From: Promethearchaeota archaeon
GTDB lineage: Archaea > Asgardarchaeota > Lokiarchaeia > Sigyniarchaeales > SOKP01
Assembly: GCA_048937405.1 (NCBI GenBank)
Contig: JBHLNF010000011.1
Location: 42,119 to 106,118, forward strand
Reading direction: 5' to 3'
Length of the DNA stretch: 64,000 bases
Shown here: positions 1-64,000 of the stretch, piece by piece
How positions within the stretch are numbered: the stretch's first letter is position 1
How the letters are laid out: every line of letters starts with the position of its first letter
Made by a program: the position numbers and the translations under genes
Notes under the pieces: generated by a model
Databases searched by the model: none
What the model was told of the DNA's origin: nothing
The model's input: the letters and a program-made list of their open reading frames with translations, nothing else

Positions 1-816
1 TTTCCAAATTAATTCTAATTCAGGTTCATCTTCGTTTACTTCTGTAAAAAAATCTACTTGTCTATGTACTGATATTTGCCCACCTTTAGAATATTTAAAT
101 ACATAATTTAACATATCATCTGTATTAGTAAAGTTAAAACCCGCAAGTTTTAATTCAGCATCATTAATAATAATTAAATCTTCTCTATTAAAAGGACGGT
201 TTTCTTCAATCCATTCAATCCATATCTCTGAATTAAGTTCTTTATTGATAATTTTTATTGATTTATCAATTGGTATATTGCGGAATGATTTACCTACAGC
301 AAATATGATTTTATCAGGAATTAAATTTTCATTCTTTGCAAATTCATTTATCTTAGCTATTGCTTTATTATAACTATCAATATCTAAAACATCATAACAT
401 AGAGTTAAAATCACTTCATTTTCTTCAGTTTCAAGAATAAAATCAATTAATAAGTCTGGATTAAGATCTGCGTTAACTTTTATCGTTTTGATATTTACGT
501 CTGGTATATATTTAAGATATTGATAAAATCGCCACTTAATGCTTAATTTATCACTTTTTTCCCTGCTAATAAAAATTTGAAACATTAATTTTAACTGTTC
601 TATAGTCATTTTTGATAAATTAGCTAGTTTTTCCACATCTTTTCCTAGTTCGACATAATTAATTTTTGATTTTGCATTTGAAGTTTTTTTTCCAGAAAAA
701 TCTTCTAAAAAAATCTTTAATTCATTTTCAGTGAATTGGGGTAGTACTTGTTCAATAAGATATAATAAATATTCTTTTGATTTGTCATCCATCATTTCAT
801 AATACTGTAATTTCAT
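1..816 (-). CDS. Hypothetical protein, 3' end runs off the window; last visible gene of the che operon
   Basis: Hand-translated open frame from ATG at 816 (MKLQYYEMMDDKSKEYLLYLIEQ...) with no stop to position 1; GGAGGA SD just upstream; missed by the ORF track because it is truncated. Confidence 0.75.
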   Translation of the reverse strand, partial: MKLQYYEMMDDKSKEYLLYLIEQVLPQFTENELKIFLEDFSGKKTSNAKSKINYVELGKDVEKLANLSKMTIEQLKLMFQIFISREKSDKLSIKWRFYQYLKYIPDVNIKTIKVNADLNPDLLIDFILETEENEVILTLCYDVLDIDSYNKAIAKINEFAKNENLIPDKIIFAVGKSFRNIPIDKSIKIINKELNSEIWIEWIEENRPFNREDLIIINDAELKLAGFNFTNTDDMLNYVFKYSKGGQISVHRQVDFFTEVNEDEPELELIWK

Positions 817-850
817 ATTATTTCCTCCTAAATTTTTCTTAATTGTTTTT

Positions 851-2878
851 TTATCCAACGAAAAATGATTCTAACTCTGAAAATTTTTTATCCTTTCCTG
901 TTATGCTTTTTAGATAATACATTATCTCTCTTTCTTGGTAAGGTAAAAGAGTATCAATTGTGAAAGATATCTTTTGTTCACTATTTTTCTTTGATTTACT
1001 CAGTTTATATTCTATATTTGAGGATATCATTTCAAAAGACCCTGGAAAAGAATCTGTAATATTAACATCATTCAATTTCATATTTGAACCATTTTTTGCA
1101 GTAATATATATAGCAAATTCATTAGCATTCCTTCCTGGATAAATTTGTTTTCCAACAATTACTTTACGTCTCTTATGAGAAATTCTTATTTTAGATTTAT
1201 CTGTTTTAGATATCTCATCCGAGATCATAAAATATTCTTTTATATAACGATTTTTATATTTTGAATAAAATGTATAAACTCTAAGTGGGAAAATATAATC
1301 TTTTTTATAATCTGGGTTGACTGCTTTGATAGGATATTTCAATTCCAAGAAATCATCCACAGCAATAATTGATTCCAAAGGACTTTTCTTTAAATTGATA
1401 TTTAATTCAATCGTATGCTCATGAGATGAATCTTCATCATCAGGTTTTAGATTCATCTCAATATCCTCAATATCTAATTTACCCGACGATTTGGATAATA
1501 CAAATTCAGAAATATCTCTTGGAGGTAAAAAGTTTTCAGGGATTTTTTCAATAATTTGAAGACCGTTGATTGGAAGTGATCCTTGATTATTAATAATTAT
1601 TTGTGAATGTATTAATGTTTCTTCAAATGATTTAACCTCTTCTTCTGATAATTTCTTTTTTATTGACGAATAAGCAACTTTAAAGAAATTGTCATCGAAT
1701 CTAGAAGTAATCATTGAATTCTTCTCAGTTTCGTAACCAACTGTATATCCTACTTTTCTTGAAAAGATTGGCTCCTTCTCATCAGTAACATAAAAATAAT
1801 CTGATTTATATTTACCATGTGGATTAATTACTTTTTTACGTAATACTGATCTATCTAATTCTAGGATTTTGTTTTTTTTTGTCTTATCAAATATTGTTAT
1901 AGAGTTTAATTTTAATGTAAAATCACTAAGGTTTTCGAATCTAAGAGAACATTTCCAATTATTAGGTTCATGAATTTTCTCTGTTTTCTTAATGGCATGC
2001 ATTGCGTGTGAATATGCTGAGAAATGATCGACTCTTACACCTGATATTACTTTCTTTGATAAATTAAAGGTTACTTCAATGTTTCCTGTGTTGATATTTT
2101 CCTTCTTCTTAGGAAATATTTTCGCATAGATAATAATTTCAGCACTTTCTCCTGGATTTAAATCTTTTAATTGGCTCTCGATAGAATTTCTTAAAATTTT
2201 AAATTCATTACTTTTATTGCTTTCAAACTCAAAATCATAAAAAGCTGGTACGAACGATTTTTTAAACTTAACATTATCAATTTTTGTGTTTGAAATGTTA
2301 ATAATATAAATTGTAAATTTAATTGTATTTTCTTTTCCCCATAAAAGTAAATAATGTTTAGTAGGATTTTTTTTCGAGGATTCTATTTCATTTAACTCCA
2401 TATCTTCAAAACTACTTTTAAAGAACCCAATATCTTCACTAAGATTTTCAATACTTTCGTTAACTTCTATTAAATCTGGTAAATCTTCAGAATTTACAAT
2501 TTCATATTTCAATACTTTATTTGAATTAGGCTCAAAGACACCTAAATTAAGATTATTTTCTGCTTTTTGATTATCAAATTGTGAACCAGAGAATTGTAAA
2601 TTTGCATCCCAAATTCTATCTTTAACAGAATTATTAAAAATTGAAATATTCCCATTCCCTATAACTGATTTTCTTGTTCTATCGTTTTGATAATGATATT
2701 CCAAGAATTCTTCATTCAATATTAATACTTCTGATGCAGTACCCATATAACTTGATTCAATTTTTTGTTCTCTATGATTTTTTTGGATAAGTTTACCGCC
2801 TTCCCTGATGGGGATACCAAGAAAATTTGGGCTTATTTTTGTTTTTAATTCGTCAAGATCAATTTTTTTAAAACCCAT
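851..2878 (-). CDS. Hypothetical cytoplasmic multi-beta-sandwich (Ig-like/DUF11-like) protein
   Basis: 675 aa with repeated strand patterns (ITAKNGSNMKLNDVNITDSFP, IINNQGSLPINGLQIIEKIP, LNPGESAEI); no signal peptide or TM helix; GAGG SD. Confidence 0.55.
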   Translation of the reverse strand: MGFKKIDLDELKTKISPNFLGIPIREGGKLIQKNHREQKIESSYMGTASEVLILNEEFLEYHYQNDRTRKSVIGNGNISIFNNSVKDRIWDANLQFSGSQFDNQKAENNLNLGVFEPNSNKVLKYEIVNSEDLPDLIEVNESIENLSEDIGFFKSSFEDMELNEIESSKKNPTKHYLLLWGKENTIKFTIYIINISNTKIDNVKFKKSFVPAFYDFEFESNKSNEFKILRNSIESQLKDLNPGESAEIIIYAKIFPKKKENINTGNIEVTFNLSKKVISGVRVDHFSAYSHAMHAIKKTEKIHEPNNWKCSLRFENLSDFTLKLNSITIFDKTKKNKILELDRSVLRKKVINPHGKYKSDYFYVTDEKEPIFSRKVGYTVGYETEKNSMITSRFDDNFFKVAYSSIKKKLSEEEVKSFEETLIHSQIIINNQGSLPINGLQIIEKIPENFLPPRDISEFVLSKSSGKLDIEDIEMNLKPDDEDSSHEHTIELNINLKKSPLESIIAVDDFLELKYPIKAVNPDYKKDYIFPLRVYTFYSKYKNRYIKEYFMISDEISKTDKSKIRISHKRRKVIVGKQIYPGRNANEFAIYITAKNGSNMKLNDVNITDSFPGSFEMISSNIEYKLSKSKKNSEQKISFTIDTLLPYQEREIMYYLKSITGKDKKFSELESFFVG

Positions 2879-2931
2879 TGCTTATTTCCTCTAAATTTTT
2901 CTTTTTGTGATATATTTATTATTTTAAAAAA

Positions 2932-5004
2932 TTAATTTAAATTAGTAATTATATTTTCTTCTGTTTTAGAGCTAATAATACTTAAAACATCAAGTATTAA
3001 ACAAATTGTTCCTTCACCTGTAATTGTAGAGCCTAATATCTCGCGAGAATCAGAATAATTGGATTTAAAAGGTTTTACAACTACATCCAGTTGTTGAAGT
3101 TGTTTATCGGCAACAAATATAGCTGAATTATCTTCATCCTTTTGACACCATATTGCAATTTTCTTATGAGAATTTGGAGTGCTTTCAGATCCCATGTTTA
3201 GATATTCATTTAAATGAATTAAAGGTATTGTATTTGAATCTATTTTATAATATTGTTCTCCGTCAATATATTCAACTTGGTTAGGATTGAAAAAATAAAT
3301 TTGTTTAATATTTTCAGTTGGAATCGCAAATAAATCATCTGCTATTTGGATTAATTGTGCTCTTAAAATTGCCCTTGTAAAGGGTACGTCTATAGTAAAT
3401 TTAGTACCTATGTCTTTTTCTGAATGGATTCTTAAATTACCACCTAAATCCTTAATTTTTTCAGCTACAATAGCTAAGCCCATACCTCTTCCTGAAATAA
3501 TATCCGCATCTCCTAATGTAGAAAAGCCGGGTAAAAGAATATAGTGGTGAAGATCTTCTTTTGTTAATTGTTGTGCTTCCTCGGAGTTATAATAACCTTT
3601 GCTTATAACTTTTGCTCTTATTTTATCATAATTAATTCCAGCACCATCATCTTGAATTTCTATGAAAATTGAGCCTGCCCTTCTGTATGTTTTTAGTTTT
3701 AAAACACCAAGTTCATTCTTCCCTTTTTTTTTCCGATTCTTAGGTAATTCAATTCCATGATAAATTGCATTTCTAATTAAATGGACTAATGGAGAATTAA
3801 TTTCTTCTAAGATTTTTCTATCAATTTCAACATTAGTTCCCTCTAGAATAAGCCTAATTTTTTTCCCAGTTTCATTTGCAACATCTCGGACTAATCGTTT
3901 ATACTTTCTAAATGTTGATTCAACCCTTACTAGTTTTAATTTGAACAGAATTTCTTGAATATCCAAGAAGGGTTTATCCATTTGATCAATTAACCTTATT
4001 ATTGTTCTGTCTTCTTTTTCCTTTAAAAGTTGACTAATATGATTTTTCATTATTACGAGTTCTCCGAAGTAATTCATGAGTTCCTCTAGATATTCAATGT
4101 TAACTTTAACACTCATGATTTTTATGTTTTGATCCGAATAACTACCTACAATCCGGGAAACACTCTCTACTTCTTCAATATCAGCTTCTTCATCAAAATC
4201 CTCAATAAGTATTTCCTCACTCATAGATTTTGACTTTTCAAGTTCCCATTTTTCTTTAAGATCATCTATAGTCTTACTAAATTCTTCAGATTTTATTGGA
4301 GTGATTACTATACTTTCAATTTCAAGAATTTCATCTAAAATCTGAAAAAGATTATCTTTGGTAGTCTGAGTGATGTAAAAGATTTCAAACTCACTTCTAA
4401 TTGTAGCTTTTTCTAGCTCTTCAGGAGTAGGATTAGTCCAACATATTTTACCATTTTCATTTAATGCTCTAAATATTATGAATAATCTTACTTTTTTAAA
4501 AACACAAGTTTCTTCAAGACGAATATAAATCTTAAATGATTTATTTTTATTTTGACTTAATAATTTTGTAATTTCATCTGATTCTAAAGGTTGAATAAAA
4601 GTAATACTATAATCCGTTTCAAAAGTATCAAAGCTATTTTTTATATCTTCAACGAAATTTGCATCAAGATCATTCATATTTCCAGTTTTTACTCGCTTTA
4701 AAATATTTCTTAACACATCTAGACTCTCAAATAACATATCTATGAAATTTCCTTGTTTGGTTTTAGAAACATTATTATCTTTAGCATTATCTAAAAAAGA
4801 TTCAAAATGATGGCAAAACTTAGACAAATTCTCAAAACCTGCCATAGCAGTTAATCCTTTTAATGTATGAAATGTAAAGAATAGTTCTTTAATTGGTTTA
4901 GGATTATCTGGATTTTCTTCTAAAGCAAGAATTTCTTCTTCAGTCTTTTGAATTAAATCCTCTGCTTCACTTATGAAAAGCTTTATATCGTCATCAGATG
5001 ACAC
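2932..5004 (-). CDS. cheA: Chemotaxis histidine kinase CheA
   Basis: HPt FHTLKG, P2 region, dimerisation domain, HLIRNAIYHG, DDGAG, LPGFST...SGRGMGL, C-terminal CheW-like domain. Confidence 0.96.
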   Translation of the reverse strand: MSSDDDIKLFISEAEDLIQKTEEEILALEENPDNPKPIKELFFTFHTLKGLTAMAGFENLSKFCHHFESFLDNAKDNNVSKTKQGNFIDMLFESLDVLRNILKRVKTGNMNDLDANFVEDIKNSFDTFETDYSITFIQPLESDEITKLLSQNKNKSFKIYIRLEETCVFKKVRLFIIFRALNENGKICWTNPTPEELEKATIRSEFEIFYITQTTKDNLFQILDEILEIESIVITPIKSEEFSKTIDDLKEKWELEKSKSMSEEILIEDFDEEADIEEVESVSRIVGSYSDQNIKIMSVKVNIEYLEELMNYFGELVIMKNHISQLLKEKEDRTIIRLIDQMDKPFLDIQEILFKLKLVRVESTFRKYKRLVRDVANETGKKIRLILEGTNVEIDRKILEEINSPLVHLIRNAIYHGIELPKNRKKKGKNELGVLKLKTYRRAGSIFIEIQDDGAGINYDKIRAKVISKGYYNSEEAQQLTKEDLHHYILLPGFSTLGDADIISGRGMGLAIVAEKIKDLGGNLRIHSEKDIGTKFTIDVPFTRAILRAQLIQIADDLFAIPTENIKQIYFFNPNQVEYIDGEQYYKIDSNTIPLIHLNEYLNMGSESTPNSHKKIAIWCQKDEDNSAIFVADKQLQQLDVVVKPFKSNYSDSREILGSTITGEGTICLILDVLSIISSKTEENIITNLN

Positions 5005-5033
5005 ATAATCACCTTAATTCCTCTTTATTATAA

Positions 5034-5432
5034 TTATTTCTTCTCTACTGGTTTATTTTTAAGTATTCGGTCCATGACCTCTAATATTTGCTCGGTCTTG
5101 AAGGGCTTTTGTATAAAGTCTTTTGCCCCTTTCTTCGCTGCTTCAAGAACTAAAGCTTCCTGACCTAGCGCAGAAACTACTATAATTACTGCTTTCGGGT
5201 TTATTTTTAAAATCTCCTCTGTTGCTTCAATACCACCCTTTTCTGGCATTACTAAATCCATGGTTACTAAATCAGGATTTAATTTCTTATATAGGGAGAT
5301 TGCTTCTACACCATTCGAAGCTTCGCCTACAACCTCAATTTGTTCGATTTTATTAATTATGTTTTTCAACATATTCCGGGTGAATTGTGCGTCATCTACT
5401 ATTAGGACCTTTTTTTTATTATTCTTTGACAT
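5034..5432 (-). CDS. cheY: Single-domain response regulator CheY
   Basis: VLIVDDA, TMDLVMP phospho-Asp, VSA, KPF; lies between cheW and cheA. Confidence 0.93.
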   Translation of the reverse strand: MSKNNKKKVLIVDDAQFTRNMLKNIINKIEQIEVVGEASNGVEAISLYKKLNPDLVTMDLVMPEKGGIEATEEILKINPKAVIIVVSALGQEALVLEAAKKGAKDFIQKPFKTEQILEVMDRILKNKPVEKK

Positions 5433-5459
5433 TTTATCAACTCCTATTTTTATTTAAGT

Positions 5460-5993
5460 TTAGGTTGATGCCGATAAATCTTTCTGGATTTTGAGTTTAT
5501 CTACATCACTAAAAATCTTACTTAAATCAAGCAATATCCTTGGTCTTTCTTCAAATTTAATAATTCCCTTGATATATTCCATTGCAACACTGGTCTGAAA
5601 TATTGGACTCAATCCTATTATTTCAGCTGGTTTTATATGATCAATACTAAGGATAGAATCTGAATAAAAACCGATTAAATCATTATCTATTTTTAGAATT
5701 ATTATAAATTTTTTATTAGTTTTTGAATCTTGCTTAAATGAAGAACGCCTTGATTGATACAATTCTGAGTTAGTTAATTCTAATTTTTTCGTCAGGTTAA
5801 TTACATGAATAATTTCTCCTCTATAATTGTAAATGCCATCTATATAATCCACACTTTTGGGTAGTTTTCTAACTAAACCTGCTTGAATTATCTCCTTTAC
5901 ATCATATAAATCTATACAGAACTCTTCCCATCCAATTTGAAAGGATAGGATAGAAACTTGATTCAGTCCTTCATAATTTTGTTTTTGGCTCAT
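5460..5993 (-). CDS. cheW: Chemotaxis coupling protein CheW
   Basis: FQIGWEEF...VKEII...GIYNYRGEIIHVINL...IKGII...ILLDL. Confidence 0.92.
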   Translation of the reverse strand: MSQKQNYEGLNQVSILSFQIGWEEFCIDLYDVKEIIQAGLVRKLPKSVDYIDGIYNYRGEIIHVINLTKKLELTNSELYQSRRSSFKQDSKTNKKFIIILKIDNDLIGFYSDSILSIDHIKPAEIIGLSPIFQTSVAMEYIKGIIKFEERPRILLDLSKIFSDVDKLKIQKDLSAST

Positions 5994-6011
5994 TTTTTTA
6001 TAACCTATTTT

Positions 6012-6830
6012 TTATATTATAAAATATTGATTAATTTTTTTTTCAAATTCGTTAAATGGAGTAACATCTCCATTAAAATCTTTTATATAATCGCGGAAAT
6101 CGAAGATAAATTCGTCCGCGATAAGATACATATACCTTTGAAGTAATGAATTCATATTTTCAACCAAGAAAGCAAAGATAACATTACTTTTTGATATTAC
6201 ATAAAATTGTTGGTTCCCAAAATTAATTTCCTTAAGCTTTGCTCCCGTTTCCTCACCAATTATCGTATTTGAAAATGACAATAAAGCGGATATAAATCCA
6301 CCTATGTGAACTTCGTGCTCGGCTATATTTGATCGATTTTTATTAATTTTAGATACAAATGGACTTCCTGTAGAACCTATAATGAATATTGCAATAACAC
6401 CATCAGATTTTGGAATTTCAATCTCAGATTTAAAAACATTTTTTATTTCTGATAAAGGAGCATTAGAGAGAATTTGTTTATTTATTTTTTTCGACAAAAA
6501 ATATAATTTTGGATAATTAACTGGAACATTTGGTTCTTTTTCTTCCATATACACTATAACAGAAATATTTTTTTCTCCATTTCTAAAATATTGTATATAA
6601 ATTGTAAAATCCTCTAATGGAATAATTGAGTTTCCCTGCCTTTTATCAACAATTTCATTTTTATATAACTCAAAAATATTTTGAATTAACGATACTCCAA
6701 TGCCCTTCTGAAAAACTACATTGAGCTTTCCACCATTCTCGAGGTCTGAAATGTCCAATAGACCATAACCGAGCATATGTAATTTTTCAATTGGTTTACT
6801 TGAATTTCGATTTGTATCCATAGCGATCAT
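6012..6830 (-). CDS. Asgard longin-like domain protein
   Basis: C-terminal half (IFIIGSTGSP...IGGFISALLSFS...LKEINFG...F...FNGDVTPFNEF) matches the Asgard longin-like pattern; 18 bp upstream of cheW. Confidence 0.65.
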   Translation of the reverse strand: MIAMDTNRNSSKPIEKLHMLGYGLLDISDLENGGKLNVVFQKGIGVSLIQNIFELYKNEIVDKRQGNSIIPLEDFTIYIQYFRNGEKNISVIVYMEEKEPNVPVNYPKLYFLSKKINKQILSNAPLSEIKNVFKSEIEIPKSDGVIAIFIIGSTGSPFVSKINKNRSNIAEHEVHIGGFISALLSFSNTIIGEETGAKLKEINFGNQQFYVISKSNVIFAFLVENMNSLLQRYMYLIADEFIFDFRDYIKDFNGDVTPFNEFEKKINQYFII

Positions 6831-7302
6831 ATTAGAGTCATATTTAGATTTTTGTGGAACTTCTGTTTAAATGGACTAATTTTAGAAATCTTTTCGAATA
6901 AATTAATTCGTGTTGTAAAAAATTAATTATTCAAAGATTTTTTTATATTCTCTACTTTGCTTTGAACTAAAAAAAATATAATAAAAAGGATTTATAAAAT
7001 TTCGTTTAACAAAAAATGTGATAAGAAGAAAAAAAACAAAATAATAGGATGTTGGGTTAAATATGTTAAAAAGTTTTAGTATGATAAATATTTAAATACT
7101 TTGAATAAATTACATAAATAGTAATATTTTGAATGCCAAAATATATAATTTTAAAATAGTTTTGCATCCAAAAAAAGGGTTTTACATACATACTATATTA
7201 TTTTATAGTTGTCTTTAAGTGGTATTATAAATAGTGTATAGAATATTTTTAAAATTGAAAATATGTTTAATTTAAACTACTCTAAAATTAAGGAGTATAA
7301 AA

Positions 7303-7947
7303 ATGAATGCTCAAGAGGACCTAAATCAGGGAAATGAAATCTATTTACATGAGATTAATATTCGATGCCCACAATGCTCATCCAATAAGAATTTGAAGAT
7401 ACCAAAAAAAGTCATCGATCAAAGCAAACAGTTGACTACAATCTCAATTCCTTCAAATTTATGTTGCGAACATAGTTTTCAAGCTTTTGTGGATAAAAAC
7501 TTTATTGTTAGAGGCTATCAAAAAGTAGATTTTGAATTCTCACATATGGAATTTTATGAAAGTGGTGATGATACTTCTGATACCCTTGAATTTACTTCTT
7601 TACCAGTTTTTCAGAATATAATCCAATTATTAAGAGATTGTGTAGATGATAATGAAATAATAGGGTCAGGAATCTTTACCGATGAGGGAAAAGTATTATA
7701 TTCTTCTTTACCGCAAACTACTTTATTCAATACAATTAAAGAATTTGAAGTTCGAAATCAGAAGAACCTAATTAGTGTAAAAAAAATGTATCTCGAATTA
7801 GAGAATAACGAGAAGTTTATCTCGAATGTTTTTTCTTTTAATGGAAATAAATTTAATTTGGTCTTAATGTTTGCTTTTAGAGTAAAATTTGGGATGGGCA
7901 ACCTTCACATGCGTGATCTCTTAAAAAAGATAAAAAAAATTCATTGA
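7303..7947 (+). CDS. Zn-ribbon plus roadblock/profilin-like domain protein
   Basis: CPQC...CCEH in the N-terminus; IIGSGIFTDEGKVLYSSL roadblock-like motif; GGAG SD. Confidence 0.55.
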   Translation: MNAQEDLNQGNEIYLHEINIRCPQCSSNKNLKIPKKVIDQSKQLTTISIPSNLCCEHSFQAFVDKNFIVRGYQKVDFEFSHMEFYESGDDTSDTLEFTSLPVFQNIIQLLRDCVDDNEIIGSGIFTDEGKVLYSSLPQTTLFNTIKEFEVRNQKNLISVKKMYLELENNEKFISNVFSFNGNKFNLVLMFAFRVKFGMGNLHMRDLLKKIKKIH

Positions 7948-8318
7948 AAAAATTAATTCATTTCATTTTATAATTAGATTAATTTATTGTAAAATTTAAA
8001 ATCGAGATTCTTGATTTGAAATTTTTTAATAATAGGAAGTTTTCAGACAACGTGATTTTGTTTAGTTTTTTACTCACAAATTTCAAATAGAAATAGGATT
8101 ATTGATAAAATTTAAAGAGAAACTGAATATTGTGTTTACTTATATTATTTATTATTTATCCCAAAAAATGAATCTAATAAAATAATTTGCCACAAAAAAA
8201 GTTTCTAAATCTTTATTAAGATATTTTTGTATGTAAAGTTATTTTTATTAAAAATATAAACGAAATATTTAAGAAGATATATTCTAAAATATACTTAATC
8301 AAAAAGATTTAAAAATTA

Positions 8319-8588
8319 ATGAGAAAAATCTCAATGATAACAAATGAAGATGAAATTAATAAAAAAATTAAGCTAACCAGCAAGATCTTAAGTAATGTTC
8401 ATGAAATATTGGAATTATTTAAACCACTTCTAATTAAAATGATTAATATGCCAGAGGCTGAAGATTATAAAAAAAATGGAAATTTTTTAAGAGCTGCATC
8501 ATTATTTAGTAAAATCTCTGATTTATGTGAAGAGATTGAAACCATTTCCTTTTGTTCAGTAGATTTTCTTAAAAGCCTAGGTAACTAA
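8319..8588 (+). CDS. Small hypothetical helical protein
   Basis: 89 aa ORF alone in an intergenic space, plausible composition. Confidence 0.5.
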   Translation: MRKISMITNEDEINKKIKLTSKILSNVHEILELFKPLLIKMINMPEAEDYKKNGNFLRAASLFSKISDLCEEIETISFCSVDFLKSLGN

Positions 8589-8687
8589 ACTTATTGCTAA
8601 ATCTATTTATCTTCTTTTAAAGAAAAGGTTTATAAAATAAAGATTCACCTTTTTATCGAAATATCGTAATTTGAAAGGTTTCAAGAG

Positions 8688-8758
8688 TGCGCCCGCCGGG
8701 AATTGAACCCGGGACGCTGGCTTGGGAAGCCAGCATATTACCACTATACTACGAGCGC
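8688..8758 (-). tRNA. tRNA-Gly(CCC), intronless, CCA not encoded
   Basis: Reverse complement GCGCTCGTAGTATAGTGGTAATATGCTGGCTTCCCAAGCCAGCGTCCCGGGTTCAATTCCCGGCGGGCGCA folds as a cloverleaf with anticodon CCC. Confidence 0.96.
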
Positions 8759-9083
8759 CAATTTATATGAGATTTGTGCTATTGAGGGGACTTTTTTTGG
8801 GATATATATTAATTAAATTTGATTACCTAATTAAAACTTTTTGATAACTGACAGAAGTATTTATTTTGTATCAGTATATAGAACAATTAGATAATCTCCA
8901 TACAAATATAACATTAAGTTACTATGTTTTTCATATTTTATACATCAATATTAAAAATATTTACTTTGTTTTTGAAATCATAGCTGTGATATACTAAATA
9001 ATGAACATTCATTAAAAATTCAATAAAAAAAAAGTTATAATAAAAAAGAATACATTGAGGATATTATATGGTGAAGCAGATTT

Positions 9084-10202
9084 ATGAGAAATGAAGAATT
9101 ATTAAGAAATTCAGAGGAAAAATATAAGTTAATTTTAGATAATGCTAATGACTTAATTACAATTTTAAATGATAAATTAGAGCATGAATATATTAATGAG
9201 AAAGCAGTTTTTGAATGTTTGGGCTATTTAAGAGAAGATCTAATTGGAAAATCCGCACTTATTAACATTCATCCAGACGATGTGAAAATCGCCACTAAAA
9301 CTATAAGGAATTTATTTAAATATGGGGAAAGTAGAAATGAAATGAGACTGAAGCATAAAGATGGACATTATCTTTGGTTTGAACATAAAGGGAAAAAATT
9401 CATTGATACAGAGGGAACAGCTAAAGCAATAATAATTTCCCGAGATATAACTGAACGCAAGAAGGCTGAAAGTATTCAACTTGAAGAATATAAAAAATTA
9501 GAAGAATTAAGTCAAATAAAAAGTGAATTAATAATGAAAGCATCTCATGAACTCAAAACTCCATTGAACTCTGTTTATGCCGCATCGCAGCTTCTTTTAA
9601 GAAATTTCAAAAATAAATTTGAAGAGAATGAATTGAATTTTCTTGAAATTATATATAGAGGAAGTCAAAAATTAAGACTTTTGATTGATAATCTGCTTGA
9701 CATATCTAAATTAGAATCAGATGAATTGAAACTGGACTTGAAAGATGAGGATCTTGTTGAATTAATAAAAGATTGCGTTAACGATTTAAAACTTAGAGCG
9801 GATAAAAAAAAGCTTAATATTAAAGTTAATTTACCTGAAAAATGTATTTTGTGTATTGATAGAATTAGATTAGAGCAAGTGATAATTAATCTGTTATCTA
9901 ATGCAATAAAATATACACCTTCTGAGGGAGCTATTTTTATAAATTTAAATGACAAAAAAGAAAACATAGAATTCTCAGTTAAAGATACTGGGATTGGAAT
10001 TACAAAGAAAGAAAAAGGACAATTGTTTAAAAAGTTTGGTAAAATCAATAGAATTAATTATTATTCTGATATTAGTACTGAAGGAGCTGGTTTGGGGTTA
10101 TATATTTCTAAAGAAATTGTTGAACTTCATAAGGGTAAAATAATTGTACAATCTCAAGGTAGAAATAAAGGATCAACTTTTATAATTAGTTTCCCTAAAT
10201 AA
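9084..10202 (+). CDS. PAS-domain sensor histidine kinase
   Basis: PAS (IHPDD...RDITERK), H-box SHELKTPL, NLLSNAIKY, DTGIG, GAGLGL. Confidence 0.93.
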   Translation: MRNEELLRNSEEKYKLILDNANDLITILNDKLEHEYINEKAVFECLGYLREDLIGKSALINIHPDDVKIATKTIRNLFKYGESRNEMRLKHKDGHYLWFEHKGKKFIDTEGTAKAIIISRDITERKKAESIQLEEYKKLEELSQIKSELIMKASHELKTPLNSVYAASQLLLRNFKNKFEENELNFLEIIYRGSQKLRLLIDNLLDISKLESDELKLDLKDEDLVELIKDCVNDLKLRADKKKLNIKVNLPEKCILCIDRIRLEQVIINLLSNAIKYTPSEGAIFINLNDKKENIEFSVKDTGIGITKKEKGQLFKKFGKINRINYYSDISTEGAGLGLYISKEIVELHKGKIIVQSQGRNKGSTFIISFPK

Positions 10203-10364
10203 CTTGTTTTCAATATTCTGAACAGCTCTAATTTGAAATATAAATGAGTTTATAAGGAGTATTACTTTTTAAGGTCTTAATTTAGTTTCCCCATCACAAA
10301 AAGACATTTATAATTAACCTATTAAATTATATTCTTTTTTAAGTCAATTTACGAGCATTTTAAA

Positions 10365-11015
10365 ATGGAAAATTTCAGGATAAACATTAATAAAACTTTA
10401 CAGAAAATATCATTTGGTGCATATGGATTAATATCTATTATATTTGGAGCTATAGGTGATTTAATTGCATATTTGATGTATCCAGGATATAATCCTTTAC
10501 GAAGAGCTGTAAGTTCATTATGTTTAGGGCCAGGTTGGTTATTTTTTCAATCAGGTACCGTAATTTCAGGTTTCTTTGCACTTTTATATTTAATTTCTCT
10601 TGAAAAAACATTTAATAAGGAAGAAGTCAATAATAATGTTAGAAAGTATGCTAAAATTTCAGGAACAATTTCCTGTACAACTTTTATGACATTAGGTGTT
10701 TTTTGCGGTTCTAATCTAATAATTGCATACATTCATGGAATTAGTGCTTTGATCACTTGGATTTCTGGTTTATTATATATTAGTTTTTATAATTTTTTAA
10801 TAATTAATTCATCAAATTATTCAAAAAAACTAGGTTATTGTGGATTAATTACAACCTTTACTTTGGGTTTAATGTTGGTTTTCTTTTTATTACATTTATT
10901 TCCAGCTTTGAGATTTTTAATGATTATTTTACCTAGTTTGGAATGGTTGAATACGTTATCACTAATTGTATGGTATCTGATTACATCGATTTATGTTATT
11001 CATAAAAAATATTAA
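10365..11015 (+). CDS. DUF998-like membrane protein
   Basis: Several TM helices, YPGYNP...VSSL motif, conserved His and EW. Confidence 0.6.
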   Translation: MENFRININKTLQKISFGAYGLISIIFGAIGDLIAYLMYPGYNPLRRAVSSLCLGPGWLFFQSGTVISGFFALLYLISLEKTFNKEEVNNNVRKYAKISGTISCTTFMTLGVFCGSNLIIAYIHGISALITWISGLLYISFYNFLIINSSNYSKKLGYCGLITTFTLGLMLVFFLLHLFPALRFLMIILPSLEWLNTLSLIVWYLITSIYVIHKKY

Positions 11016-11098
11016 GGATCTATTAGAAAGATATTTTTACTATTATAATTTTTAAGCTATTATATGATTTTTAAAGTAATAAATGGAGATTGTTTATT

Positions 11099-11800
11099 AT
11101 GAAAAAAGTAAATGAATTTTTTGATAATATCTTTAATTACACTTCTGGATATAATTTTGGTTTCCTTGCATTTATAATAGGTTATTCAGGAATTTATTTA
11201 GCACTTTTAATATCTGCTTTAATGGGAGAGTATATAATGTGGGAGGAATCGATTAGTGTATTAGGACTTGTTGCAGGGGGACCTTATTTAAGAGTTGGAT
11301 TAATAAGTTCTTATATTCTTGCAATTCCATTTATTATTTATTTAGGAAGACTATTGAAAAATGAGAATATTAATGAAAATTTAAGAAAGATAACTATTGT
11401 AGTTAGTATTTTTTCTTCTATAACTGCTGTATTAACAGGAATATTTTCAGGTATAAATGAGTTCATCAGTAGCTTACATGGTTTATTTGCTCTTCTAAGT
11501 TGGATTGGAGGGGCTATAGCATGTAGTCTTTTTGGTTGCTTAATGTTAAAAAATCCGAAATTTTCAAAATCTATTATTTATTTTAATTTTATAATTGCTG
11601 GGATTTTTGTTTCTTATCTAATACCATTTTTCATAACAAATTTCTGTGATTGTTTTTCTGAGATATGCTATTCATTTGGTCGTGCTATATACACCATAAT
11701 GCCTATTTATGAATGGACAGTAATGTTTTCCATTTTGATCTGGTATTTTGGCAACGCTACTTATCTATTAAATAATAAATCTATAACTGTGAATGATTAA
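11099..11800 (+). CDS. DUF998-like membrane protein (tandem paralog)
   Basis: TM helices, ISVLG, LHG and EW motifs parallel to the upstream gene; ATG at 11099 preferred over TTG at 11090. Confidence 0.55.
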   Translation: MKKVNEFFDNIFNYTSGYNFGFLAFIIGYSGIYLALLISALMGEYIMWEESISVLGLVAGGPYLRVGLISSYILAIPFIIYLGRLLKNENINENLRKITIVVSIFSSITAVLTGIFSGINEFISSLHGLFALLSWIGGAIACSLFGCLMLKNPKFSKSIIYFNFIIAGIFVSYLIPFFITNFCDCFSEICYSFGRAIYTIMPIYEWTVMFSILIWYFGNATYLLNNKSITVND

Positions 11801-11923
11801 ATTATAGTTTTTCTAAAAATTTATATAGTTCTCTGATTTTATTTCGGGGTATAATCAATACTTTATTTAATCTTTAAAAGGATTTAATTATTATAGGAAC
11901 CTACATCATATTAAAATAAAATA

Positions 11924-12613
11924 ATGAAAGCGATTATTGAAATGCAAATTAAATATGAAAGAAATATTCAAATTAATAAAAAGGATGCATTGATAATTGT
12001 TGATATACAAAACGATTTTCTTCCCGGAGGCGCATTAGCGGTAAATGAGGGAGACTTAATTATTGATGATATTAATAAACTCGCTCAAAAATTTAAAGAT
12101 AATAAGGTTATCATTGTATTAACTCAAGATTGGCATCCAAAAAATCATTTATCGTTTGCTAGTAATCATAAAGGGAAAAAACCAGGAGATGAATATACAT
12201 CGAAAAATGGAGCTATTGGTCCAGTTTTATGGCCTGATCACTGTATACAAGGTACTAATGGGGCAAAATTTCATAAAGATCTAAATACACAATTAGCAAA
12301 TAAGATTATTCAAAAAGGTATACGTCGCAAGGTTGATAGTTATTCTGGATTTCGGGATAATGATAAAAAAACTGAAACTGGTTTGAGAAAATATCTCAAC
12401 TCAAAAAAAATTCAGCGAATTTTTATTTGTGGCTTAGCTCTAGATTATTGTTGCTACTATACAGCGATGGACGGTCTTGAGTTTGGTTATGAAGTATATT
12501 TCATAGAGCGATTAACAAGGGGAGTTGATTTACCAGAAGGTAATATAAATAATGCTCTTAGTAATATGAAGAAATCAGGTATCACATTTGCGGATATTGA
12601 TAGTTTCAAATAA
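11924..12613 (+). CDS. pncA: Nicotinamidase/pyrazinamidase
   Basis: DIQNDF, QDWH, WPDHC, QKG, DSYSGF, GLALDYC: catalytic D-K-C intact. Confidence 0.92.
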   Translation: MKAIIEMQIKYERNIQINKKDALIIVDIQNDFLPGGALAVNEGDLIIDDINKLAQKFKDNKVIIVLTQDWHPKNHLSFASNHKGKKPGDEYTSKNGAIGPVLWPDHCIQGTNGAKFHKDLNTQLANKIIQKGIRRKVDSYSGFRDNDKKTETGLRKYLNSKKIQRIFICGLALDYCCYYTAMDGLEFGYEVYFIERLTRGVDLPEGNINNALSNMKKSGITFADIDSFK

Positions 12614-12652
12614 TAATAACAGTTTTTTTTAATCTTTCTTTTTAACTTCATA

Positions 12653-13129
12653 ATGGTTAATAAATTCCCTTATCACTCTATTTTGGTAGTATGTTCTGTA
12701 AACACTGCTAGATCAAGAATGGCAGAAGGTTTTTTAAGAGATTTTTTCAAAAAAATGAATTTTGGAATTAAAGTGAATTCTGGGGGTATTGCTCCTAATG
12801 CCAGAGATGGAATGACAATATCAATGGATGCAAAACTAGTTATGGAAGAAGTTGGAATTAAATTATCAGATAGTGCTTTATCAATTGATTTAAAGAGGCA
12901 TCATGAATATATAAAGGATGCTGATTTAATTCTCACCTTAACAAACAAACACAAAGAAGATATCCAAAATATTTTTAATATAAATAGTAAAGATATTTTA
13001 ACAATAAAAGAATTTGCTGAAGAAAAGGGAGATATTGAAGATCCTTCAATGAATGAAGCACTTTTTCGAGCAGTAAGAGATGAAATTATCAATAGTTTAA
13101 TGAAAGGATTAAATAAATATGAGTTTTAA
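12653..13129 (+). CDS. Low-molecular-weight protein-tyrosine phosphatase/ArsC family protein
   Basis: VCSVNTARS P-loop (CX5R), ADLILT, DIEDP. Confidence 0.85.
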   Translation: MVNKFPYHSILVVCSVNTARSRMAEGFLRDFFKKMNFGIKVNSGGIAPNARDGMTISMDAKLVMEEVGIKLSDSALSIDLKRHHEYIKDADLILTLTNKHKEDIQNIFNINSKDILTIKEFAEEKGDIEDPSMNEALFRAVRDEIINSLMKGLNKYEF

Positions 13130-13132
13130 ATC

Positions 13133-13978
13133 ATGATTGAGTACATCATAATTGCTATTCTTCAAGGTTTATTTGAATGGCTTCCAATATCCTCTAGCGG
13201 TCAAACTATGATTATTTCTATGAATATATTTGGTATATCTGCTGATGAAGCATTCAGTCTTAGCATATGGTTACATTTAGGTACAACCTTAGCTGTTTTA
13301 TTGAAGTTTAAAACAGATTATATTAAGATTATAAAAAGTATTATACCACGGACATTTATCATAGATGAAATTGATATCAGAAAGAGAAATTGGTTGATAT
13401 ATGCTACGATTGGGACAGCAATTACAGCCTTACCACTTTATTTTATCTTTAGATTTATCATTTCAGGCGCATTTACTCCATTCCAAGGGGACTTAATCAC
13501 TCTATTAGTTTGTGGATTATTGATTATTACTGGTATAATTTTATTGAAATCAAGAAAAATCTATGGAGAAAATTCTATAGAAAAAGTGCCAGAAAAATTC
13601 ATACGAAAAGATAGTTTTGTATCTGGGCTAATTCAAGGTTTCTCGATATTACCTGGTATCTCCCGTTCTGGAGTTACTGTTTCATCAATTCTAATAGAAA
13701 ATTATGACCAAGATAATGCTCTAAGATTAAGTTTTTTAATGTCTGCACCTGTTGTTATTGCTTCAATCATAGTTGATATAATTTTTGGGGGGAATTCAAT
13801 ATTTCGAGTAATTAGTCCTGTTATTATTGTTATCACGGTATTGATTTCTTTTATAATTGGCTATTTATCCATAGAGTTCTTACTTAAAATAGCTCAAAAA
13901 ATTAGCTTTGGTTATTTCTGCATTTTATATGGTGTAATAGCTTGTTTGATTATTATTCCTTTTATGATAATATCTTAA
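13133..13978 (+). CDS. uppP: Undecaprenyl-diphosphate phosphatase (BacA/UppP family)
   Basis: QGLFEWLPISSSG, HLGT, PGISRSG, SFLMS. Confidence 0.92.
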   Translation: MIEYIIIAILQGLFEWLPISSSGQTMIISMNIFGISADEAFSLSIWLHLGTTLAVLLKFKTDYIKIIKSIIPRTFIIDEIDIRKRNWLIYATIGTAITALPLYFIFRFIISGAFTPFQGDLITLLVCGLLIITGIILLKSRKIYGENSIEKVPEKFIRKDSFVSGLIQGFSILPGISRSGVTVSSILIENYDQDNALRLSFLMSAPVVIASIIVDIIFGGNSIFRVISPVIIVITVLISFIIGYLSIEFLLKIAQKISFGYFCILYGVIACLIIIPFMIIS

Positions 13979-14868
13979 AGGTTTTCTATAAAGTTCTCAA
14001 TAAAATTTTTTAACTCTAAATCTGCTTTGGGAATTCCTTTAAAACTTGGAAAATCATTTAAATCTATAATATAATATTTATCAAAGTCAACTGGTCGAAC
14101 TAAATCAAATCCGAAAATCTTGAGATTTAATTCTTTAGATAAAATTTTTGATAATTTCTTAATATCTTCTGTTACTTCAAACTCTTCTCGCTCAATTAAA
14201 CTTACATCAATATTTTCTGGTTTATCTCTTAAATAAATATAAATAGGATTTTCCCTCTCAATACCGAATACCTTATCACCAATCACATATATTTTTCTCT
14301 CAATACCATCACATTCTATAAATTCTTGAATATATACATCATAAGATAGGAATTCTTTATATCTCTCACAAAATTTATCTATATCCTCAATCTTTTGAAC
14401 CAAAAAGTTGAATCTATTGTATTTATCATGTTGATAATGACTTTTAATAACTATAGGTAACTTTTTTGATACCCATTTCTTAAATTTTTCAAGATCAGAC
14501 AATGACTGGTTCCAAGAATTGGGTAGTAAAAAATTTTCAAGAACTTTTTTATGTGTATTGAATATTTTTCTTATAGCATAATCAAGAGCAATTTTATTCA
14601 TACATAATAATACAGTATCTATATTGTGAAGTGTGGGGAGATTATAGATTTTAGCATAATGTAATAAATCTATAGAACATTCATTCCTGACTTTTACTAT
14701 AATTAAGTCTGTTTCTAATAATTCTGGCGGCATTTCAGAAAGACAGTAGAAATGTTTTGTCGGATCATGCAATATCAGTTTAATATTTTTAATCTCCTTT
14801 AACTTCTTAATTAACTTTGTAATAACTTCATGATCTTGTCTTGCGGAAAAAAAAATTTTTTTTTTCAT
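13975..14868 (-). CDS. ITPK1-like ATP-grasp inositol phosphate kinase
   Basis: IQEFI...KIYVIG...IFGFDLV...IIDLNDFPSF; adjacent to ino1; ATG at 14868 preferred over TTG at 14925. Confidence 0.75.
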   Translation of the reverse strand: MKKKIFFSARQDHEVITKLIKKLKEIKNIKLILHDPTKHFYCLSEMPPELLETDLIIVKVRNECSIDLLHYAKIYNLPTLHNIDTVLLCMNKIALDYAIRKIFNTHKKVLENFLLPNSWNQSLSDLEKFKKWVSKKLPIVIKSHYQHDKYNRFNFLVQKIEDIDKFCERYKEFLSYDVYIQEFIECDGIERKIYVIGDKVFGIERENPIYIYLRDKPENIDVSLIEREEFEVTEDIKKLSKILSKELNLKIFGFDLVRPVDFDKYYIIDLNDFPSFKGIPKADLELKNFIENFIENL

Positions 14869-15124
14869 TGATTTGGTAATAGTTTTTATCCCATATTTAT
14901 TGTTATAATATTTTAATGCTTTCAATCCACATATAGTATATTTAATAATAATTTAATAATTAAAACATCATTTATAGGTTAAGATTACTTAATTAAAATT
15001 AAAACTTGAGTTCAATTCTATTAAATTCACCTTTATTTATCTTTATGATTCATACATCTAAGTATTAAATCTTTATGGTATTTTAAAATGATTTAAATAT
15101 TATTACTATATTATACAAAATATC

Positions 15125-16219
15125 ATGGCTAATAATATTATTAATGTTGCTTTAATTGGTGTTGGTGATGTAGCTTCAGCTCTCGTTCAGGGTGTTGAAA
15201 ATTACAAGAAAAATCCAGAAAAAACAATAGGCATAATTCCAGAAATTACTCAATATAGTATACATGATATCAATTTTGTTTTAGGAATTGATGTTAATTC
15301 AAATAAAGTCGGAAAAGATATGAGTGAAGCAATTTTTGAACCACCAAATTGTAATATGAAACTATTTGAGCCTGAGTTTTTAAATGCTCCAGTGCTTAAA
15401 GGACCAGTTATGGATGGTTTAGATAGCAACATCAAAAATATTATACCTGTAGATGAATCCCAAGAACCAGTAAACATTACCAATGAAATAAAGAGTAGGA
15501 AAATAGACGTTACAGTAATACTACTCCCTACTGGTTCTCATAAAGCAGTAAAATTTTATGCTATGAGTGCACTTGATGCCGGATCATGTATTGTAAATGG
15601 AATGCCATCCTACGTAGTTAAAGATCCAGAAATCGTCGAAAAAGCTGAGAAATTAAAGCTTTCCTTAATTGGTGATGATGTAAAATCACAAATTGGAGCT
15701 ACTATCATTCATCGCGCATTAGCTAATCTTTTTCCGATGCGTGGTGCTATATTGGACAAAACAATTCAATTAGATTGGGGTGGCTCGAGTGATTTCTGTA
15801 ATCTTTTAACGACAATGCCAGATGGTTCTTTAAGATATGAAGAAGGAAAACGTCAATCTAAAACTGAAGCTGTGATTTCTAATCTCCAAAATAAAAATAC
15901 GGTTGATTGTCAAATTTCTGCTGTAGATTACATACCTTTTTTAAAGAATCAGAAAGAGGCTTATATGAGATTAGAAGGCCAAATTTTTGGGGGTGCCCCA
16001 GTAAGAGTAGATATTACAATGTTTGTTGAGGATGGAAATAATTCGGCGGGAATTATTACAGATTGTATTAGGGTTACTCAAATTGCTAGAGATAGAAAAA
16101 TTGGGGGCGTTCTTAATTCCGCTTGTTCTTTTTTTGCTAAACATCCTACAGAGCAGTTAGAAGACTATATTGCTAAAAAAAGATTATTAGAATTTTTAGA
16201 AAACAAGATAGAAAGGTAG
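15125..16219 (+). CDS. ino1: myo-inositol-1(3)-phosphate synthase
   Basis: GVGDVASALVQG, LPTGS, GDDVKSQIGAT, SKT, DYIPFL, NSAG. Confidence 0.93.
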   Translation: MANNIINVALIGVGDVASALVQGVENYKKNPEKTIGIIPEITQYSIHDINFVLGIDVNSNKVGKDMSEAIFEPPNCNMKLFEPEFLNAPVLKGPVMDGLDSNIKNIIPVDESQEPVNITNEIKSRKIDVTVILLPTGSHKAVKFYAMSALDAGSCIVNGMPSYVVKDPEIVEKAEKLKLSLIGDDVKSQIGATIIHRALANLFPMRGAILDKTIQLDWGGSSDFCNLLTTMPDGSLRYEEGKRQSKTEAVISNLQNKNTVDCQISAVDYIPFLKNQKEAYMRLEGQIFGGAPVRVDITMFVEDGNNSAGIITDCIRVTQIARDRKIGGVLNSACSFFAKHPTEQLEDYIAKKRLLEFLENKIER

Positions 16220-16258
16220 ATATATTTTAAGGTTGGAATAGTCTTCTAAACTTTATTC

Positions 16259-17167
16259 TCAAACTTTAATTGGTGTTTTATATACTTGTTGCTGTAATAT
16301 TACAAGATTGTATATATAATCAGAAATTAAACTCACTGCTTCAGGAATGCTTCTAAAACTTGGAAAATCATTAACATCGATAATCTTTGGAATTCCATTT
16401 TTAGTTAATACATAATCAATTCCAAAAATAGATAATCCCATTTTTCTACCCAATCTTAATATTCTTCTTTTTAACTGTTTTTCTATTGGAACACGGATGT
16501 GAATCAATTCTAAAGGAGATAAATTTTCATTTAGTTGCAAACGGTTATGAGAAGTTATTGAGACCATCCAACGACCGATGACATAAATCTTGTATATAAT
16601 TTCATATTCTCCTAAATATTCTTGGAAAAACAAATCATTTTCATTGAATTCTTCTTTTAAATTATTAAAATTTTCTAAATTTTCAGCAATTCCGATGATT
16701 CTTTCATTTTTTGGCAGTTCTGGTATATTATGTTTATCTAATTTAATTATAATTTTAGATCCATTAGAACATGCTTTCTTAGCTTCAATCAAGGAATAAT
16801 AAGATTGAGGAATATCTAGATTTTTACATTTTTGTGATATTTTTCTAAAAGTTTCTCTCCTACTTTCGCAAATCTTAACAGCATTAATACTATTAAGAAG
16901 AGGAATATTTGGAGCAATTTCTCTAATTGCTTGGTAAATTTCTTGATTATGATTATCAGACAATAATTTGATAATGATGAATGAAATAGGGTATCTTTTA
17001 AGCTGTTTTTTTAAAAACTTAGCACTAAATGTATCTGATCCTTTCTTAAGTAGGTTTATTATAGAAATATTATAGTTTTTACTACAGAACTTCTTGATTT
17101 TTTCAAAAACAATGAGGTCTCGATTACAAATAGAGCCTATATAGATCCTATTAAGCTTATTTGACAT
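16259..17167 (-). CDS. ITPK1-like ATP-grasp inositol phosphate kinase
   Basis: FQEYL...YKIYVIG...IFGIDYV...IIDVNDFPSF. Confidence 0.75.
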   Translation of the reverse strand: MSNKLNRIYIGSICNRDLIVFEKIKKFCSKNYNISIINLLKKGSDTFSAKFLKKQLKRYPISFIIIKLLSDNHNQEIYQAIREIAPNIPLLNSINAVKICESRRETFRKISQKCKNLDIPQSYYSLIEAKKACSNGSKIIIKLDKHNIPELPKNERIIGIAENLENFNNLKEEFNENDLFFQEYLGEYEIIYKIYVIGRWMVSITSHNRLQLNENLSPLELIHIRVPIEKQLKRRILRLGRKMGLSIFGIDYVLTKNGIPKIIDVNDFPSFRSIPEAVSLISDYIYNLVILQQQVYKTPIKV

Positions 17168-17419
17168 GTAAAAATCCCTAATATTTTGATGAATTATGAG
17201 TTAATTATGTTATTTAAATATATTGATTAATTCCTGTTGTTAAACGCTTTAGTAGTAAAAAATCCTTACAATTTCAACTTACTTGAAAATCACCAGTTTA
17301 ATTTCAGAATTAATAGTTTAAATTTTAATTCTAAGTGTATTTATTTTAAATATTTTTTTTATTTAATATTAAATAAATTAACCGTTTTTTTTTTATAAAA
17401 TATACTCAAGGTAAATTAT

Positions 17420-18235
17420 GTGACAAAAATAGGAATACTAATCGATAAATACCATCTAGAAAATAAAGTCACTGATTTTATACAATATTTAAAATCGAAA
17501 GCAGAAATAAAAATATATATTGAGGAATCTTATTTATTTAATAGTTCCAAATCTACTTTCGATGAAGATTTATTCTTTACAAAAGCGAAGGGAGATTTAA
17601 TTTTAGCATTTATTAAATTAATTGAAGAAGAATCTTCTATTCCCATAATAAATTCTTTTAAAGGTACTTGGTTGGCAATTAATAGATTCTTAAATAGTGT
17701 TTTTTTAAAAAAAGCAGGAATTCCGATTGCTGAATTCTCGTTGAATCCTAAAGGAAGCGATCCTCCGTTTAGAGATTTTATTATAAAAAATATTATAGAT
17801 CAGAAAAATTATAAATTTAAACCAATAGTAAATAAAGTTAATGGAAGACTCAATGTAGCTGATGAAAGAGCTTTAAATGAAGTTGATAAAACTAATCCAA
17901 AATATAATTATCTTTATTATCAAAAATTCATAAAAAGCAAATGGGAATATAAAATCTATGGTATTGGGGAAGAAGTTTTTTTCTATAAGCAATTACCTAT
18001 ATTAGTAAATCCTAATAAAACAGAATCTAGAAAAAAAATTGATGACATTCCTGAATTAAAAGAATATTGCTATAAAGCAATGGAAGTTATGGATTTAAAA
18101 TTAACTTCATTAGATTTTTTAAAATCAAAAGATCAATTTTATTTAACAGACATTAATTGTACTCCAAATTTTAATTATATAAAAGATGGTCATAAAATAG
18201 TTGCGAATTATTTATTAAAACAAGCAAAACAGTAA
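17420..18235 (+). CDS. ITPK1-like/RimK-like ATP-grasp protein
   Basis: YQKFI...EYKIYGIG...LDFL...LTDINCTPNF. Confidence 0.65.
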   Translation: MTKIGILIDKYHLENKVTDFIQYLKSKAEIKIYIEESYLFNSSKSTFDEDLFFTKAKGDLILAFIKLIEEESSIPIINSFKGTWLAINRFLNSVFLKKAGIPIAEFSLNPKGSDPPFRDFIIKNIIDQKNYKFKPIVNKVNGRLNVADERALNEVDKTNPKYNYLYYQKFIKSKWEYKIYGIGEEVFFYKQLPILVNPNKTESRKKIDDIPELKEYCYKAMEVMDLKLTSLDFLKSKDQFYLTDINCTPNFNYIKDGHKIVANYLLKQAKQ

Positions 18236-18240
18236 AGTTT

Positions 18241-19041
18241 ATGAGAAATATGAATATCGGAATTTTATCAAAAAGAACAACCATGCTCACTGGTAAACTA
18301 AAAAAGTGTTTAGAGAATAGAGGATTTAATGTTTCAATATATACTTTAGATAATTTAGTGATTAATCAAAACCTCTTAAATCAAGATTTTTATATACTGA
18401 AATCAAAAAACTTATTTTTTCTTTATGCGGGATATTTTTTAGAGGCAAATGGTATCCCAGTTATTCCAAAACCAGATATCTCTTTTGTACAAAAACATCG
18501 CATACATTCTAATTTAGTAATGAAAAAAATAGGTTTAACGACTCCAGAAATTTATCTTGGTACATTTGATACATTTAAAAAACAATTTAAATTAGAAGAT
18601 TTTCCTTTTATTTTAAAACCAATAATGGGTTCAGGAAGTAAGGGTGTTAAAATTATTAGATCATTTAAAGATTTGAATTCAAAAGATAAAGCCATATTAT
18701 ACTTAGAGAAATTTATTAACGGTGTTCATTACAATGTATATTTCATTGATAATGAAATATGCACATTAATTAAACCTCCATTATCGCATGAACATGTTGA
18801 TATGAAATTAATTGAAACTCCAGATGATATACAGAATCTAATACAAAAATGGAGAAATTACTTCAATGGAGATTTATTATTTGGACACTTAGATATTGTA
18901 AGAGAGGAATTTACTAATAAATTATATGTTGTGGATCCTGGTTCATTTCCAGAATTTACTAATTGGAAGTGTAAAATTTCACCCATTGAAAATATTTGTA
19001 ATATTATTTTAGAAAAATATCAAGATTTAAATAAAAAATAA
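18241..19041 (+). CDS. ITPK1-like/RimK-like ATP-grasp protein
   Basis: FPFILKPIMGSGSKGV, LEKFI, FGHLDIV...YVVDPGSFPEF. Confidence 0.65.
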   Translation: MRNMNIGILSKRTTMLTGKLKKCLENRGFNVSIYTLDNLVINQNLLNQDFYILKSKNLFFLYAGYFLEANGIPVIPKPDISFVQKHRIHSNLVMKKIGLTTPEIYLGTFDTFKKQFKLEDFPFILKPIMGSGSKGVKIIRSFKDLNSKDKAILYLEKFINGVHYNVYFIDNEICTLIKPPLSHEHVDMKLIETPDDIQNLIQKWRNYFNGDLLFGHLDIVREEFTNKLYVVDPGSFPEFTNWKCKISPIENICNIILEKYQDLNKK

Positions 19042-19077
19042 AATAATTTATGATTTTTGATTAATAGTTTTTGAAAA

Positions 19078-20040
19078 ATGAGCAAACAGAAACAAATTGA
19101 GAAGTTAATAGTTGAACAACAAAAAGTACGATTATACAAAATAAAACATTTTATTTTTGATTTTGGAGGCGTATTAATAGAAAAGACTTTTGTATTAAAA
19201 AATTTACTTGATATTATTGAGGCAGATTTGAATATATCTATACCACGTGATGAGAATTCATTTATAAGAAAAATCAAAAGAGGATTAAGTTCTGGAAGAA
19301 TTTCTAGTAATGAATTTTTAGAAAAGATTTTCGATAAGTATTATTATCCATTTCAGGAAAAAGGCGGAGCTTTACCTCCTAAAAAGGTAAATGCGGAATA
19401 TTATGTTGAGCTTTGGTTTGATTTATACTCACAAGTCACAAATATATCTTCAGAAATGGAAGAGATAATAGAACGTTTACACCAAGCAGATTATACAGTG
19501 AGTCTAATGTCTAATACTCATGATATCCATGCTAAGTCAAATTATTTAAGAGGATTCTATGACATTTTTGATAATGTTTTCTTATCCAACGAAATTGGCT
19601 TTATTAAACCAGAAATGGCGAAATATAAATACGTATTAAAAAAATTAGATACAAAACCGAAAAAATGCATCTTTATTGATGATAAAATTCAGAATCTAGT
19701 CCCCGCTAGAGAATTAGGAATAATTGTAATTAGATTTGAATCCTTTGAAAAATTTAAAGCTAAATTAAACGAATTGGGAATAGGAAATATTAGCAAGGAT
19801 ATTCGTCATAAAATAAAGAAAAAATATAAGAAATATAAAAAGACAAAAAAGGAATATAAGAAAGCTAAGAAGGAATATAAGAAAGCTAAAAAAGAGTACT
19901 TTAAAAAGAAAGGTAAAGCACCAAAAAAAAGAAAGGAGTATCAACAAAAACGAGCACAATATAAGAAAAAAAAGACAGAATATAAGCAACAGAAAGATAA
20001 GAAAAAGGAGGAACTAGTTTCAAAAATACGAATTACTTAG
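19078..20040 (+). CDS. HAD-family phosphatase with Lys-rich C-terminal coiled coil
   Basis: FDFGGV motif I, MSNT, KP, IDD; tail KKKYKKYKKTKKEYKKAKKEYKKAKKEY. Confidence 0.82.
   Translation: MSKQKQIEKLIVEQQKVRLYKIKHFIFDFGGVLIEKTFVLKNLLDIIEADLNISIPRDENSFIRKIKRGLSSGRISSNEFLEKIFDKYYYPFQEKGGALPPKKVNAEYYVELWFDLYSQVTNISSEMEEIIERLHQADYTVSLMSNTHDIHAKSNYLRGFYDIFDNVFLSNEIGFIKPEMAKYKYVLKKLDTKPKKCIFIDDKIQNLVPARELGIIVIRFESFEKFKAKLNELGIGNISKDIRHKIKKKYKKYKKTKKEYKKAKKEYKKAKKEYFKKKGKAPKKRKEYQQKRAQYKKKKTEYKQQKDKKKEELVSKIRIT
19849..19899 (+). repeat. Coding 21-bp tandem repeat (KEYKKAK heptads)
   Basis: aaggaatataagaaagct occurs twice at a 21-bp period, followed by a degenerate third copy. Confidence 0.7.
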
Positions 20041-20061
20041 GAACTAATTAATTAATTTTAG

Positions 20062-21192
20062 TTACTCTTTACTTTCTTCCTTTTCTTCTTGTTCTTTGTT
20101 GAATTCTTCAACCTTCTTCATAACACTTTCAGATGGTGTTTCTGGTAAAGAAATTTTTTCAAAGATTTCTATAAATTTAACATCGTCAATTTCATCAGTC
20201 ATATGTGTTTGTAAATCCATTGCTAACCCGAATTTAACATAAGTTAAATTTTGGAAAAGAAACATTTTTGGAATCGTAATCTCAAGAGTTTTACTCTTAG
20301 GAATATAACTAACTTGAAAATCGGAAATGCTTTCTTTTGGGATTCCTTTATTCATCATAAAATATTCTATCTTTTCATTAAAGTCTTCAATTTTATCTAT
20401 TATTTCTAAATTGTAATCGATACTTTGACCTGCTAAAGGATGGTTATAATCAACAATAACTCTTCCTTGCAGAACATTTGTAACTGTTCCCCTTTGTGTT
20501 TGTCCTTGAGTTTGTTTAACAAATTCTTGTCCTATCTCCGGATTTTTTCCTTCATTCATTCTTCTAAATTTGGCAATACCGATTCTTTCAATCTTTTGAG
20601 GATCGCGTTTTCCAAAAGCTTTGGTAGGTGGTATTCTAACTGATTTTTTTTCAAAAAAATTCATTCCTTTGACTGTCTCAGTAAGGCCTTCATTTAAAAA
20701 TCCTGGTTTGCCCACTATAACAAATTCCGGAGTATAATATCCTTGTTTAGCCTGATTTTCATCATAAATTCCTGCTTTTTTTGCATCTTCTTCTGAAGAA
20801 ACTCGAAAAATTTTCCCTTTTTGTGTTCGAGCAGTGATTTTAATGATAACGAAATCTCCTTCTTCAACTTTCTTGCCTTGTAATTTTGATTTTTTTTGTT
20901 CTAATTTTTTAATCTCTTCTTGAATTTTCTTTTCTTCTTCATCCCCTTCCTTCTTAGTCTGATCAACTTCTTCTTTCTTATTTGGTTCAGTTTTTCCTTT
21001 TTCAGTTTTGCTTTGTATCATTTCTTTAGCATTTTCAATAACTTTTTCGGCTGTAGCTTTCCCAAATCCTTTAAGATCAGTTAATTCTTCTAATTTTGAG
21101 TTTGCTAATTTTTCAACTGTATCAATTCCAGCTTCTTTTAATGTGTCAATCTTTTTGCCTAGACCCTTGATATCTTCTAATTTAAGAGACAT
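20062..21192 (-). CDS. Long-type archaeal FKBP peptidyl-prolyl isomerase with N-terminal helix-hairpin-helix domain
   Basis: IPPTKAFGKRDP and VDYNHPLAGQ; N-terminal IKGLG...LKGFGKATAEK; ATG at 21192 avoids overlap with the upstream gene. Confidence 0.85.
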   Translation of the reverse strand: MSLKLEDIKGLGKKIDTLKEAGIDTVEKLANSKLEELTDLKGFGKATAEKVIENAKEMIQSKTEKGKTEPNKKEEVDQTKKEGDEEEKKIQEEIKKLEQKKSKLQGKKVEEGDFVIIKITARTQKGKIFRVSSEEDAKKAGIYDENQAKQGYYTPEFVIVGKPGFLNEGLTETVKGMNFFEKKSVRIPPTKAFGKRDPQKIERIGIAKFRRMNEGKNPEIGQEFVKQTQGQTQRGTVTNVLQGRVIVDYNHPLAGQSIDYNLEIIDKIEDFNEKIEYFMMNKGIPKESISDFQVSYIPKSKTLEITIPKMFLFQNLTYVKFGLAMDLQTHMTDEIDDVKFIEIFEKISLPETPSESVMKKVEEFNKEQEEKEESKE

Positions 21193-21289
21193 TTCAACTC
21201 GATTAATTTCCTTTTTAAAAGTAGAATCGTTAAAAGTTAATTCAAGCAATATTTGATTACTTATAGATTTTACTAAAATAGAGAATTCC

Positions 21290-22402
21290 TTATGACACAG
21301 GTTCAAATATTATTCCTAATCCTTTTGCATATAATTTTACTTCACGTATTTCATCCGGTGTAGGTCGTCTATTTATCTCTTCATGATTAAAAGCTTTGTA
21401 TTGAGGACGATATTGTTTCATAATATTCATTACAGCATTGGGAAGTTCTTTAGCAACATAATCTAATATTGGTTTAGAACAGCATTCAATATGATTTGGC
21501 ATAACTAAATGTCTAATACAGATTTCTCCACTTCCCTCATCATGGATTCTTTTATGATTTCTGGCTATAACATCAAAGTAGTTATCAATACCAGAATATT
21601 TTTTTCCACACTCATTATTTCCATACTTCCAGTCTGGCAACCAAAAATCCATAAAATCGATAATTAAAGATAAAGCTTTATCTGTTAAGAAAAAGTTTGA
21701 ATTCCATAATTGGCAAATATTGGATTTTTGAAATTTTAAACTCCCAATTATTGTGTGAATGTTTGGAATGGGATCCCCCCCAACATAATTTATATTTATT
21801 GCTCCCCGATCAACTAATTTTTCTGCAATTCCTGCTAAAGATATAGAATTAACTTTCTGTGCAACATCTTCAATGTTTTTACTCCCTTTCCATGCCTGAG
21901 AGATATCATAATTCTGACAAAAGACACAACCAAAATTACAGCCTTGGAAGAAAATTGTACCAGAAGGAATCAAATGAGGTTCTTCTCCCATATGAAGGAA
22001 AGAAGAAGATACATATGAATCTTTTGAAATTAGGCAGAATCCCTTTTCACCACTTATTCTATTTGCTTCGCATTGCCTTTCACAGAATATGCATGCCTGT
22101 AAATACTTAATTGCTATAGTTTCTGCGAGTAATATGTAGTTACTATCTTGTATCACTCTGTGTTCGATGTCAGATATATTTTCATTGAGTAGTTTATTAA
22201 ACTCTTGAGATTTTTCTTTCAATAGTTTTTCAAGCGATTCTATTGAATCTGTTAGCTTAAAGTCACATTTAACACTCTTAGCTATTAGATATCTAGCTAA
22301 TTGAGTTCCATCAATAATTCCTCGATATTTTGAAAATCTTTTGAGAATTTCTTTATCTTCCCAAACACGTACCGAATCTGGTCGAAGTGCTTTAAAAACC
22401 AT
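21290..22402 (-). CDS. Radical SAM protein, PflX-like
   Basis: GEEP..IPSGTIFF.GCNFGCVFCQNYDIS, RHLVMPNH. Confidence 0.88.
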   Translation of the reverse strand: MVFKALRPDSVRVWEDKEILKRFSKYRGIIDGTQLARYLIAKSVKCDFKLTDSIESLEKLLKEKSQEFNKLLNENISDIEHRVIQDSNYILLAETIAIKYLQACIFCERQCEANRISGEKGFCLISKDSYVSSSFLHMGEEPHLIPSGTIFFQGCNFGCVFCQNYDISQAWKGSKNIEDVAQKVNSISLAGIAEKLVDRGAININYVGGDPIPNIHTIIGSLKFQKSNICQLWNSNFFLTDKALSLIIDFMDFWLPDWKYGNNECGKKYSGIDNYFDVIARNHKRIHDEGSGEICIRHLVMPNHIECCSKPILDYVAKELPNAVMNIMKQYRPQYKAFNHEEINRRPTPDEIREVKLYAKGLGIIFEPVS

Positions 22403-22427
22403 AATAAATTAGATAGGGTTGTAAAAA

Positions 22428-23156
22428 CTAAATCTCAAAAGATAACCAATCTATAATATTTGAAAGAAATTTTAGATTATCTCCGGCATCTAATCCAAAA
22501 TCATTCTCTAAAAGCCAATCTGATGAGCCTATGGTAACACATCTGCCATTGAAAAATTCTGATACAACACATATCGGAACTGGCCCAAGAGCACCTATTT
22601 CTTCATCTACATAATACTTAAACTCCGCTTTTTCAGAAGTAACAATTAAATCTTCCACCTCTTCTTCAGTAAGAGTAAAAAAAGTACAATTGGGCAATAC
22701 TAATTCAGTTATACCCTCGGTTATTGGATGATTAAACAGCTCAGTAACTAAAATATTTTTCTTTTTAATTAGATAATTAGAGGGCGCTTCTTGAATGATT
22801 CCATTCCAATATCTTCGAACACCACTTATTTTATATAACACTCTAATAGAGCCATTCTTCATAGGTATATCTTTATCACCTCCATCTCCGCTTGTTAAAA
22901 GTAATCCTCCACCTTCTCCTACAAATTTTTTGATAGCGAGTAATTCGTTTTGGGTTAATTTATCTTTTTTCCCATCCTTAGAATGTTGGATATTTCCAAT
23001 GAATAAAATGTCAAAGTCTTCAAGCATATCAAATTCGATAGGTCCTTCATTTTTATCAATATATTCGACTTCATAATCATCCTCTCCTAATGCGAACTCG
23101 GGAAATTCCTCTAACTTTTCCTTATGAGACAAATCTACAATAATTCTATAACTCAT
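22428..23156 (-). CDS. GATase1-like (DUF4350/GIFT-like) domain protein
   Basis: IIVDLSHKE, FVGEGGGLLL, HPITEG, GRCVTIG, DNLKFLSNIIDWL. Confidence 0.6.
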   Translation of the reverse strand: MSYRIIVDLSHKEKLEEFPEFALGEDDYEVEYIDKNEGPIEFDMLEDFDILFIGNIQHSKDGKKDKLTQNELLAIKKFVGEGGGLLLTSGDGGDKDIPMKNGSIRVLYKISGVRRYWNGIIQEAPSNYLIKKKNILVTELFNHPITEGITELVLPNCTFFTLTEEEVEDLIVTSEKAEFKYYVDEEIGALGPVPICVVSEFFNGRCVTIGSSDWLLENDFGLDAGDNLKFLSNIIDWLSFEI

Positions 23157-23394
23157 CCCAATACACTGTTATATTTTTGCTTTACAATGAATATTCCTAG
23201 TTTTGAGCAACAATTTAAAGATACTTTCAGAGAAAATCCTTCTATCTTAAGATTATATAATATAATTTTATAAAATTATGCTATTAGTATTATTAAATAT
23301 TTTCTTTTAAATTTTTTTAAATGAAAATAAAGATAGATAAAACTTAAATAAGAGGAGACCTAATTTTTGTGTCAAAAAGAAAAAGTAAGGAAAA

Positions 23395-24087
23395 TTAGAT
23401 TGATATGAATTCTCGTTCGGCAGGACCCTCTTTATTAATCACAACAATATCAATCCCATTACCACTCGCCATATCACGTATAATTGAAGAGGACACCGCT
23501 TTTTTTACGATTTCTTTGCCTTCTTCAATTGTTAAATTATCTTTATATCTTGCTTCTAAAACACCATATGAGAAATTTTGACCACTTCCGACAGCGCAGT
23601 ATTTCTCAGGTAAAATGGACCCATAAGCACTAATATCTAAAAGAACTGGACCTTCTTCTTCTGTAACTCCCCCTAAAATAAGTCCTACTTCAAAGGGAAA
23701 CATTTTGTTTTGATATAAGATATTGGATAGTAATTTGGCAGCAGATTTTACTAATATTGGTTTATTATCATGAGCCAATTGATATATAGTAGTTTCCGCA
23801 CGCAAAATATCCACTAAGTATAAGGCGTCTGCAACTCCTCCAGCAATGGTCATCCAGAGGTGTTCTTGGAGTTTATGGACTTTTTCAGCAGTTTTACTTG
23901 CTACAAAGTATGCCATTGAAGCTCTCTTATCTGCTCCTAAAATAATAGCGTCTTTACATGTTAAACCAACTGTTGTAGTACCCGTTTTTAACGTATGAGT
24001 ATTAATTTGCTGTTTTTTCTGTAATTTTAATGCTGAATTCTTCATAAATTCAGATTTAATTAGCTTTAATAAATCTTCTTTACTCAT
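23395..24087 (-). CDS. psmB: Proteasome beta subunit
   Basis: Propeptide then KTG/TTTVG, ADKRAS, AVGSG, RDMASG. Confidence 0.96.
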   Translation of the reverse strand: MSKEDLLKLIKSEFMKNSALKLQKKQQINTHTLKTGTTTVGLTCKDAIILGADKRASMAYFVASKTAEKVHKLQEHLWMTIAGGVADALYLVDILRAETTIYQLAHDNKPILVKSAAKLLSNILYQNKMFPFEVGLILGGVTEEEGPVLLDISAYGSILPEKYCAVGSGQNFSYGVLEARYKDNLTIEEGKEIVKKAVSSSIIRDMASGNGIDIVVINKEGPAEREFISI

Positions 24088-24250
24088 AATTTCATTAAAG
24101 AACTCTTGTTTTTATAATTTTTTTTAATTTTTTATCAATTTTTTCTAAAGGTGCTCAAGTAGTTATATATAATTATGACGTTTAAATTTAGATATTATCA
24201 CTCAACTTAAAGACAATACTTTTAAAATAAGTATAAATACTATTTTTTAA

Positions 24251-25186
24251 ATGGCTGAGTTAGTTTGGTTTATTTTAATTTTTGTTGTCATATTCACTTG
24301 GGCAATAGCATCTCTAGTTTATAAAAGAGGATTGGAAAAAACACAGCCAAAAGCTAATTTATTCTTTAGATTATGTTGTACAAGTTTAGGAACCTTTATG
24401 TTCTCTTTAATTTTAGGAAATTATAATATTCTTGGAGATTTAACTAATTTAGAAATAATTTCCTATCTGATGGCTTGCCTAATATCAGGACTAAGTGTTA
24501 CAATTGGAGATTTGTTGTATTATATGTCATTAAAAAAAATTGATGCCTCGCGTACCTATCCTCTCGTTCAAACATCGCTAATTTTTGTAATTTTTTTCTC
24601 TATCTTCTTGTATAATGAAAATATCACCTATTCCATCCTTATCGGAAGTATATTAATCCTTTTAAGCATTTTCATATTAAGTACAAAAGATAAAACAGAA
24701 AAAAATGATCTAAAGACAAGCCTAAAAGAAAAAATCTCAGAAGATTTAATTATTGGTGTGATATTAGCAATTGGTACAGCATTTTTTTGGGCGCTCGCAT
24801 ATATTTCATTAAATCAAGCAAGGCTTTTAACTGGAGATGTGTTTATATCTAACTTTTTTAGAGTAGGTTTTGGAATGATCGCAATAGCAATATTGGGGAT
24901 ATTTCAACGTGAATATTATGGAGGATTTAAAAAAGAAAATCGTAAAAATTTAAAATTCTATGCCTACATTGGAATAGCAGGAATAATTTCTTTAGGTTTT
25001 GCTGATGCTATATATATAAAAGCAGCAGAAATCAATGGGTTGATATTGACATCAGCATTTACAATTAATACACCAATGGTTCAACAGATCCTTTCAATTC
25101 TTTTTTTAAAAGAAAAATTTCGGAAAAGGTTTATAATTGCTGTCATTCTCATTATTATTGGCAATTATATTATTTTATTTTTATAA
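24251..25186 (+). CDS. DMT/EamA family transporter
   Basis: Two 5-TM repeats, LYNENIT and FLKEKF motifs. Confidence 0.85.
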   Translation: MAELVWFILIFVVIFTWAIASLVYKRGLEKTQPKANLFFRLCCTSLGTFMFSLILGNYNILGDLTNLEIISYLMACLISGLSVTIGDLLYYMSLKKIDASRTYPLVQTSLIFVIFFSIFLYNENITYSILIGSILILLSIFILSTKDKTEKNDLKTSLKEKISEDLIIGVILAIGTAFFWALAYISLNQARLLTGDVFISNFFRVGFGMIAIAILGIFQREYYGGFKKENRKNLKFYAYIGIAGIISLGFADAIYIKAAEINGLILTSAFTINTPMVQQILSILFLKEKFRKRFIIAVILIIIGNYIILFL

Positions 25187-25308
25187 TATAAGCAAATTAT
25201 TTTTCTTGATATTCTGAAAACTTAGAGTATTATCTAGTAAAAATTAAAAATACTGGAAATTATTATATTTAATTAATTTGTAAAAAAATTCTTTTATAAT
25301 AAGAATCC

Positions 25309-25980
25309 ATGTCTCTTGAAGATTTAATAGGTAAAAATAAGATAAAAGCTGATGATTATATTATTATTTTCATGATTGGAAGTTATTTACTCTTTGCTTT
25401 ATTTTTCCATTTAGAGGCACTTGTATGTATTATATTTTATCCTTTTGCATCTCTTGGGATTTGTGGCGTTTTAAAAATTATAAATGCACTTAATAAAAGA
25501 AATCATGGTGGACATGTAAATGAAAATATGATTTTAGTTGGTATAATTTATATCATATTATCAATTCTATTTTCAACTTTTATATTATCACAACCTAATA
25601 TAACATCACATATCGTAATCTCAATAATTTCATATCCTTTATTGGTTGTTGGATGTGCTGGAATTATTAAAGGTATGCTAATTGAGATATATTCAATTCG
25701 GTATAGAATAATTAATATCCTCATAGGCCTTTTTACAATAATCGTATGTTCTTTTGCCTTTTTTTCTGTAGTGAGCAGTCTTTTAATTAATATGATTATA
25801 TTTTCTATAGTATTTTTTTTGAATGTTCTAAGTAGAGCAGCGCTATATTTAAGTGAGTATGGCTTATCTCTTCGCCACTTAACAAATCTTAAACTCTTTT
25901 TCTATATAATATCAGACTATATTATATGTATAGATGCAAATGGAGATGTTGTACTAAGTAAAATAAATTTAACTATTTAA
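25309..25980 (+). CDS. Hypothetical membrane protein
   Basis: About six hydrophobic segments. Confidence 0.6.
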   Translation: MSLEDLIGKNKIKADDYIIIFMIGSYLLFALFFHLEALVCIIFYPFASLGICGVLKIINALNKRNHGGHVNENMILVGIIYIILSILFSTFILSQPNITSHIVISIISYPLLVVGCAGIIKGMLIEIYSIRYRIINILIGLFTIIVCSFAFFSVVSSLLINMIIFSIVFFLNVLSRAALYLSEYGLSLRHLTNLKLFFYIISDYIICIDANGDVVLSKINLTI

Positions 25981-26172
25981 TGTATTTTGCTTTGTATTCC
26001 AATTTATGAATATTTGTGGATGATCTATAGTAGAGTGATTCTTTATGTTTAGAACTCTTAGAATATATAATCTAAAATTTTATTTAAAAAAGCAAAAATT
26101 ATATCTAATCCTATTACTTAATTAAGTTTACTAAACTAAAATTTTCAAACTAGACCAAAAAACATTCCAATT

Positions 26173-27288
26173 ATGACAGATATTCATTTTAATAAAGAAA
26201 AAGGTTCACAGCTTAAATTATTCACTCCAGGTCCTGTTTATGTTCCTGAAAGAGTCTTAAAGGAAATGGCTAAGCCAAATGATACACATAGATCTAAAGC
26301 CTACTCAGAAATGCATCAAATGGTGGCAGAAGGTCTTCAGAAATTATTATATACAAAAAATGAGTGTTTAATTTTTACATCGAGTGCAACAGGGATAATG
26401 GAGGCTTGTGTGAGAAATCTAATTAAAGATGATGAAAAAGGATTATTTTTTTCAGTTGGGGCTTTTGGAGATCGATGGTATGAGATTGGGGTATCAAATG
26501 GAAAAACTTCAATTAAAGAAGGTGTTGAATGGGGGAAAGGGATATCTTCTGAAATTACTCAAAAGGTATTAAACAAAGATAATTATTCAGTTGTCTTTAT
26601 TCAAGCTAATGAAACTTCAACTGGGGTATATAACCCTATTGATGAAATAGCTCCAATTATCAAAGATTCAGGAGCTTTATTATGTGTAGATGCTACATCA
26701 TCAATGGCAGGGGTAAAATTAGAAGTTGATAAATTAGGAATAGATGTTGCTTTAGCATCTGTTCAAAAATGCTTTGCTTTACCACCAGGACTAGCAGTTT
26801 GTTCTGTTTCCACTGCTGCTTTTGAAAAAGCAGAGAATGTGAAAAATAGAGGTTTATACTTTGATTTGATTGAAATGAAAAAAAGACACGTTGCCAAATA
26901 TCAAACTCCAACTACTCCACCTATACCACAAATACGAGGTCTAACAGCACAATTAGATTTTATGCTAAATGAAGAAGGTTTAGAAAAGAGATTTGAGAGA
27001 CATGAACAACTTGCAAAACAAACTCGAAAATGGGTTCATGAGAATAGCCTAGAAATGTTTCCAGAGAATGGATTTGAGTCAAATACCGTATCAACTATAA
27101 AGAATTCATTAAATTTAGATCTTCCAAGAATGATCTCCATGCTTCTGGGAAAAGGTTACCGAATTGTGAATGGGTATGGACAGCTCGCAAACAAAACCTT
27201 TAGAATTGGTCATATGGGAGAAATTCAAATCAAAGAAATTGATAAAATGTTAAAAGTACTTACAGACATCATTAGTGACCTGAAATAA
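26173..27288 (+). CDS. Class V PLP aminotransferase (serine-pyruvate/phosphoserine aminotransferase-like)
   Basis: FTPGP, NETSTGV, DATSS, SVQKCFALPPG, FRIGHMG; sits before a serA-like gene. Confidence 0.9.
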   Translation: MTDIHFNKEKGSQLKLFTPGPVYVPERVLKEMAKPNDTHRSKAYSEMHQMVAEGLQKLLYTKNECLIFTSSATGIMEACVRNLIKDDEKGLFFSVGAFGDRWYEIGVSNGKTSIKEGVEWGKGISSEITQKVLNKDNYSVVFIQANETSTGVYNPIDEIAPIIKDSGALLCVDATSSMAGVKLEVDKLGIDVALASVQKCFALPPGLAVCSVSTAAFEKAENVKNRGLYFDLIEMKKRHVAKYQTPTTPPIPQIRGLTAQLDFMLNEEGLEKRFERHEQLAKQTRKWVHENSLEMFPENGFESNTVSTIKNSLNLDLPRMISMLLGKGYRIVNGYGQLANKTFRIGHMGEIQIKEIDKMLKVLTDIISDLK

Positions 27289-27424
27289 CAAAAATTATTA
27301 TCAGTTTTTTTTTTATTAAAACAATCCTTAATTTGACTTGTGTCTTATTAAATTAAGAAAAACTCATTAAAAATTGAAACCTAAAAATAGATTCAAGTAA
27401 TTAAAATCAATTTGTGTGATATAC

Positions 27425-28357
27425 ATGAAAATATTAATTACTGATAAAATGCAAGATATAGGTATTAAAATATTTGAAGAAAATGGATTTGAAGTTACAA
27501 AAAACTTTACAATTACTAAAGAAGAATTGAGACAGAAAATTGGGGACTATGATGTTGTTGTCGTACGTTCAAGAACAAAATTAACTGCTGACATATTAGA
27601 AAATGCCAAGAATCTGAAAGTTATTGGAAGGTCTGGAGTAGGATTAGATAATATAGATCAAAAAAAGGCTGCTGAACTGAATATAGAAATTTTTAATACA
27701 CCAGAAGCACCAGCCGTTTCAGTTGGAGAATTTGCATTAGCATTAATGTTAACTTTGGCTAGAAGAATATCTTATGCCGATCGTACGACCCATGAAGCTC
27801 AATGGAATAAAAATGAGTGTTTAGGATATACTTTAGAAGGAAAAAAACTTGGATTAATAGGTTTTGGAAATACTGCAAAATATTTAGCAAAAATTACACT
27901 TGCTTTAGGTATGGATGTTGGAGTATATTCCAGATTTAGTAAAGGACAAGTTGCTATTGATGAAGCTAAAAAGATTGGTTGCTCAATCTATCCAACCCTC
28001 GAAGAATTATTAATAAATGCTCAAATTATCTCATTACATCTCCCTTCTTCACCCCAAACTGAAAATATTATAAATGAAGAAAGGATAAATCTAATGAGAA
28101 AAGATGCTATAATTATAAATACAGCAAGAGGTAGCTTAATTGATAATAAAGCTTTATTAAAAGCTTTAAGAAACAAAGTTATTTCTGGTGCGGCGCTTGA
28201 TGTTTATCAAGAAGAACCTCTTAAAGATCAAGACTTAATTGATTGGAATGAGAATCTCATACTTACACCACATATAGCAAGTCAAACTGTTGAAAATCAA
28301 ACTGCTGCAGCCATTTTAATTGCACAAAAAATCTCAAGTTTTCTAAAAAAGGGATAA
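27425..28357 (+). CDS. serA: D-3-phosphoglycerate dehydrogenase-like D-2-hydroxyacid dehydrogenase
   Basis: VRSRTK, GVGLDNID, GLIGFG, INTARG, ALDVY.EEP, TPHIA; no ACT domain. Confidence 0.8.
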   Translation: MKILITDKMQDIGIKIFEENGFEVTKNFTITKEELRQKIGDYDVVVVRSRTKLTADILENAKNLKVIGRSGVGLDNIDQKKAAELNIEIFNTPEAPAVSVGEFALALMLTLARRISYADRTTHEAQWNKNECLGYTLEGKKLGLIGFGNTAKYLAKITLALGMDVGVYSRFSKGQVAIDEAKKIGCSIYPTLEELLINAQIISLHLPSSPQTENIINEERINLMRKDAIIINTARGSLIDNKALLKALRNKVISGAALDVYQEEPLKDQDLIDWNENLILTPHIASQTVENQTAAAILIAQKISSFLKKG

Positions 28358-28370
28358 ATTCACAGTTCAT

Positions 28371-29573
28371 TTAATTTTCTTCTAAATCGTGTAGAATCAA
28401 TCCTGACAGAACTTTTGGATCAAACCAAGTAGATTTAGGAGGCATAACCTCACCTTTATTTGCAATTATCTCAAGATCTTTGATATCTACTGGATATAAA
28501 TTAAAAAATAAATCATTTCCTTTCTCTGTAACATATTTTTCCATTTTTTTGGGATCTTGAATACCTCCTACAAAGAAAATGTTTTCATCAGACCGTATAT
28601 CAACAATATTCAAAATTGGTTTTAAGATATAATTCTGAAGAATTGCCACATCTAAACTATCTTTTTGGTTTTCAAATTTTTTATTTTTAACGATGAGTTT
28701 ATACCAATTACCTTTTAAGCAACATGCTATTACATTTTTTTTCTCTGGATTAAACGCTTGCTTCATTGGAATGATTTCAAAATCTTTTTCTAATTTCTCC
28801 AAGAAAGATTTTTGTTCTAAAGATAATTTCTTAATTACACGGTTATATGGTAATATACGAATTTGATCATCTGATGCCACATAGCATAATAAATATTCCC
28901 AAGGTGCTTTTAACTCCTTATTTCTATCTTGTTTCTGTAATTTCATTTTACGATATTCTGCAGCGCTAGCAGCCCTGTGATGTCCATCCGCAATGTAAAT
29001 CTTTTTATCTTTAAATAAATCTGTTAGTTTTTTGATTACTTTTATATCAGTTTCTTGCCATAAAAGATGGCGATACCCATATTTAGTAAAGTCAAATATA
29101 GGTTCTTTTTTTTCTATCCCTTCAACTAAAGAATTTATTTTTTTATTAGCCTCAAAAACTGTCCATACCAGACCTGCAGCAACTTTTGATGCAGCAATAT
29201 GATTGGTACGGTCTCTAAGTGGTTTTTCCCTCGTATGTTCATGTCTCACTATCGTACCATTTTCATAATCTTGAAGAGCAACTCCAACTATTAATCCTTG
29301 ATGACTAAAATTAGTAGATTCTTGACGATATATAAATATACTTGGATTATTTACCTTTTCAATTATCTCTATTTTCTTAAAATTACTATAAGCAGTAGCA
29401 GCATTTCGATAAATTTGATCACCTTCTCCATTCGGTAATAAAAGATGTATTAATGAATTTGTATTTTTCTTTAACTCCTGTTCTTCTTCTTTACTTATAA
29501 TATCATATGGATTAGTACAAAACTCTTTAGGATTAATAGGAATATAGGGTTTTAACGGAGAGATCAATACCAT
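28371..29573 (-). CDS. DUF1015 family protein
   Basis: PYDII, HEHT, IADGHHR, MPPKSTWFDPK. Confidence 0.9.
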   Translation of the reverse strand: MVLISPLKPYIPINPKEFCTNPYDIISKEEEQELKKNTNSLIHLLLPNGEGDQIYRNAATAYSNFKKIEIIEKVNNPSIFIYRQESTNFSHQGLIVGVALQDYENGTIVRHEHTREKPLRDRTNHIAASKVAAGLVWTVFEANKKINSLVEGIEKKEPIFDFTKYGYRHLLWQETDIKVIKKLTDLFKDKKIYIADGHHRAASAAEYRKMKLQKQDRNKELKAPWEYLLCYVASDDQIRILPYNRVIKKLSLEQKSFLEKLEKDFEIIPMKQAFNPEKKNVIACCLKGNWYKLIVKNKKFENQKDSLDVAILQNYILKPILNIVDIRSDENIFFVGGIQDPKKMEKYVTEKGNDLFFNLYPVDIKDLEIIANKGEVMPPKSTWFDPKVLSGLILHDLEEN

Positions 29574-29835
29574 GATATTATTTAAAAGTATTTGATAAAT
29601 ATATTAATTTCCATAACAAAATGAATTAATACAGCAAATTTTTCATATTTAATATATTTGAATTTAATAAAAATACTGTATTAAACTAAGAATTCTCATT
29701 ACTTTCTATTTCGAAAATTATTTTAAACTAAGCTTTCTTAATAGATATAATTTTTTTTGTGAAAAAATTATTAAACATTTAATTTATATAAATATCATTA
29801 AAATCTAACTTAAATCAAAATAAAGAGATATAAAT

Positions 29836-30834
29836 ATGCCGAAGGATTTAAGGAAAGCTCTAGACGGAATTGAATCAAGCGAGAAAGAGATAGCAACCAT
29901 TCAGGCAAAGGTTGATAAACTTACTGCGTTAGTAGAGCGACAAAAAAAAATAATTACTGACCAAGAAGTAATAGTTGAACAACAAAAAAGTAAAATTTCT
30001 CAAATGACTGATGTCCCAGCAGATATACTTGAATTAAAGGAGTTGATTGGAGAGCAAAGACATTTAATTAATGAGAAAGATATTGAACTAGAATATGCAA
30101 AAGGGGAGATAGCTCAATATAAGAGAGAAATGGAATTAATAAAAAAGCAAATTGTACCAACTCAAAAAAAGTTAGAAGAAGCTTATGAAACTATGGGTAA
30201 TTTAAGGACAGAATTAGCTGAAAAAAACTCAGAATTAATCTTAAAAAATGAAGCAATAAAAAATCATGAAAACAAAATACAAGAATTAGAAGCATTTACT
30301 GATAAATTCAAAGAAGAACAGGTCAAGATGATCAAGGAAATGGAAGAAAAGTACCGTACAGAAACTCAAGAACTAAAGGAAGAGATAGGCAAATTAGAAA
30401 ACGTTTTAATGGACAGCAAATTAACTTCTACTGAAAAATCCTCAGAAGCGAAAGATGCAACTTCTAGACTCGAAAGTATGAAAGCGAAATTTGATGAATT
30501 AGTCAATAAGGTAGAAGATTTAGGTGATAAAAACAGAGACGCAAATGAAGAAATTGAGCGACTGAATAAAGAACTTATTAATATGAAGAATTTCCAGAAA
30601 GATAATATAGATAAAGTTAGTTTTTATGATAAATTGAAACCTTTAATGGAAAAAGAACCTCTTTTTAAAACTTTTTTAATAGTTGAAGAAGTAGGGGGAA
30701 TAACATTAGAAGATCTTAAGAATGCATTAGGAGTTCCTATTGTTACTGTTAAAAAGAATATTCAACAGTTAGAAGATATTGGACTTCTTGATACTGATGA
30801 TCGAGGAAAAATTATTATTAAAAGTATAGAGTAA
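29836..30834 (+). CDS. Long coiled-coil protein with C-terminal winged helix
   Basis: Heptad-rich for about 260 aa; ends ITLEDLKNALGVPIVTVKKNIQQLEDIGLL. Confidence 0.7.
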   Translation: MPKDLRKALDGIESSEKEIATIQAKVDKLTALVERQKKIITDQEVIVEQQKSKISQMTDVPADILELKELIGEQRHLINEKDIELEYAKGEIAQYKREMELIKKQIVPTQKKLEEAYETMGNLRTELAEKNSELILKNEAIKNHENKIQELEAFTDKFKEEQVKMIKEMEEKYRTETQELKEEIGKLENVLMDSKLTSTEKSSEAKDATSRLESMKAKFDELVNKVEDLGDKNRDANEEIERLNKELINMKNFQKDNIDKVSFYDKLKPLMEKEPLFKTFLIVEEVGGITLEDLKNALGVPIVTVKKNIQQLEDIGLLDTDDRGKIIIKSIE

Positions 30835-30933
30835 TTAAATTCTACTATTTTATTTATTCAATTGTTGAAATTTTAAATTTCCTTCCAATTTTTAAATTGA
30901 TTTAACAAAGAATTAAGGAGCTATTAAAGATTT

Positions 30934-31311
30934 TTAAATTTTGGCTAATTGTTCATATAAAGCTGGTAATACTTCCTTAAATTTATCATCTGGAATTTTT
31001 TCTAATATTTCAGCAGCAATAGTTTTTAAGATCTCTCGATATTTACCAGGTTTTTCATCTCTTCGAAGCAAAAGTGCGACCACATAATTTTCTACAGAAA
31101 TAAAATCTTGACCTACTCCAGAGAAAAATGATACAACTTTATTGTTTTTAAGAGCAATAGAGGCAAATCCTGGTTTAAGACTCTGATAACGATGACTGGA
31201 ATAAACTTGTGTGAGTAAATTATTAGTTATTTTTAATGTATCTGGATAAAATCCTTCATTGATCGGTCCAATTTCATTGTCCCAGCGGATTACAAGAATT
31301 CCTACAGGCAT
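30934..31311 (-). CDS. Small longin/uDENN-like protein
   Basis: GILVIRWDNEIGP...YP start followed by helix, three strands and helices. Confidence 0.55.
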   Translation of the reverse strand: MPVGILVIRWDNEIGPINEGFYPDTLKITNNLLTQVYSSHRYQSLKPGFASIALKNNKVVSFFSGVGQDFISVENYVVALLLRRDEKPGKYREILKTIAAEILEKIPDDKFKEVLPALYEQLAKI

Positions 31312-31591
31312 ATTTTTATACCAACAAATTTGTGTTTTGAAATAAATTTAAGAATAATAATTTAAAGACGTCATTCAATACAAGTTATCTTATAATTTTA
31401 ATATCTTTCTTTTATTTATTTCTTTTTATTTTTATATATATTTGTATTATCTAACTATTAATTAATTCAGATTAAATCCCTAATACAATTAATTTAAGAA
31501 AAAATTTAAATTAAAATTATAACTTTGATTTATTGTTGCCCTTAAAAGCTTAGAATTACTACTTTTAAAATAAAAATCTTATTTTTTCATT

Positions 31592-31768
31592 GGAGGGGTT
31601 ACCGAGTATGGTCAAAGCCATTTTACACCAAAATGGGTCAACTAAATTGCTAGTTTACACAAAACTATAGCAGGATAAGGTGCTGGACTTAAGATCCCGT
31701 GGCAAAGGCCTTCGTGGGTTCGAAATGTTATTAGGTTTCCTATAAACACGGTTTTCCCACCCCCTCCA
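31592..31768 (+). tRNA. tRNA-Leu(TAA) with non-canonical introns (D-loop insertion about 31614-31678; T-loop intron 31725-31754)
   Basis: Acceptor GGAGGGG/CCCCTCC-A, D stem ACC/GGT, anticodon loop CTTAAGA, long variable arm, T stem GTGGG/CCCAC; T-loop insertion bounded by a BHB-like motif. Confidence 0.88.
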
Positions 31769-31937
31769 CACTAAAAAAAAGATTCTTGAATAGTTTTAGC
31801 GGTTATAAAATTGAGGATTAATTTACTATAAAAGTAAATTTTCTATCTTTAAAACTATTAGAAAAAGAATTTAAACTAAGTATACAATATTTTTACTAAT
31901 CAAAATCATTAAAATTTTAAAAAATGGAGAAAGTGAT

Positions 31938-33218
31938 TTGAAACTTACAGAGATTATTGGATTGGAACAAAAACATGCTAAGCTATTAGAAAGTGAAGGA
32001 ATCTCTAACACTGAAGATTTAATATCACTTACAAAAAATCAAATTGGAAAACTCGCGAGAAAAATAGGGATTGCTGTAAAAACTCTTGATACTTGGCAAG
32101 AACACGCAGAATTAATGCAAATTCAAGGGGTGAATCCTGAAATTGCTAATGCATTAAACACCATTGGCATAGATTCTGTAAAGGAATTTGCACGAAGAAA
32201 TCCTGAAAGCACATTAGAAAAGCTAAAACAATTAAAGAAAGATAAACCTAAAGTTCTAACAAAACTACCTCCTCAAAAAGACGTTGAAAATTGGATTAAA
32301 ATCGCAAAAGATATTTCAGGAACACCAGAAAAGAAGCCAGCAAAAAAACCAGAGAAAAAAGAAAAATCAAAGTCATCACCTATACCACCAACGGATTATG
32401 TGCCAATAGAAGAATTTAAAGGTGATTATGGAGAATATGGACCAGATTATTGGAATAATAAATGGGAGACTGCACCAATAATTTACACAGGGAGGGCATT
32501 GAGGGCTGAAGTATATAAAAAACAAATAGATGTTGATGTTAAAGCATTTATTAAAAAAAATGATGCGATATTATGGCATGTTATAACCCAAGTAGGATTA
32601 AGGAGAGAAACTCCCAATGAAACGGCTTTTGTTATTCAGAATTTTGTTTGCAATTTCTTGAAATATAAATACGATGACTTAACAGCTGAAGTTCCTGAAT
32701 TTTGGTTATTCCCCTTCGAGAGTATCCAAGCAGAGGTCGGGGATTGTGAAGATGGAGCTATCCTGACTGCTGCTTTATTGATTAATGCCGGTATCCCAAG
32801 TTGGCGTGTAAAAGTAGCAGCAGCAGAAGTATTAGCTGATCCTATTTTTGCACCATCAGATACTGAAGTAGGTGGTCATTCTTACTGTCTTTATCTTGCT
32901 GATAGACCAGATTCTAAAAGGAAATTGGAATGGGTGATCCTTGATTGGTGCTATTTACAAGACCCAGAGGTGCCAGTAGAGCAAAAACCATTAGCTAGAG
33001 ATGGTGGAACGGAAGGTGCATATAAAGATGTCCTCTTTACATTTAACGATGAGTTTAGTTGGGCGCAAACTGCTTTAGAAGTTAAAGGAGGTCGGATTAG
33101 TAAAAATCGAACTACTAAAACAGATGAGATAATTGCCCCTATGAAGGATATTCTTAAACATTTAGCAGACGAAGAACTTAAAAAGATATTCAGAAAATAT
33201 GGTATCTATATTGAGTGA
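31938..33218 (+). CDS. DUF4332-like HhH domains fused to a transglutaminase-like cysteine protease
   Basis: LMQIQGV...IGIDSVKEFARRNP; Lys/Pro linker; GDCEDGA, GGH, ILDW (C-H-D triad). Confidence 0.75.
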   Translation: MKLTEIIGLEQKHAKLLESEGISNTEDLISLTKNQIGKLARKIGIAVKTLDTWQEHAELMQIQGVNPEIANALNTIGIDSVKEFARRNPESTLEKLKQLKKDKPKVLTKLPPQKDVENWIKIAKDISGTPEKKPAKKPEKKEKSKSSPIPPTDYVPIEEFKGDYGEYGPDYWNNKWETAPIIYTGRALRAEVYKKQIDVDVKAFIKKNDAILWHVITQVGLRRETPNETAFVIQNFVCNFLKYKYDDLTAEVPEFWLFPFESIQAEVGDCEDGAILTAALLINAGIPSWRVKVAAAEVLADPIFAPSDTEVGGHSYCLYLADRPDSKRKLEWVILDWCYLQDPEVPVEQKPLARDGGTEGAYKDVLFTFNDEFSWAQTALEVKGGRISKNRTTKTDEIIAPMKDILKHLADEELKKIFRKYGIYIE

Positions 33219-33416
33219 ACTTAACTAAATATTCTGGTGTTTTTAATCCATTATACTTTTAATTTTATGAAATACTGTTCTAAATAATCTTTTGAAAAAG
33301 TATAAACAAATAAATGAATCATTCAAATCTCAAATTTAGAAAAAAAAGATAAAATTGATAAAAAATAACTAATAGATTAATAGAACAATATTAAGTCCAA
33401 TTTCTTATTACTTAAT

Positions 33417-34970
33417 TTAATTTTTTTCTATTTCCTCTTCAGTAGCACCCATTACTGGTGTATCAGTCCTCGAAAATACGATGTTCATCTTTTTGATTGC
33501 GTGATATGGTGCGAGGGCCTCTTCAGATAAATCTTTTACGGTAACTCGTGCTCCTTGTTCACGAAGTGTATCCTGTAGTAATTTAATGTCCAACTCTTTT
33601 GGAGTTATATTATTAATCGCAGCTAGCGCAGCAGCTGTACCTGCAGCTTGACCTTGACATATACTAGGTGTACAATATCTTAATCCACCACCAGCAAAGG
33701 TTCCACATGAAAGTGTTGTACCTGCAGCCATAAGATTATCGATATCTTTAGAAACTAAACATCGATATGGTATATCATGAGGTAAGATATCATAAGCAAA
33801 TCTCCCAACTACCTCATAGATATCCGGAGGCATATTATTTATTGCAATAGAGTCCTCAAATGTCTTTCCCTTACGCATATCTCCTACTGTTAAGACATAA
33901 TCACCCTTTAATTTATGTCCAATCCCTGTACATGGAAGGTTGGGTGTGCTTTCAATATAAGAGTTCTCAAAACCAGGTACATTCTCCTTAAGCATTTTAA
34001 AGACTGCCCATACTTGCTTTCTAAGATCAAATTCGCAATCAGTCAACTCCTCAACCTCCCAACTCTTTGCACCAGGTTTAATTCTATGGATTGCATTCAT
34101 TACATATATCCGTCCCGCATTATATACATCTTGTATTTCAGAAAGAACAACAGCTTCACCTTTAATGTAAGCTCCTTCTTCTTTCGCTTTTTTAATCAAA
34201 CTTTTACCAGAATACATTTGTCCCCATTCTTTACGATTTTCTCTTTTAAAAGCTCTGAATTTTTCTATATCTACTCCAGCAATAAAGAATGCATTTAAAT
34301 AACCTCCAGCTCTACCCTTATTTCGTCCAATGGGGATTCCCTGATCTCCCATGCTAGCAGCTCCTGATTTCCATATGATATCTCCTTCTCCTGAAACATC
34401 TATTATTACTTTTCCTAAAATTGCTTTCCTTCCTTCCTTGGATTCAATGATAATACCTTTAAGTAAATTATCTTCCCTTATAACATCAGCCGCAAAAGTA
34501 TGATACAAGATCTTAACACCAGCTTCTTCCATCATGGTTTCAAGAAGAAACTTGTAATGTTCCATATCAAAACAAAGACCCCAACATCCCCAATAACCTG
34601 CTTCTGTCTCAACCAAGCGTTTCGGGAGATTTTCTGCTCCAACAGCTTTCATTACTAGATCTTTCAACCTAGTTCTCACACTCCTAGGAATTTCATCCAC
34701 ATTTTTTAGACCTCCACCTTCTTTAAGACGCCTAAGAATTTCTTGCATAATCCCACCATGCAACTCAGGATCGACAAATGAAAATATTGGATTATTTCCC
34801 TGTACTTGTAACCCTCCCATACTCCCAAACCTTTCTACTAGAAGAGTTTTAGCGCCATTTCTTCCAGAAGCAATGGCAGCACCTATCCCTGCTGGACCAG
34901 CTCCAACAACTATAACATCTACTTCATCCATTACTTCAATCTTTTTTTCAGGTTCAATAATTTCTTTCAT
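33417..34970 (-). CDS. FAD-dependent oxidoreductase
   Basis: DVIVVGAGPAG, IDVSGEGD, IPYRCLV...NLMAAG, GQAAGTAAA. Confidence 0.9.
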   Translation of the reverse strand: MKEIIEPEKKIEVMDEVDVIVVGAGPAGIGAAIASGRNGAKTLLVERFGSMGGLQVQGNNPIFSFVDPELHGGIMQEILRRLKEGGGLKNVDEIPRSVRTRLKDLVMKAVGAENLPKRLVETEAGYWGCWGLCFDMEHYKFLLETMMEEAGVKILYHTFAADVIREDNLLKGIIIESKEGRKAILGKVIIDVSGEGDIIWKSGAASMGDQGIPIGRNKGRAGGYLNAFFIAGVDIEKFRAFKRENRKEWGQMYSGKSLIKKAKEEGAYIKGEAVVLSEIQDVYNAGRIYVMNAIHRIKPGAKSWEVEELTDCEFDLRKQVWAVFKMLKENVPGFENSYIESTPNLPCTGIGHKLKGDYVLTVGDMRKGKTFEDSIAINNMPPDIYEVVGRFAYDILPHDIPYRCLVSKDIDNLMAAGTTLSCGTFAGGGLRYCTPSICQGQAAGTAAALAAINNITPKELDIKLLQDTLREQGARVTVKDLSEEALAPYHAIKKMNIVFSRTDTPVMGATEEEIEKN

Positions 34971-35060
34971 AATAATAACTTCTTATTATAAAAACTAAGT
35001 TTACTAATTAAGTTATAATAATTTCTGTAAAACTTAAATTTTATTTAATAATCATTTTTT

Positions 35061-35687
35061 CTATTCATCGAAATTTTCTTGAAATAATGATTCTCCACAG
35101 TTAGGACAAAAAGCAACCTCTCGACCTATTTCAGATCCACATTTAGTACACATGATTTTAAAATCTAAAGTTGGAGGAATATTCTGTATAACATTTTTAA
35201 AAGTGTTACTGAGAGCATCTTGTATTTCTGCAATTTTTTTGCTTTTTTCTTGATTTGGGAAGGAGTGTATAAAAATAGAAGATAGTTCGACAAGAAAATT
35301 CTCAACAAACTTGAGTTGTTCATAATAATTTTTATTTACCTTAAATTTCAATAATTTTTCTCCTACCTCAGTCAGTGAATATACTTTTCTTAAGGGTCCT
35401 ATTGGACTTTTTACTTGCTTGGCTTTTAAAAATCCATCTTTTTCTAATTTTCTTAATATTGGATATATTGTACCAGAACGTGCCTCCCATGTTCCTGCAA
35501 AATGTCTATTTAAATTCCTAATTAAATCATACCCAGAAAGTTGTTGACTATTAAAAATAGTTTCAATAATAGTAAATTCAAGTGGGGTAAGTTTACTTTT
35601 TTGAAGACCTTTAAGTAATTCTTCTTTTATAACAGAACTAAGTTCTTCAATAACATCCTCAAGATTCAGAAATTTGCCCAACCACAT
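35061..35687 (-). CDS. PadR-family transcriptional regulator with C-terminal zinc ribbon
   Basis: GYDLI...GTIYPILRKLEKDG...RKVYSLTEVG; CTKCG...FCPNCG. Confidence 0.88.
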   Translation of the reverse strand: MWLGKFLNLEDVIEELSSVIKEELLKGLQKSKLTPLEFTIIETIFNSQQLSGYDLIRNLNRHFAGTWEARSGTIYPILRKLEKDGFLKAKQVKSPIGPLRKVYSLTEVGEKLLKFKVNKNYYEQLKFVENFLVELSSIFIHSFPNQEKSKKIAEIQDALSNTFKNVIQNIPPTLDFKIMCTKCGSEIGREVAFCPNCGESLFQENFDE

Positions 35688-35699
35688 TTTATACTTAAT

Positions 35700-36212
35700 C
35701 TAAATATTTCTATGTTGTTTTTTTCTCATCTTTTCCAATTCTTTCTCAATCGCTCGCTCTTTTCTTGATACTTGTTTTCCAGATTTTTCAACTTTTTTAC
35801 TGAAAAATTGCATATATAAAATTATATGGAAAATGACAGCCATACCCCAGAAAATCGCAGGAAAATTCGCCCAATAAACTTCCTCTAGAGTAAAAATGTT
35901 AACAATATATAAAAATACTATAACAGAAATAAAGGATACAATGTGGAAGATTACCCCTCGCTTAGCCATTGGATAAACACCTCTTGCATATAAAATATAC
36001 GCTGTAATGTGCATACTAACTCCTATTAACCATGAAAATAATGGAAAAATAAACCAATAAAGTAAGGGTGTATAAAGTATATTTATTAAGATAAGCAATA
36101 AGTTAATAACAATATAAACAATAAAATGAATCTTCACAGAAAACCTATAACTTACCTTTTGTGCGGCAATCATTCTTAAATTTTCATCAGAAAATCCAGA
36201 ATTTTCATTCAT
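35700..36212 (-). CDS. Tandem 2TM-domain membrane protein
   Basis: Two copies of H..Y/F.....L..IN....W..(F)P...W......H. Confidence 0.75.
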   Translation of the reverse strand: MNENSGFSDENLRMIAAQKVSYRFSVKIHFIVYIVINLLLILINILYTPLLYWFIFPLFSWLIGVSMHITAYILYARGVYPMAKRGVIFHIVSFISVIVFLYIVNIFTLEEVYWANFPAIFWGMAVIFHIILYMQFFSKKVEKSGKQVSRKERAIEKELEKMRKKQHRNI

Positions 36213-36571
36213 TAATATCACTTTGAATCAATTAAATTATTAGAAAGATGAATTAACTTTATTTTTATTTAATAAATACTCATATATATATCTATTGTTG
36301 ATTCTACCTAGCGGTTGAATATGTAAAGATTTCCATGAAATCTTTAAAATTGAAAATTCGACATTTTATTAATCCAAGATAAATAATGAACTATGTTGAT
36401 TTTGATCAGTTCCTTTTCTAGATTCTTAAGATCTATAGTATTGTCAAAAATAATACTAATTATACTCGGAATAATAAAATCTTTCAATATGATTAGGAGT
36501 AGCAAAAACTATAAATATCAAATTTTGTAATTAATCTAAATCCTGCGTTAAATAAGATCAGCAAGTTTAAT

Positions 36572-37225
36572 ATGTCGAGTTTATCAGATTATCTCGAAAA
36601 ATTAGAAGCTTGGGACAAAAAAGCTTTCTTGAGTGTTTATAAAAGTGATTTTAGCAGGAGAACTAAAAAATTTGCTATTGTGTATGGATTTTTTGGTTCA
36701 TTGTATTTTTGGGGTCTTGTTTGGCTAATTTGGTTTATTTATGGATATGTTACAAAAGATTACTATTTACTTGTACTCTTTACAGGAGGTTTTGAGCAGA
36801 GTGTTATTATCCATAGTCTTATTCGCTACAAAATAATAAAAAGAAACCGCCCATTCATCACACTTAAAGAAAGTGGGGTGAAAAAGCACGACGACTTCAT
36901 CAGAATTCCATACATAATGAAAGAATCCGAAAAACAATCATTTCCCTCTGGACATGTTACATTTTTATTATTCTTTGGATTTGTTTTTGCTTATTTTTTT
37001 TCAACATACTTTTGGATTATCTTATCGATTTTTATTATTTTGGATATTCTAATGGCAGTTACAAGATTGATACTCGGTGTACACTTCCCTATTGATGTAA
37101 TCTTTGGATTTATTTTCGGAATGCTTTACGCGTTTTTATATTTAGGAATTACTTATATCTATTGGGTGAGATTTTATTATTGGTTGGGAGAAACTTTTTC
37201 ACCAATAATCCACTTTTGGCTATAA
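36572..37225 (+). CDS. PAP2-family phosphatase
   Basis: K...KRNRP, SFPSGH, TRLILGVHFPIDV. Confidence 0.9.
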   Translation: MSSLSDYLEKLEAWDKKAFLSVYKSDFSRRTKKFAIVYGFFGSLYFWGLVWLIWFIYGYVTKDYYLLVLFTGGFEQSVIIHSLIRYKIIKRNRPFITLKESGVKKHDDFIRIPYIMKESEKQSFPSGHVTFLLFFGFVFAYFFSTYFWIILSIFIILDILMAVTRLILGVHFPIDVIFGFIFGMLYAFLYLGITYIYWVRFYYWLGETFSPIIHFWL

Positions 37226-37440
37226 TATAAAAATATATTCTTTTACATTAGTTTTATCCTATTATTATAACTTATTCTGGTTATTCATTTAATATATATT
37301 AAGCAAAAATTGCAGAATTCTTTTTTGTTTTGAAAAAAATAAATGAAAATAAAGATTTAATGAACATTTCAAGAAAATAATACAAATTAGGAGGATATCT
37401 AAAAATTTTTTTGTTATAATCTTCTTGTCCAATTAATAGT

Positions 37441-38748
37441 ATGAAATTAATTATAAAAGATAGAAAAAAACAAAAAGTGCAATATCATCACAAATTTACT
37501 TCAGATTTCGACTCAGTAATATTTATTGTTTTATGGAATTCTCTTGGTTTCTTTTTCATAGAATTTATAATGAATTACTATATTTTTAAAGTTTTAGGAT
37601 ACCCTGCTTATAATGTAGGGTTCTATTTTGCAGCTATTACAGTTGGAGGATTAACAAGCTCAATTTTCATTGGATATCTCACCGATCGTTTTTCCAAAAA
37701 ATTATTAGTCATGATAGGAGCTTTTGGGAGAGGGTTCTCTTATTTTGGATTATATACTGCTATAATCATGGAGTCTCTAATAGGTATGTATATAAGTGCC
37801 TTTCTTTTAGGATTGGGGGCTTATATTTTTTGGAATCCATTAGATACAATAATCTCAGAAAAATCTTCAAAACATCATCGATCCTCTGCTTTTGGGAAGA
37901 GAAGATTTGCTTTAGGCATTGGAATGGCGCTTGGAACAGTAATAGGATTTTTAGTATTTATTATCTCAACTTTTTTCTTTCCAGGTAATGCATTTTTATT
38001 ATTTGGGGCTATTCCTATATTTGGAATCTCAAATATAATTGCAGGGATTCGTTTCTCAAGAAATGTTGATGAAAACAAAAAATTTGAATATCCTCAGATT
38101 GAAATTGAAAATAAAGTCGACTCCGAATTAGAAATAACTGATGAATCTTCAAAAAAATCACTAAATATGGTTTATTATTTTAGTATCCTAATATTATTTA
38201 CTGGTTTTTTTTTAACTGCAATCAATTTTGGACTTTATAGACCTTATATTCAAACTTATGTACTTACATATATTAGTGATAATCCTGTTTTAGTTGCATT
38301 TTTTTATTTACCAGCATCATTAATAGGTACATTAATCGCACCAAAATTAGGAACTATAGCTGATAGACTTAATACATACTTAACTATTACTATAGCAAGT
38401 TTTTTAGGTGGAATAGTAACCTGGTTAATTATTTATTCTAAAGATTTATGGATATTTGCAATTTTACTTATCATTGATAATACAATAATGTTAACTGTTA
38501 GTTTTGTATTTGTAAATTTCCTTAGTCGCGTTTCAATAAAACATAGGGGAAAAATATTTAGTATAATTAGCTTTTTTGAAAATTTCGGTATGATAATAGG
38601 TCCGGTCTTAGGAGGAATCGTATGGGAAAGTATCACCCCTCAAGCACCATTTATAATCTCAATTATTGTTGAATGGTCTCTAATACCTTTTTTTCTAATT
38701 GGAATGAAGCTTCTAAGCCCCAATCTTAGTGAATCTATTGAGGACTAA
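37441..38748 (+). CDS. MFS transporter
   Basis: 12 TM helices, GYLTDRFSKK motif A. Confidence 0.9.
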   Translation: MKLIIKDRKKQKVQYHHKFTSDFDSVIFIVLWNSLGFFFIEFIMNYYIFKVLGYPAYNVGFYFAAITVGGLTSSIFIGYLTDRFSKKLLVMIGAFGRGFSYFGLYTAIIMESLIGMYISAFLLGLGAYIFWNPLDTIISEKSSKHHRSSAFGKRRFALGIGMALGTVIGFLVFIISTFFFPGNAFLLFGAIPIFGISNIIAGIRFSRNVDENKKFEYPQIEIENKVDSELEITDESSKKSLNMVYYFSILILFTGFFLTAINFGLYRPYIQTYVLTYISDNPVLVAFFYLPASLIGTLIAPKLGTIADRLNTYLTITIASFLGGIVTWLIIYSKDLWIFAILLIIDNTIMLTVSFVFVNFLSRVSIKHRGKIFSIISFFENFGMIIGPVLGGIVWESITPQAPFIISIIVEWSLIPFFLIGMKLLSPNLSESIED

Positions 38749-38790
38749 AAAGAAAGGAATAAAAATTAAAATTCTAAATTTAATAAACAG

Positions 38791-39327
38791 CTAATACCAA
38801 TCAATAAAATCATCTAAAGGACGTCGTTTTCTTTCTATTGCTCGTGTTTTTTCTCGAGCTTCATCAATGTGTCCAATAGCAATAATTCCCATTAATTCAA
38901 ATTTATTTACTGGAAATTTAAATATCCCATTAACTTCTTCTTTTCGTTTCAAAATTTCTCCAATCCAGACCCCCCCTAGATCTTCTTGAGCATGAACACC
39001 TAAAAGAATATTTTGCATAAATGCTCCGATTGCTTGTATGTCCTTAACTCTGTCATATCCCCTCTCAAGATCCAAGAATATAACAAAATTAACATAGGCA
39101 TCTTCCATAGTACCACCGTACTTAGAGAGTTCTGAAAGCATTCTCTTAACTGTAGGATGAATCACAACACAAACTTTCCAAGGTTGGGTATTATTCCCAG
39201 ATGGCGCCCATTGAGCCCCTTCCAAAATGTTCATGATTATTTGCTTATCAATTTTTTGATAAATAAAACTCCTGATACTTTTTCTCTTTTTTATGAACTC
39301 TATAAAATCATTTTTAGTTAGTTCCAT
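38791..39327 (-). CDS. Nitroreductase family protein
   Basis: RKSIRSF, APSGNNTQPW, LGGVWIG. Confidence 0.9.
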   Translation of the reverse strand: MELTKNDFIEFIKKRKSIRSFIYQKIDKQIIMNILEGAQWAPSGNNTQPWKVCVVIHPTVKRMLSELSKYGGTMEDAYVNFVIFLDLERGYDRVKDIQAIGAFMQNILLGVHAQEDLGGVWIGEILKRKEEVNGIFKFPVNKFELMGIIAIGHIDEAREKTRAIERKRRPLDDFIDWY

Positions 39328-39501
39328 ATTTAAAACATGGGTAAAGATAATAATAAAAACTTTTCCTATAATTCAGTGCTTTCTGGGTATTATTTAGAGA
39401 TCCATCCAGATATTTCTTTTATTTATCTTTTTTAGAAATTAATTATACACTGAATATATGAAATTTAGTCTATTATCAGAAAAAATTACAAGGTAATAAA
39501 T

Positions 39502-39846
39502 ATGGGCAAACTTTGGGGAAAAAAGGAAGATCATGAATTATTAGGTTCACCGCAAGAAACAATGGGATTTTCTAAAGAATATTCTTCATTACTCCAAAAT
39601 TTTATAATAAGAAAATATGATTTTACAAATCTACACCAAATAGAAGATATAAAAAATCAATTATTAAAGAGAAAAATATTAATTATAAATGCAAAAGAAA
39701 TCCTTGAAAATATTGATGTTTCAGAGCTTAAAAAAGGAATAGAAGAAATTAAAACATTTTTAAGAGAAAATGGAGGGAGTATGGGAAGACTTGGAGATAA
39801 TTATTTAATAGTTACCCCAAATGCTCACGTAAAAATAGCTAATTGA
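39502..39846 (+). CDS. sepF: Cell division protein SepF (archaeal type)
   Basis: IKNQL...ILIIN...LKK.IEEIK...GGSMGRLGDNYLIVTP. Confidence 0.8.
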   Translation: MGKLWGKKEDHELLGSPQETMGFSKEYSSLLQNFIIRKYDFTNLHQIEDIKNQLLKRKILIINAKEILENIDVSELKKGIEEIKTFLRENGGSMGRLGDNYLIVTPNAHVKIAN

Positions 39847-39850
39847 TTTA

Positions 39851-41110
39851 TCATCTCTTTTTTCTTTTCTGGAGAATTTCTATAAAACTTTCAATTTGAT
39901 TGAGTACTTGAGTCTCATTCATTTTACGTGGATCGTTCATATCGCTTGTGATAACAAGTGAAGGAATATCTGATTCTTCCATTAATTTTCTTTTTAAATC
40001 ATACATTCCACAGGCATTAGGGCGACAGGAAAGATTATCATGCATTATAATACCATCAATTTTCCAATTTTTGATGATTTCCTTGAGCTTTTCAAATCTA
40101 GTCTTAAGATCATAAATGTACCAAAAACTTAAAGCTAATTCAGCCATTGTTTCTATGGGATTATTAATTGCCATTTCTTTTGTTATATTAGGATCAGCAA
40201 ATTTACTAAATGAATAGACATAGGTTTCAAAAACTATAATGGCATTCCATCTTTCTAAATTTGAAAAAAAACGAAGGTTATACCAAAAAGGAATTCCCAT
40301 AAAAGCTAATCTAGAATCTTCTTTTTTTAGTGCTCCTATTCCGTTATCAACCCGTTCTTTCGCTTCTTTGTACATTTTTTTATATAATCTAATCGGAGAT
40401 TTTAAACCAGGCATTGTAAATAATGGAAATAGACCTCCAAATGTATCTCTAGTAGAAACAGGACAAGGGCTACTTTTTCTTAACTCATAAATATCTTGCC
40501 ATACTTTTCCAAGTTCATAAGAATTGAGTGCAATTTCTTTTCCTTTTTCTGGATTGTATTCAGTACCTGCTAGTTCAGTTATAAAATCTAACAATTCCCA
40601 AAGTTGTTCTCCTATATATTTTTTAAAATATTCTCGTTGCCGATTATTTGTATTACTTACAACATGTGGAACATCAATGGTAAAATGAGGAACATTTAAT
40701 CTTTCTGCTTGAACTTGAAACCAATTAACATGGGTATCACAAATTACATCACTAGATAGCATAAAAGTTGGTTTTCTTGTTCCACCTACATTCATATTTG
40801 CATTACTTAAGACTGCTCCAACATTCGTCTTAAAATATGAACATAGGTCATAAGAGAATCCTTCATCCTCAGCTACTTCGATAAAATTTTGAGATTTACT
40901 CAAAGCAGCTGAAATTGTTGCTGAATTTTCAGGTAACATCGGTTGTACATCCATAGCATATAATAATTCCACAGGTGTACCTGCTGTAGCCCAGGCAGTA
41001 GGTTTACCTTCTCTATAAGCTTGTTCAATAGCTAAATAATGTCTCCCCATTTCATTCTTTAATTTATTTGTAGCATTCAACATCTTACCATCAGTTTTAA
41101 CTTTTGACAT
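39851..41110 (-). CDS. 2-hydroxyacyl-CoA dehydratase subunit (HgdA/FldB/benzoyl-CoA reductase-like)
   Basis: PENS, DLCSY, ICD, DG...H.NLSCRP, DMNDPR. Confidence 0.85.
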   Translation of the reverse strand: MSKVKTDGKMLNATNKLKNEMGRHYLAIEQAYREGKPTAWATAGTPVELLYAMDVQPMLPENSATISAALSKSQNFIEVAEDEGFSYDLCSYFKTNVGAVLSNANMNVGGTRKPTFMLSSDVICDTHVNWFQVQAERLNVPHFTIDVPHVVSNTNNRQREYFKKYIGEQLWELLDFITELAGTEYNPEKGKEIALNSYELGKVWQDIYELRKSSPCPVSTRDTFGGLFPLFTMPGLKSPIRLYKKMYKEAKERVDNGIGALKKEDSRLAFMGIPFWYNLRFFSNLERWNAIIVFETYVYSFSKFADPNITKEMAINNPIETMAELALSFWYIYDLKTRFEKLKEIIKNWKIDGIIMHDNLSCRPNACGMYDLKRKLMEESDIPSLVITSDMNDPRKMNETQVLNQIESFIEILQKRKKR

Positions 41111-41125
41111 TTTTCTCTTCCTCCT

Positions 41126-42163
41126 TTAAATCATTTCTGCAAATGCTTCAAACCTAGTTGTTAATTGTTTGTAAGATTCACGATTATATTCCATCTCAAC
41201 GAATAAATAGGGAATTCCTAATTCCTTAAACTTTTTACTAATATAAGGATGTGAATATAAGACTGGTTCACAAAATTTTTGAGCAATATTTAGTATTCCA
41301 TCAACATTATATTTTTTTGCCAACCTCTTGAGGGTTTTGAATCGTTCATAAGATGGAAATTTGGTTGAATATATAGGCTTATTTAAATAATATTTCGCAA
41401 GAGCTTCGATAGGATCTTCAGATTCATCAACATTATTCCAAAAATATTTTGTTCCGATACATAGATCATCGGTAATTATATGAAACTTGAGAGCTTCAAG
41501 AAATTTAATGAACTCTGAATCATCTATTACAGAACCCGTCAATAGAATCTTTTTTATCTTATTATCTAAATATGGCTTCTTAGTTTTTAACTCATTAAGT
41601 TCTGATTGTAACATCTCTATAACTTTATTTTTTTCCATTTGTTGTGCTCTTTTAACTAAAGAGTGAAAGTCTGAACCATGTAAAATCATCTTTTCCCTAT
41701 AGATAGAAATCTCTCTTAATAAATCTCTAATATGGTTCATTTTTTTTATTGCTTCTTTAATTTTTTCGGATGTTATCTTTACATTGAATTTATACTCTAG
41801 CTGAGCCATTAATTCTCTAATATCATTAATAAAGAATCTTAAAGCTGTATCATTACGTTTCAATGGAGAGTTAAGAAAATAGAAGAAGTCCAAATTTACA
41901 GATTCTAACCAAATATCAAATTCACGATTAGTACAATCACATCCATGAGTAGTAATAATACCTTTAATATCTTGGTTAAGACCTTCTATTGCTTGCTGAA
42001 GAATGTTTCTTGCCCATACACAATGATTTGGAGGAACATGTTCATTTGCTTTATCAATACTTATTAAAGGGTTTCCAAAGAGTCTAATTGGAGTGATATC
42101 GGCAGCAACCAAGATTTCTTCTGGAGTTTCTGTCGAAGCATCAAAATAAGCAATCTTTACCAT
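41126..42163 (-). CDS. 2-hydroxyacyl-CoA dehydratase subunit (HgdB/FldC-like)
   Basis: PEEILVAA, HC, CDC, DDLCIG, KFCEP, TRFEAF. Confidence 0.85.
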   Translation of the reverse strand: MVKIAYFDASTETPEEILVAADITPIRLFGNPLISIDKANEHVPPNHCVWARNILQQAIEGLNQDIKGIITTHGCDCTNREFDIWLESVNLDFFYFLNSPLKRNDTALRFFINDIRELMAQLEYKFNVKITSEKIKEAIKKMNHIRDLLREISIYREKMILHGSDFHSLVKRAQQMEKNKVIEMLQSELNELKTKKPYLDNKIKKILLTGSVIDDSEFIKFLEALKFHIITDDLCIGTKYFWNNVDESEDPIEALAKYYLNKPIYSTKFPSYERFKTLKRLAKKYNVDGILNIAQKFCEPVLYSHPYISKKFKELGIPYLFVEMEYNRESYKQLTTRFEAFAEMI

Positions 42164-42296
42164 TATTTTGCCACATTAGTAAAATTATTATTTAAAACTC
42201 TAAATTTTCTAAATTCTTAAATATTTAAAAAAATATTTATTTAATCCTTCTATTTAATCCTTATATTTAGAATAAATTTAAGTTGTTTTCAATTTA

Positions 42297-42605
42297 ATGT
42301 CACAAGCTACCATTTCCCGAACTTTAAGTAAAGCTATTTTAAAAGATAAAGTCCGTATCAAATTAAAAATTTGGAATACATATTTAACTGGCAAGTTAGT
42401 TAAATTTGATAATTATATGAATTTAATTGTTGAAGAAGCAAAAGAGATTTATTTTGGTCGAGGTGGAAAACGAAGTAAGGACTTGGGAACTGTAATGATT
42501 CGAGGTGCTTCGATTATATTCATAGGGCAAGATCGGGAAAAGCTAATATTCGGAGAAAATGATGAAGAAAAACTTATGTATCGAGAAGAATTTGATGATA
42601 TATAG
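42297..42605 (+). CDS. Sm/LSm protein
   Basis: GKLVKFDNYMNL (Sm1) and LGTVMIRG (Sm2); upstream of rpl37e, as is usual in archaea. Confidence 0.88.
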   Translation: MSQATISRTLSKAILKDKVRIKLKIWNTYLTGKLVKFDNYMNLIVEEAKEIYFGRGGKRSKDLGTVMIRGASIIFIGQDREKLIFGENDEEKLMYREEFDDI

Positions 42606-42625
42606 TTAATAGGAGCTGATTAAAA

Positions 42626-42826
42626 ATGGGAAAAGGTACACCGAGTAAGGGAAAAAAGAATAAAGCTTCATCTCATAAGACTTGTAGAAGATGTGGAAAG
42701 CATTCATATCATAGACGTAAAAAATTTTGTGCTAGTTGTGGTTTTGGACATACTGCGAAGTTACGACAACCGAGTTGGCGTAATAGATACCGTGCCTTTA
42801 ATGGAAAGAAATCTTTTTATAGATAA
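42626..42826 (+). CDS. rpl37e: 50S ribosomal protein L37e
   Basis: MGKGTPS.GK...H..CRRCG..SYH.....CASCGFG. Confidence 0.97.
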   Translation: MGKGTPSKGKKNKASSHKTCRRCGKHSYHRRKKFCASCGFGHTAKLRQPSWRNRYRAFNGKKSFYR

Positions 42827-42942
42827 TAACTTTAATTTAAAAGTTTTACTTTACATGACCAAATTAACTAGTTTTAACTTTTTATATTTGCTTGCATTTC
42901 TATCATATTGATAATAAAATTATGATCTAATTTTGAATTCAA

Positions 42943-43317
42943 ATGAATAACTTAGTAGTCAAAAATCTTACTAAAGAATTAGAGAGGATAAAAAATTTTA
43001 ATGAAATCATTGGAAATGCGATAGTAAATCGAAATGGCTTATTAATTTCGTCAAGTCTCCCTAGAGATATCGATGAAAGACGATTTGGAGCATTAGCTGC
43101 AACTATGTTTGAAGCAGTTGAAACAGCCACTTCAAGTTTTGATCAGAATCAAATCAAGAATTTGACTGTAGATTATCAGGATTGCCATTTAATAATCTTA
43201 GGAATTGATGATAAAATGATTAATGTTTCATTAATAGAGAAGGACACAAATTTAGGTTTAATTTTTATCGAAATTGAAGAGAGTATAAAAGAATTCAGAA
43301 AAATCATAGAAATGTGA
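42943..43317 (+). CDS. Roadblock/LC7 domain protein
   Basis: IIGNAIVNRNGLLISSSLP...ALAATMF...NLGLI. Confidence 0.88.
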   Translation: MNNLVVKNLTKELERIKNFNEIIGNAIVNRNGLLISSSLPRDIDERRFGALAATMFEAVETATSSFDQNQIKNLTVDYQDCHLIILGIDDKMINVSLIEKDTNLGLIFIEIEESIKEFRKIIEM

Positions 43318-43323
43318 TGATAT

Positions 43324-44061
43324 ATTTTAACTGAAGAACAAAAAGAAAGATATTCTAGGCAAATAATTTCTCCCTTTATTGGAGAGGAGGGACAAGAAAA
43401 GATTTCTAAGTTAAAAGTCCTTCAAATTGGCTGTGGAGGTTTGGGCAGTCCATTCGCATTATATTTAACAGCTGCTGGAATAAATCAACTAACTATTATA
43501 GATAATGATATTTTAGATATTTCTAATCTACAACGACAGATACTCTATAATGAAACCCAAATCGGTAAAGAGAAAATTAAATCTGCAAAAAATGTATTGA
43601 TTAAACTTAATTCTGGAGTCAATATAAATACTTATAAAGATTATATTGATGAGAATTCCATCAAGAAGTATCTAAAAGAAGAAAACTATGATTTTATTGT
43701 TGATTGTAGTGATAATTTTAAAACAAAATTTTTAGTCAATAAAATCGCTGTAGAAAATAACTTAAAAAGTGTGATCGCTGGAATAAAAGATTTCTATGGT
43801 CAAATAATGACTATCAATCCAAAAGTTTCCGCATGTTATCAATGTGTTTTCTCACCTATAGAAACTCCGTCAAATGAAGGTCCTTTACCAGTTATTGGGG
43901 TTACACCTGGAATTTTAGGAACGTTAGAAGCTTTAGAAGTAATAAAAACAGCTTTAGGGTTACCTAATTTAGAAAATAAAATTCTTATGGTTAATCTAAT
44001 AGATTTAAGGTTTAATATCATAGATATAATAAAGAATGAAAAATGTATTTGTTCATCATAA
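43324..44061 (+). CDS. ThiF/MoeB/UbaA-family E1-like adenylyltransferase; probable ATT start
   Basis: Frame extends upstream of the called TTG to ILTEEQKERYSRQI...GQEKI...IGCGGLG; also SNLQRQ, DCSDN, ACYQC and a terminal C.IC. Confidence 0.88.
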   Translation: MLTEEQKERYSRQIISPFIGEEGQEKISKLKVLQIGCGGLGSPFALYLTAAGINQLTIIDNDILDISNLQRQILYNETQIGKEKIKSAKNVLIKLNSGVNINTYKDYIDENSIKKYLKEENYDFIVDCSDNFKTKFLVNKIAVENNLKSVIAGIKDFYGQIMTINPKVSACYQCVFSPIETPSNEGPLPVIGVTPGILGTLEALEVIKTALGLPNLENKILMVNLIDLRFNIIDIIKNEKCICSS

Positions 44062-44086
44062 ACATATCATAAAATTAAATAAGAAT

Positions 44087-44644
44087 TTAGATTTTACTGA
44101 ACTCTGGATTATTTTCAAAAAAATTTTTGAATTCTTTTCCATTAATTACATAATCTCCTGAACTATTTTCCCCGATAAGATTTTCATCTTTAGGAAAATC
44201 CTTTAGAAATTTGGCTGGAACACCCCCCCATAATTGATTAGCAGGTATTTCTTTATTAGTAATTACCGCTCCAGCTGCGATCATAGAACCATCTTTCATT
44301 TTAGTATTATGTAATACATTACTACCAATACCAATTAAACACCCATTTCCTATTTCTGTTGGACCATGAATCATCGCATGGTGCCCAATTATGCAATTCG
44401 AGCCAATTTTAACATTAGTTCCAATTTCATTATGAATTGTAACATTTTCTTGGATACTTGTATTTTTTCCAATCTTAATTTTCCCCCAATCACCTCTTAA
44501 AATAGCCCCAAACCATATATTTGAACCTTCACCAATTATTACATCTCCAATAATTACTGCTGTAGGTGCTATATAAACAGATGGATGAATTACAGGTTTT
44601 CTTCCTGTCTTCGGACTTGGCATTATTATTGGTATAATTTTCAC
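44087..44644 (-). CDS. Gamma carbonic anhydrase family hexapeptide-repeat protein
   Basis: IGDVIIG...WFGAILRGD...IQENVTIH...IGH...IHG; exact start uncertain. Confidence 0.9.
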   Translation of the reverse strand: MKIIPIIMPSPKTGRKPVIHPSVYIAPTAVIIGDVIIGEGSNIWFGAILRGDWGKIKIGKNTSIQENVTIHNEIGTNVKIGSNCIIGHHAMIHGPTEIGNGCLIGIGSNVLHNTKMKDGSMIAAGAVITNKEIPANQLWGGVPAKFLKDFPKDENLIGENSSGDYVINGKEFKNFFENNPEFSKI

Positions 44645-44728
44645 CTAATACTTTGATTATCTCAAGATGAAAAATCAAGTCAGAAATAAGAAAGTTATGA
44701 TGATAATTTATAAAAAGAAATTTCAAAT

Positions 44729-45418
44729 TTACCAGAAATTCAAACTATTTTTAGTCGCGAACTTTATTCCCTTTTTAATCATTTTTTTTAGTGAATCGGT
44801 AATATTTCCAGGTGGAACATCAATACCTTTAGTTAGATCTATCAGAAAGTATGTTTCAAAATTAAAGTCAACACCATCTACAGCAGTATTATAACAACAG
44901 TAATCTAGTGCTAAACCACATATGAAAATTCTCTTAATATTAAAAGAATTCAAATATTCTTTCAATCCAGTTTCAGTTTTTTTATCATTTTCAAGAAAAG
45001 CTGAATAGCTATCGATTTCTGGGTTCATACCTTTTTGAATTATCTTATTAATCATTTTTGTATTGATTTCTTTGTGAAATCGCGCACCATAAGTATTTTG
45101 AACACAATGATCAGGCCATAAAATTGGTCCAATTGCCCCATCTTCAGAACTGAATTCATCTCCAGGATCTTTATTTGGATGATTGCTTGCGAAGGATAAA
45201 TGATTTGAAGGGTGCCAATCTTGAGAGTGCACAACGGTGCTATCAACAAAAAATTCAATTACATCATTAATACCATTTATTATTGAATCACCTTCTTCTA
45301 CAGGTAAAGCTCCCCCCGGGAGAAAATCATTCTGCATATCAATAATTAATAGAGCATCATATTTATTAGGGATAATTTTCTTTTCAATTTTTAAATCAAC
45401 ACCATAAAATTTTACCAT
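44729..45418 (-). CDS. pncA: Nicotinamidase/pyrazinamidase (second paralog)
   Basis: DMQNDF, QDWH, WPDHC, QKG, DSYSAF, GLALDYC; ATG at 45418 follows a GGAG SD. Confidence 0.92.
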   Translation of the reverse strand: MVKFYGVDLKIEKKIIPNKYDALLIIDMQNDFLPGGALPVEEGDSIINGINDVIEFFVDSTVVHSQDWHPSNHLSFASNHPNKDPGDEFSSEDGAIGPILWPDHCVQNTYGARFHKEINTKMINKIIQKGMNPEIDSYSAFLENDKKTETGLKEYLNSFNIKRIFICGLALDYCCYNTAVDGVDFNFETYFLIDLTKGIDVPPGNITDSLKKMIKKGIKFATKNSLNFW

Positions 45419-45563
45419 ACTTATCTCCACTTCCTTTAATTATTAAGTATATTTTAAAAAGTCTTTAAATCTAAATGAAAAGTAATAATGTCTGTAATTT
45501 ATGGTAATATTTAATTTCATATCTTAAAAAAAAGATAAATAAATAAAATTAAAAAAAAGAGGA

Positions 45564-47966
45564 TTAAAAATTCTGCATCATTAACCATTGAGTATATAGC
45601 TGAGAAAATTGCATCATAAAATTTGCATCATCTAATGTGCCACTTTTTAAATTATTTATAAGATTTACAATTTCGTTCTTTTTGCTTGTATGAAATTGTC
45701 TTATTCTATCAGAATCTACAACTTCTTCTAGCATATTCATAAATGTGTCCCAATCTATTTCTGTTGGAATTGCAATAGTAGTTTCTTTTTCCTCTACATT
45801 TTTAATCTTAAATATCCGTTGCTGTGCATAGAATTTCTTAACATATTCATATATCTGCTCACATACTCTTTCAAAATCTTGTGGATTATATTCAATGCCG
45901 GGAGGTTGTGAGAGTCCTGTAGTTATTATATCTTGCCATGAAACATCTGTTCCTTTCATGGGTAAGACAGGAACACTATATTTTCTAGAAAGTTCTAATT
46001 CATGAGCACAATCTACTGAATTGAATACGGATTTATTTGTACCTAAAAAGAATATAACATCACTAATAGGGACATTCTGATCCATAAAATCATCTATATT
46101 TCCAGATAAATCTTGCTCACAGAGAAGTACATCATATACTTCGGGTTTTTTCTCTAAATATTCACCTAATGCTGCCAATTTATAAGGTTCATAATCAACA
46201 ACTGCGTGGGATATAAAAATTGCCATACTAGCCCTCTGTTTGAGATAATCTCGTAGGGTATCCATATCACGTTTGATTAATTGTTTTTCTTCTTCTGATA
46301 ATGGATTTTCTTCAATATCAAAATTCTCTAAAGTTTCGAGTGACCATAACAAATATGGTAATGTTTTAAATTTATTACTTTTTAAAGAGATAGTACGAAT
46401 ATTTGAAGTGCCTATACTCTCTGGCAAGGTCTCCATTTGATTTTCAGCAAAGCTGATACTTCTTAAACTTTTACATTGTCCTATTGAGGAAGGGATGGAA
46501 GATAAATTATTCTTGTTAGCAATTAATCCACTGAGGGAAGTCATTCTATCAAAACAATTAGGTAATGAGACCAATACATTGTCGCTAACATCTAAAGTTG
46601 TCAATGATGATAAATTACATAGTTCAGAGGGTAGACTAGTTAATTGGTTTTTGTTTAACGTCAATTTCCCAAGGTTTTTTAAATTTCCTATCTCAATAGG
46701 TAAACTTTCGATTTCATTTCCTTCTAAATTAAGTTCTTTCAATTTCTCTAACTTTCCAATACTTGCAGGTAATTTTTTCAGTTTTCCATTTGTAACTCTC
46801 ATGTGCCATATATTAATTAATTCCCCTATTGAGCCTGGAAGCGATTCTAAAGGAGTTCCTCTTATATCAAGATAACTTAATTTGTTAAGTTCTCCGAAAT
46901 TTTCTGGCAAATTAATTATTTTACAATCTTGAATATTAAGACGTTCTAATCCTTTCATAAGTGCAAAGGATTGGGGTAAAGAAGTTATATTATTTTTACT
47001 TAAATCTAATCCAAATACTTTATCTAAATTACATATTGAATTTGGTAAGCTTTCAAGTGGATTTCCAGTAAAATTAATAGCATTCAAATTTTTCAAATTT
47101 CCAATTGATTCTGGAATTTTTTTGACTTGATTATTATCCAAACGAAATACTTTCAATGAGAGTAAATTTCCTATACTTTCAGGTAATTCATCAAGTTTAT
47201 TATCTTTTACAAGAAGAGTTTGGAGGTTTGATAAATTACCTATTGTATTGGGTAATTTATGCAAATCTAAAGAACTGATCTCCAAGCTTTCAAGTGAAGT
47301 AAGTTCTCCTATTGAGTCTGGTAATTGAGAAATTCGAGTTACTCCTAAGTCAAGAGAAATAAGTGACCTTAGTTGTCCTATATTAGATGGTAAATCTTCT
47401 ATATTGTTATGTCTAAGTGATAATTTTTTAAGAGCAAGTAGATTATATATACTTTCTGGAACACGGGTTAGTCTATTGTCACTTAAATCAAGTTCAGTTA
47501 AAGCTGTACAAGCCTCAATTTCCACGGGGATATCCCTTATTTTATTAGTGCGAAGATCCAATTTCTCAAGATTTTTTAAATTTGAAATCCAGCTTGGTAG
47601 TACTTTCAATTCATTTACTCCCAAATCAAGCTGTTTAAGAGCAGTACAGTTAACTAAGCTAGATGGAAGCTCATAAAGGTTATTTTGTTGGGCAGCAAGC
47701 CATTCTAAATTTGTTAATTCTCCAATAGATTCTGGGATAGTTTCAATTTTATTACCATAAAAAAGTAATGATTGAAGTTTTTTACAATTCCCGATATTTT
47801 CAGGTAAACCTGTAAGAGTTCCTCGAGTAACCTCAATTCGAATAACACGGTTATCTTCAACCCTAAAATTATTTGAACTCCAATCTGATCCCATCTTTTG
47901 TTCTAAATCCTTAAGAACTTCTATCTCTTCTATGGGAAGCGTATAGTTCATGTATTGATCGCTCAT
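45564..47966 (-). CDS. LRR-TIR protein with intact TIR catalytic Glu
   Basis: About 20 23-aa LRRs (LPxSIGxLxxLxxLxLxxN), then IFISH...SDVIFF...S.DCAHEL...VPVLP, then a helical C-terminal domain. Confidence 0.85.
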   Translation of the reverse strand: MSDQYMNYTLPIEEIEVLKDLEQKMGSDWSSNNFRVEDNRVIRIEVTRGTLTGLPENIGNCKKLQSLLFYGNKIETIPESIGELTNLEWLAAQQNNLYELPSSLVNCTALKQLDLGVNELKVLPSWISNLKNLEKLDLRTNKIRDIPVEIEACTALTELDLSDNRLTRVPESIYNLLALKKLSLRHNNIEDLPSNIGQLRSLISLDLGVTRISQLPDSIGELTSLESLEISSLDLHKLPNTIGNLSNLQTLLVKDNKLDELPESIGNLLSLKVFRLDNNQVKKIPESIGNLKNLNAINFTGNPLESLPNSICNLDKVFGLDLSKNNITSLPQSFALMKGLERLNIQDCKIINLPENFGELNKLSYLDIRGTPLESLPGSIGELINIWHMRVTNGKLKKLPASIGKLEKLKELNLEGNEIESLPIEIGNLKNLGKLTLNKNQLTSLPSELCNLSSLTTLDVSDNVLVSLPNCFDRMTSLSGLIANKNNLSSIPSSIGQCKSLRSISFAENQMETLPESIGTSNIRTISLKSNKFKTLPYLLWSLETLENFDIEENPLSEEEKQLIKRDMDTLRDYLKQRASMAIFISHAVVDYEPYKLAALGEYLEKKPEVYDVLLCEQDLSGNIDDFMDQNVPISDVIFFLGTNKSVFNSVDCAHELELSRKYSVPVLPMKGTDVSWQDIITTGLSQPPGIEYNPQDFERVCEQIYEYVKKFYAQQRIFKIKNVEEKETTIAIPTEIDWDTFMNMLEEVVDSDRIRQFHTSKKNEIVNLINNLKSGTLDDANFMMQFSQLYTQWLMMQNF

Positions 47967-50332
47967 TGTTGCTTACCCCCATAAAATTGTGTCATAGCTT
48001 TCTTTTGTTGTATAAATCCCATAAAAAGACCTGAAAGTTGAGTAAGAAACAATCCTTCTCCTCCGATTTTTGCCGATTGTAAGTTATTACATATTCCAGT
48101 TAATGATGGTTTGTTCTGTTCAAAAAATTCTTTCATTTCAGGCATATGAATGATGCGATCAAGTTCGGCTTTAAAGGTTCCAAAACCAGCAGGATCACTA
48201 ACGGCTACAGCTTCTTCTTTTTTTAAGATTATAGATTTATCTTTAAAAATATTATGAGAACGTTTTAATTGTTGAATATAACTATAGACATTTTCACAAA
48301 AACCATCAAAATCATCTGGAGTAAATTCGTGGCCTAACTCACGACTAAGATCTACAGTGGCTAGGTCACCCCAACCAACATCTAGACCTTTCAAAGGGAT
48401 TACTTCAATACCTTGACTTTTAGCACTTTTTAAAATTTGAACCATATCTGGAGAATTAATAGAACCTGCAGTAGCAAGAAATAGAACTAAATCAGTAGCA
48501 TTAAGGTTAGCTTCTATAGGAGGAAAAGTAGCAAATATTTCGCTTTTTTCTTCCAAGAATGCTGTTAAATCCGATATACGATGAGCTTCCGCATCTTTTT
48601 CTTTATAAATTAACATAACTGCAATACTTGCACGTTGACGACAATATTCCAGAATCGCACTGGTGTCTCTTTGAGAAATCTCTTGTTCTTCCTCTGAAAA
48701 TTGATTTTCTTTCACGTCTAACTCATTCAGAGATTCCATTGTATATATAAAATAAGGAAGATTTTTAAGTTGATTATTGGAGATACTTAGAACTGTTAAT
48801 GGAAGTTTTGTAATTACTTCTGGTATTTCTATCAACTGGTTTTCATTTAGATATAATCTTTCTAATGATCCCAAATTTGCTATTGAAGGGGGAATTTCTG
48901 TTATTTTATTACCTCCTATATAAAGCATATTTACTGATTTAAGCTGGTCTATGCAATCTGGAACTTTTTCAATGAGATTGTATGAAAGATCTAATTGAAA
49001 GACTTTTTTTAATCGACAAATAGAAGGAGGAATCTTTGAGATTCTATTTGATCTTAAGCTCAAAAAGCTCAAATCAACTAAGTCACCAATGGATTCAGGA
49101 ATCTCAGTTATTCGATTTGTGTCTAAGAAAAGTTCTTTAAGAGATTTCAATTGACCAATGTTACTTGGCAAAGATTTTAATCCATTTTCCTTACAATTAA
49201 AGATTTTTAGTTTTTTCAAATTACAAAAAGAACTAGGAAGTTCCAAGATCCCATTATATATAGCTTTATCGTCATTTGTTGACCAAGAACCCTCTAAATC
49301 CAATTCTTCTAATTCTGTCAGATTCCCAAAACTTTCAGGTAAAGCATCAAGCTTGTTCCATTTAAGTTTTAAGATTCTTAATTTTGTTAAATTTCCTATC
49401 GATTCAGGTAAAATATCCAATTCTTTCATTACCAAATTTAGACCAATTATATGTTGATTATCACATACAAAACCGAAATGATCTACTTTTACAGGTCTTT
49501 CAGACACTTCAATCCCATATTGTTTACCAATATCTTCCATACTTGGTTGAGAGGGCTGGGTTTTTACACCATATTGTGCAAGCATATTTTGTATTTTTTG
49601 ATATACCGACTGTGCATACTGTTTGGCTGATTGAATTGCCATTTCCTCACTCATTCCTAATAATGGGGTTAATAAAACAAGATTAGGGTCATTTGCACCT
49701 AATTGTTGTATTCCCACATCAATTGTGACTTTTAATTGAGCTTGGTATTCTGGTGTAATCATTGAATTATAATATTTAATACTTTCTTTTTCCAATTCTT
49801 CAAGTGATATTTGAGAGTATATTACCTCATTTATTCTTTGGGTAGCTTCTTTATTAATAGCCTGAAGTTTAAAATTTTGTTGCATAAACTTAGCCATTGT
49901 TTTTGCTTTTTGTTTTGCTTTAGCTTCATCCAATTCTAACATAGATTTCATTTGCTGGATAGAAGGATGGCTTTCTCCTAACATAGGAATAAGAGAATTA
50001 AGTTGTGCTTTAATATTTGATTTCATAGCTGGATTTATTTGAGCTAGGTATTGATTTTCATAAGTTTTTTCTAACTCTTCTAATGAAAGTTGTGCTAATC
50101 TTTCTTGTTCGGTTACTTGAGCTTTAAAAGCTTGAACTTGGGTGCTTAGAATTGTTTTGGCATCCATCTGTGGTGTTTGACGGCTTTCAGCTAATCTGAG
50201 TCTGGTTTCATCTCTCTTCTCAAGACAAGGAATTGCTTCTGCTATTAATTTTTCTACCTGTTCAAGAAATTCAACTTCTGAAGATATTAAGGAAACACCC
50301 TGATATTCTTTCAATTCTTCAATAATAATCAC
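47963..50332 (-). CDS. LRR-TIR-like paralog with degenerate TIR and N-terminal helical repeat insertion
   Basis: About 11 LRRs; C-terminus aligns with the neighbour (QRASIAV...DLVLFLAT..S.NSPDMVQIL...VIPLKG.DV.W.D); 4-bp stop/start overlap; start may be ATT at 50323. Confidence 0.8.
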   Translation of the reverse strand: MIIIEELKEYQGVSLISSEVEFLEQVEKLIAEAIPCLEKRDETRLRLAESRQTPQMDAKTILSTQVQAFKAQVTEQERLAQLSLEELEKTYENQYLAQINPAMKSNIKAQLNSLIPMLGESHPSIQQMKSMLELDEAKAKQKAKTMAKFMQQNFKLQAINKEATQRINEVIYSQISLEELEKESIKYYNSMITPEYQAQLKVTIDVGIQQLGANDPNLVLLTPLLGMSEEMAIQSAKQYAQSVYQKIQNMLAQYGVKTQPSQPSMEDIGKQYGIEVSERPVKVDHFGFVCDNQHIIGLNLVMKELDILPESIGNLTKLRILKLKWNKLDALPESFGNLTELEELDLEGSWSTNDDKAIYNGILELPSSFCNLKKLKIFNCKENGLKSLPSNIGQLKSLKELFLDTNRITEIPESIGDLVDLSFLSLRSNRISKIPPSICRLKKVFQLDLSYNLIEKVPDCIDQLKSVNMLYIGGNKITEIPPSIANLGSLERLYLNENQLIEIPEVITKLPLTVLSISNNQLKNLPYFIYTMESLNELDVKENQFSEEEQEISQRDTSAILEYCRQRASIAVMLIYKEKDAEAHRISDLTAFLEEKSEIFATFPPIEANLNATDLVLFLATAGSINSPDMVQILKSAKSQGIEVIPLKGLDVGWGDLATVDLSRELGHEFTPDDFDGFCENVYSYIQQLKRSHNIFKDKSIILKKEEAVAVSDPAGFGTFKAELDRIIHMPEMKEFFEQNKPSLTGICNNLQSAKIGGEGLFLTQLSGLFMGFIQQKKAMTQFYGGKQQ

Positions 50333-50477
50333 CTAATACAAATGATTATTGGAATTTTGATTTTATTTTTCAATTAGTATTATTAATGAAGCTTAAGAAT
50401 TTTTATATGTTTGCATTCACTATAATAAAAAATCTAATGAAAATAATTCAATATATATCTTTTCAAAAGTGATTAAG

Positions 50478-52928
50478 ATGGAAAAACCATCTGTCGAAAG
50501 TAAGAAATCTAATATAAATATTGATGAACGAACTACTACTGAAGCTAAAATTTCAAAAAAAGTAATTGAAACTGTACTATCGTATCATAGCCTTGAAGTA
50601 AGAGATATTGAGATTAGTCCTGATGGAAATTTCTTAATCTCCTGCTCTGAATATGAAGAAAATGAAAATCCTTACTTAATTGTTTGGAATATTGGCCAAC
50701 TTTTAGAAGGAGATACTACACCTGAAGTTAAACTTCAAGCAGAGAATAAAGTGAATAAATACACTAAAATTACAAATTGGCTTTTATGCGCTGATTCTAC
50801 GGTTGTTGAAATTGAAGGCATAAAATGGTGGGTAATATGCTCTGGAAGTATTGGTGGAGATATCTATATATGGTCTTTTAGACTTACTCCCGATTTAAGA
50901 AAATGGGATTTTAAGAATTATAAAACGGTTATCCTATCTGGAGGGAATGGAAATGATGAAAAATATCCAAAAGCTATATTTGATATCAAGATTCAAAAAG
51001 AAAAAAGTCAAGACAATATGCTCCACATTTATTTTGTACTAAATAATATACATACATCAATATGGAAAGAAAAAACTAATGATAACACCCTTAATAAAGT
51101 GGATATTACTCTTGATAGCTCTGGAATAATTTCAAGAATAGATAACATTAAAGTAATTGGTAGAAATGATGTTTGGATAACTAAATTAATGATTAAAAGA
51201 GATTTAGAAGAAGAAATATTATTTACTGGTTCTAAAGATGGTAAAGTAAATCTATGGAATATTGGGATCGAAAAAGATCCAATGTTGATAGGTGAACATG
51301 ATGGTGCAATAACAGATATCAGTATAATCCAAAATGGTAAAATGATTGCTTCATCATCTACAGATACAAAAATAACCATATGGGAACAAGAGTATGCAAA
51401 TAAATATCGTAAAAAAATAGATCTACTTGGACATACTGAAGCTGTTTTATCACTTGATGTTCAAACTGATAACAATTTTATGGTTTCGGCTTCTAAAGAT
51501 AACACCATTAAAATTTGGGATTTAAACAATTTTAGGTGGATAAGAAGTATAGATATACATCATTATTTAGAGGACTATGAAAAAATTAAAGGGAGTGTTA
51601 GGCAAAATGTTATAATAAAGGGATTAGACTTTGTAAGAAATATCAAAATAACTCCTGAAAATCGTTATATCTTTGTCACCAAGTATAACAGAATTATTAT
51701 TCTACGTAATTTTGGTAGTGTATGGCATTTTATTCAGCAATTAAAATTCATTAAAAAAAACGATCCTGAATTATATCGAAAGATTTATGGAAATAATTTA
51801 AAGCAAATAGCTAAACACAGCCCAGAAAATGAAGAATCTCTCGGTAATTTATACAATATACTGAAAAAACGCTTAATAAAAAGCAGGAAAATGGAGTTAG
51901 AAGGGAAAACTGAACAAAAAATAGAATATAATATGCGTGAACTTGGTACTCTTTTTATACCTTTTTTTATGAAATTTGAATCAAAATTAAAATCCCAAAA
52001 GCAATTTATCTTAGGAACAAAACAAAATTACGAAGCATATTGGCATAGTGTAAGAAATTCTATATTTAAACACCCAGATATCCCTTGGGGATTTAAATTA
52101 TATATTACAACTTCAGAGATGGATGAAAGGATTGAAGATTCCAATTTTGTTGAAATCACAGCTCGAACTGGAGAAATACCATATATCATTCTTGATGATC
52201 GTTCTCAGACACAAATCCGGTTTTTAATGGTATTAAATAATGTTCAAACCAATTTTATTCCTCTGTTAAACAATATTTCTATAGATATCGAAGATGATCG
52301 TGGAGATAAAGATACTTTAGTTTTTTCTGATTTCACTTATTCTAAAAATTTCCTACGAATTTTAACAAATCCAACACGATCTTTAGATAAGGTCAAAAAG
52401 ATCAATGAACCGGATTATATTTATTATGCTGATTGCACTTTTCAGATTGATGAAGGCTATTGCACTGATAATTTTGCAAATATTTTTATAAGGAAAATAA
52501 CAGTAGAATATACCGAGACTTTAGAACCATCAGAATCAATAACAAGTGATGAAGAAGATTTTAAAATCTTTGAAGCTTTTAGAAAAAATTTTATTTATCC
52601 ATTAACTCCGAAAACTAAGATCCAAATAGGTAAAGGTTTAAAATCAAAACTGGGAAAAATGATTGATGAATACTTTACTAAAATAATCATTATAGAATTT
52701 ATATTGAGTTTATGGGGTATAATTGAAAGTGGATTAGCCCGCACAGAACTTAGTCAGAATTTACTTGAAAGGATTTCAGCAATCGTGGATGTAGCATCTA
52801 TTCTTATTATTGCTATCATTTTCATAATGATATTTGTTCAATCACGCGGTGGAAAAAAAAGAGAGATTGATATAGAAGAATTAGATCAAAAAATGAGAAA
52901 AAGGAGGAGAAGAAAATTTGGAAAATAA
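50478..52928 (+). CDS. WD40-repeat protein with C-terminal two-TM anchor
   Basis: GSKDGKVNLWN, SSSTDTKITIWE, GHTEAV...SASKDNTIKIWD; two hydrophobic helices then a basic tail. Confidence 0.82.
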   Translation: MEKPSVESKKSNINIDERTTTEAKISKKVIETVLSYHSLEVRDIEISPDGNFLISCSEYEENENPYLIVWNIGQLLEGDTTPEVKLQAENKVNKYTKITNWLLCADSTVVEIEGIKWWVICSGSIGGDIYIWSFRLTPDLRKWDFKNYKTVILSGGNGNDEKYPKAIFDIKIQKEKSQDNMLHIYFVLNNIHTSIWKEKTNDNTLNKVDITLDSSGIISRIDNIKVIGRNDVWITKLMIKRDLEEEILFTGSKDGKVNLWNIGIEKDPMLIGEHDGAITDISIIQNGKMIASSSTDTKITIWEQEYANKYRKKIDLLGHTEAVLSLDVQTDNNFMVSASKDNTIKIWDLNNFRWIRSIDIHHYLEDYEKIKGSVRQNVIIKGLDFVRNIKITPENRYIFVTKYNRIIILRNFGSVWHFIQQLKFIKKNDPELYRKIYGNNLKQIAKHSPENEESLGNLYNILKKRLIKSRKMELEGKTEQKIEYNMRELGTLFIPFFMKFESKLKSQKQFILGTKQNYEAYWHSVRNSIFKHPDIPWGFKLYITTSEMDERIEDSNFVEITARTGEIPYIILDDRSQTQIRFLMVLNNVQTNFIPLLNNISIDIEDDRGDKDTLVFSDFTYSKNFLRILTNPTRSLDKVKKINEPDYIYYADCTFQIDEGYCTDNFANIFIRKITVEYTETLEPSESITSDEEDFKIFEAFRKNFIYPLTPKTKIQIGKGLKSKLGKMIDEYFTKIIIIEFILSLWGIIESGLARTELSQNLLERISAIVDVASILIIAIIFIMIFVQSRGGKKREIDIEELDQKMRKRRRRKFGK

Positions 52929-53784
52929 AAAATTAAATATTATTATAACCAGTTCGGTTCAAAATGATTTCATTGAACCGTTAGATATTCACCCCACATC
53001 AGAAGATAGTTTAAAATTAGGTTATGGTCAAGTTTCAGATAAATGGATGGAGTACTTTTTGAATCAGAAAAGGGATACAAGTGAAGCAAATGTTGATCAA
53101 TTTATTTCATGGCTAAAAAATAATTCCAGTAGTGAAGTGATTGGAGGTGCTCTATCATACCATCATATCTTAGAGCATTATAGACATAGAGTTCATATTG
53201 ACTATGATGAAAGTAGAAGAATATGGGAAGGTGAAAAATTAAGCCAATTTATACGAGAATTAATGATTAAAGCATCTGACTCCAATTCAAATGAGATGAG
53301 AGGAATAGAATATCAATGCATTCATCTAAGGGATTGGCATGACCAAACAGACGAATCTCAAAAGGGTGAGATGGATCTTTTTGGACCTCACTGTATTAAA
53401 GGTACATATGGAGCGAAATTTATTTCACCCTTAGATGAGTTAATACAAAAACATCATGAATTTAACGTTATTTTAAATTCAAACAGCCTTAGTTCCTTCG
53501 ATGAGACAGATCTCGAACATGTACTAGATACGGTTATTAAAAATGCAGGGAGTTCCCATAAAGAAGTTAAAATTGGAGTTTTTGGGGTAATTACTAACGT
53601 AAAAGTTTTTCTTTTAACTTTTGAGCTTATGACTATCCATAAATTTAGAAATGTTTATGTCTGTGGTGATTTCTGTGCTGGTTTTAACAAACAAGGACAT
53701 CAAGCAGGTATTAGCGCTATGGCTAGTATCTTAGCGGCAAATATAGTTGATCATAATAAATTTAGAGAAATCTTTAATATATAA
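52918..53784 (+). CDS. Divergent isochorismatase/nicotinamidase-fold protein, probably non-catalytic
   Basis: SVQNDF, RDWH, FGPHCIKGTYGA, GVITNVKV; 11-nt overlap with the WD40 gene; AGGAGG SD. Confidence 0.75.
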   Translation: MENKKLNIIITSSVQNDFIEPLDIHPTSEDSLKLGYGQVSDKWMEYFLNQKRDTSEANVDQFISWLKNNSSSEVIGGALSYHHILEHYRHRVHIDYDESRRIWEGEKLSQFIRELMIKASDSNSNEMRGIEYQCIHLRDWHDQTDESQKGEMDLFGPHCIKGTYGAKFISPLDELIQKHHEFNVILNSNSLSSFDETDLEHVLDTVIKNAGSSHKEVKIGVFGVITNVKVFLLTFELMTIHKFRNVYVCGDFCAGFNKQGHQAGISAMASILAANIVDHNKFREIFNI

Positions 53785-53880
53785 GAAATTCATTTTTTTT
53801 AATTTTTTTTTTATATAAGAACTTATTTTGATTAAAAGCTTTATTCATAATAGTAGCAAAATAAATTTTTTAATGTTTAT

Positions 53881-54822
53881 ATGAATACAAAACAATTACA
53901 AGATATTATATTAGCCTTAAAGAAAGAAAATGATGTAACAATTCTAGCTCATTATTATCAGCCAATAGAAATTCAAGAAATTGCTGATTTTGTGGGAGAT
54001 TCTCTTGGCTTATCTCGTACAGCAAAAAATAAACCAAATGAATATATAATATTCGCTGGAGTCGATTTTATGGCTGAAACTGCATCAATTTTAAATCAAG
54101 ATAAACATGTCCTAATCCCTAATTATGAATCTTGTTGTCCAATGGCAGCTTATCTTACACCTGAAATGATAAGAGAATTTAAAAAAAAGTATCCAGATCT
54201 ACCTGTTGTTGTATATGTTAATTCTACTGCAGCTGTAAAAGCAGAATCTGATATCTGTTGTACTTCTTCAAATGCAATTAAGATCGTTAATAAAATTAGT
54301 CAAGAATTTGGGGTTTCCTCTGTATTATTCGGTCCAGATGCAAATCTAGCTGATTATACAGAACAAAAATCTGAAATAGAATGTATAAAAATGCCAGAGG
54401 AAGGTCATTGTTATGTGCATTCACAAATTAAACCAGAACACATAGATAAAGTAAAAGAAAAACATCCTCATGCAAAACTGCTTGTTCATCCAGAATGTAT
54501 TAGAGATGTGAGGGAATTAGCGGATTTTGTAGGATCAACAACACAAATGTATAATAGGGTAAAAAATAGTACTCTTGATGAAAAAGAATTTCTTATCGGT
54601 ACTGAGGAGGCATTTAGAGAACGTTTGACTCAAGATTTTAAAGATAAAAATTTTTACACAGTTAAAGACAATTTGATTTGTTTTAATATGAAAAAGCATA
54701 ATCTTGAGCTTATCAAATATATCCTCAAGAACCTTAATGACCAAGCTTTTGAAGTCAAAGTTCCATCTGATATTGCTAAAAAGGCTTTAATTCCAATTAA
54801 TAAAATGTTAAATTATTCTTAG
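53881..54822 (+). CDS. nadA: Quinolinate synthase
   Basis: LAHYYQ, GDSL, FMAETA, CPMA, YVNSTA.VKA.SDICCTSSNA, HPEC, GST, C.NMK. Confidence 0.96.
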   Translation: MNTKQLQDIILALKKENDVTILAHYYQPIEIQEIADFVGDSLGLSRTAKNKPNEYIIFAGVDFMAETASILNQDKHVLIPNYESCCPMAAYLTPEMIREFKKKYPDLPVVVYVNSTAAVKAESDICCTSSNAIKIVNKISQEFGVSSVLFGPDANLADYTEQKSEIECIKMPEEGHCYVHSQIKPEHIDKVKEKHPHAKLLVHPECIRDVRELADFVGSTTQMYNRVKNSTLDEKEFLIGTEEAFRERLTQDFKDKNFYTVKDNLICFNMKKHNLELIKYILKNLNDQAFEVKVPSDIAKKALIPINKMLNYS

Positions 54823-54883
54823 TACCAATCGTACTAATAAAATAAAAAAAAAATGTAAATTTGATCATTAAGTATGATCAAAT

Positions 54884-55993
54884 TCAAAATAAAGCGTTTA
54901 ATACTGACATTCTTTTCGGATGTTCATTTTTTACTTTGACCATTTTTATTGCATTATTAGGACAATTCGCAGCACATATTCCACATCCTACACATAGTTC
55001 TTCTCTAACTTTCATTCTCTCATCTGATGAATCAGGTTTAGTTGGCCAGATATGATAAATAGCTTCATTTTGGCATTTCTTCATACAAGTTTCACATTTT
55101 GTACAGAGTTCCATATCAAATTCAGGAACAAAATTAGTTTCAATTACACCCTTATAGAAATATTTTTTTGCTGGTAGAAGAGCTCCACAATGACAACTGC
55201 AACAATTACAAATAAATCTTGAGTTATCTTTACTGGTGTCAGCAACTGAATTATGAATAAGTCCTGCTTTCTCAGTCTTTCTAAGAAAGTCAATTGCTTC
55301 TTCTTTAGTTAAGCTTCTTGCCAGTCCTTGACTAATCCATCTTTTTGCTCCTTCTCCAACAACAAAACATCCTAATTCAGGGCCCGCTACTTCACAAGGT
55401 TCACCCGTTAATTCACCTATTAACCTACATTGACAAGGTATAACAGCAAAAGTATCATTATTATCAATCATATTTTTAACTACCTCAAAAGGAAGAACTT
55501 GATTCTCAACCTCAAAAGATTTATCGACCTTAATTAGCTTTTCCTCAGAATCATATGGAAGCAAAGGACGGAATCCTTTTCGAATGCTACTAACCTTCTC
55601 TAAATCTGGTGCTCTATTTTTAAAAATGTATCGATATATCTCAGCTACTTTTTGTTGATTTTCTTCGGTATCCTTGCGTCTTATGAAATATAATTCAAAT
55701 ATACCTGGGACAAGGGGCATTAATCTATAATCAGAATTAGTTTGTATTATCGTCCCAAGATTCACCGATCTTTTTAATTTTTCTTCTATTTCTTGTTCAG
55801 GAATGCCTGTTTTTTTATTTAATTCTTCTAGTGAAATTTTAAGGCCAACATTTTTAAAATGGGAAAGAATTTTAATCTCCTCTTCATTCCAGAAGATTTT
55901 CATTAACTTAAAGATTTCTTTCCGCTTAGGAGCAGTTATTCTTCCAATTTGTAGTTTTTGTCTTACAATTTCGTAATTATCAACTTCAGTCAT
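54884..55993 (-). CDS. 4Fe-4S dicluster-domain protein
   Basis: CQCR, ICNCCSCHCG, CTKCETCMKKC, CVGCGICAANCP. Confidence 0.88.
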   Translation of the reverse strand: MTEVDNYEIVRQKLQIGRITAPKRKEIFKLMKIFWNEEEIKILSHFKNVGLKISLEELNKKTGIPEQEIEEKLKRSVNLGTIIQTNSDYRLMPLVPGIFELYFIRRKDTEENQQKVAEIYRYIFKNRAPDLEKVSSIRKGFRPLLPYDSEEKLIKVDKSFEVENQVLPFEVVKNMIDNNDTFAVIPCQCRLIGELTGEPCEVAGPELGCFVVGEGAKRWISQGLARSLTKEEAIDFLRKTEKAGLIHNSVADTSKDNSRFICNCCSCHCGALLPAKKYFYKGVIETNFVPEFDMELCTKCETCMKKCQNEAIYHIWPTKPDSSDERMKVREELCVGCGICAANCPNNAIKMVKVKNEHPKRMSVLNALF

Positions 55994-56049
55994 ATTAAAT
56001 ATGATTGCATGAATTAATTAAAACTTAATGGTTAATATACATTGTATAT

Positions 56050-56093
56050 TGACAGAAGTGTCATTTGTTTAAATTTAATTGACAGAAATGTCA
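56050..56093. promoter_or_regulatory. Tandem palindromic operator TGACA-N4-TGTCA (two copies, 30 bp apart)
   Basis: TGACAgaagTGTCA at 56050-56063 and TGACAgaaaTGTCA at 56080-56093, flanking a TTTAAA element upstream of the Fe-S gene. Confidence 0.7.
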
Positions 56094-56116
56094 TTTTCAT
56101 TAGAAATTGTTTGTTT

Positions 56117-57640
56117 TCACAAAAATTTTGTAATTCTTGTTTGCTTTTTATCATCAAGAAACCTTAAGAAAGATTTAGTTGGTTTTCCTGAATAAATTGC
56201 ATGCAAATTAGTTTTTTTCTCGAAATTTTTAATATCACTATAATTAAAATTATTTTTTTTCATTAATTTACTTAATTTAAATACCCATTTCACAAAATTC
56301 TTGTAAAGTCGACCATTAATACCTGCTTTTGACTTATGGGTTTCCTCATAGAATTTAATATCATCTTGATTATAAGCTGTAAAATTTCTATAGTTTTGAC
56401 CCATCCAAAAGAAATGGGATACTGATTCCGAAAATTCTTTAATTCTACAACCTGTTAATTTAACTATCTTTAATTTTGGTAATTTATTTAATAAATCAGG
56501 AATCTCTTCAATGTCTATATTACCTGAAAGATCTAAAAACTCTAAATTATTAAGACCTTCTAACCATTCAAGTTTTTTAATATAATTGTTTTTCATAGAT
56601 AATTTCTTCAAGTTTTTTAATTTCTCGAGTCCCTTTAAACTTGTAATCCTATTGTGACTTAAATCTAATTCTATAATTTCCTCAGAATATTCTCCTAATC
56701 CTTCGACATTTTCTATAATTTCAATCATTTTGTTTTTTAAATTAACTTTTGAATCCAATACAATCCCTACCAATCTGTCATTATAAGAAATGATCTTAAG
56801 ATCTAAATTGTCATAATTTACTTGAGCTTTATTTAAAAATTTCAGTACGGGAAAGCTTCTTACATTCTTATATTTATTATAGATAATTACTACAAATTCT
56901 TGTCTTGTTTTCTCTGGTAACTTCTCTATTGCTTTAAGTAGTATTAAATATTTATATTTGAAACGAAATCTATTTATAAAAATAGTAGTATATTGTTTTA
57001 TTTGTTGAACAACTTCAGGATCATTAAGATTATATAGTAATGGTATAATTCTTCTTGTGTATTCATCAATACTTGGGAAATCTATATCAATTAACATACT
57101 TTCAAATTCGTCTTCTGTCAAATAATATAAATACCCATTTTGTGTTAGGAACCTAATCACTGTTGGATGCCCAGTTGCATATCTTATAGCAATTTCTTCT
57201 TTAAATTTTCGTTTAGCAATGGGATCACCCGCATCAACAAGTGCTTTTAATAAAGGAAACGCTAGATTTCGATGAAGAATTCGAGTATCATATTCGTTTT
57301 CAACCCAAGCTTGTATATTTGAGCAATGTCCCCAAAATTCTGTCTCAGGTGGAACTCTCTGGTGATTACTTTCCATTGAACGATCTAATTTGACTGCAGC
57401 TTCATCTATAGATTTAATCTCATCATATTCATCAATCTGATCTATGGGAATATTTATTAAAAGATACATACATTGTCTAAACACACGATTGTTTACATAG
57501 ATCATTGTTCTTCCTCCCTCAAGCTTCATTTTAAGATATCTATTAACAATAAATTCCTTCTTATGAATTTGTGTTCTAATAGATTTAAAAAAGAGAATTG
57601 AGAAGAGAACTAATAAAACTAATATCTGATATTTAAACAT
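56117..57640 (-). CDS. Lokiarchaeal-type LRR protein
   Basis: EF.VN.Y..MKLE.G.T.IYV...FWGHCSNIQAWVEN.YDTRILHRNLAFPLLK domain plus SDS22-like LRRs; start uncertain. Confidence 0.8.
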   Translation of the reverse strand: MFKYQILVLLVLFSILFFKSIRTQIHKKEFIVNRYLKMKLEGGRTMIYVNNRVFRQCMYLLINIPIDQIDEYDEIKSIDEAAVKLDRSMESNHQRVPPETEFWGHCSNIQAWVENEYDTRILHRNLAFPLLKALVDAGDPIAKRKFKEEIAIRYATGHPTVIRFLTQNGYLYYLTEDEFESMLIDIDFPSIDEYTRRIIPLLYNLNDPEVVQQIKQYTTIFINRFRFKYKYLILLKAIEKLPEKTRQEFVVIIYNKYKNVRSFPVLKFLNKAQVNYDNLDLKIISYNDRLVGIVLDSKVNLKNKMIEIIENVEGLGEYSEEIIELDLSHNRITSLKGLEKLKNLKKLSMKNNYIKKLEWLEGLNNLEFLDLSGNIDIEEIPDLLNKLPKLKIVKLTGCRIKEFSESVSHFFWMGQNYRNFTAYNQDDIKFYEETHKSKAGINGRLYKNFVKWVFKLSKLMKKNNFNYSDIKNFEKKTNLHAIYSGKPTKSFLRFLDDKKQTRITKFL

Positions 57641-57941
57641 TTTTCAGATAGGATTTTTGGTAACAAATCAAAAGAAAAATTGATTTATTAAACTAAAATC
57701 TCTAAAGGTTTTTTGAAAATTTATTAGAATATAATGTTGTTATGATAATGGCTAAATTTGTGTGATCTAATACGAAAAAATATACACTTGAATAATAGAA
57801 TATATTCATAACAATTTAGATGATGAATTTTTAATTAGTTGATTTTACAGCATATAGAACAAAAAACGATCGATTAGAAAAAGAATAAATAGAAAAACAC
57901 GTCTATTTAAACAAATTATATAAATAATTTCAAGAATAATT

Positions 57942-58280
57942 ATGACTAATAATGAAGACCCAGGAGCATGTATAGTTGTAATAGGAATTGTAATGGCGGT
58001 GGGGGATTGGATACTTTTTAATACAGGTTTTCTAATTTTTGTTGGAGTATTCATTGTTATTATTGGAATTGCTACAAGTTCAAATTTTAAAAAGAAAGTA
58101 TCTAGCACTGTATCGCACCCTCAAATGAATTATACTCAAAATAATACCCAAATAATTGAAACAGTTTCTCAAGATATCACGCCAGTCCAAAGTATTATGG
58201 AAAAGCATATTTTTTGCTCATATTGTGGGTTAAAAACCAGTTTAAATACTTGTCCTGCATGTGGAAGGGAAATTGATTAA
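57942..58280 (+). CDS. Small membrane protein with C-terminal zinc ribbon
   Basis: Two TM helices; FCSYCG...CPACG. Confidence 0.7.
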   Translation: MTNNEDPGACIVVIGIVMAVGDWILFNTGFLIFVGVFIVIIGIATSSNFKKKVSSTVSHPQMNYTQNNTQIIETVSQDITPVQSIMEKHIFCSYCGLKTSLNTCPACGREID

Positions 58281-58519
58281 TTTTTTCTTTTTATTTTATG
58301 GAAAGTTCTCCTAAAGTGAAATTATTTTATTATTGAATAGAAGTAAAGTTTTTAGAATTGATTATTTGGGATTTTCAACATTAAATTTATGGAATATTTA
58401 TACCGATACAAATGATAAAATTTACGTTTTATCCTGTCAAATTTCCTTTTGTCAAGCTTTTTAGGATAGATTACTTTTTCAGGTTTATTTATTTAAAAGA
58501 ATTATTTTTAATAGTATTT

Positions 58520-59659
58520 CTAAACATTTGGAGTTAAACCATTTGAATCTTTAAATTTAGGATTCTCTACCAGAGTAAGCATATTTAAATTTAAATCTCT
58601 TTTTGAACCTTCCAATAACTTTGCTTGAAGTCTCTTACCCTCAAAAGACATTGGTAACTTTTGAGATTGAGCAACTCCCTCCATCAAAATTTCTCTTTCA
58701 ATATCTAAAAATCCCATTTCTATGGTATTTTTTACAATTAAATTTAACACTAATAATTGAAATTGATCTTTAATCGCATCCCATATTAAGCCCATATCTT
58801 TTAATTGATTAGTTATTTCTTCGGCCATGATATCGAGATCATAGATCTCATCATAGATTCCCTCTTGAAGATTTATGATCTCATTTATTAATCGATCCTT
58901 AATTAACCTCAGAGAAGTTGTTCCCAATAAATCTTCTTCATGGAAAAAGAAATCATTCATTTCACGTTTAATTAAATAAAAACCATAATCACTTTTTATC
59001 AATTTAGACCTTGCTAAATAATTAATAGCTTCTCTTGAAACATTATATACTTCACAGTATTGATCTAAATTTAATTTATAACCCTCGAATTTTTGTGAAC
59101 TAGATTCATCAAAGTGCCAATAAATTTTTGCAAAGGCACCCTGACCAAGAATAGAATTGTAAAATATGTAAAAGAGAGATAGATAAAGATCTCTATCTTG
59201 TTGTAATTCAAAAAAATTGTCTCCTATTTTGGAGATAATCCTTACAATATGAATTATAAATGTGTCTTCAACATTTATTTCCTTATAAAAATCAATCAAA
59301 TCTTCAAGTTTCCTAACATTCTCTTTTAATTCATTAACAAAAAAAATTTCATCTTTAAGTTTTAAAGGTGCCTCTCCTAGTTTTTCAATTCCTTTATCGG
59401 TAATCACATAATTTCTATACTGTTTATTTGTTTTTTTATCTGTTACTAATCTTTGTTCTATGTTTTTATTTTTTCTATGAAAATTAAGATATTTAGAAAC
59501 TGTTGATCTACTTAAAGTTGAATATTTAACTATATTAGTAAATCTTTGAGGCCCTAAATTTCTAAGAATAAATAATATTCTCCTACTGTTGTCTTCAATA
59601 TTACTAGATTTTTTTAATAATTCTGTTTTTAACTTCTTGGATATATTCCACGATTCCAT
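58520..59659 (-). CDS. Winged-helix DNA-binding protein
   Basis: RFTNIVKYSTLSRSTVSKYL...YVITDKG. Confidence 0.7.
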   Translation of the reverse strand: MESWNISKKLKTELLKKSSNIEDNSRRILFILRNLGPQRFTNIVKYSTLSRSTVSKYLNFHRKNKNIEQRLVTDKKTNKQYRNYVITDKGIEKLGEAPLKLKDEIFFVNELKENVRKLEDLIDFYKEINVEDTFIIHIVRIISKIGDNFFELQQDRDLYLSLFYIFYNSILGQGAFAKIYWHFDESSSQKFEGYKLNLDQYCEVYNVSREAINYLARSKLIKSDYGFYLIKREMNDFFFHEEDLLGTTSLRLIKDRLINEIINLQEGIYDEIYDLDIMAEEITNQLKDMGLIWDAIKDQFQLLVLNLIVKNTIEMGFLDIEREILMEGVAQSQKLPMSFEGKRLQAKLLEGSKRDLNLNMLTLVENPKFKDSNGLTPNV

Positions 59660-59849
59660 AATACTAATATATATAAAATAATATATATAATTATACTTTT
59701 TTTTTGGACTTAGACTAAAAGATAGTAAAAAAACAAATATATCTAAATTTAGTATAAAGATAAAATAGCTATAGGTAAAATTATAAAAATTAGGAAATTA
59801 ATGTTAGAAATTGGAAATTATTAAAAATCAATAAATCGATTGTGATAAA

Positions 59850-60047
59850 ATGACGATAGAAGACCCTAATATATTAAATAGGATACGGATTATTGAAGAA
59901 AGGTTGGATAAAATAGAGCAACGAATTTCAAGTTTAGAACACAAAATAGGAAGGTTTCCTTCTCCACCATTACCTAAACCAGGTCCTATTCATCCCCCAG
60001 GTCCACCTGATCGACCAGGTCCCCCACCAGAACCTTTTCGATTCTAA
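59850..60047 (+). CDS. Small coiled-coil protein with Pro-rich tail
   Basis: IEERLDKIEQRISSLEHKI then PSPPLPKPGPIHPPGPPDRPGPPPEP; GTGA SD. Confidence 0.65.
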   Translation: MTIEDPNILNRIRIIEERLDKIEQRISSLEHKIGRFPSPPLPKPGPIHPPGPPDRPGPPPEPFRF

Positions 60048-60207
60048 AAAATCTCCAAAAAATTGTATAGAACCGAAAAAGAGCTAATTCCCTATTATAT
60101 AAACTGAAGTTCGGGATGTTGAACAAAAATCCTTAATATTGCATCTTGATAATTTATATCTATCCAATTTAATAAAATAAATAATAAAAAAAGGAGCGTG
60201 AAGGAGA

Positions 60208-60465
60208 ATTACCCAATATCGTTTTCGGCTAACCGGTGTGCCCCCTGATCAAGCGATCAAGCTTATCGAGCTTGATCCAAATAATTCAATCGCGGAGATT
60301 AAAAAAACTGTGCAACGAGAGTATAAATTAAATCCAATCTTAGCAATACAATTCATTTTTAAAGGTAAAGTATTACCTGACCAATTGAAATTTGCTAAGA
60401 TAGGAATCCATCCAAAAAAAGATGTAATCACAGTAATGGCTACACAAGCGGGAGGATTCCTGTAA
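60208..60465 (+). CDS. Ubiquitin-like protein (pro-form ending GG-FL); probable ATT start
   Basis: SIAEIKK...FIFKGKVLPD...GI...AGGFL; first beta strand (QYRFRL) lies upstream of the called GTG. Confidence 0.82.
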   Translation: MTQYRFRLTGVPPDQAIKLIELDPNNSIAEIKKTVQREYKLNPILAIQFIFKGKVLPDQLKFAKIGIHPKKDVITVMATQAGGFL

Positions 60466-60507
60466 TTGGAGTAAATAGATAGGAGAATTTTCAGAACGGG
60501 GTTAATT

Positions 60508-60551
60508 TGGAAAGAATAGCAATGTTCTTTTCCACTTTTTTTTATTTTTTT
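60508..60551 (+). terminator. Hairpin plus T-tract after the ubiquitin-like gene
   Basis: TGGAAAGAAT-agcaat-GTTCTTTTCCA followed by long T runs. Confidence 0.5.
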
Positions 60552-60587
60552 ATTATTAAACTAACTGAATTCATTCCTGAATTTAAT

Positions 60588-61949
60588 TTAGAATCTATTT
60601 TTTTTTGATAATAAATCAAATGGTTCGGAATAAAAAACACCATCATTACTATGGAAGAACCCTCGTATTTTTAAGGGGTAGTTCCAACCATGTTCATTCA
60701 TCATATCTTCAAATGCTTCTCTTGAAATAAAGGCATGACAATCTTCACCATCTTGAAGTTTACATGGCAATGGAGTGCAAATTAGTCTATGCTCAGGATG
60801 AAATGGAGAAATAACAACTTTGTATTCTTCTTCTAATAGTTCAAAACCATATGAATTTATTATGATTGGTCTAACTGATTTGTTCACAGCTTTAACTCCA
60901 ATATAAAATTTATTGTTATATCCAGGAATTAACATTGATCCATTGATACTGACATCTAATTCTTTTTCTTGAGATTGGATTTTAACTAAATCATTTTCTA
61001 TAGTGTGATTAATTTTATTTTTTTTTTCTAAGCCTAGCTTTTTGCTTATTGCGTTTAGTCTTTTCTCATCGATTTCTAAATTTTTACCCCTAATATTTTT
61101 GTAAAGTAATAGAAGAGCCTTAACTAAATGATTTACATCTTCTTTCCAATTTCTAACAAAATTGCTATTTACATGACTATGGATTTCATGTACATTCCAA
61201 TTTCCAAATTTTTTGATTTCGTTTAATTTCTCGATTACTTTTGAATTTATTGCATTTTTACTGAAGGGAATAATTTCATGATCTTTTAATTCATTTAGTA
61301 ATAAAATCAATTGAGAAAAATCTCGGATTCGATTTTTATTAGGATTGAAAAACAATATTGTATATCTACTTGCTAAACCATCTTTAAAAATATACCATAA
61401 GAGGTTTTCAAAAATCGTTCTTAATAAGATTGGAAGTGTCCGAAATAATATTTTATCTTCAGCAGTTTTGTTAATTGCTTCTTTAAATTCATCAAATTCT
61501 AATAAATCAAAATCTTTAAACTGTATATCAACAAAATCAATTTTATTTATACTTGCTTTTTTTACTGAATACTTAGATCGAAATTTATCAATAATTTCAG
61601 CAAGTGGTTCTAGATCTCTTATTATTCCCTTTATTTTGTAAGCATGTTCGTAATGATAATAACCACGAGTATTCCAGCCTTTATTGAATAAATTAAAATT
61701 ATTTTCCTTAATTTCTTCTGCTAATCTAATAATTTCGGGTAAAAAGAGGGAATCTTTTAAATTAATATGAATTAAGCCATAACTCTCTAATATTTGTTTT
61801 TCGGATTTTAATAGTTTTTTTCGATCTTCTTCATAATATAGATTTGGAAGCATTTCAAAATATTCTATAATTTCATGATATAATTCTTCAAATGGATTTT
61901 TTATTAATTCAGCAATGATTTTCTTAAGTTCTTCTAAAATAATCTCCAC
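60588..61949 (-). CDS. Hypothetical protein with central HEPN/DUF4145-like domain
   Basis: ILLRTIFENLL...IKKFGNWNVHE resembles DUF4145 (R..GN...H); beta-rich C-terminus. Confidence 0.5.
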   Translation of the reverse strand: MEIILEELKKIIAELIKNPFEELYHEIIEYFEMLPNLYYEEDRKKLLKSEKQILESYGLIHINLKDSLFLPEIIRLAEEIKENNFNLFNKGWNTRGYYHYEHAYKIKGIIRDLEPLAEIIDKFRSKYSVKKASINKIDFVDIQFKDFDLLEFDEFKEAINKTAEDKILFRTLPILLRTIFENLLWYIFKDGLASRYTILFFNPNKNRIRDFSQLILLLNELKDHEIIPFSKNAINSKVIEKLNEIKKFGNWNVHEIHSHVNSNFVRNWKEDVNHLVKALLLLYKNIRGKNLEIDEKRLNAISKKLGLEKKNKINHTIENDLVKIQSQEKELDVSINGSMLIPGYNNKFYIGVKAVNKSVRPIIINSYGFELLEEEYKVVISPFHPEHRLICTPLPCKLQDGEDCHAFISREAFEDMMNEHGWNYPLKIRGFFHSNDGVFYSEPFDLLSKKNRF

Positions 61950-62004
61950 CAGTTAAATGTTTTATAAATTCTATTAAACTCTGTTTATTTTATTTTTCTT
62001 AATA

Positions 62005-62448
62005 TTAAAATCCTTTTTCATTTAAGTATTTGTTACATAATTCATCACTTTTCTTTATAAAGTGATGTTCACGATTTACGTGAAAAAACTCTACGTTTTT
62101 ATATTTTCCACATAATCCATACACTTCTGCACATAATTGTGAAAGATGTTTAGCCTTTATTCTATAAATCTTATTTATTTGTCTTATTACTAGTTCACTA
62201 TCAGAATAGACTTTTAAATGCCACCTAGAGAATTTTTCTGCTTCTTTTAAAGCATTTATTATTGCTTGATATTCAGCAATATTATTTGTAGCTTCTCCGA
62301 TATATTCACTATTTTGATAAATAATATCAGTACCTTTGACAAATATAAAAGCACATGATGAAGGTCCCATATTCCCTCTAGATGCCCCATCAACATATAT
62401 TTCTAATATATCACCTTCTTTTATTGGATTTATTTTATATTTCCGCAT
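62005..62448 (-). CDS. rnhA: Ribonuclease HI
   Basis: YVDGASRGNMG, TNNIAEY, DSELVIRQ, HVNRE. Confidence 0.93.
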   Translation of the reverse strand: MRKYKINPIKEGDILEIYVDGASRGNMGPSSCAFIFVKGTDIIYQNSEYIGEATNNIAEYQAIINALKEAEKFSRWHLKVYSDSELVIRQINKIYRIKAKHLSQLCAEVYGLCGKYKNVEFFHVNREHHFIKKSDELCNKYLNEKGF

Positions 62449-62732
62449 AATCTATAATCAATATGAGTCTTTCCTCAGTATATTAGTATAATTACTTTTT
62501 GTCTCTTTTGTAAAGAATAGATGAAAATTCTTTTAAATTTATTTGTTAATCAAGCAAATTTAAATATTTTCTTTTGAAATTCAGAGAGAATGTGAAGGAT
62601 TTATATATAAATGTTATTTATTGATGTAAATTTATATTATTATTTCAAGGATTTTTCTTTTTTTTAGAGTCAATAAATCAACCAACTCTTTCACTATATA
62701 AATAAAAAATAATTCTAAAAATTAGAAAAAAA

Positions 62733-63845
62733 TTGGAATTATCTAAAATAATTATGAGTATAAAAAAAAGAACATTTGTATTAAATATTATAAAAGAACT
62801 TGGAAATATTAAAGGGGAAATGTTTCTCCAAAAACTCTTATACTTTCTCTCCTATTATAAAGTAGGGGAAATTTATTATCACTATGATAAAAATCATTAT
62901 GGACCTTATAGTTATGAATTAAAGGGCGATCTAAATTATTTTGAAAATGAAGGATTTATAGATATAAATAGTGTTAACAGAACTCATTATATTATCCCAA
63001 ATGAACAAAAAATTAATGAATTCTTAATTGACAATCAGAAGGATTTGAAAAATGGTAATAGAGATTATTTAATAAGAGTTAAAATTTTAGATATATTTAA
63101 TAATGATTTAAGAACCCTTGATCGAATAGAGTTATTCTCAACTATGCATATTTTAGTTGTGCATGATAAAATAATATTAAAAGAACAAGTTTTTAAGGCA
63201 GTTGAAAACTGGAAACCAGAAAGGTTTACTTTAGAAGATAAAAAGAAAATTTGGAAAATTTTAATTGGGTATAAGATGATTCCTGAGACTGTGATCGAAG
63301 TTAATGATAGTATTGAGAAGTTGAATAATATCACAACAGGTCATAAAGATGCCTATAAATACCATAGGTTTATTGAAAAAATATTAAAAAAATTATTTGA
63401 AGATCAATTAACAAATTTTCGAATTGAAGATCCAATAAATTGGGGTAGAAAAAGAATAGATTTCGACGCAAAAAACAATAGTAAAAGTGGATTTTTCTCA
63501 GAAATCAGAAAATATCATAATATTAAATGTCCATTTATTATGTTTGAATCTAAAAATATTTCACATGATTTAAAAACTCCACATTATGATCAGATGATTG
63601 GGAGGTTTTCTTTTGATAGAGGTTATTTTGGAATCATTACATGTAGAAAAATAGAGAATAAGGTAAAATTACTTAAGCAATTAAGAGATATTTATAATAA
63701 AAATAGTATAGATAAATATATTGTTCTTGTTATTGATGATAATGATATTAAAGAAATGTTAATCCTTAAAGAAAGGGGTTTACGACCTGATGAAGTTTTA
63801 GAATTGAAACTAAAAGAATTAATATTCAATTGTACTAGAAGATAA
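62733..63845 (+). CDS. YwgA/SocA/DarG-C-like domain fused to a PD-(D/E)xK nuclease domain
   Basis: LQKLLYF...YGPYSYEL...IELFSTMH...V.NWK; C-terminal RIDF...FESKN...QM; start may be ATG at 62754. Confidence 0.6.
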   Translation: MELSKIIMSIKKRTFVLNIIKELGNIKGEMFLQKLLYFLSYYKVGEIYYHYDKNHYGPYSYELKGDLNYFENEGFIDINSVNRTHYIIPNEQKINEFLIDNQKDLKNGNRDYLIRVKILDIFNNDLRTLDRIELFSTMHILVVHDKIILKEQVFKAVENWKPERFTLEDKKKIWKILIGYKMIPETVIEVNDSIEKLNNITTGHKDAYKYHRFIEKILKKLFEDQLTNFRIEDPINWGRKRIDFDAKNNSKSGFFSEIRKYHNIKCPFIMFESKNISHDLKTPHYDQMIGRFSFDRGYFGIITCRKIENKVKLLKQLRDIYNKNSIDKYIVLVIDDNDIKEMLILKERGLRPDEVLELKLKELIFNCTRR

Positions 63846-64000
63846 AATTAGCAGACTTCGTTTTTAAGAAATAAATCAAATCGTATTGATTGTATAAATA
63901 TTAACCAAAAAATTAATTTTTTACTATTGCCTTTAGAACTAGCTTAGAATACTTTTTTAACAGTTTTTCACATTTCTTTTCAATATAATTATTATGAATC

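What the first reader, a model, noticed from the sequence alone, without database searches (positions are those of the whole stretch)
44729..54822. TIR locus embedded in NAD salvage and synthesis genes: candidate NAD-centred immune or signalling system
Seen: pncA lies 133-145 bp downstream of the LRR-TIR pair on the same strand. Divergently, across about 140 bp, run WD40-TM, a nicotinamidase-like pseudoenzyme and nadA. A second intact pncA exists at 11924, so the copy here is extra. Known: catalytic TIRs cleave NAD+ to nicotinamide plus ADPR or cyclic variants, PncA removes nicotinamide, and NadA feeds de novo NAD synthesis. Inference: the locus may couple sensing, NAD cleavage, product read-out and NAD recovery, making it a reversible signalling circuit rather than a purely suicidal defence.
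Basis: partly seen in the sequence, partly recalled or inferred. Interest (0 to 1): 0.78.

Follow-up and report, generated by a model that had tools for sequence, protein, structure and literature searches.

The report
TIR-linked dead-nicotinamidase membrane module
An Asgard archaeon carries a mobile two-gene module (a membrane-anchored WD40 protein plus a nicotinamidase that kept its metal site but lost its catalytic residues) that repeatedly sits beside, and is once fused to, NAD-cleaving TIR proteins and a dedicated nicotinamidase, which points to an undescribed NAD/nicotinamide-based signalling or defence system; the neighbouring nadA gene is only a bystander.

Summary
Every gene in the finding is real and at the stated coordinates. 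Comparative genomics changes which parts matter.

- **Core.** The conserved unit is WD40-TM (50478-52928) plus a pseudo-nicotinamidase, "IsoLike" (52918-53784). They are adjacent in 20/20 loci. The stand-alone type occurs only in this class (24/399 phylum genomes) and is patchy (15/53 in the genus).
- **IsoLike.** It has lost the Asp/Lys/Cys triad but keeps the Asp-His-His metal site.
- **TIR link.** TIR proteins of four architectures flank the core: an LRR-TIR pair, a single LRR-TIR, TIR-TPR and PCMT-TIR. A TIR-IsoLike fusion exists in metagenomes.
- **The pair here.** LRR-TIR A keeps the catalytic Glu. B has Ile there and a BB-loop deletion. B occurs only beside the core.
- **Extra pncA.** It is not a local duplicate. 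It is a xenolog that groups (100/99) with another genus's core-adjacent pncA.
- **nadA.** It is a backbone gene beside a variable slot, which holds a NUDIX gene in core-less relatives. nadA is not a component.
- **Prior knowledge.** PADLOC has no match, and I found no paper describing the module.

The mechanism I propose (TIR product sensed by IsoLike, WD40-TM as output, PncA as reset) is inferred. First readers of this scan noted the same module in other genomes; those notes are unchecked.

The parts
50478..52928 (+). Core gene 1. Cytoplasmic WD40 propeller (about residues 1-370), then a conserved helical bundle and a beta-sandwich of no recognised family, then a C-terminal two-helix membrane hairpin and a basic tail. 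The ORF is open from a GTG at 50469; the database protein starts at the ATG at 50478.
   Evidence: Pfam WD40. Conserved next to IsoLike in 20/20 loci. 23 invariant residues in the C-terminal half. AF2 model pLDDT 79.3. No clear PDB fold match. Family of 49 clusters, all Promethearchaeota, all unnamed.
52918..53784 (+). Core gene 2, IsoLike: a nicotinamidase-fold protein that lacks the Asp/Lys/Cys triad (Ser, none, Lys229) but keeps the D139-W-H141 and H158-C159 metal-site motifs. It has an insertion of about 100 aa and overlaps the WD40-TM gene by 11 nt.
   Evidence: Pfam Isochorismatase 33.3 bits. No NCBIfam PncA hit. Alignments A1 and A4. PDB profile alignment to nicotinamidases. Family-wide fusions to TCAD9, DSP phosphatase, kinase and TIR.
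45564..47966 (-). LRR-TIR A: about 20 LRRs, a C-terminal TIR domain and a helical tail. It keeps the candidate catalytic Glu (residue 656, motif CAHELELS).
   Evidence: Pfam LRR. TIR by family profile, PDB profile and fold. The Glu aligns with the RPS4 alpha-C Glu.
45822..46229 (-). TIR domain of A (approximate bounds).
   Evidence: AF2 model elements bA-aE. Foldseek top hits are TIR structures, E 1e-4 to 1e-3, TM about 0.6 normalised to the target.
47963..50332 (-). Partner B: an N-terminal Gln/Met-rich helical domain (about 290 aa), LRRs and a degenerate TIR-like domain (Ile at the Glu position, 11-residue deletion in the BB-loop region). It overlaps A by ATGA.
   Evidence: 30% identical to the A tail. 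Occurs only beside the core.
44729..45430 (-). PncA2: an intact extra nicotinamidase of a module-linked lineage, 133 bp downstream of A.
   Evidence: NCBIfam equivalog 202.6 bits. Triad and metal ligands present. At this position only in G000, G061 and G076. Clade with the G042 core-adjacent PncA, 100/99.
50333..50477 (.). Divergent intergenic region between B and WD40-TM; presumed to hold both promoters.
   Evidence: Coordinates only. Not analysed further.
53881..54822 (+). NadA (quinolinate synthase). A backbone neighbour, not a module component.
   Evidence: Pfam 359 bits. Single copy. Same backbone position in core-less relatives.
11924..12613 (+). PncA1: the genome's ordinary nicotinamidase. 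Listed for context; not part of the module.
   Evidence: 218 bits. Falls in the genus PncA clade.

Best explanation
**What it is.** The locus is a mobile, lineage-specific NAD/nicotinamide-centred signalling or defence module of Promethearchaeia.

**Invariant core.** A membrane-anchored WD40 protein is translationally coupled to a nicotinamidase-derived protein, IsoLike. IsoLike can no longer hydrolyse by the nicotinamidase mechanism, but it keeps the metal centre that in real nicotinamidases holds the pyridine ring.

**Variable input.** TIR-domain proteins with sensor repeats (LRR, TPR) supply the input. In this genome the input is a pair: A has an intact TIR glutamate, and B has a degenerate TIR plus an extra N-terminal domain.

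**Proposed sequence of events (inferred, not shown)**
1. The LRR pair detects a trigger, and the TIR of A cleaves NAD+.
2. IsoLike binds nicotinamide, or another pyridine-bearing TIR product, without destroying it.
3. IsoLike acts on its WD40-TM partner, whose two-helix hairpin gives a membrane-level output.
4. The dedicated PncA2 removes nicotinamide. That resets the signal and feeds salvage.

**Shown:** gene content, residue states, TIR fold, synteny, the fusion, the phylogeny of PncA2, and the positional nature of nadA.

**Inferred:** NADase activity, the ligand, the protein contacts, the output, and whether the trigger is a virus.
For: **Core**
- WD40-TM and IsoLike are adjacent on the same strand in 20/20 loci, down to 23%/36% identity and across four families of the class.
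- The two genes overlap by 11 nt.

**IsoLike**
- The triad is replaced (Asp to S/T/C/N, Lys lost, Cys to Lys). D-W-H and H-C are invariant.
- The same mapping holds against solved nicotinamidases.
- The Lys that replaces the Cys is nearly invariant in 105 family representatives, so the state is selected and not decay.

**TIR link**
- LRR-TIR pair in 8 fetched genus loci (B-type proteins are in 11 of 54 genus genomes), single LRR-TIR in g6, TIR-TPR in G142, PCMT-TIR in G157.
- G157 has only 2 TIR_2 genes in 5.1 Mb, and one of them is at the core.
- The G142 TIR belongs to a different TIR clade (99/99).
- TIR-IsoLike fusion P0043: 2 sequences on 3 contigs.
- Chance estimates: P about 6e-5 to 8e-4, or 1e-3 to 8e-3 with g1 and g6 merged.

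**A and B**
- A is TIR-like by profile and by fold, and keeps the Glu. B lacks it.
- B is found only beside the core.

**PncA**
- Adjacent in three arrangements, in genomes that almost always have a single copy. P about 1e-6 to 1e-5.
- PncA2 groups with the G042 core-adjacent PncA (100/99), away from PncA1.

**Hallmarks of a conflict system**
- Patchy distribution: 25/160 in the class, 15/53 in the genus.
- It sits in a variable slot, and G106 has a 48-50% identical variant in the same slot.

**Wider family**
- The wider IsoLike family is fused to TCAD9 kinase-like domains and to DSP phosphatases, including the type Pfam names 'fused to NAD+ kinase'.
Against: - No experiment exists. NADase activity, ligand binding and any phenotype are all untested.
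- Several core-bearing genomes have no TIR within the fetched flanks: G059, G062, G031, G074, G106, G022 and G042. In G042 (78% complete) no TIR was found at all with either profile. So the core does not strictly need an adjacent TIR.
- These genomes are rich in TIR and LRR genes (16 subfamily TIR genes here). Such genes may also cluster in islands, which would inflate my chance estimates. The lineages were defined after seeing the data, and g1 and g6 may be a single event.
- IsoLike descends from PncA, so some PncA adjacency could be a leftover of the original duplication.
- The invariant Lys/Thr/His/Cys residues in IsoLike could form a new active site. 'Receptor' is therefore not proven.
- The C-terminal module of WD40-TM has no recognisable fold relative, so the output is guesswork.
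- PADLOC gives no support for a defence role.
Confidence: 0.55

Rival explanations
1. NAD-homeostasis regulator rather than an immune system. IsoLike senses the free nicotinamide/nicotinate level and, through the membrane-bound WD40 protein, adjusts some membrane process such as niacin uptake or export, or a redox process. PncA and the TIR NAD consumers are linked to it as ordinary players in NAD turnover.
For: - PncA adjacency includes the only detected PncA of G042 and of G157.
- The slot next to nadA holds a NUDIX gene in core-less relatives, so it is NAD/nucleotide-themed either way.
- G042 has the core and PncA but no detectable TIR.
- PADLOC finds nothing.
Against: - A housekeeping regulator would not be expected in only 25/160 genomes of the class and 15/53 of the genus.
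- It would not be expected in a variable slot with a 48-50% identical allelic variant.
- It would not be expected to recruit sensor-repeat TIR proteins of several architectures, including an active/degenerate pair.
Confidence: 0.2
2. IsoLike is a neo-enzyme, not a receptor. The invariant Lys, Thr, His and Cys residues around the retained metal form a new active site that processes a TIR product or another pyridine compound. It would make or destroy the signal rather than read it. The link to TIR and PncA remains.
For: - Lys229, Thr226, His261 and Cys249 are invariant.
- The Lys and Thr are nearly invariant across 105 representatives.
- The family is fused mainly to enzymes (TCAD9/APH-like kinase, DSP phosphatase), as in a multi-step small-molecule pathway.
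Against: - All three residues that drive isochorismatase-superfamily hydrolysis are gone.
- No known chemistry of this fold uses the substituted set (my own knowledge, not a test).
Confidence: 0.15
3. Coincidental neighbourhood. The WD40-TM/IsoLike pair has nothing to do with TIR. LRR and TIR genes are so common in these genomes, and so prone to gather in variable regions, that they land beside the core by chance.
For: - There are 16 or more TIR genes per genome.
- About half of the core lineages have no adjacent TIR.
- The slot is a hot spot for gene turnover.
Against: - The TIR-IsoLike fusion.
- One of only two TIR genes of G157 is at the core.
- B-type proteins are never found away from the core.
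- A module-linked PncA lineage exists.
- Chance estimates are 1e-3 or lower.
Confidence: 0.1

Closest known systems
Thoeris (ThsB TIR sensor plus a ThsA effector that binds the TIR product)
   Same: - A TIR protein with the conserved glutamate is encoded beside separate genes that could read its NAD-derived product.
- Distribution is patchy and island-like.
- A membrane-anchored candidate effector recalls the transmembrane effectors of type II Thoeris (my own knowledge).
   Different: - No SIR2, SLOG or Macro effector is present, and no PADLOC model matches any gene.
- The TIR is fused to LRRs and comes as an active/degenerate pair.
- The candidate receptor has a nicotinamidase fold.
- A dedicated PncA is attached.
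- The host is archaeal.
- The TIR is optional at the locus.
Plant paired TIR immune receptors (RPS4/RRS1)
   Same: - Two adjacent LRR- and TIR-containing genes.
- One keeps the catalytic Glu. The other lacks it and carries an extra domain (the N-terminal Gln/Met-rich domain of B).
- RPS4 and RRS1 TIR structures are among the fold hits.
   Different: - There is no NB-ARC/STAND NTPase.
- The TIR is C-terminal to the LRRs.
- The genes are co-directional and overlapping, not head-to-head.
- There is no evidence of shared descent beyond the domains themselves.
PncA / Pnc1 nicotinamidases (isochorismatase superfamily)
   Same: IsoLike shares the fold signature and the Asp-His-His metal ligands. PncA2 and PncA1 are full members.
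   Different: IsoLike lacks the Asp, Lys and Cys of the catalytic triad, has an insertion of about 100 aa, and fails the NCBIfam PncA model.
TCAD9 kinase-like / DSP-phosphatase proteins with an N-terminal isochorismatase-like domain (mostly uncharacterised)
   Same: They carry the same pseudo-nicotinamidase clade, with the same Cys-to-Lys change: 53 of 105 representatives carry TCAD9. Earlier scan note e1-780285 describes such a bacterial protein.
   Different: In those proteins the domain is fused to kinase-like and phosphatase domains. Here it stands alone and is coupled to a WD40-TM gene. Their taxa and contexts were not examined here.
SARM1 (a TIR NADase gated by an NAD-metabolite-binding domain)
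   Same: The concept is the same: a TIR NADase whose circuit includes a domain that reads a pyridine-nucleotide metabolite. SARM1 TIR is among the fold hits.
   Different: The SARM1 sensor is an ARM domain in the same polypeptide. Here the candidate sensor has a nicotinamidase fold and is encoded by a separate gene.

Membership tests
TIR domain (A, 45564-47966) | Flavodoxin-like TIR fold | tested here: met
   AF2 model pLDDT 82.7. The Foldseek top hits are TIR structures (SPARTA, AbTir, SARM1, RPS4; E 1e-4 to 1e-3), though CheY-like folds follow closely.
TIR domain (A, 45564-47966) | Sequence match to a TIR family model above threshold | tested here: inconclusive
   A itself scores 18.6 bits against the 28-bit cutoff. 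However, 11 of 15 aligned family members pass E<=0.01 (best 2.8e-16), and the family profile hits TIR chains in the PDB.
TIR domain (A, 45564-47966) | Conserved catalytic glutamate at the start of helix C | tested here: met
   Glu656 (CAHELELS) aligns with the Glu of RPS4 'CvrELe' and lies in model helix 77-88, directly after strand C.
TIR domain (A, 45564-47966) | NAD+ cleavage activity | not testable with these tools
   This needs a biochemical assay.
TIR domain (B, 47963-50332) | Catalytic glutamate and intact BB-loop region | tested here: not met
   Ile occupies the Glu position in all three B orthologs aligned, and 11 residues are deleted. No Pfam TIR hit. It is homologous to A (30% identity, E 4.5e-28).
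PncA nicotinamidase (44729-45430) | Equivalog model score plus the Asp/Lys/Cys triad and metal ligands | tested here: met
   NF008623, 202.6 bits against 174. The motifs IDMQNDF, IQKG, DYC, DWH and DHC are present.
PncA nicotinamidase (IsoLike, 52918-53784) | Asp/Lys/Cys catalytic triad | tested here: not met
   Ser, no Lys, and Lys229 at the three positions, in all 12 orthologs. The same mapping holds against solved nicotinamidases. No NCBIfam hit.
PncA nicotinamidase (IsoLike, 52918-53784) | Metal-binding Asp-x-His and His | tested here: met
   D139, H141 and H158 are invariant and align with DGHD and PPHN of 3s2s. That these residues are the metal ligands rests on my own knowledge of PncA structures.
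Thoeris | ThsA-type effector (SIR2/SLOG or Macro/TM) and ThsB-type TIR recognised by defence-system models | tested here: not met
   No PADLOC hit at E<=1 for A, B, their tails, IsoLike or PncA2. WD40-TM gives only a spurious repeat hit. 3 of 15 TIR family members hit ThsB_TIR weakly.
nadA as part of the module | Adjacency kept where the module occurs outside this genus, or lost where the module is absent | tested here: not met
   nadA is next to the core only in genus g1. It holds the same backbone position in the core-less genomes G056, G060, G082 and G104.

The most novel reading that the evidence does not exclude
The WD40-TM/IsoLike pair is a new class of TIR-signal receiver. A nicotinamidase turned receptor would read the pyridine side of NAD+ cleavage: nicotinamide, or a base-exchange product. 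Every characterised TIR pathway reads the ADP-ribose side instead. The receptor would drive a membrane effector, and a dedicated nicotinamidase would act as the off-switch. If so, this is a reversible, metabolite-timed immune or signalling circuit in the archaeal relatives of eukaryotes. The same receptor domain would be reused in bacteria with kinase and phosphatase partners.
Probability: 0.25. Interest if true: 0.9.

Novelty: new variant of a known kind. Interest (0 to 1): 0.72.

Why it matters
- **A different read-out of TIR activity.** Known TIR immune pathways (Thoeris, plant TNLs, SARM1, SPARTA) either read ADP-ribose-derived signals or simply drain NAD+. A conserved receptor-like protein built from a nicotinamidase, together with a dedicated nicotinamidase, would mean that the other cleavage product, nicotinamide, can also carry information and can be actively cleared.
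- **A testable candidate.** The module is compact and has clear residue-level predictions. It comes from Asgard archaea, where the origin of eukaryote-type LRR/TIR/WD40 signalling is an open question.
- **A lead on a larger family.** The result also flags 420 clusters of the same pseudo-nicotinamidase, mostly fused to TCAD9 kinase-like and DSP phosphatase domains, whose function is unknown.

Tried and rejected
Contexts of metagenomic homologs such as P0006 and P0010 could not be read, so I used the genome search and the fetch from genomes instead.
- **PADLOC** gave no meaningful hit for any gene.
- **Pfam** found nothing for the C-terminal half of WD40-TM or for the N-terminal domain of B.
- **Fold search of the WD40-TM C-terminal model.**
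  - Foldseek found no hit at E<=1e-3. There were only weak resemblances of the beta-sandwich to RhoGDI/UNC119-type lipid-binding sandwiches (TM 0.4-0.54), which I do not rely on.
  - The wide VIA search matched only the helical hairpin and is uninformative.
- **ESM Atlas for IsoLike** returned only generic isochorismatase clusters.
- **Context of the TIR-IsoLike fusion.** The genome-contig scan found nothing. The single metagenome contig is 1.9 kb, so it gives no neighbours.
- **Literature.** No paper in the library links isochorismatase or nicotinamidase pseudoenzymes to TIR or Thoeris. PMC7159879 and PMC9503650 do not mention isochorismatase, nicotinamidase or TCAD9 in their main text.
- **Rejected: nadA as a functional part**.
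- **Rejected: pncA2 as a recent in-genome duplicate of pncA1**.
- **Unresolved: orthology of the g6 LRR-TIR with A.** The tree is a polytomy.

Full report
**1. What is in the sequence**

The window is contig C16:42119-106118 of a 4.47 Mb Promethearchaeota (Asgard) genome (source names). ORF listing and family scans give this gene order:

- gamma-carbonic-anhydrase-like hexapeptide protein, 44087-44644(-)
- PncA, 44729-45430(-)
- LRR protein A, 45564-47966(-)
- LRR protein B, 47963-50332(-), ATGA overlap with A
- a divergent gap of about 140 bp
- WD40 protein, 50469/50478-52928(+)
- isochorismatase-like protein "IsoLike", 52918-53784(+), 11-nt overlap with the WD40 gene
- NadA, 53881-54822(+)

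A second PncA lies at 11924-12613(+). Both PncAs pass the NCBIfam equivalog cutoff (202.6 and 218 bits against 174).

**2. Are A and B TIR proteins?**

Pfam alone is not convincing. TIR_2 scores 18.6 bits on the A tail, below the 28-bit cutoff, and finds nothing on B.

I aligned 15 tails from orthologs and paralogs (A2).
- 11 of the 15 hit TIR_2, best E 2.8e-16.
- The profile's PDB hits are TIR proteins. The family's conserved Glu aligns with the helix-C Glu of RPS4.
- An AF2 model (pLDDT 82.7) has as top Foldseek hits SPARTA TIR-APAZ, AbTir, SARM1, a B. cereus TIR, RPS4/RRS1 and TcpB.

A keeps the Glu (residue 656, CAHELELS). All B orthologs have Ile there and lack 11 residues where the BB-loop lies. 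So A is a plausible NADase and B is a degenerate partner. B also carries an extra N-terminal helical domain of about 290 aa with no family match.

This TIR subfamily has 16 members in the genome.

**3. The pseudo-nicotinamidase**

I aligned IsoLike and 11 orthologs with four true PncAs (A1; A4).
- The catalytic Asp is S/T/C/N.
- The Lys is absent.
- The nucleophile Cys is an invariant Lys (GVITNVK).
- D-W-H and H-C are invariant.

A profile search of PDB sequences aligns RDWHD with DGHD, aHC with PPHN, 'ns' with DK, and 'tnvK' with TDIC of solved nicotinamidases. That Asp, His and His are the metal ligands which position the pyridine nitrogen is my own knowledge of PncA structures.

The protein is under clear constraint, with 28 invariant columns.

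**4. What is conserved around it**

IsoLike orthologs occur in 25 of 160 genomes of the class (15 of 53 in the genus) and in none of 239 genomes of other classes of the phylum. I fetched 20 loci and mapped the window's proteins onto them.

- WD40-TM and IsoLike are adjacent on the same strand in all 20 loci, down to 23% and 36% identity in a higher-GC genome of another family (G157).
- Everything else varies.
- NadA is adjacent only within genus g1.
- The A+B pair is present in 8 g1 loci and absent in G059 and G062, where WD40-TM abuts ThiF or gCA directly.
- PncA sits downstream of A only in G000 and G061. G076 has the same arrangement on a split contig.

**5. nadA is a bystander**

The genus shares this backbone: HGD-HGD-o102-Roadblock-ThiF-gCA-[variable]-NadA-(LRR3)-(Fer4)-HTH.

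In the core-less genomes G056, G060, G082 and G104, NadA holds the same position. The variable slot there holds a NUDIX-domain gene, with or without an MFS transporter and an aminotransferase. G106 has a 48-50% identical version of the core in the same slot. NadA is single-copy. Its adjacency to the core is therefore positional.

The slot holds nucleotide/NAD-related genes in both states. I note this but cannot interpret it.

**6. The TIR link is not chance**

Four architectures of TIR protein lie next to the core:
- the divergent A+B pair (g1)
- a single co-directional LRR-TIR directly upstream (three g6 genomes)
- a TIR-TPR protein downstream (G142)
- a PCMT-TIR (TIR_2, 52.9 bits) two genes upstream (G157)

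Further points:
- G157 has only two TIR_2 genes in 5.1 Mb.
- The G142 TIR belongs to a different TIR clade from the LRR-TIRs (99/99). Whether g1 and g6 are one event is unresolved.
- B-type proteins occur in 11 of 54 genus genomes. All of these are core-bearing, and B lies on the same contig as the core wherever the assembly allows. B is never found elsewhere.
- A profile search of 1.84 billion representatives found P0043 as its second-best hit. P0043 is a 438-aa protein with a Glu-bearing TIR_2 domain (44.4 bits) fused to a full-length IsoLike (E 1.4e-103). It is seen as two sequences on three contigs from two sources.

Using TIR counts per genome, a Poisson-binomial estimate gives P of about 6e-5 to 8e-4 for four or more of nine lineages. 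With g1 and g6 merged it gives 1e-3 to 8e-3. These are rough figures: the lineages were defined after seeing the data, and gene clustering is ignored.

**7. The PncA link**

PncA is single-copy in almost all of the 126 genomes that have it. It is adjacent to the core in three arrangements:
- PncA-WD40TM-IsoLike in G157
- WD40TM-IsoLike-PncA in G042
- downstream of A in G000, G061 and G076

The chance estimate is about 1e-6 to 1e-5.

In a maximum-likelihood tree of 32 PncAs (the 30 best-scoring loci, plus G157 and PncA1), PncA2 of the three genomes groups with the G042 core-adjacent copy at 100/99. PncA1 sits in the genus clade at 99/96. So the extra copy is a xenolog of a module-linked PncA lineage and not a local duplicate.

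Caveats: G042 is only 78% complete, so 'sole copy' is uncertain there. Because IsoLike descends from PncA, some adjacency may be ancestral.

**8. The WD40-TM protein**

- There is no signal peptide.
- The C-terminal half has 23 invariant residues.
- It folds with confidence (pLDDT 79.3, pTM 0.69) into a helical bundle, a beta-sandwich and a two-helix hydrophobic hairpin, followed by a basic tail.
- No solved structure matches convincingly.
- The family (49 clusters) is confined to Promethearchaeota and is unnamed.

I infer a cytoplasmic protein anchored by the hairpin. Its activity is unknown.

**9. The wider IsoLike family**

The profile search found 420 clusters at E<=1e-3. Of 105 representatives scanned:
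- 53 carry TCAD9, a kinase-like domain
- 25 carry APH
- about 16 carry DSP phosphatases
- 8 match the model named 'DSP-PTPase fused to NAD+ kinase'
- 2 carry protein kinases
- 1 carries TIR

The Cys-to-Lys change is nearly invariant across the family. So this is a distinct, selected clade that is used as a module in signalling proteins. Earlier scan note e1-780285 describes one such bacterial protein.

**10. Interpretation**

The best reading is a mobile NAD/nicotinamide-centred signalling or defence module.
- The invariant part is WD40-TM plus IsoLike.
- The inputs are interchangeable TIR sensors.
- The accessory in some lineages is a dedicated PncA.

The mechanism is inference: TIR cleaves NAD+, IsoLike binds the pyridine product at its retained metal site, WD40-TM delivers a membrane output, and PncA resets the signal.

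Points against:
- Half of the lineages have no adjacent TIR.
- G042 has no detectable TIR at all.
- IsoLike may be a neo-enzyme.
- There is no PADLOC match.
- There are no experimental data.

I put the general link at about 0.55 and the specific receptor model at about 0.25.

**11. Novelty**

I found no catalogue entry and no paper that describes the module or the TIR/pseudo-nicotinamidase link.

It works most like Thoeris-type systems (TIR plus a separate effector), but it fails their membership test. I therefore file it as a new variant of a known kind. The core gene pair is itself an undescribed family.

Noticed in passing
window 49463-50332 (-): The N-terminal ~290 aa of B is a Gln/Met-rich helical domain with no Pfam match. 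It is absent from A and from the other LRR-TIR paralogs. It is conserved (65-82% identity) in all 10 orthologs and found nowhere else in the genus. It could be an integrated sensor or decoy domain.
   Followed up: partly
L090:3757-4182, L091:4686-5144, L092:6127-7800, L093:6165-7838: In same-genus genomes without the core, the slot between gCA and nadA holds a NUDIX-domain gene. It is either a 141-152 aa protein or a 557-aa protein with about 430 uncharacterised N-terminal residues. In the two genomes with the short form, an MFS transporter and a class-V aminotransferase are also present.
   Followed up: partly
L043 (G106:C4) 8748-10810: G106 carries a WD40-TM/IsoLike pair only 48-50% identical to the window's, in the same backbone slot. 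The flanking backbone genes are 62-84% identical. This suggests allelic replacement or accelerated divergence of the module.
   Followed up: no
L047:3055-3777 and L041:10967-11401: Small ORFs with no Pfam match (240 aa and 144 aa) sit between the TIR gene and the core in G157 and G142. They may be further module components.
   Followed up: no
window 56117-57640 (-) and 42943-43317 (+): The backbone around the slot includes another LRR-only protein (LRR3, conserved in the genus) and a Roadblock/LC7 protein. A Ras/Roc GTPase lies divergent from the core in G142 (L041:6486-7274).
   Followed up: no
G000 C7:721146-726967 (L002, L003) and C19:163273-167688 (L006, L007): The genome holds two further tandem pairs of TIR genes: two LRR-TIRs on C7 (42-44% identical to the A tail) and two short TIR proteins on C19, one of them interrupted by stop codons. 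None is near a second IsoLike, which is single-copy in this genome.
   Followed up: partly
window 43441-44061 (+): The ThiF/E1-like ORF as listed starts at position 32 of the Pfam model, so its true start probably lies upstream of the first canonical start codon. An earlier first-reader note (e1-5562396) suggests ATT initiation there.
   Followed up: no

What the first reader, a model, noticed from the sequence alone, without database searches (positions are those of the whole stretch)
45564..50332. Paired soluble LRR-TIR receptors: one catalytic, one pseudo-TIR
Seen: two paralogs coupled by an ATGA overlap (47963-47966), each built as cap, LRRs, TIR-like domain and a shared helical tail of about 60 aa. 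Neither has a TM helix, NB-ARC/NACHT or Roc GTPase domain. In the alignment NSVDCAHEL versus NSPDMVQIL, the downstream protein keeps the Glu at the TIR NADase position (codon 45999-46001). The upstream one has Ile there, has lost FISH (VMLIY) and has a shorter BB-loop region. Known: LRR plus TIR is the domain pairing of Toll-like and plant TNL receptors, and plant NLRs often act as linked sensor/executor pairs. Inference: a heteromeric sensor-executor innate-immune module in an Asgard archaeon, which I do not recognise as a described system.
Basis: partly seen in the sequence, partly recalled or inferred. Interest (0 to 1): 0.9.

Follow-up and report, generated by a model that had tools for sequence, protein, structure and literature searches.

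The report
Paired active/dead LRR-TIR proteins, Asgard archaea
Two overlapping genes in a Promethearchaeota (Loki-type Asgard) genome encode a leucine-rich-repeat protein with an intact TIR NADase motif and a partner whose TIR has lost that motif but is highly conserved; the two always occur together and are predicted to bind through a shared helical tail, like a sensor/executor pair with no known archaeal counterpart.

Summary
Two minus-strand genes (800 aa, 45564-47966; 789 aa, 47963-50332) overlap by ATGA and are paralogs. Both are soluble: LRRs, then a TIR domain, then a helical tail.

- **TIR fold:** the AF2 model scores Z 14.9 against SPARTA and 14.2 against RPS4. Pfam TIR_2 hits 105 of 138 family members.
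- **Downstream protein:** it keeps the family's near-invariant motifs, including Glu656 (codon 45999-46001).
- **Upstream protein:** it has Ile at that position, has lost FISH, lacks 11 BB-loop residues, and carries a roughly 245-aa orphan helical insert in its LRR cap.

New evidence:
- The dead-TIR partner sits directly upstream in all 14 assessable representative genomes with a P0001 ortholog, and beside none of about 57 more distant LRR-TIR genes.
- Flanking genes are not conserved.
- Both partners form well-supported clades.
- The dead TIR is the most constrained domain (dN/dS about 0.08).
- A complex model joins the two tails (ipSAE 0.77, best control 0.02).

The family is almost entirely Asgard. 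I found no matching PADLOC model or paper.

A heteromeric NADase module is well supported computationally. An immune role, catalysis and binding are untested. The NAD-gene neighbourhood is lineage-specific synteny.

The parts
47963..50332 (-). Upstream gene (P0002, 789 aa from GTG 50332; a public gene call starts 6 codons later, 783 aa). It is the LRR protein with the catalytically degenerate TIR.
   Evidence: ORF; translation; LRR Pfam hits; the 783-aa call (P0186).
49478..50212 (-). Orphan all-helical insert (residues ~41-285, two units of ~93 aa) inside the N-terminal LRR cap of P0002.
   Evidence: Conserved in 24 orthologs, with invariant IPCxExRD and other columns. AF2 pLDDT 83.6, with cap strands at 7-16, 36-39 and 287-299 flanking the helices. 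No fold match: Foldseek found nothing at E<=1e-3 and VIA gave best Z 6.9, generic helical bundles. No Pfam hit.
48668..49477 (-). LRR region of P0002 (residues 286-555, about 10 repeats).
   Evidence: Pfam LRR_14 and LRR_8; motif count.
48233..48667 (-). Degenerate ('pseudo') TIR domain of P0002 (residues 556-700). It has Ile633 (codon 48434-48436) where the family has Glu, MLIY instead of FISH, and the BB-loop region deleted.
   Evidence: phmmer against the P0001 C-terminus gives E 2.4e-30. Key-residue table. It is the most conserved domain among orthologs: mean 79% identity, dN/dS about 0.08.
47966..48232 (-). Linker and C-terminal helical tail of P0002 (residues 701-789). Predicted interface residues are about 714-775.
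   Evidence: Homologous to the P0001 tail; interface residues from the complex model.
47963..47966 (-). ATGA stop/start overlap joining the two genes.
   Evidence: Read from the sequence. ATGA or GTGA overlaps occur in 9 of 14 orthologous loci. Four of the other five have adjacent or 1-nt-overlapping stop/start or a 2-3 nt gap; L028's start was not resolved.
45564..47966 (-). Downstream gene (P0001, 800 aa): the LRR protein with an intact TIR NADase signature.
   Evidence: ORF; translation; LRR Pfam hits.
46260..47966 (-). N-cap and about 22 LRRs of P0001 (residues 1-569).
   Evidence: Pfam LRR_14 at E 1.7e-66; motifs with a 23-residue period from 41 to 546.
45822..46259 (-). TIR domain of P0001 (residues 570-715), with FISH 584-587, the CExDLxGNID loop 616-625, S650/D652/C653 and Glu656 (codon 45999-46001).
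   Evidence: AF2 pLDDT 90.7. VIA Z 14.9, rmsd 2.4 A over 128 residues to SPARTA TIR; 14.2 to RPS4 TIR; 13.7 to SARM1. Foldseek top hits are TIRs. Pfam TIR_2 hits 105/138 family members. Glu is present in 161/171 aligned domains.
45567..45821 (-). Linker and C-terminal helical tail of P0001 (residues 716-800). Predicted interface residues are about 735-795.
   Evidence: Helices at model residues 170-230 with pLDDT above 90; interface residues. No specific relatives: only small generic helical bundles.
45526..45563 (-). T-rich tract immediately after the P0001 stop codon, including runs of 8 T. It looks like an archaeal terminator, so the pair is probably a bicistronic unit separate from pncA.
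   Evidence: Read from the sequence. Its function as a terminator is inferred.

Best explanation
The two genes are a conserved bicistronic module restricted to Promethearchaeota-type Asgard archaea. They encode two cytosolic LRR-TIR proteins that work as a hetero-oligomer.

**Downstream protein.** It has about 22 LRRs and carries a TIR domain with every near-invariant residue of its family, including the Glu at the TIR NADase position. It is the executor.

**Upstream protein.** It has about 10 LRRs and a conserved orphan helical domain inserted in its LRR cap. Its TIR cannot be catalytic in the canonical way: it has no Glu, no FISH motif and no BB loop. Yet that TIR is the most strongly constrained part of the protein, so it acts as a regulatory or sensor subunit.

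**Inferred mechanism.** The two chains are held together by their homologous C-terminal helical tails. In the resting complex the BB-loop-less dead TIR cannot supply the loop that active TIR assemblies need. It therefore either keeps the catalytic TIR from self-associating or positions it. When a ligand binds the LRRs or the inserted domain, the catalytic TIRs assemble and cleave NAD+. That depletes NAD+ or yields an ADPR-type signal, most plausibly as a conflict or defence response.

**Shown here:** domain architecture, fold, motif status, co-occurrence and selection.

**Predicted only:** the tail-tail contact.

**Inferred:** catalysis, the trigger and the physiological role.
For: - **Fold and family.** The TIR fold has Z 14.9 / 2.4 A / 128 residues to SPARTA TIR, and nearly all of the top 46 entries are TIR domains. 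Pfam TIR_2 hits 105/138 family members, best E 3.4e-12.
- **Motif status.** Glu656 is conserved in 161/171 family domains. The exceptions are mainly a clade with M-I-x-D, a loop deletion and I/L/V/M at the Glu position.
- **Co-occurrence.** The dead-TIR partner with its N-domain lies immediately upstream on the same strand in 14/14 assessable representative genomes with a P0001 ortholog (>=66% TIR identity). It accompanies none of about 57 loci with more distant LRR-TIR paralogs. The pair also appears in metagenomic loci L001-L003.
- **Coupling.** Stop/start overlap or near-abutment is conserved.
- **Flanks.** They are unrelated in the divergent loci L027, L028, L029, L003 and L002, so only the pair is the unit.
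- **Phylogeny.** Each partner forms a clade with SH-aLRT 100. The L001+L010 grouping recurs in both clades.
- **Selection.** The dead TIR averages 79% identity, against 63-64% for the other domains. Its dN/dS is about 0.08, against 0.16-0.19 for the rest of the protein and 0.12 for the catalytic TIR.
- **Complex model.** ipSAE 0.77 (runs 0.76/0.77/0.79), best of 3 controls 0.02. In the tool's calibration this mark was reached by 58 of 80 solved complexes and 2 of 110 mismatched pairs, and these counts hold only roughly because my own alignments were used. The runs agree in at least 85% of contacts and partner pLDDT is 75-78. The interface lies in the tails, so the result is not a recall of solved TIR-TIR dimers.
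- **Distribution.** It is patchy. The pair is found in 2 of 26 genomes of its own family (G000 and G030) among the 151 phylum genomes sampled. None of four other same-genus genomes has it.
Against: - No enzymatic, binding or expression data exist.
- The complex score is a model's own confidence. Because the two tails are paralogous, the same tail may mediate homodimers. Tail-bearing single LRR-TIR genes exist without a dead partner, and a 'close cousin' can pass this test.
- No known defence gene lies beside the pair. In 10 of 14 genomes it sits in a syntenic housekeeping block.
- No PADLOC model matches.
- Residue-level equivalence of Glu656 with the catalytic Glu of solved TIRs rests on the SxxC..EL motif and its place in the alpha-C helix of the model, not on a printed structural alignment.
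- dS is near saturation (about 0.8-1.2), so the dN/dS values are approximate.
Confidence: 0.55

Rival explanations
1. This is a non-immune signalling scaffold. The pair belongs to the large Asgard repertoire of repeat-containing signalling proteins. On this reading the TIR domains serve mainly as homotypic interaction modules, or as regulated NAD-consuming switches in physiology, and there is no role in conflict with viruses or mobile elements.
For: - The genome holds 16 copies of this TIR family.
- Family members fuse the TIR to LRR, WD40-LRR, TPR-LRR and beta-propeller repeats without any NTPase or recognised effector.
- The pair lies in a conserved housekeeping neighbourhood in 10 relatives.
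- There are no defence genes nearby.
Against: - The NADase Glu and the surrounding motif are nearly invariant in the family, which points to catalysis rather than pure scaffolding.
- Patchy presence among close relatives and relocation of the pair into unrelated contexts are typical of accessory or conflict genes. Those contexts include a transposase neighbour and a ParE/methyltransferase neighbourhood.
Confidence: 0.22
2. This is an NAD-homeostasis module. The pair would work with the neighbouring nicotinamidase (PncA), the nicotinamidase-like protein, the WD40 protein and NadA as an NAD-centred metabolic or signalling locus.
For: - PncA (NCBIfam equivalog NF008623, 202.6 bits against a cut-off of 174) lies 133 nt downstream.
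- An isochorismatase-like gene and NadA lie just upstream on the other strand.
- The WD40/isochorismatase-like/NadA block accompanies the pair in the three relatives whose flanks were read in full, and WD40 accompanies it in 10 relatives.
- TIR NADases release nicotinamide, which is the PncA substrate (established knowledge).
Against: - PncA follows the pair only in this genome and its two closest relatives, L017 and L018. In eight other syntenic genomes the pair runs straight into the hexapeptide-transferase gene.
- The whole NAD/WD40 block is missing beside the pair in L027, L028, L029 and L003.
- In same-genus genomes without the pair, PncA sits in an unrelated context.
- A T-rich terminator-like tract separates the pair from pncA.
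- The linkage is therefore explained by shared ancestry of close relatives.
Confidence: 0.1
3. These are two independent paralogs that merely sit in tandem. The upstream protein has a TIR-derived binding domain with its own unrelated function, and the two proteins do not interact.
For: - Other tandem LRR-TIR genes occur in the same genome and elsewhere with both TIRs intact (L011 and L032). Tandem arrays are therefore common in this family.
- The two clades are not sisters in the tree.
Against: - Strict 14/14 co-occurrence in a fixed order.
- Conserved translational coupling.
- Joint relocation into different genomic contexts.
- A predicted tail-tail interface well above the controls.
Confidence: 0.1

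Closest known systems
Plant paired TIR-NLRs RRS1/RPS4 (sensor with integrated decoy plus executor; TIR heterodimer, PDB 4c6t)
   Same: - Two linked paralogous TIR + LRR proteins act as a unit.
- One partner carries an extra integrated domain and a TIR not expected to be catalytic. The other has a catalytic-type TIR.
- RPS4 and RRS1 TIRs are among the best structural matches, at Z 14.2 and 12.7.
   Different: - There is no NB-ARC/STAND NTPase.
- Domain order is LRR then TIR, not TIR-NB-LRR.
- The genes are co-directional and translationally coupled rather than head-to-head.
- The predicted contact is through a dedicated C-terminal helical tail, not the TIR AE interface.
- The organism is an archaeon.
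- The resemblance is functional analogy. Common descent of the pairing is not implied.
Prokaryotic TIR NADase defence proteins (SPARTA TIR-APAZ, Thoeris ThsB, AbTir-type TIRs; Pfam TIR_2 PF13676)
   Same: - The TIR_2-type fold is shared, with the best structural matches at Z 14-15 to SPARTA TIR.
- The Glu sits in the alpha-C motif.
- Activation by oligomerisation is expected.
   Different: - There is no Argonaute/APAZ, no ThsA-type effector and no PADLOC match.
- The sensor is an LRR solenoid.
- The system contains a dedicated, conserved, catalytically dead TIR paralog and a C-terminal dimerisation tail.
Toll-like receptors (LRR ectodomain - TM helix - cytosolic TIR)
   Same: The order LRR then TIR lies on one polypeptide, and dimerisation is expected to bring the TIRs together.
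   Different: - There is no signal peptide or TM helix, so the protein is cytosolic.
- The TIR keeps an NADase-type Glu instead of being a pure adaptor scaffold.
- The subfamily is confined to Asgard archaea.
- No evidence of orthology was sought or found.
Bacterial repeat-TIR proteins (LRR, WD40 or TPR fused to TIR) noted in comparative-genomic surveys of conflict systems
   Same: The architecture is a repeat sensor plus TIR without an NTPase. The Asgard family shows the same range of fusions.
   Different: That such bacterial architectures are described is my recollection and was not checked here. An obligate active/dead TIR pair with a shared tail and an integrated orphan domain was not found in the literature searched.

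Membership tests
TIR domain superfamily (Pfam TIR_2, PF13676) | Significant match to the family profile | tested here: met
   P0001 alone is sub-threshold: E 0.003, 18.5 bits against a cut-off of 28. But 105 of 138 aligned family members match TIR_2 at E<=0.01, best 3.4e-12. P0001 and P0002 are both clear homologs of those members.
TIR domain superfamily (Pfam TIR_2, PF13676) | Flavodoxin-like TIR fold (five-stranded parallel sheet with helices A-E) | tested here: met
   The AF2 model has pLDDT 90.7. VIA gives Z 14.9, rmsd 2.4 A over 128 residues to SPARTA TIR, and TIR domains fill nearly all of the top 46 entries. Foldseek's top hits are TIRs. The P0002 domain was not modelled alone; its membership follows from homology at E 2.4e-30.
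Catalytic TIR NADases | Glu in the alpha-C helix motif (S..C..EL type) | tested here: met
   P0001 has Glu656 within NSVDCAHEL, inside helix 82-93 of the model. It is conserved in 161/171 family domains. The match to the catalytic Glu of solved TIRs is by motif and position, not by a residue-level superposition.
Catalytic TIR NADases | The same Glu in the upstream protein P0002 | tested here: not met
   P0002 has Ile633. The whole ortholog clade has I/L/V/M there, has lost the Ser/His of FISH, and lacks the BB-loop segment.
Catalytic TIR NADases | NAD+ cleavage activity dependent on the Glu | not testable with these tools
   This needs a biochemical assay.
Toll-like receptors | Transmembrane helix between the LRR ectodomain and the TIR | tested here: not met
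   The maximum 19-residue hydropathy is 0.98 (P0001) and 1.29 (P0002), and there is no hydrophobic N-terminus.
Plant TNL / paired NLR (RRS1-RPS4 type) | Central NB-ARC (STAND NTPase) domain | tested here: not met
   Pfam found no NB-ARC, NACHT or AAA hit at E<=1 in either protein.
Thoeris | A ThsB-type TIR together with a ThsA (SIR2/Macro-SLOG) effector gene | tested here: not met
   Neither protein has a PADLOC hit, and 10 neighbours have none apart from generic E1 similarity of ThiF. Only 4 of 138 family members touch the ThsB_TIR model weakly.
SPARTA (short pAgo / TIR-APAZ) | APAZ domain fused to the TIR, and an adjacent short Argonaute | tested here: not met
   This is the best structural match for the TIR domain only. 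The rest of the protein is LRR plus a helical tail, and no Argonaute lies in the neighbourhood.

The most novel reading that the evidence does not exclude
An Asgard-specific innate-immune receptor pair that lacks an NTPase. A catalytically dead, BB-loop-less TIR subunit carrying an integrated orphan helical 'bait' domain gates an LRR-TIR NADase executor. The gating runs through a dedicated C-terminal dimerisation bundle. This would be an independent archaeal version of the sensor/executor logic of plant RRS1/RPS4 pairs.
Probability: 0.35. Interest if true: 0.85.

Novelty: new variant of a known kind. Interest (0 to 1): 0.66.

Why it matters
TIR domains and LRR sensors are core parts of animal and plant innate immunity, and how they came to work together is an open question. 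Here the closest prokaryotic relatives of eukaryotes carry a lineage-specific family of cytosolic LRR-TIR proteins. Within it is a strictly co-inherited pair, one member with an enzyme-type TIR and one with a dead but highly constrained TIR.

If the pair works as predicted, three things would follow:
- Sensor/executor division of labour between TIR paralogs has arisen outside plants.
- There would be a minimal TIR regulation system without an NTPase that could be studied biochemically.
- A new helical dimerisation module and an orphan candidate ligand-binding domain would be defined.

It would also add a candidate defence system that current archaeal defence catalogues (PADLOC) miss.

Tried and rejected
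- **PDB sequence searches.** The P0001 C-terminus alone and the family profile A1 gave no TIR hit, only coiled-coil noise from the tail.
- **PADLOC.** Nothing for either protein. For neighbours, only generic E1 hits to ThiF and a weak HEAT-ARM hit to the WD40 protein.
- **Fold of the P0002 N-terminal insert.** Foldseek found nothing at E<=1e-3. VIA wide gave best Z 6.9 to unrelated helical proteins, within the background for helical models. No fold was assigned.
- **Tail.** The Atlas feature search gave no usable hit, and its structure search returned only small generic helical bundles.
- **PncA linkage.**
  - The gene downstream of the pair in L001 is not homologous to PncA.
  - PncA follows the pair only in the three closest genomes.
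  - I therefore rejected the NAD-locus idea as the main explanation.
- **RNA evidence.** No RNA holder was listed for the stretch, only sediment or mangrove metagenome DNA runs.
- **First genome-contig scan.** With alignment A1 it failed for lack of a conserved stretch. It was repeated with the narrower alignment A4.
- **Literature.** Searches for Asgard/Lokiarchaeota with TIR, LRR or NADase found only general defence reviews and the Asgard defence survey (PMC11291487). That survey mentions a TIR-NLR entry but no LRR-TIR pair.
- **Bacterial MAG labels.** A few loci are labelled Ignavibacteria, Anoxychlamydiales or Nanopelagicaceae. I took these as probable mis-binning, because L030 is 84% identical to P0001 and carries the same syntenic genes. 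This was not checked further.
- **Not run (job cap).** Homodimer controls for the tail, meaning P0001 with itself and P0002 with itself.
Full report
**1. What is there**

The minus strand carries two long ORFs, 47963-50332 (P0002, 789 aa, GTG start) and 45564-47966 (P0001, 800 aa). The stop of the first and the start of the second overlap in ATGA at 47963-47966. A 38-nt T-rich tract follows the P0001 stop, before the next gene. A 136-nt AT-rich spacer separates P0002 from a divergently transcribed WD40 gene.

The window has 25-34% G+C. The nearest proteins and loci are labelled Promethearchaeota, Lokiarchaeota and other Asgard names. The window belongs to a 4.47-Mb, 29-contig assembly.

**2. 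Domain anatomy**

- **LRRs.** Both proteins have strong LRR hits. P0001 has about 22 repeats with a 23-residue period, and P0002 about 10.
- **Absent domains.** Pfam finds no NB-ARC, NACHT, Roc or other NTPase. No segment is hydrophobic enough for a membrane helix.
- **Paralogy.** The C-terminal ~500 residues of the two proteins align at 31% identity, E 3e-76.
- **Beyond the LRRs.** Each protein has a domain of about 145 aa followed by a linker and a helical tail of about 65 aa.
- **P0002 insert.**
  - P0002 also has a conserved all-helical region of about 245 aa, in two units of ~93 aa, set inside its N-terminal LRR cap. Another first-stage note (e1-5562388) suggested this layout.
  - My AF2 model is consistent with it: cap strands at 7-16, 36-39 and 287-299 flank the helices, pLDDT 83.6.
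  - The insert has no Pfam hit and no convincing fold match.

**3. Is the C-terminal domain a TIR?**

On its own, P0001 gives only a sub-threshold TIR_2 hit: 18.5 bits against a cut-off of 28. P0002 gives none.

The domain nevertheless belongs to a large family. An exhaustive search found 316 representative clusters at E<=1e-3. Of 138 aligned members, 105 match TIR_2, best E 3.4e-12.

An AF2 model of P0001 residues 570-800 (pLDDT 90.7) matches solved TIR domains:

| Structure | Z | rmsd / aligned |
|---|---|---|
| SPARTA TIR | 14.9 | 2.4 A / 128 residues |
| RPS4 TIR | 14.2 | 2.4 A / 130 residues |
| SARM1 | 13.7 | 3.0 A / 134 residues |
| AbTir | 12.9 | 2.9 A / 126 residues |

TIR domains fill nearly all of the top 46 entries. 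Foldseek agrees. HMMER profile searches of PDB sequences did not find TIRs, so the relationship is remote in sequence but clear in fold.

**4. Active versus dead**

Across 171 aligned domains the family has near-invariant positions:
- F584, S586, H587 and D591;
- C616, E617, D619, G622, N623 and D625, which form the loop after beta-B;
- S646, S650, D652, C653 and E656 (161/171);
- P669, K671, W677 and G690.

P0001 keeps all of them. Glu656 (codon 45999-46001) lies in the alpha-C helix of the model, within an S..DC..EL motif. By established knowledge of TIR NADases, that is where the catalytic Glu sits.

P0002 and its orthologs form the main exception. They have M-I-x-D instead of F-S-H-D, a deletion covering the DLxGNID loop (11 residues in the pairwise alignment), and I/L/V/M at the Glu position.

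**5. The dead TIR is not decaying**

Among 27 orthologs of P0002, the degenerate TIR is the most conserved region. Mean identity to P0002 is 79%, against 63% for the insert, 63% for the LRRs and 64% for the tail. In the five most divergent orthologs it is 57-64%, against 20-47% for the insert, LRRs and tail.

Pairwise Nei-Gojobori estimates on 12 loci give these dN/dS values:

| Region | dN/dS |
|---|---|
| Dead TIR (P0002) | about 0.08 |
| Other parts of P0002 | 0.16-0.19 |
| Catalytic TIR (P0001) | 0.12 |

dS is near saturation, so the values are approximate.

**6. The pair is the unit**

- **Co-occurrence.**
  - A motif scan of one genome per prokaryotic species returned 73 loci.
  - In all 14 loci whose TIR is >=66% identical to P0001 and whose upstream DNA is present, a P0002-type gene lies immediately upstream on the same strand. 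That gene has the dead TIR and the helical insert.
  - None of about 57 loci with more distant LRR-TIR paralogs has such a partner.
- **Junctions.** ATGA or GTGA overlaps occur in nine loci. Four others have an abutting or 1-nt-overlapping stop/start or a 2-3 nt gap, and L028's start was not resolved.
- **Metagenomic contigs.** They show the same arrangement.
- **Tree.**
  - In a tree of 115 TIR domains, the dead-TIR proteins form one clade (SH-aLRT 100, stem 0.63).
  - The catalytic partners form another (SH-aLRT 100, stem 0.57).
  - The two clades are not sisters, although the backbone is unresolved.
  - The L001+L010 grouping recurs in both.
- **Distribution.** It is patchy. Among 151 genomes of the phylum, 21 have any family member, 18 of 25 of those in one family. 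The pair itself is seen in only two genomes, G000 and G030. None of four other same-genus genomes has it.

**7. Neighbourhood**

In this window the pair lies between two sets of genes:
- on one side, a bona fide nicotinamidase gene (NF008623, 202.6 bits);
- on the other, a divergent WD40 gene, an isochorismatase-like gene and nadA.

This prompted other first-stage notes about an NAD-centred locus. The comparison does not support a conserved functional link:
- PncA follows the pair only here and in the two closest relatives.
- Eight further syntenic genomes go straight from the pair to the hexapeptide-transferase gene.
- The whole block is absent beside the pair in L027, L028, L029 and L003, whose flanks are unrelated.

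Some of those other contexts contain a transposase, a ParE toxin, a Uma2 nuclease and a DNA methyltransferase. No neighbour in this window matches a known defence system.

**8. Do the proteins bind?**

One complex job was run with the two C-terminal fragments and their alignments.

- **Score.** It gave ipSAE 0.77 (runs 0.76, 0.77, 0.79), against a best control of 0.02.
- **Run agreement.** The runs agree in at least 85% of contacts, and partner pLDDT is 75-78.
- **Calibration.** This mark was reached by 58 of 80 solved complexes and 2 of 110 mismatched pairs. The counts hold only roughly here because my own alignments were used.
- **Interface.** The confident interface is tail against tail (P0001 ~735-795, P0002 ~714-775), not TIR against TIR. 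The result is therefore not simply a recall of solved TIR dimers.
- **Caveat.** The tails are paralogous and also occur on unpaired family members. The tail may therefore be a general dimerisation module, and I could not run homodimer controls.

**9. Interpretation**

The best reading is a heteromeric LRR-TIR module. An NADase-competent subunit is paired with a dead TIR subunit that is strongly constrained, lacks the BB loop and carries an integrated orphan domain. The two are held together by their tails.

In solved TIR assemblies, by established knowledge, the BB loop of one TIR completes the active site of its neighbour. A partner without that loop is well suited to cap or restrain assembly until a ligand is sensed.

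A conflict or defence role is plausible from the patchy distribution and from the general role of prokaryotic TIR NADases, but it is not shown. The rivals carry lower but real weight: a physiological signalling role, an NAD-homeostasis role, or independent tandem paralogs.

**10. Novelty**

The parts (LRR, TIR_2) are known, and databases already label relatives as 'LRR' or 'TIR domain-containing' proteins. Three things were not found in PADLOC or in the searched literature:
- the obligate active/dead pairing;
- the shared tail;
- the integrated helical domain in an Asgard-restricted family.

I class it as a new variant of a known kind.

Noticed in passing
window 44729-45430 (-) and 11942-12607 (+): There are two nicotinamidase (PncA) genes, 61% identical to each other. 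The copy directly downstream of the TIR pair occurs in that position only in this genome and its two closest relatives (L017, L018). It is therefore a recent insertion next to a predicted nicotinamide-releasing enzyme.
   Followed up: partly
window 50469-53784 (+): An 819-aa WD40 protein overlaps by 11 nt a 288-aa isochorismatase-like protein that has no NCBIfam nicotinamidase match. nadA follows at 53881-54822. WD40 lies beside the pair in 10 close relatives, and the full three-gene block was confirmed in L012, L014 and L016. It is absent from distant pair loci.
   Followed up: partly
G000 contig C7:722610-725482 (locus L011 4587-8572): The same genome has a second tandem of LRR-TIR genes (729 aa and 564 aa), both with catalytic-type TIRs, and 16 family TIR matches in total. 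Several of those matches show in-frame stops in the six-frame search.
   Followed up: partly
L001 3841-5253 (-): In one metagenomic locus a third, shorter LRR-TIR gene (470 aa, 54% identical to P0001, same clade as P0006) sits divergently just upstream of the pair.
   Followed up: no
L082 493-2103 (-): A Helarchaeota-labelled contig has a 537-aa ORF whose TIR scores better against the dead-TIR query than the catalytic one (38% identity). It has no helical insert and lies on the opposite strand to a neighbouring LRR-TIR gene. This may be an independent TIR degeneration.
   Followed up: no
window 43441-44061 (+): The ThiF/E1-like gene matches many PADLOC 'E1-E2' models at E down to 6e-14. This is probably generic E1-domain similarity. 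It sits next to Roadblock and LSM genes in a block conserved among relatives.
   Followed up: no
loci L030, L059, L076: Family members appear in MAGs labelled Ignavibacteria, Anoxychlamydiales and Nanopelagicaceae. L030 is 84% identical to P0001 and shares the Asgard synteny, so these labels look like binning contamination.
   Followed up: partly
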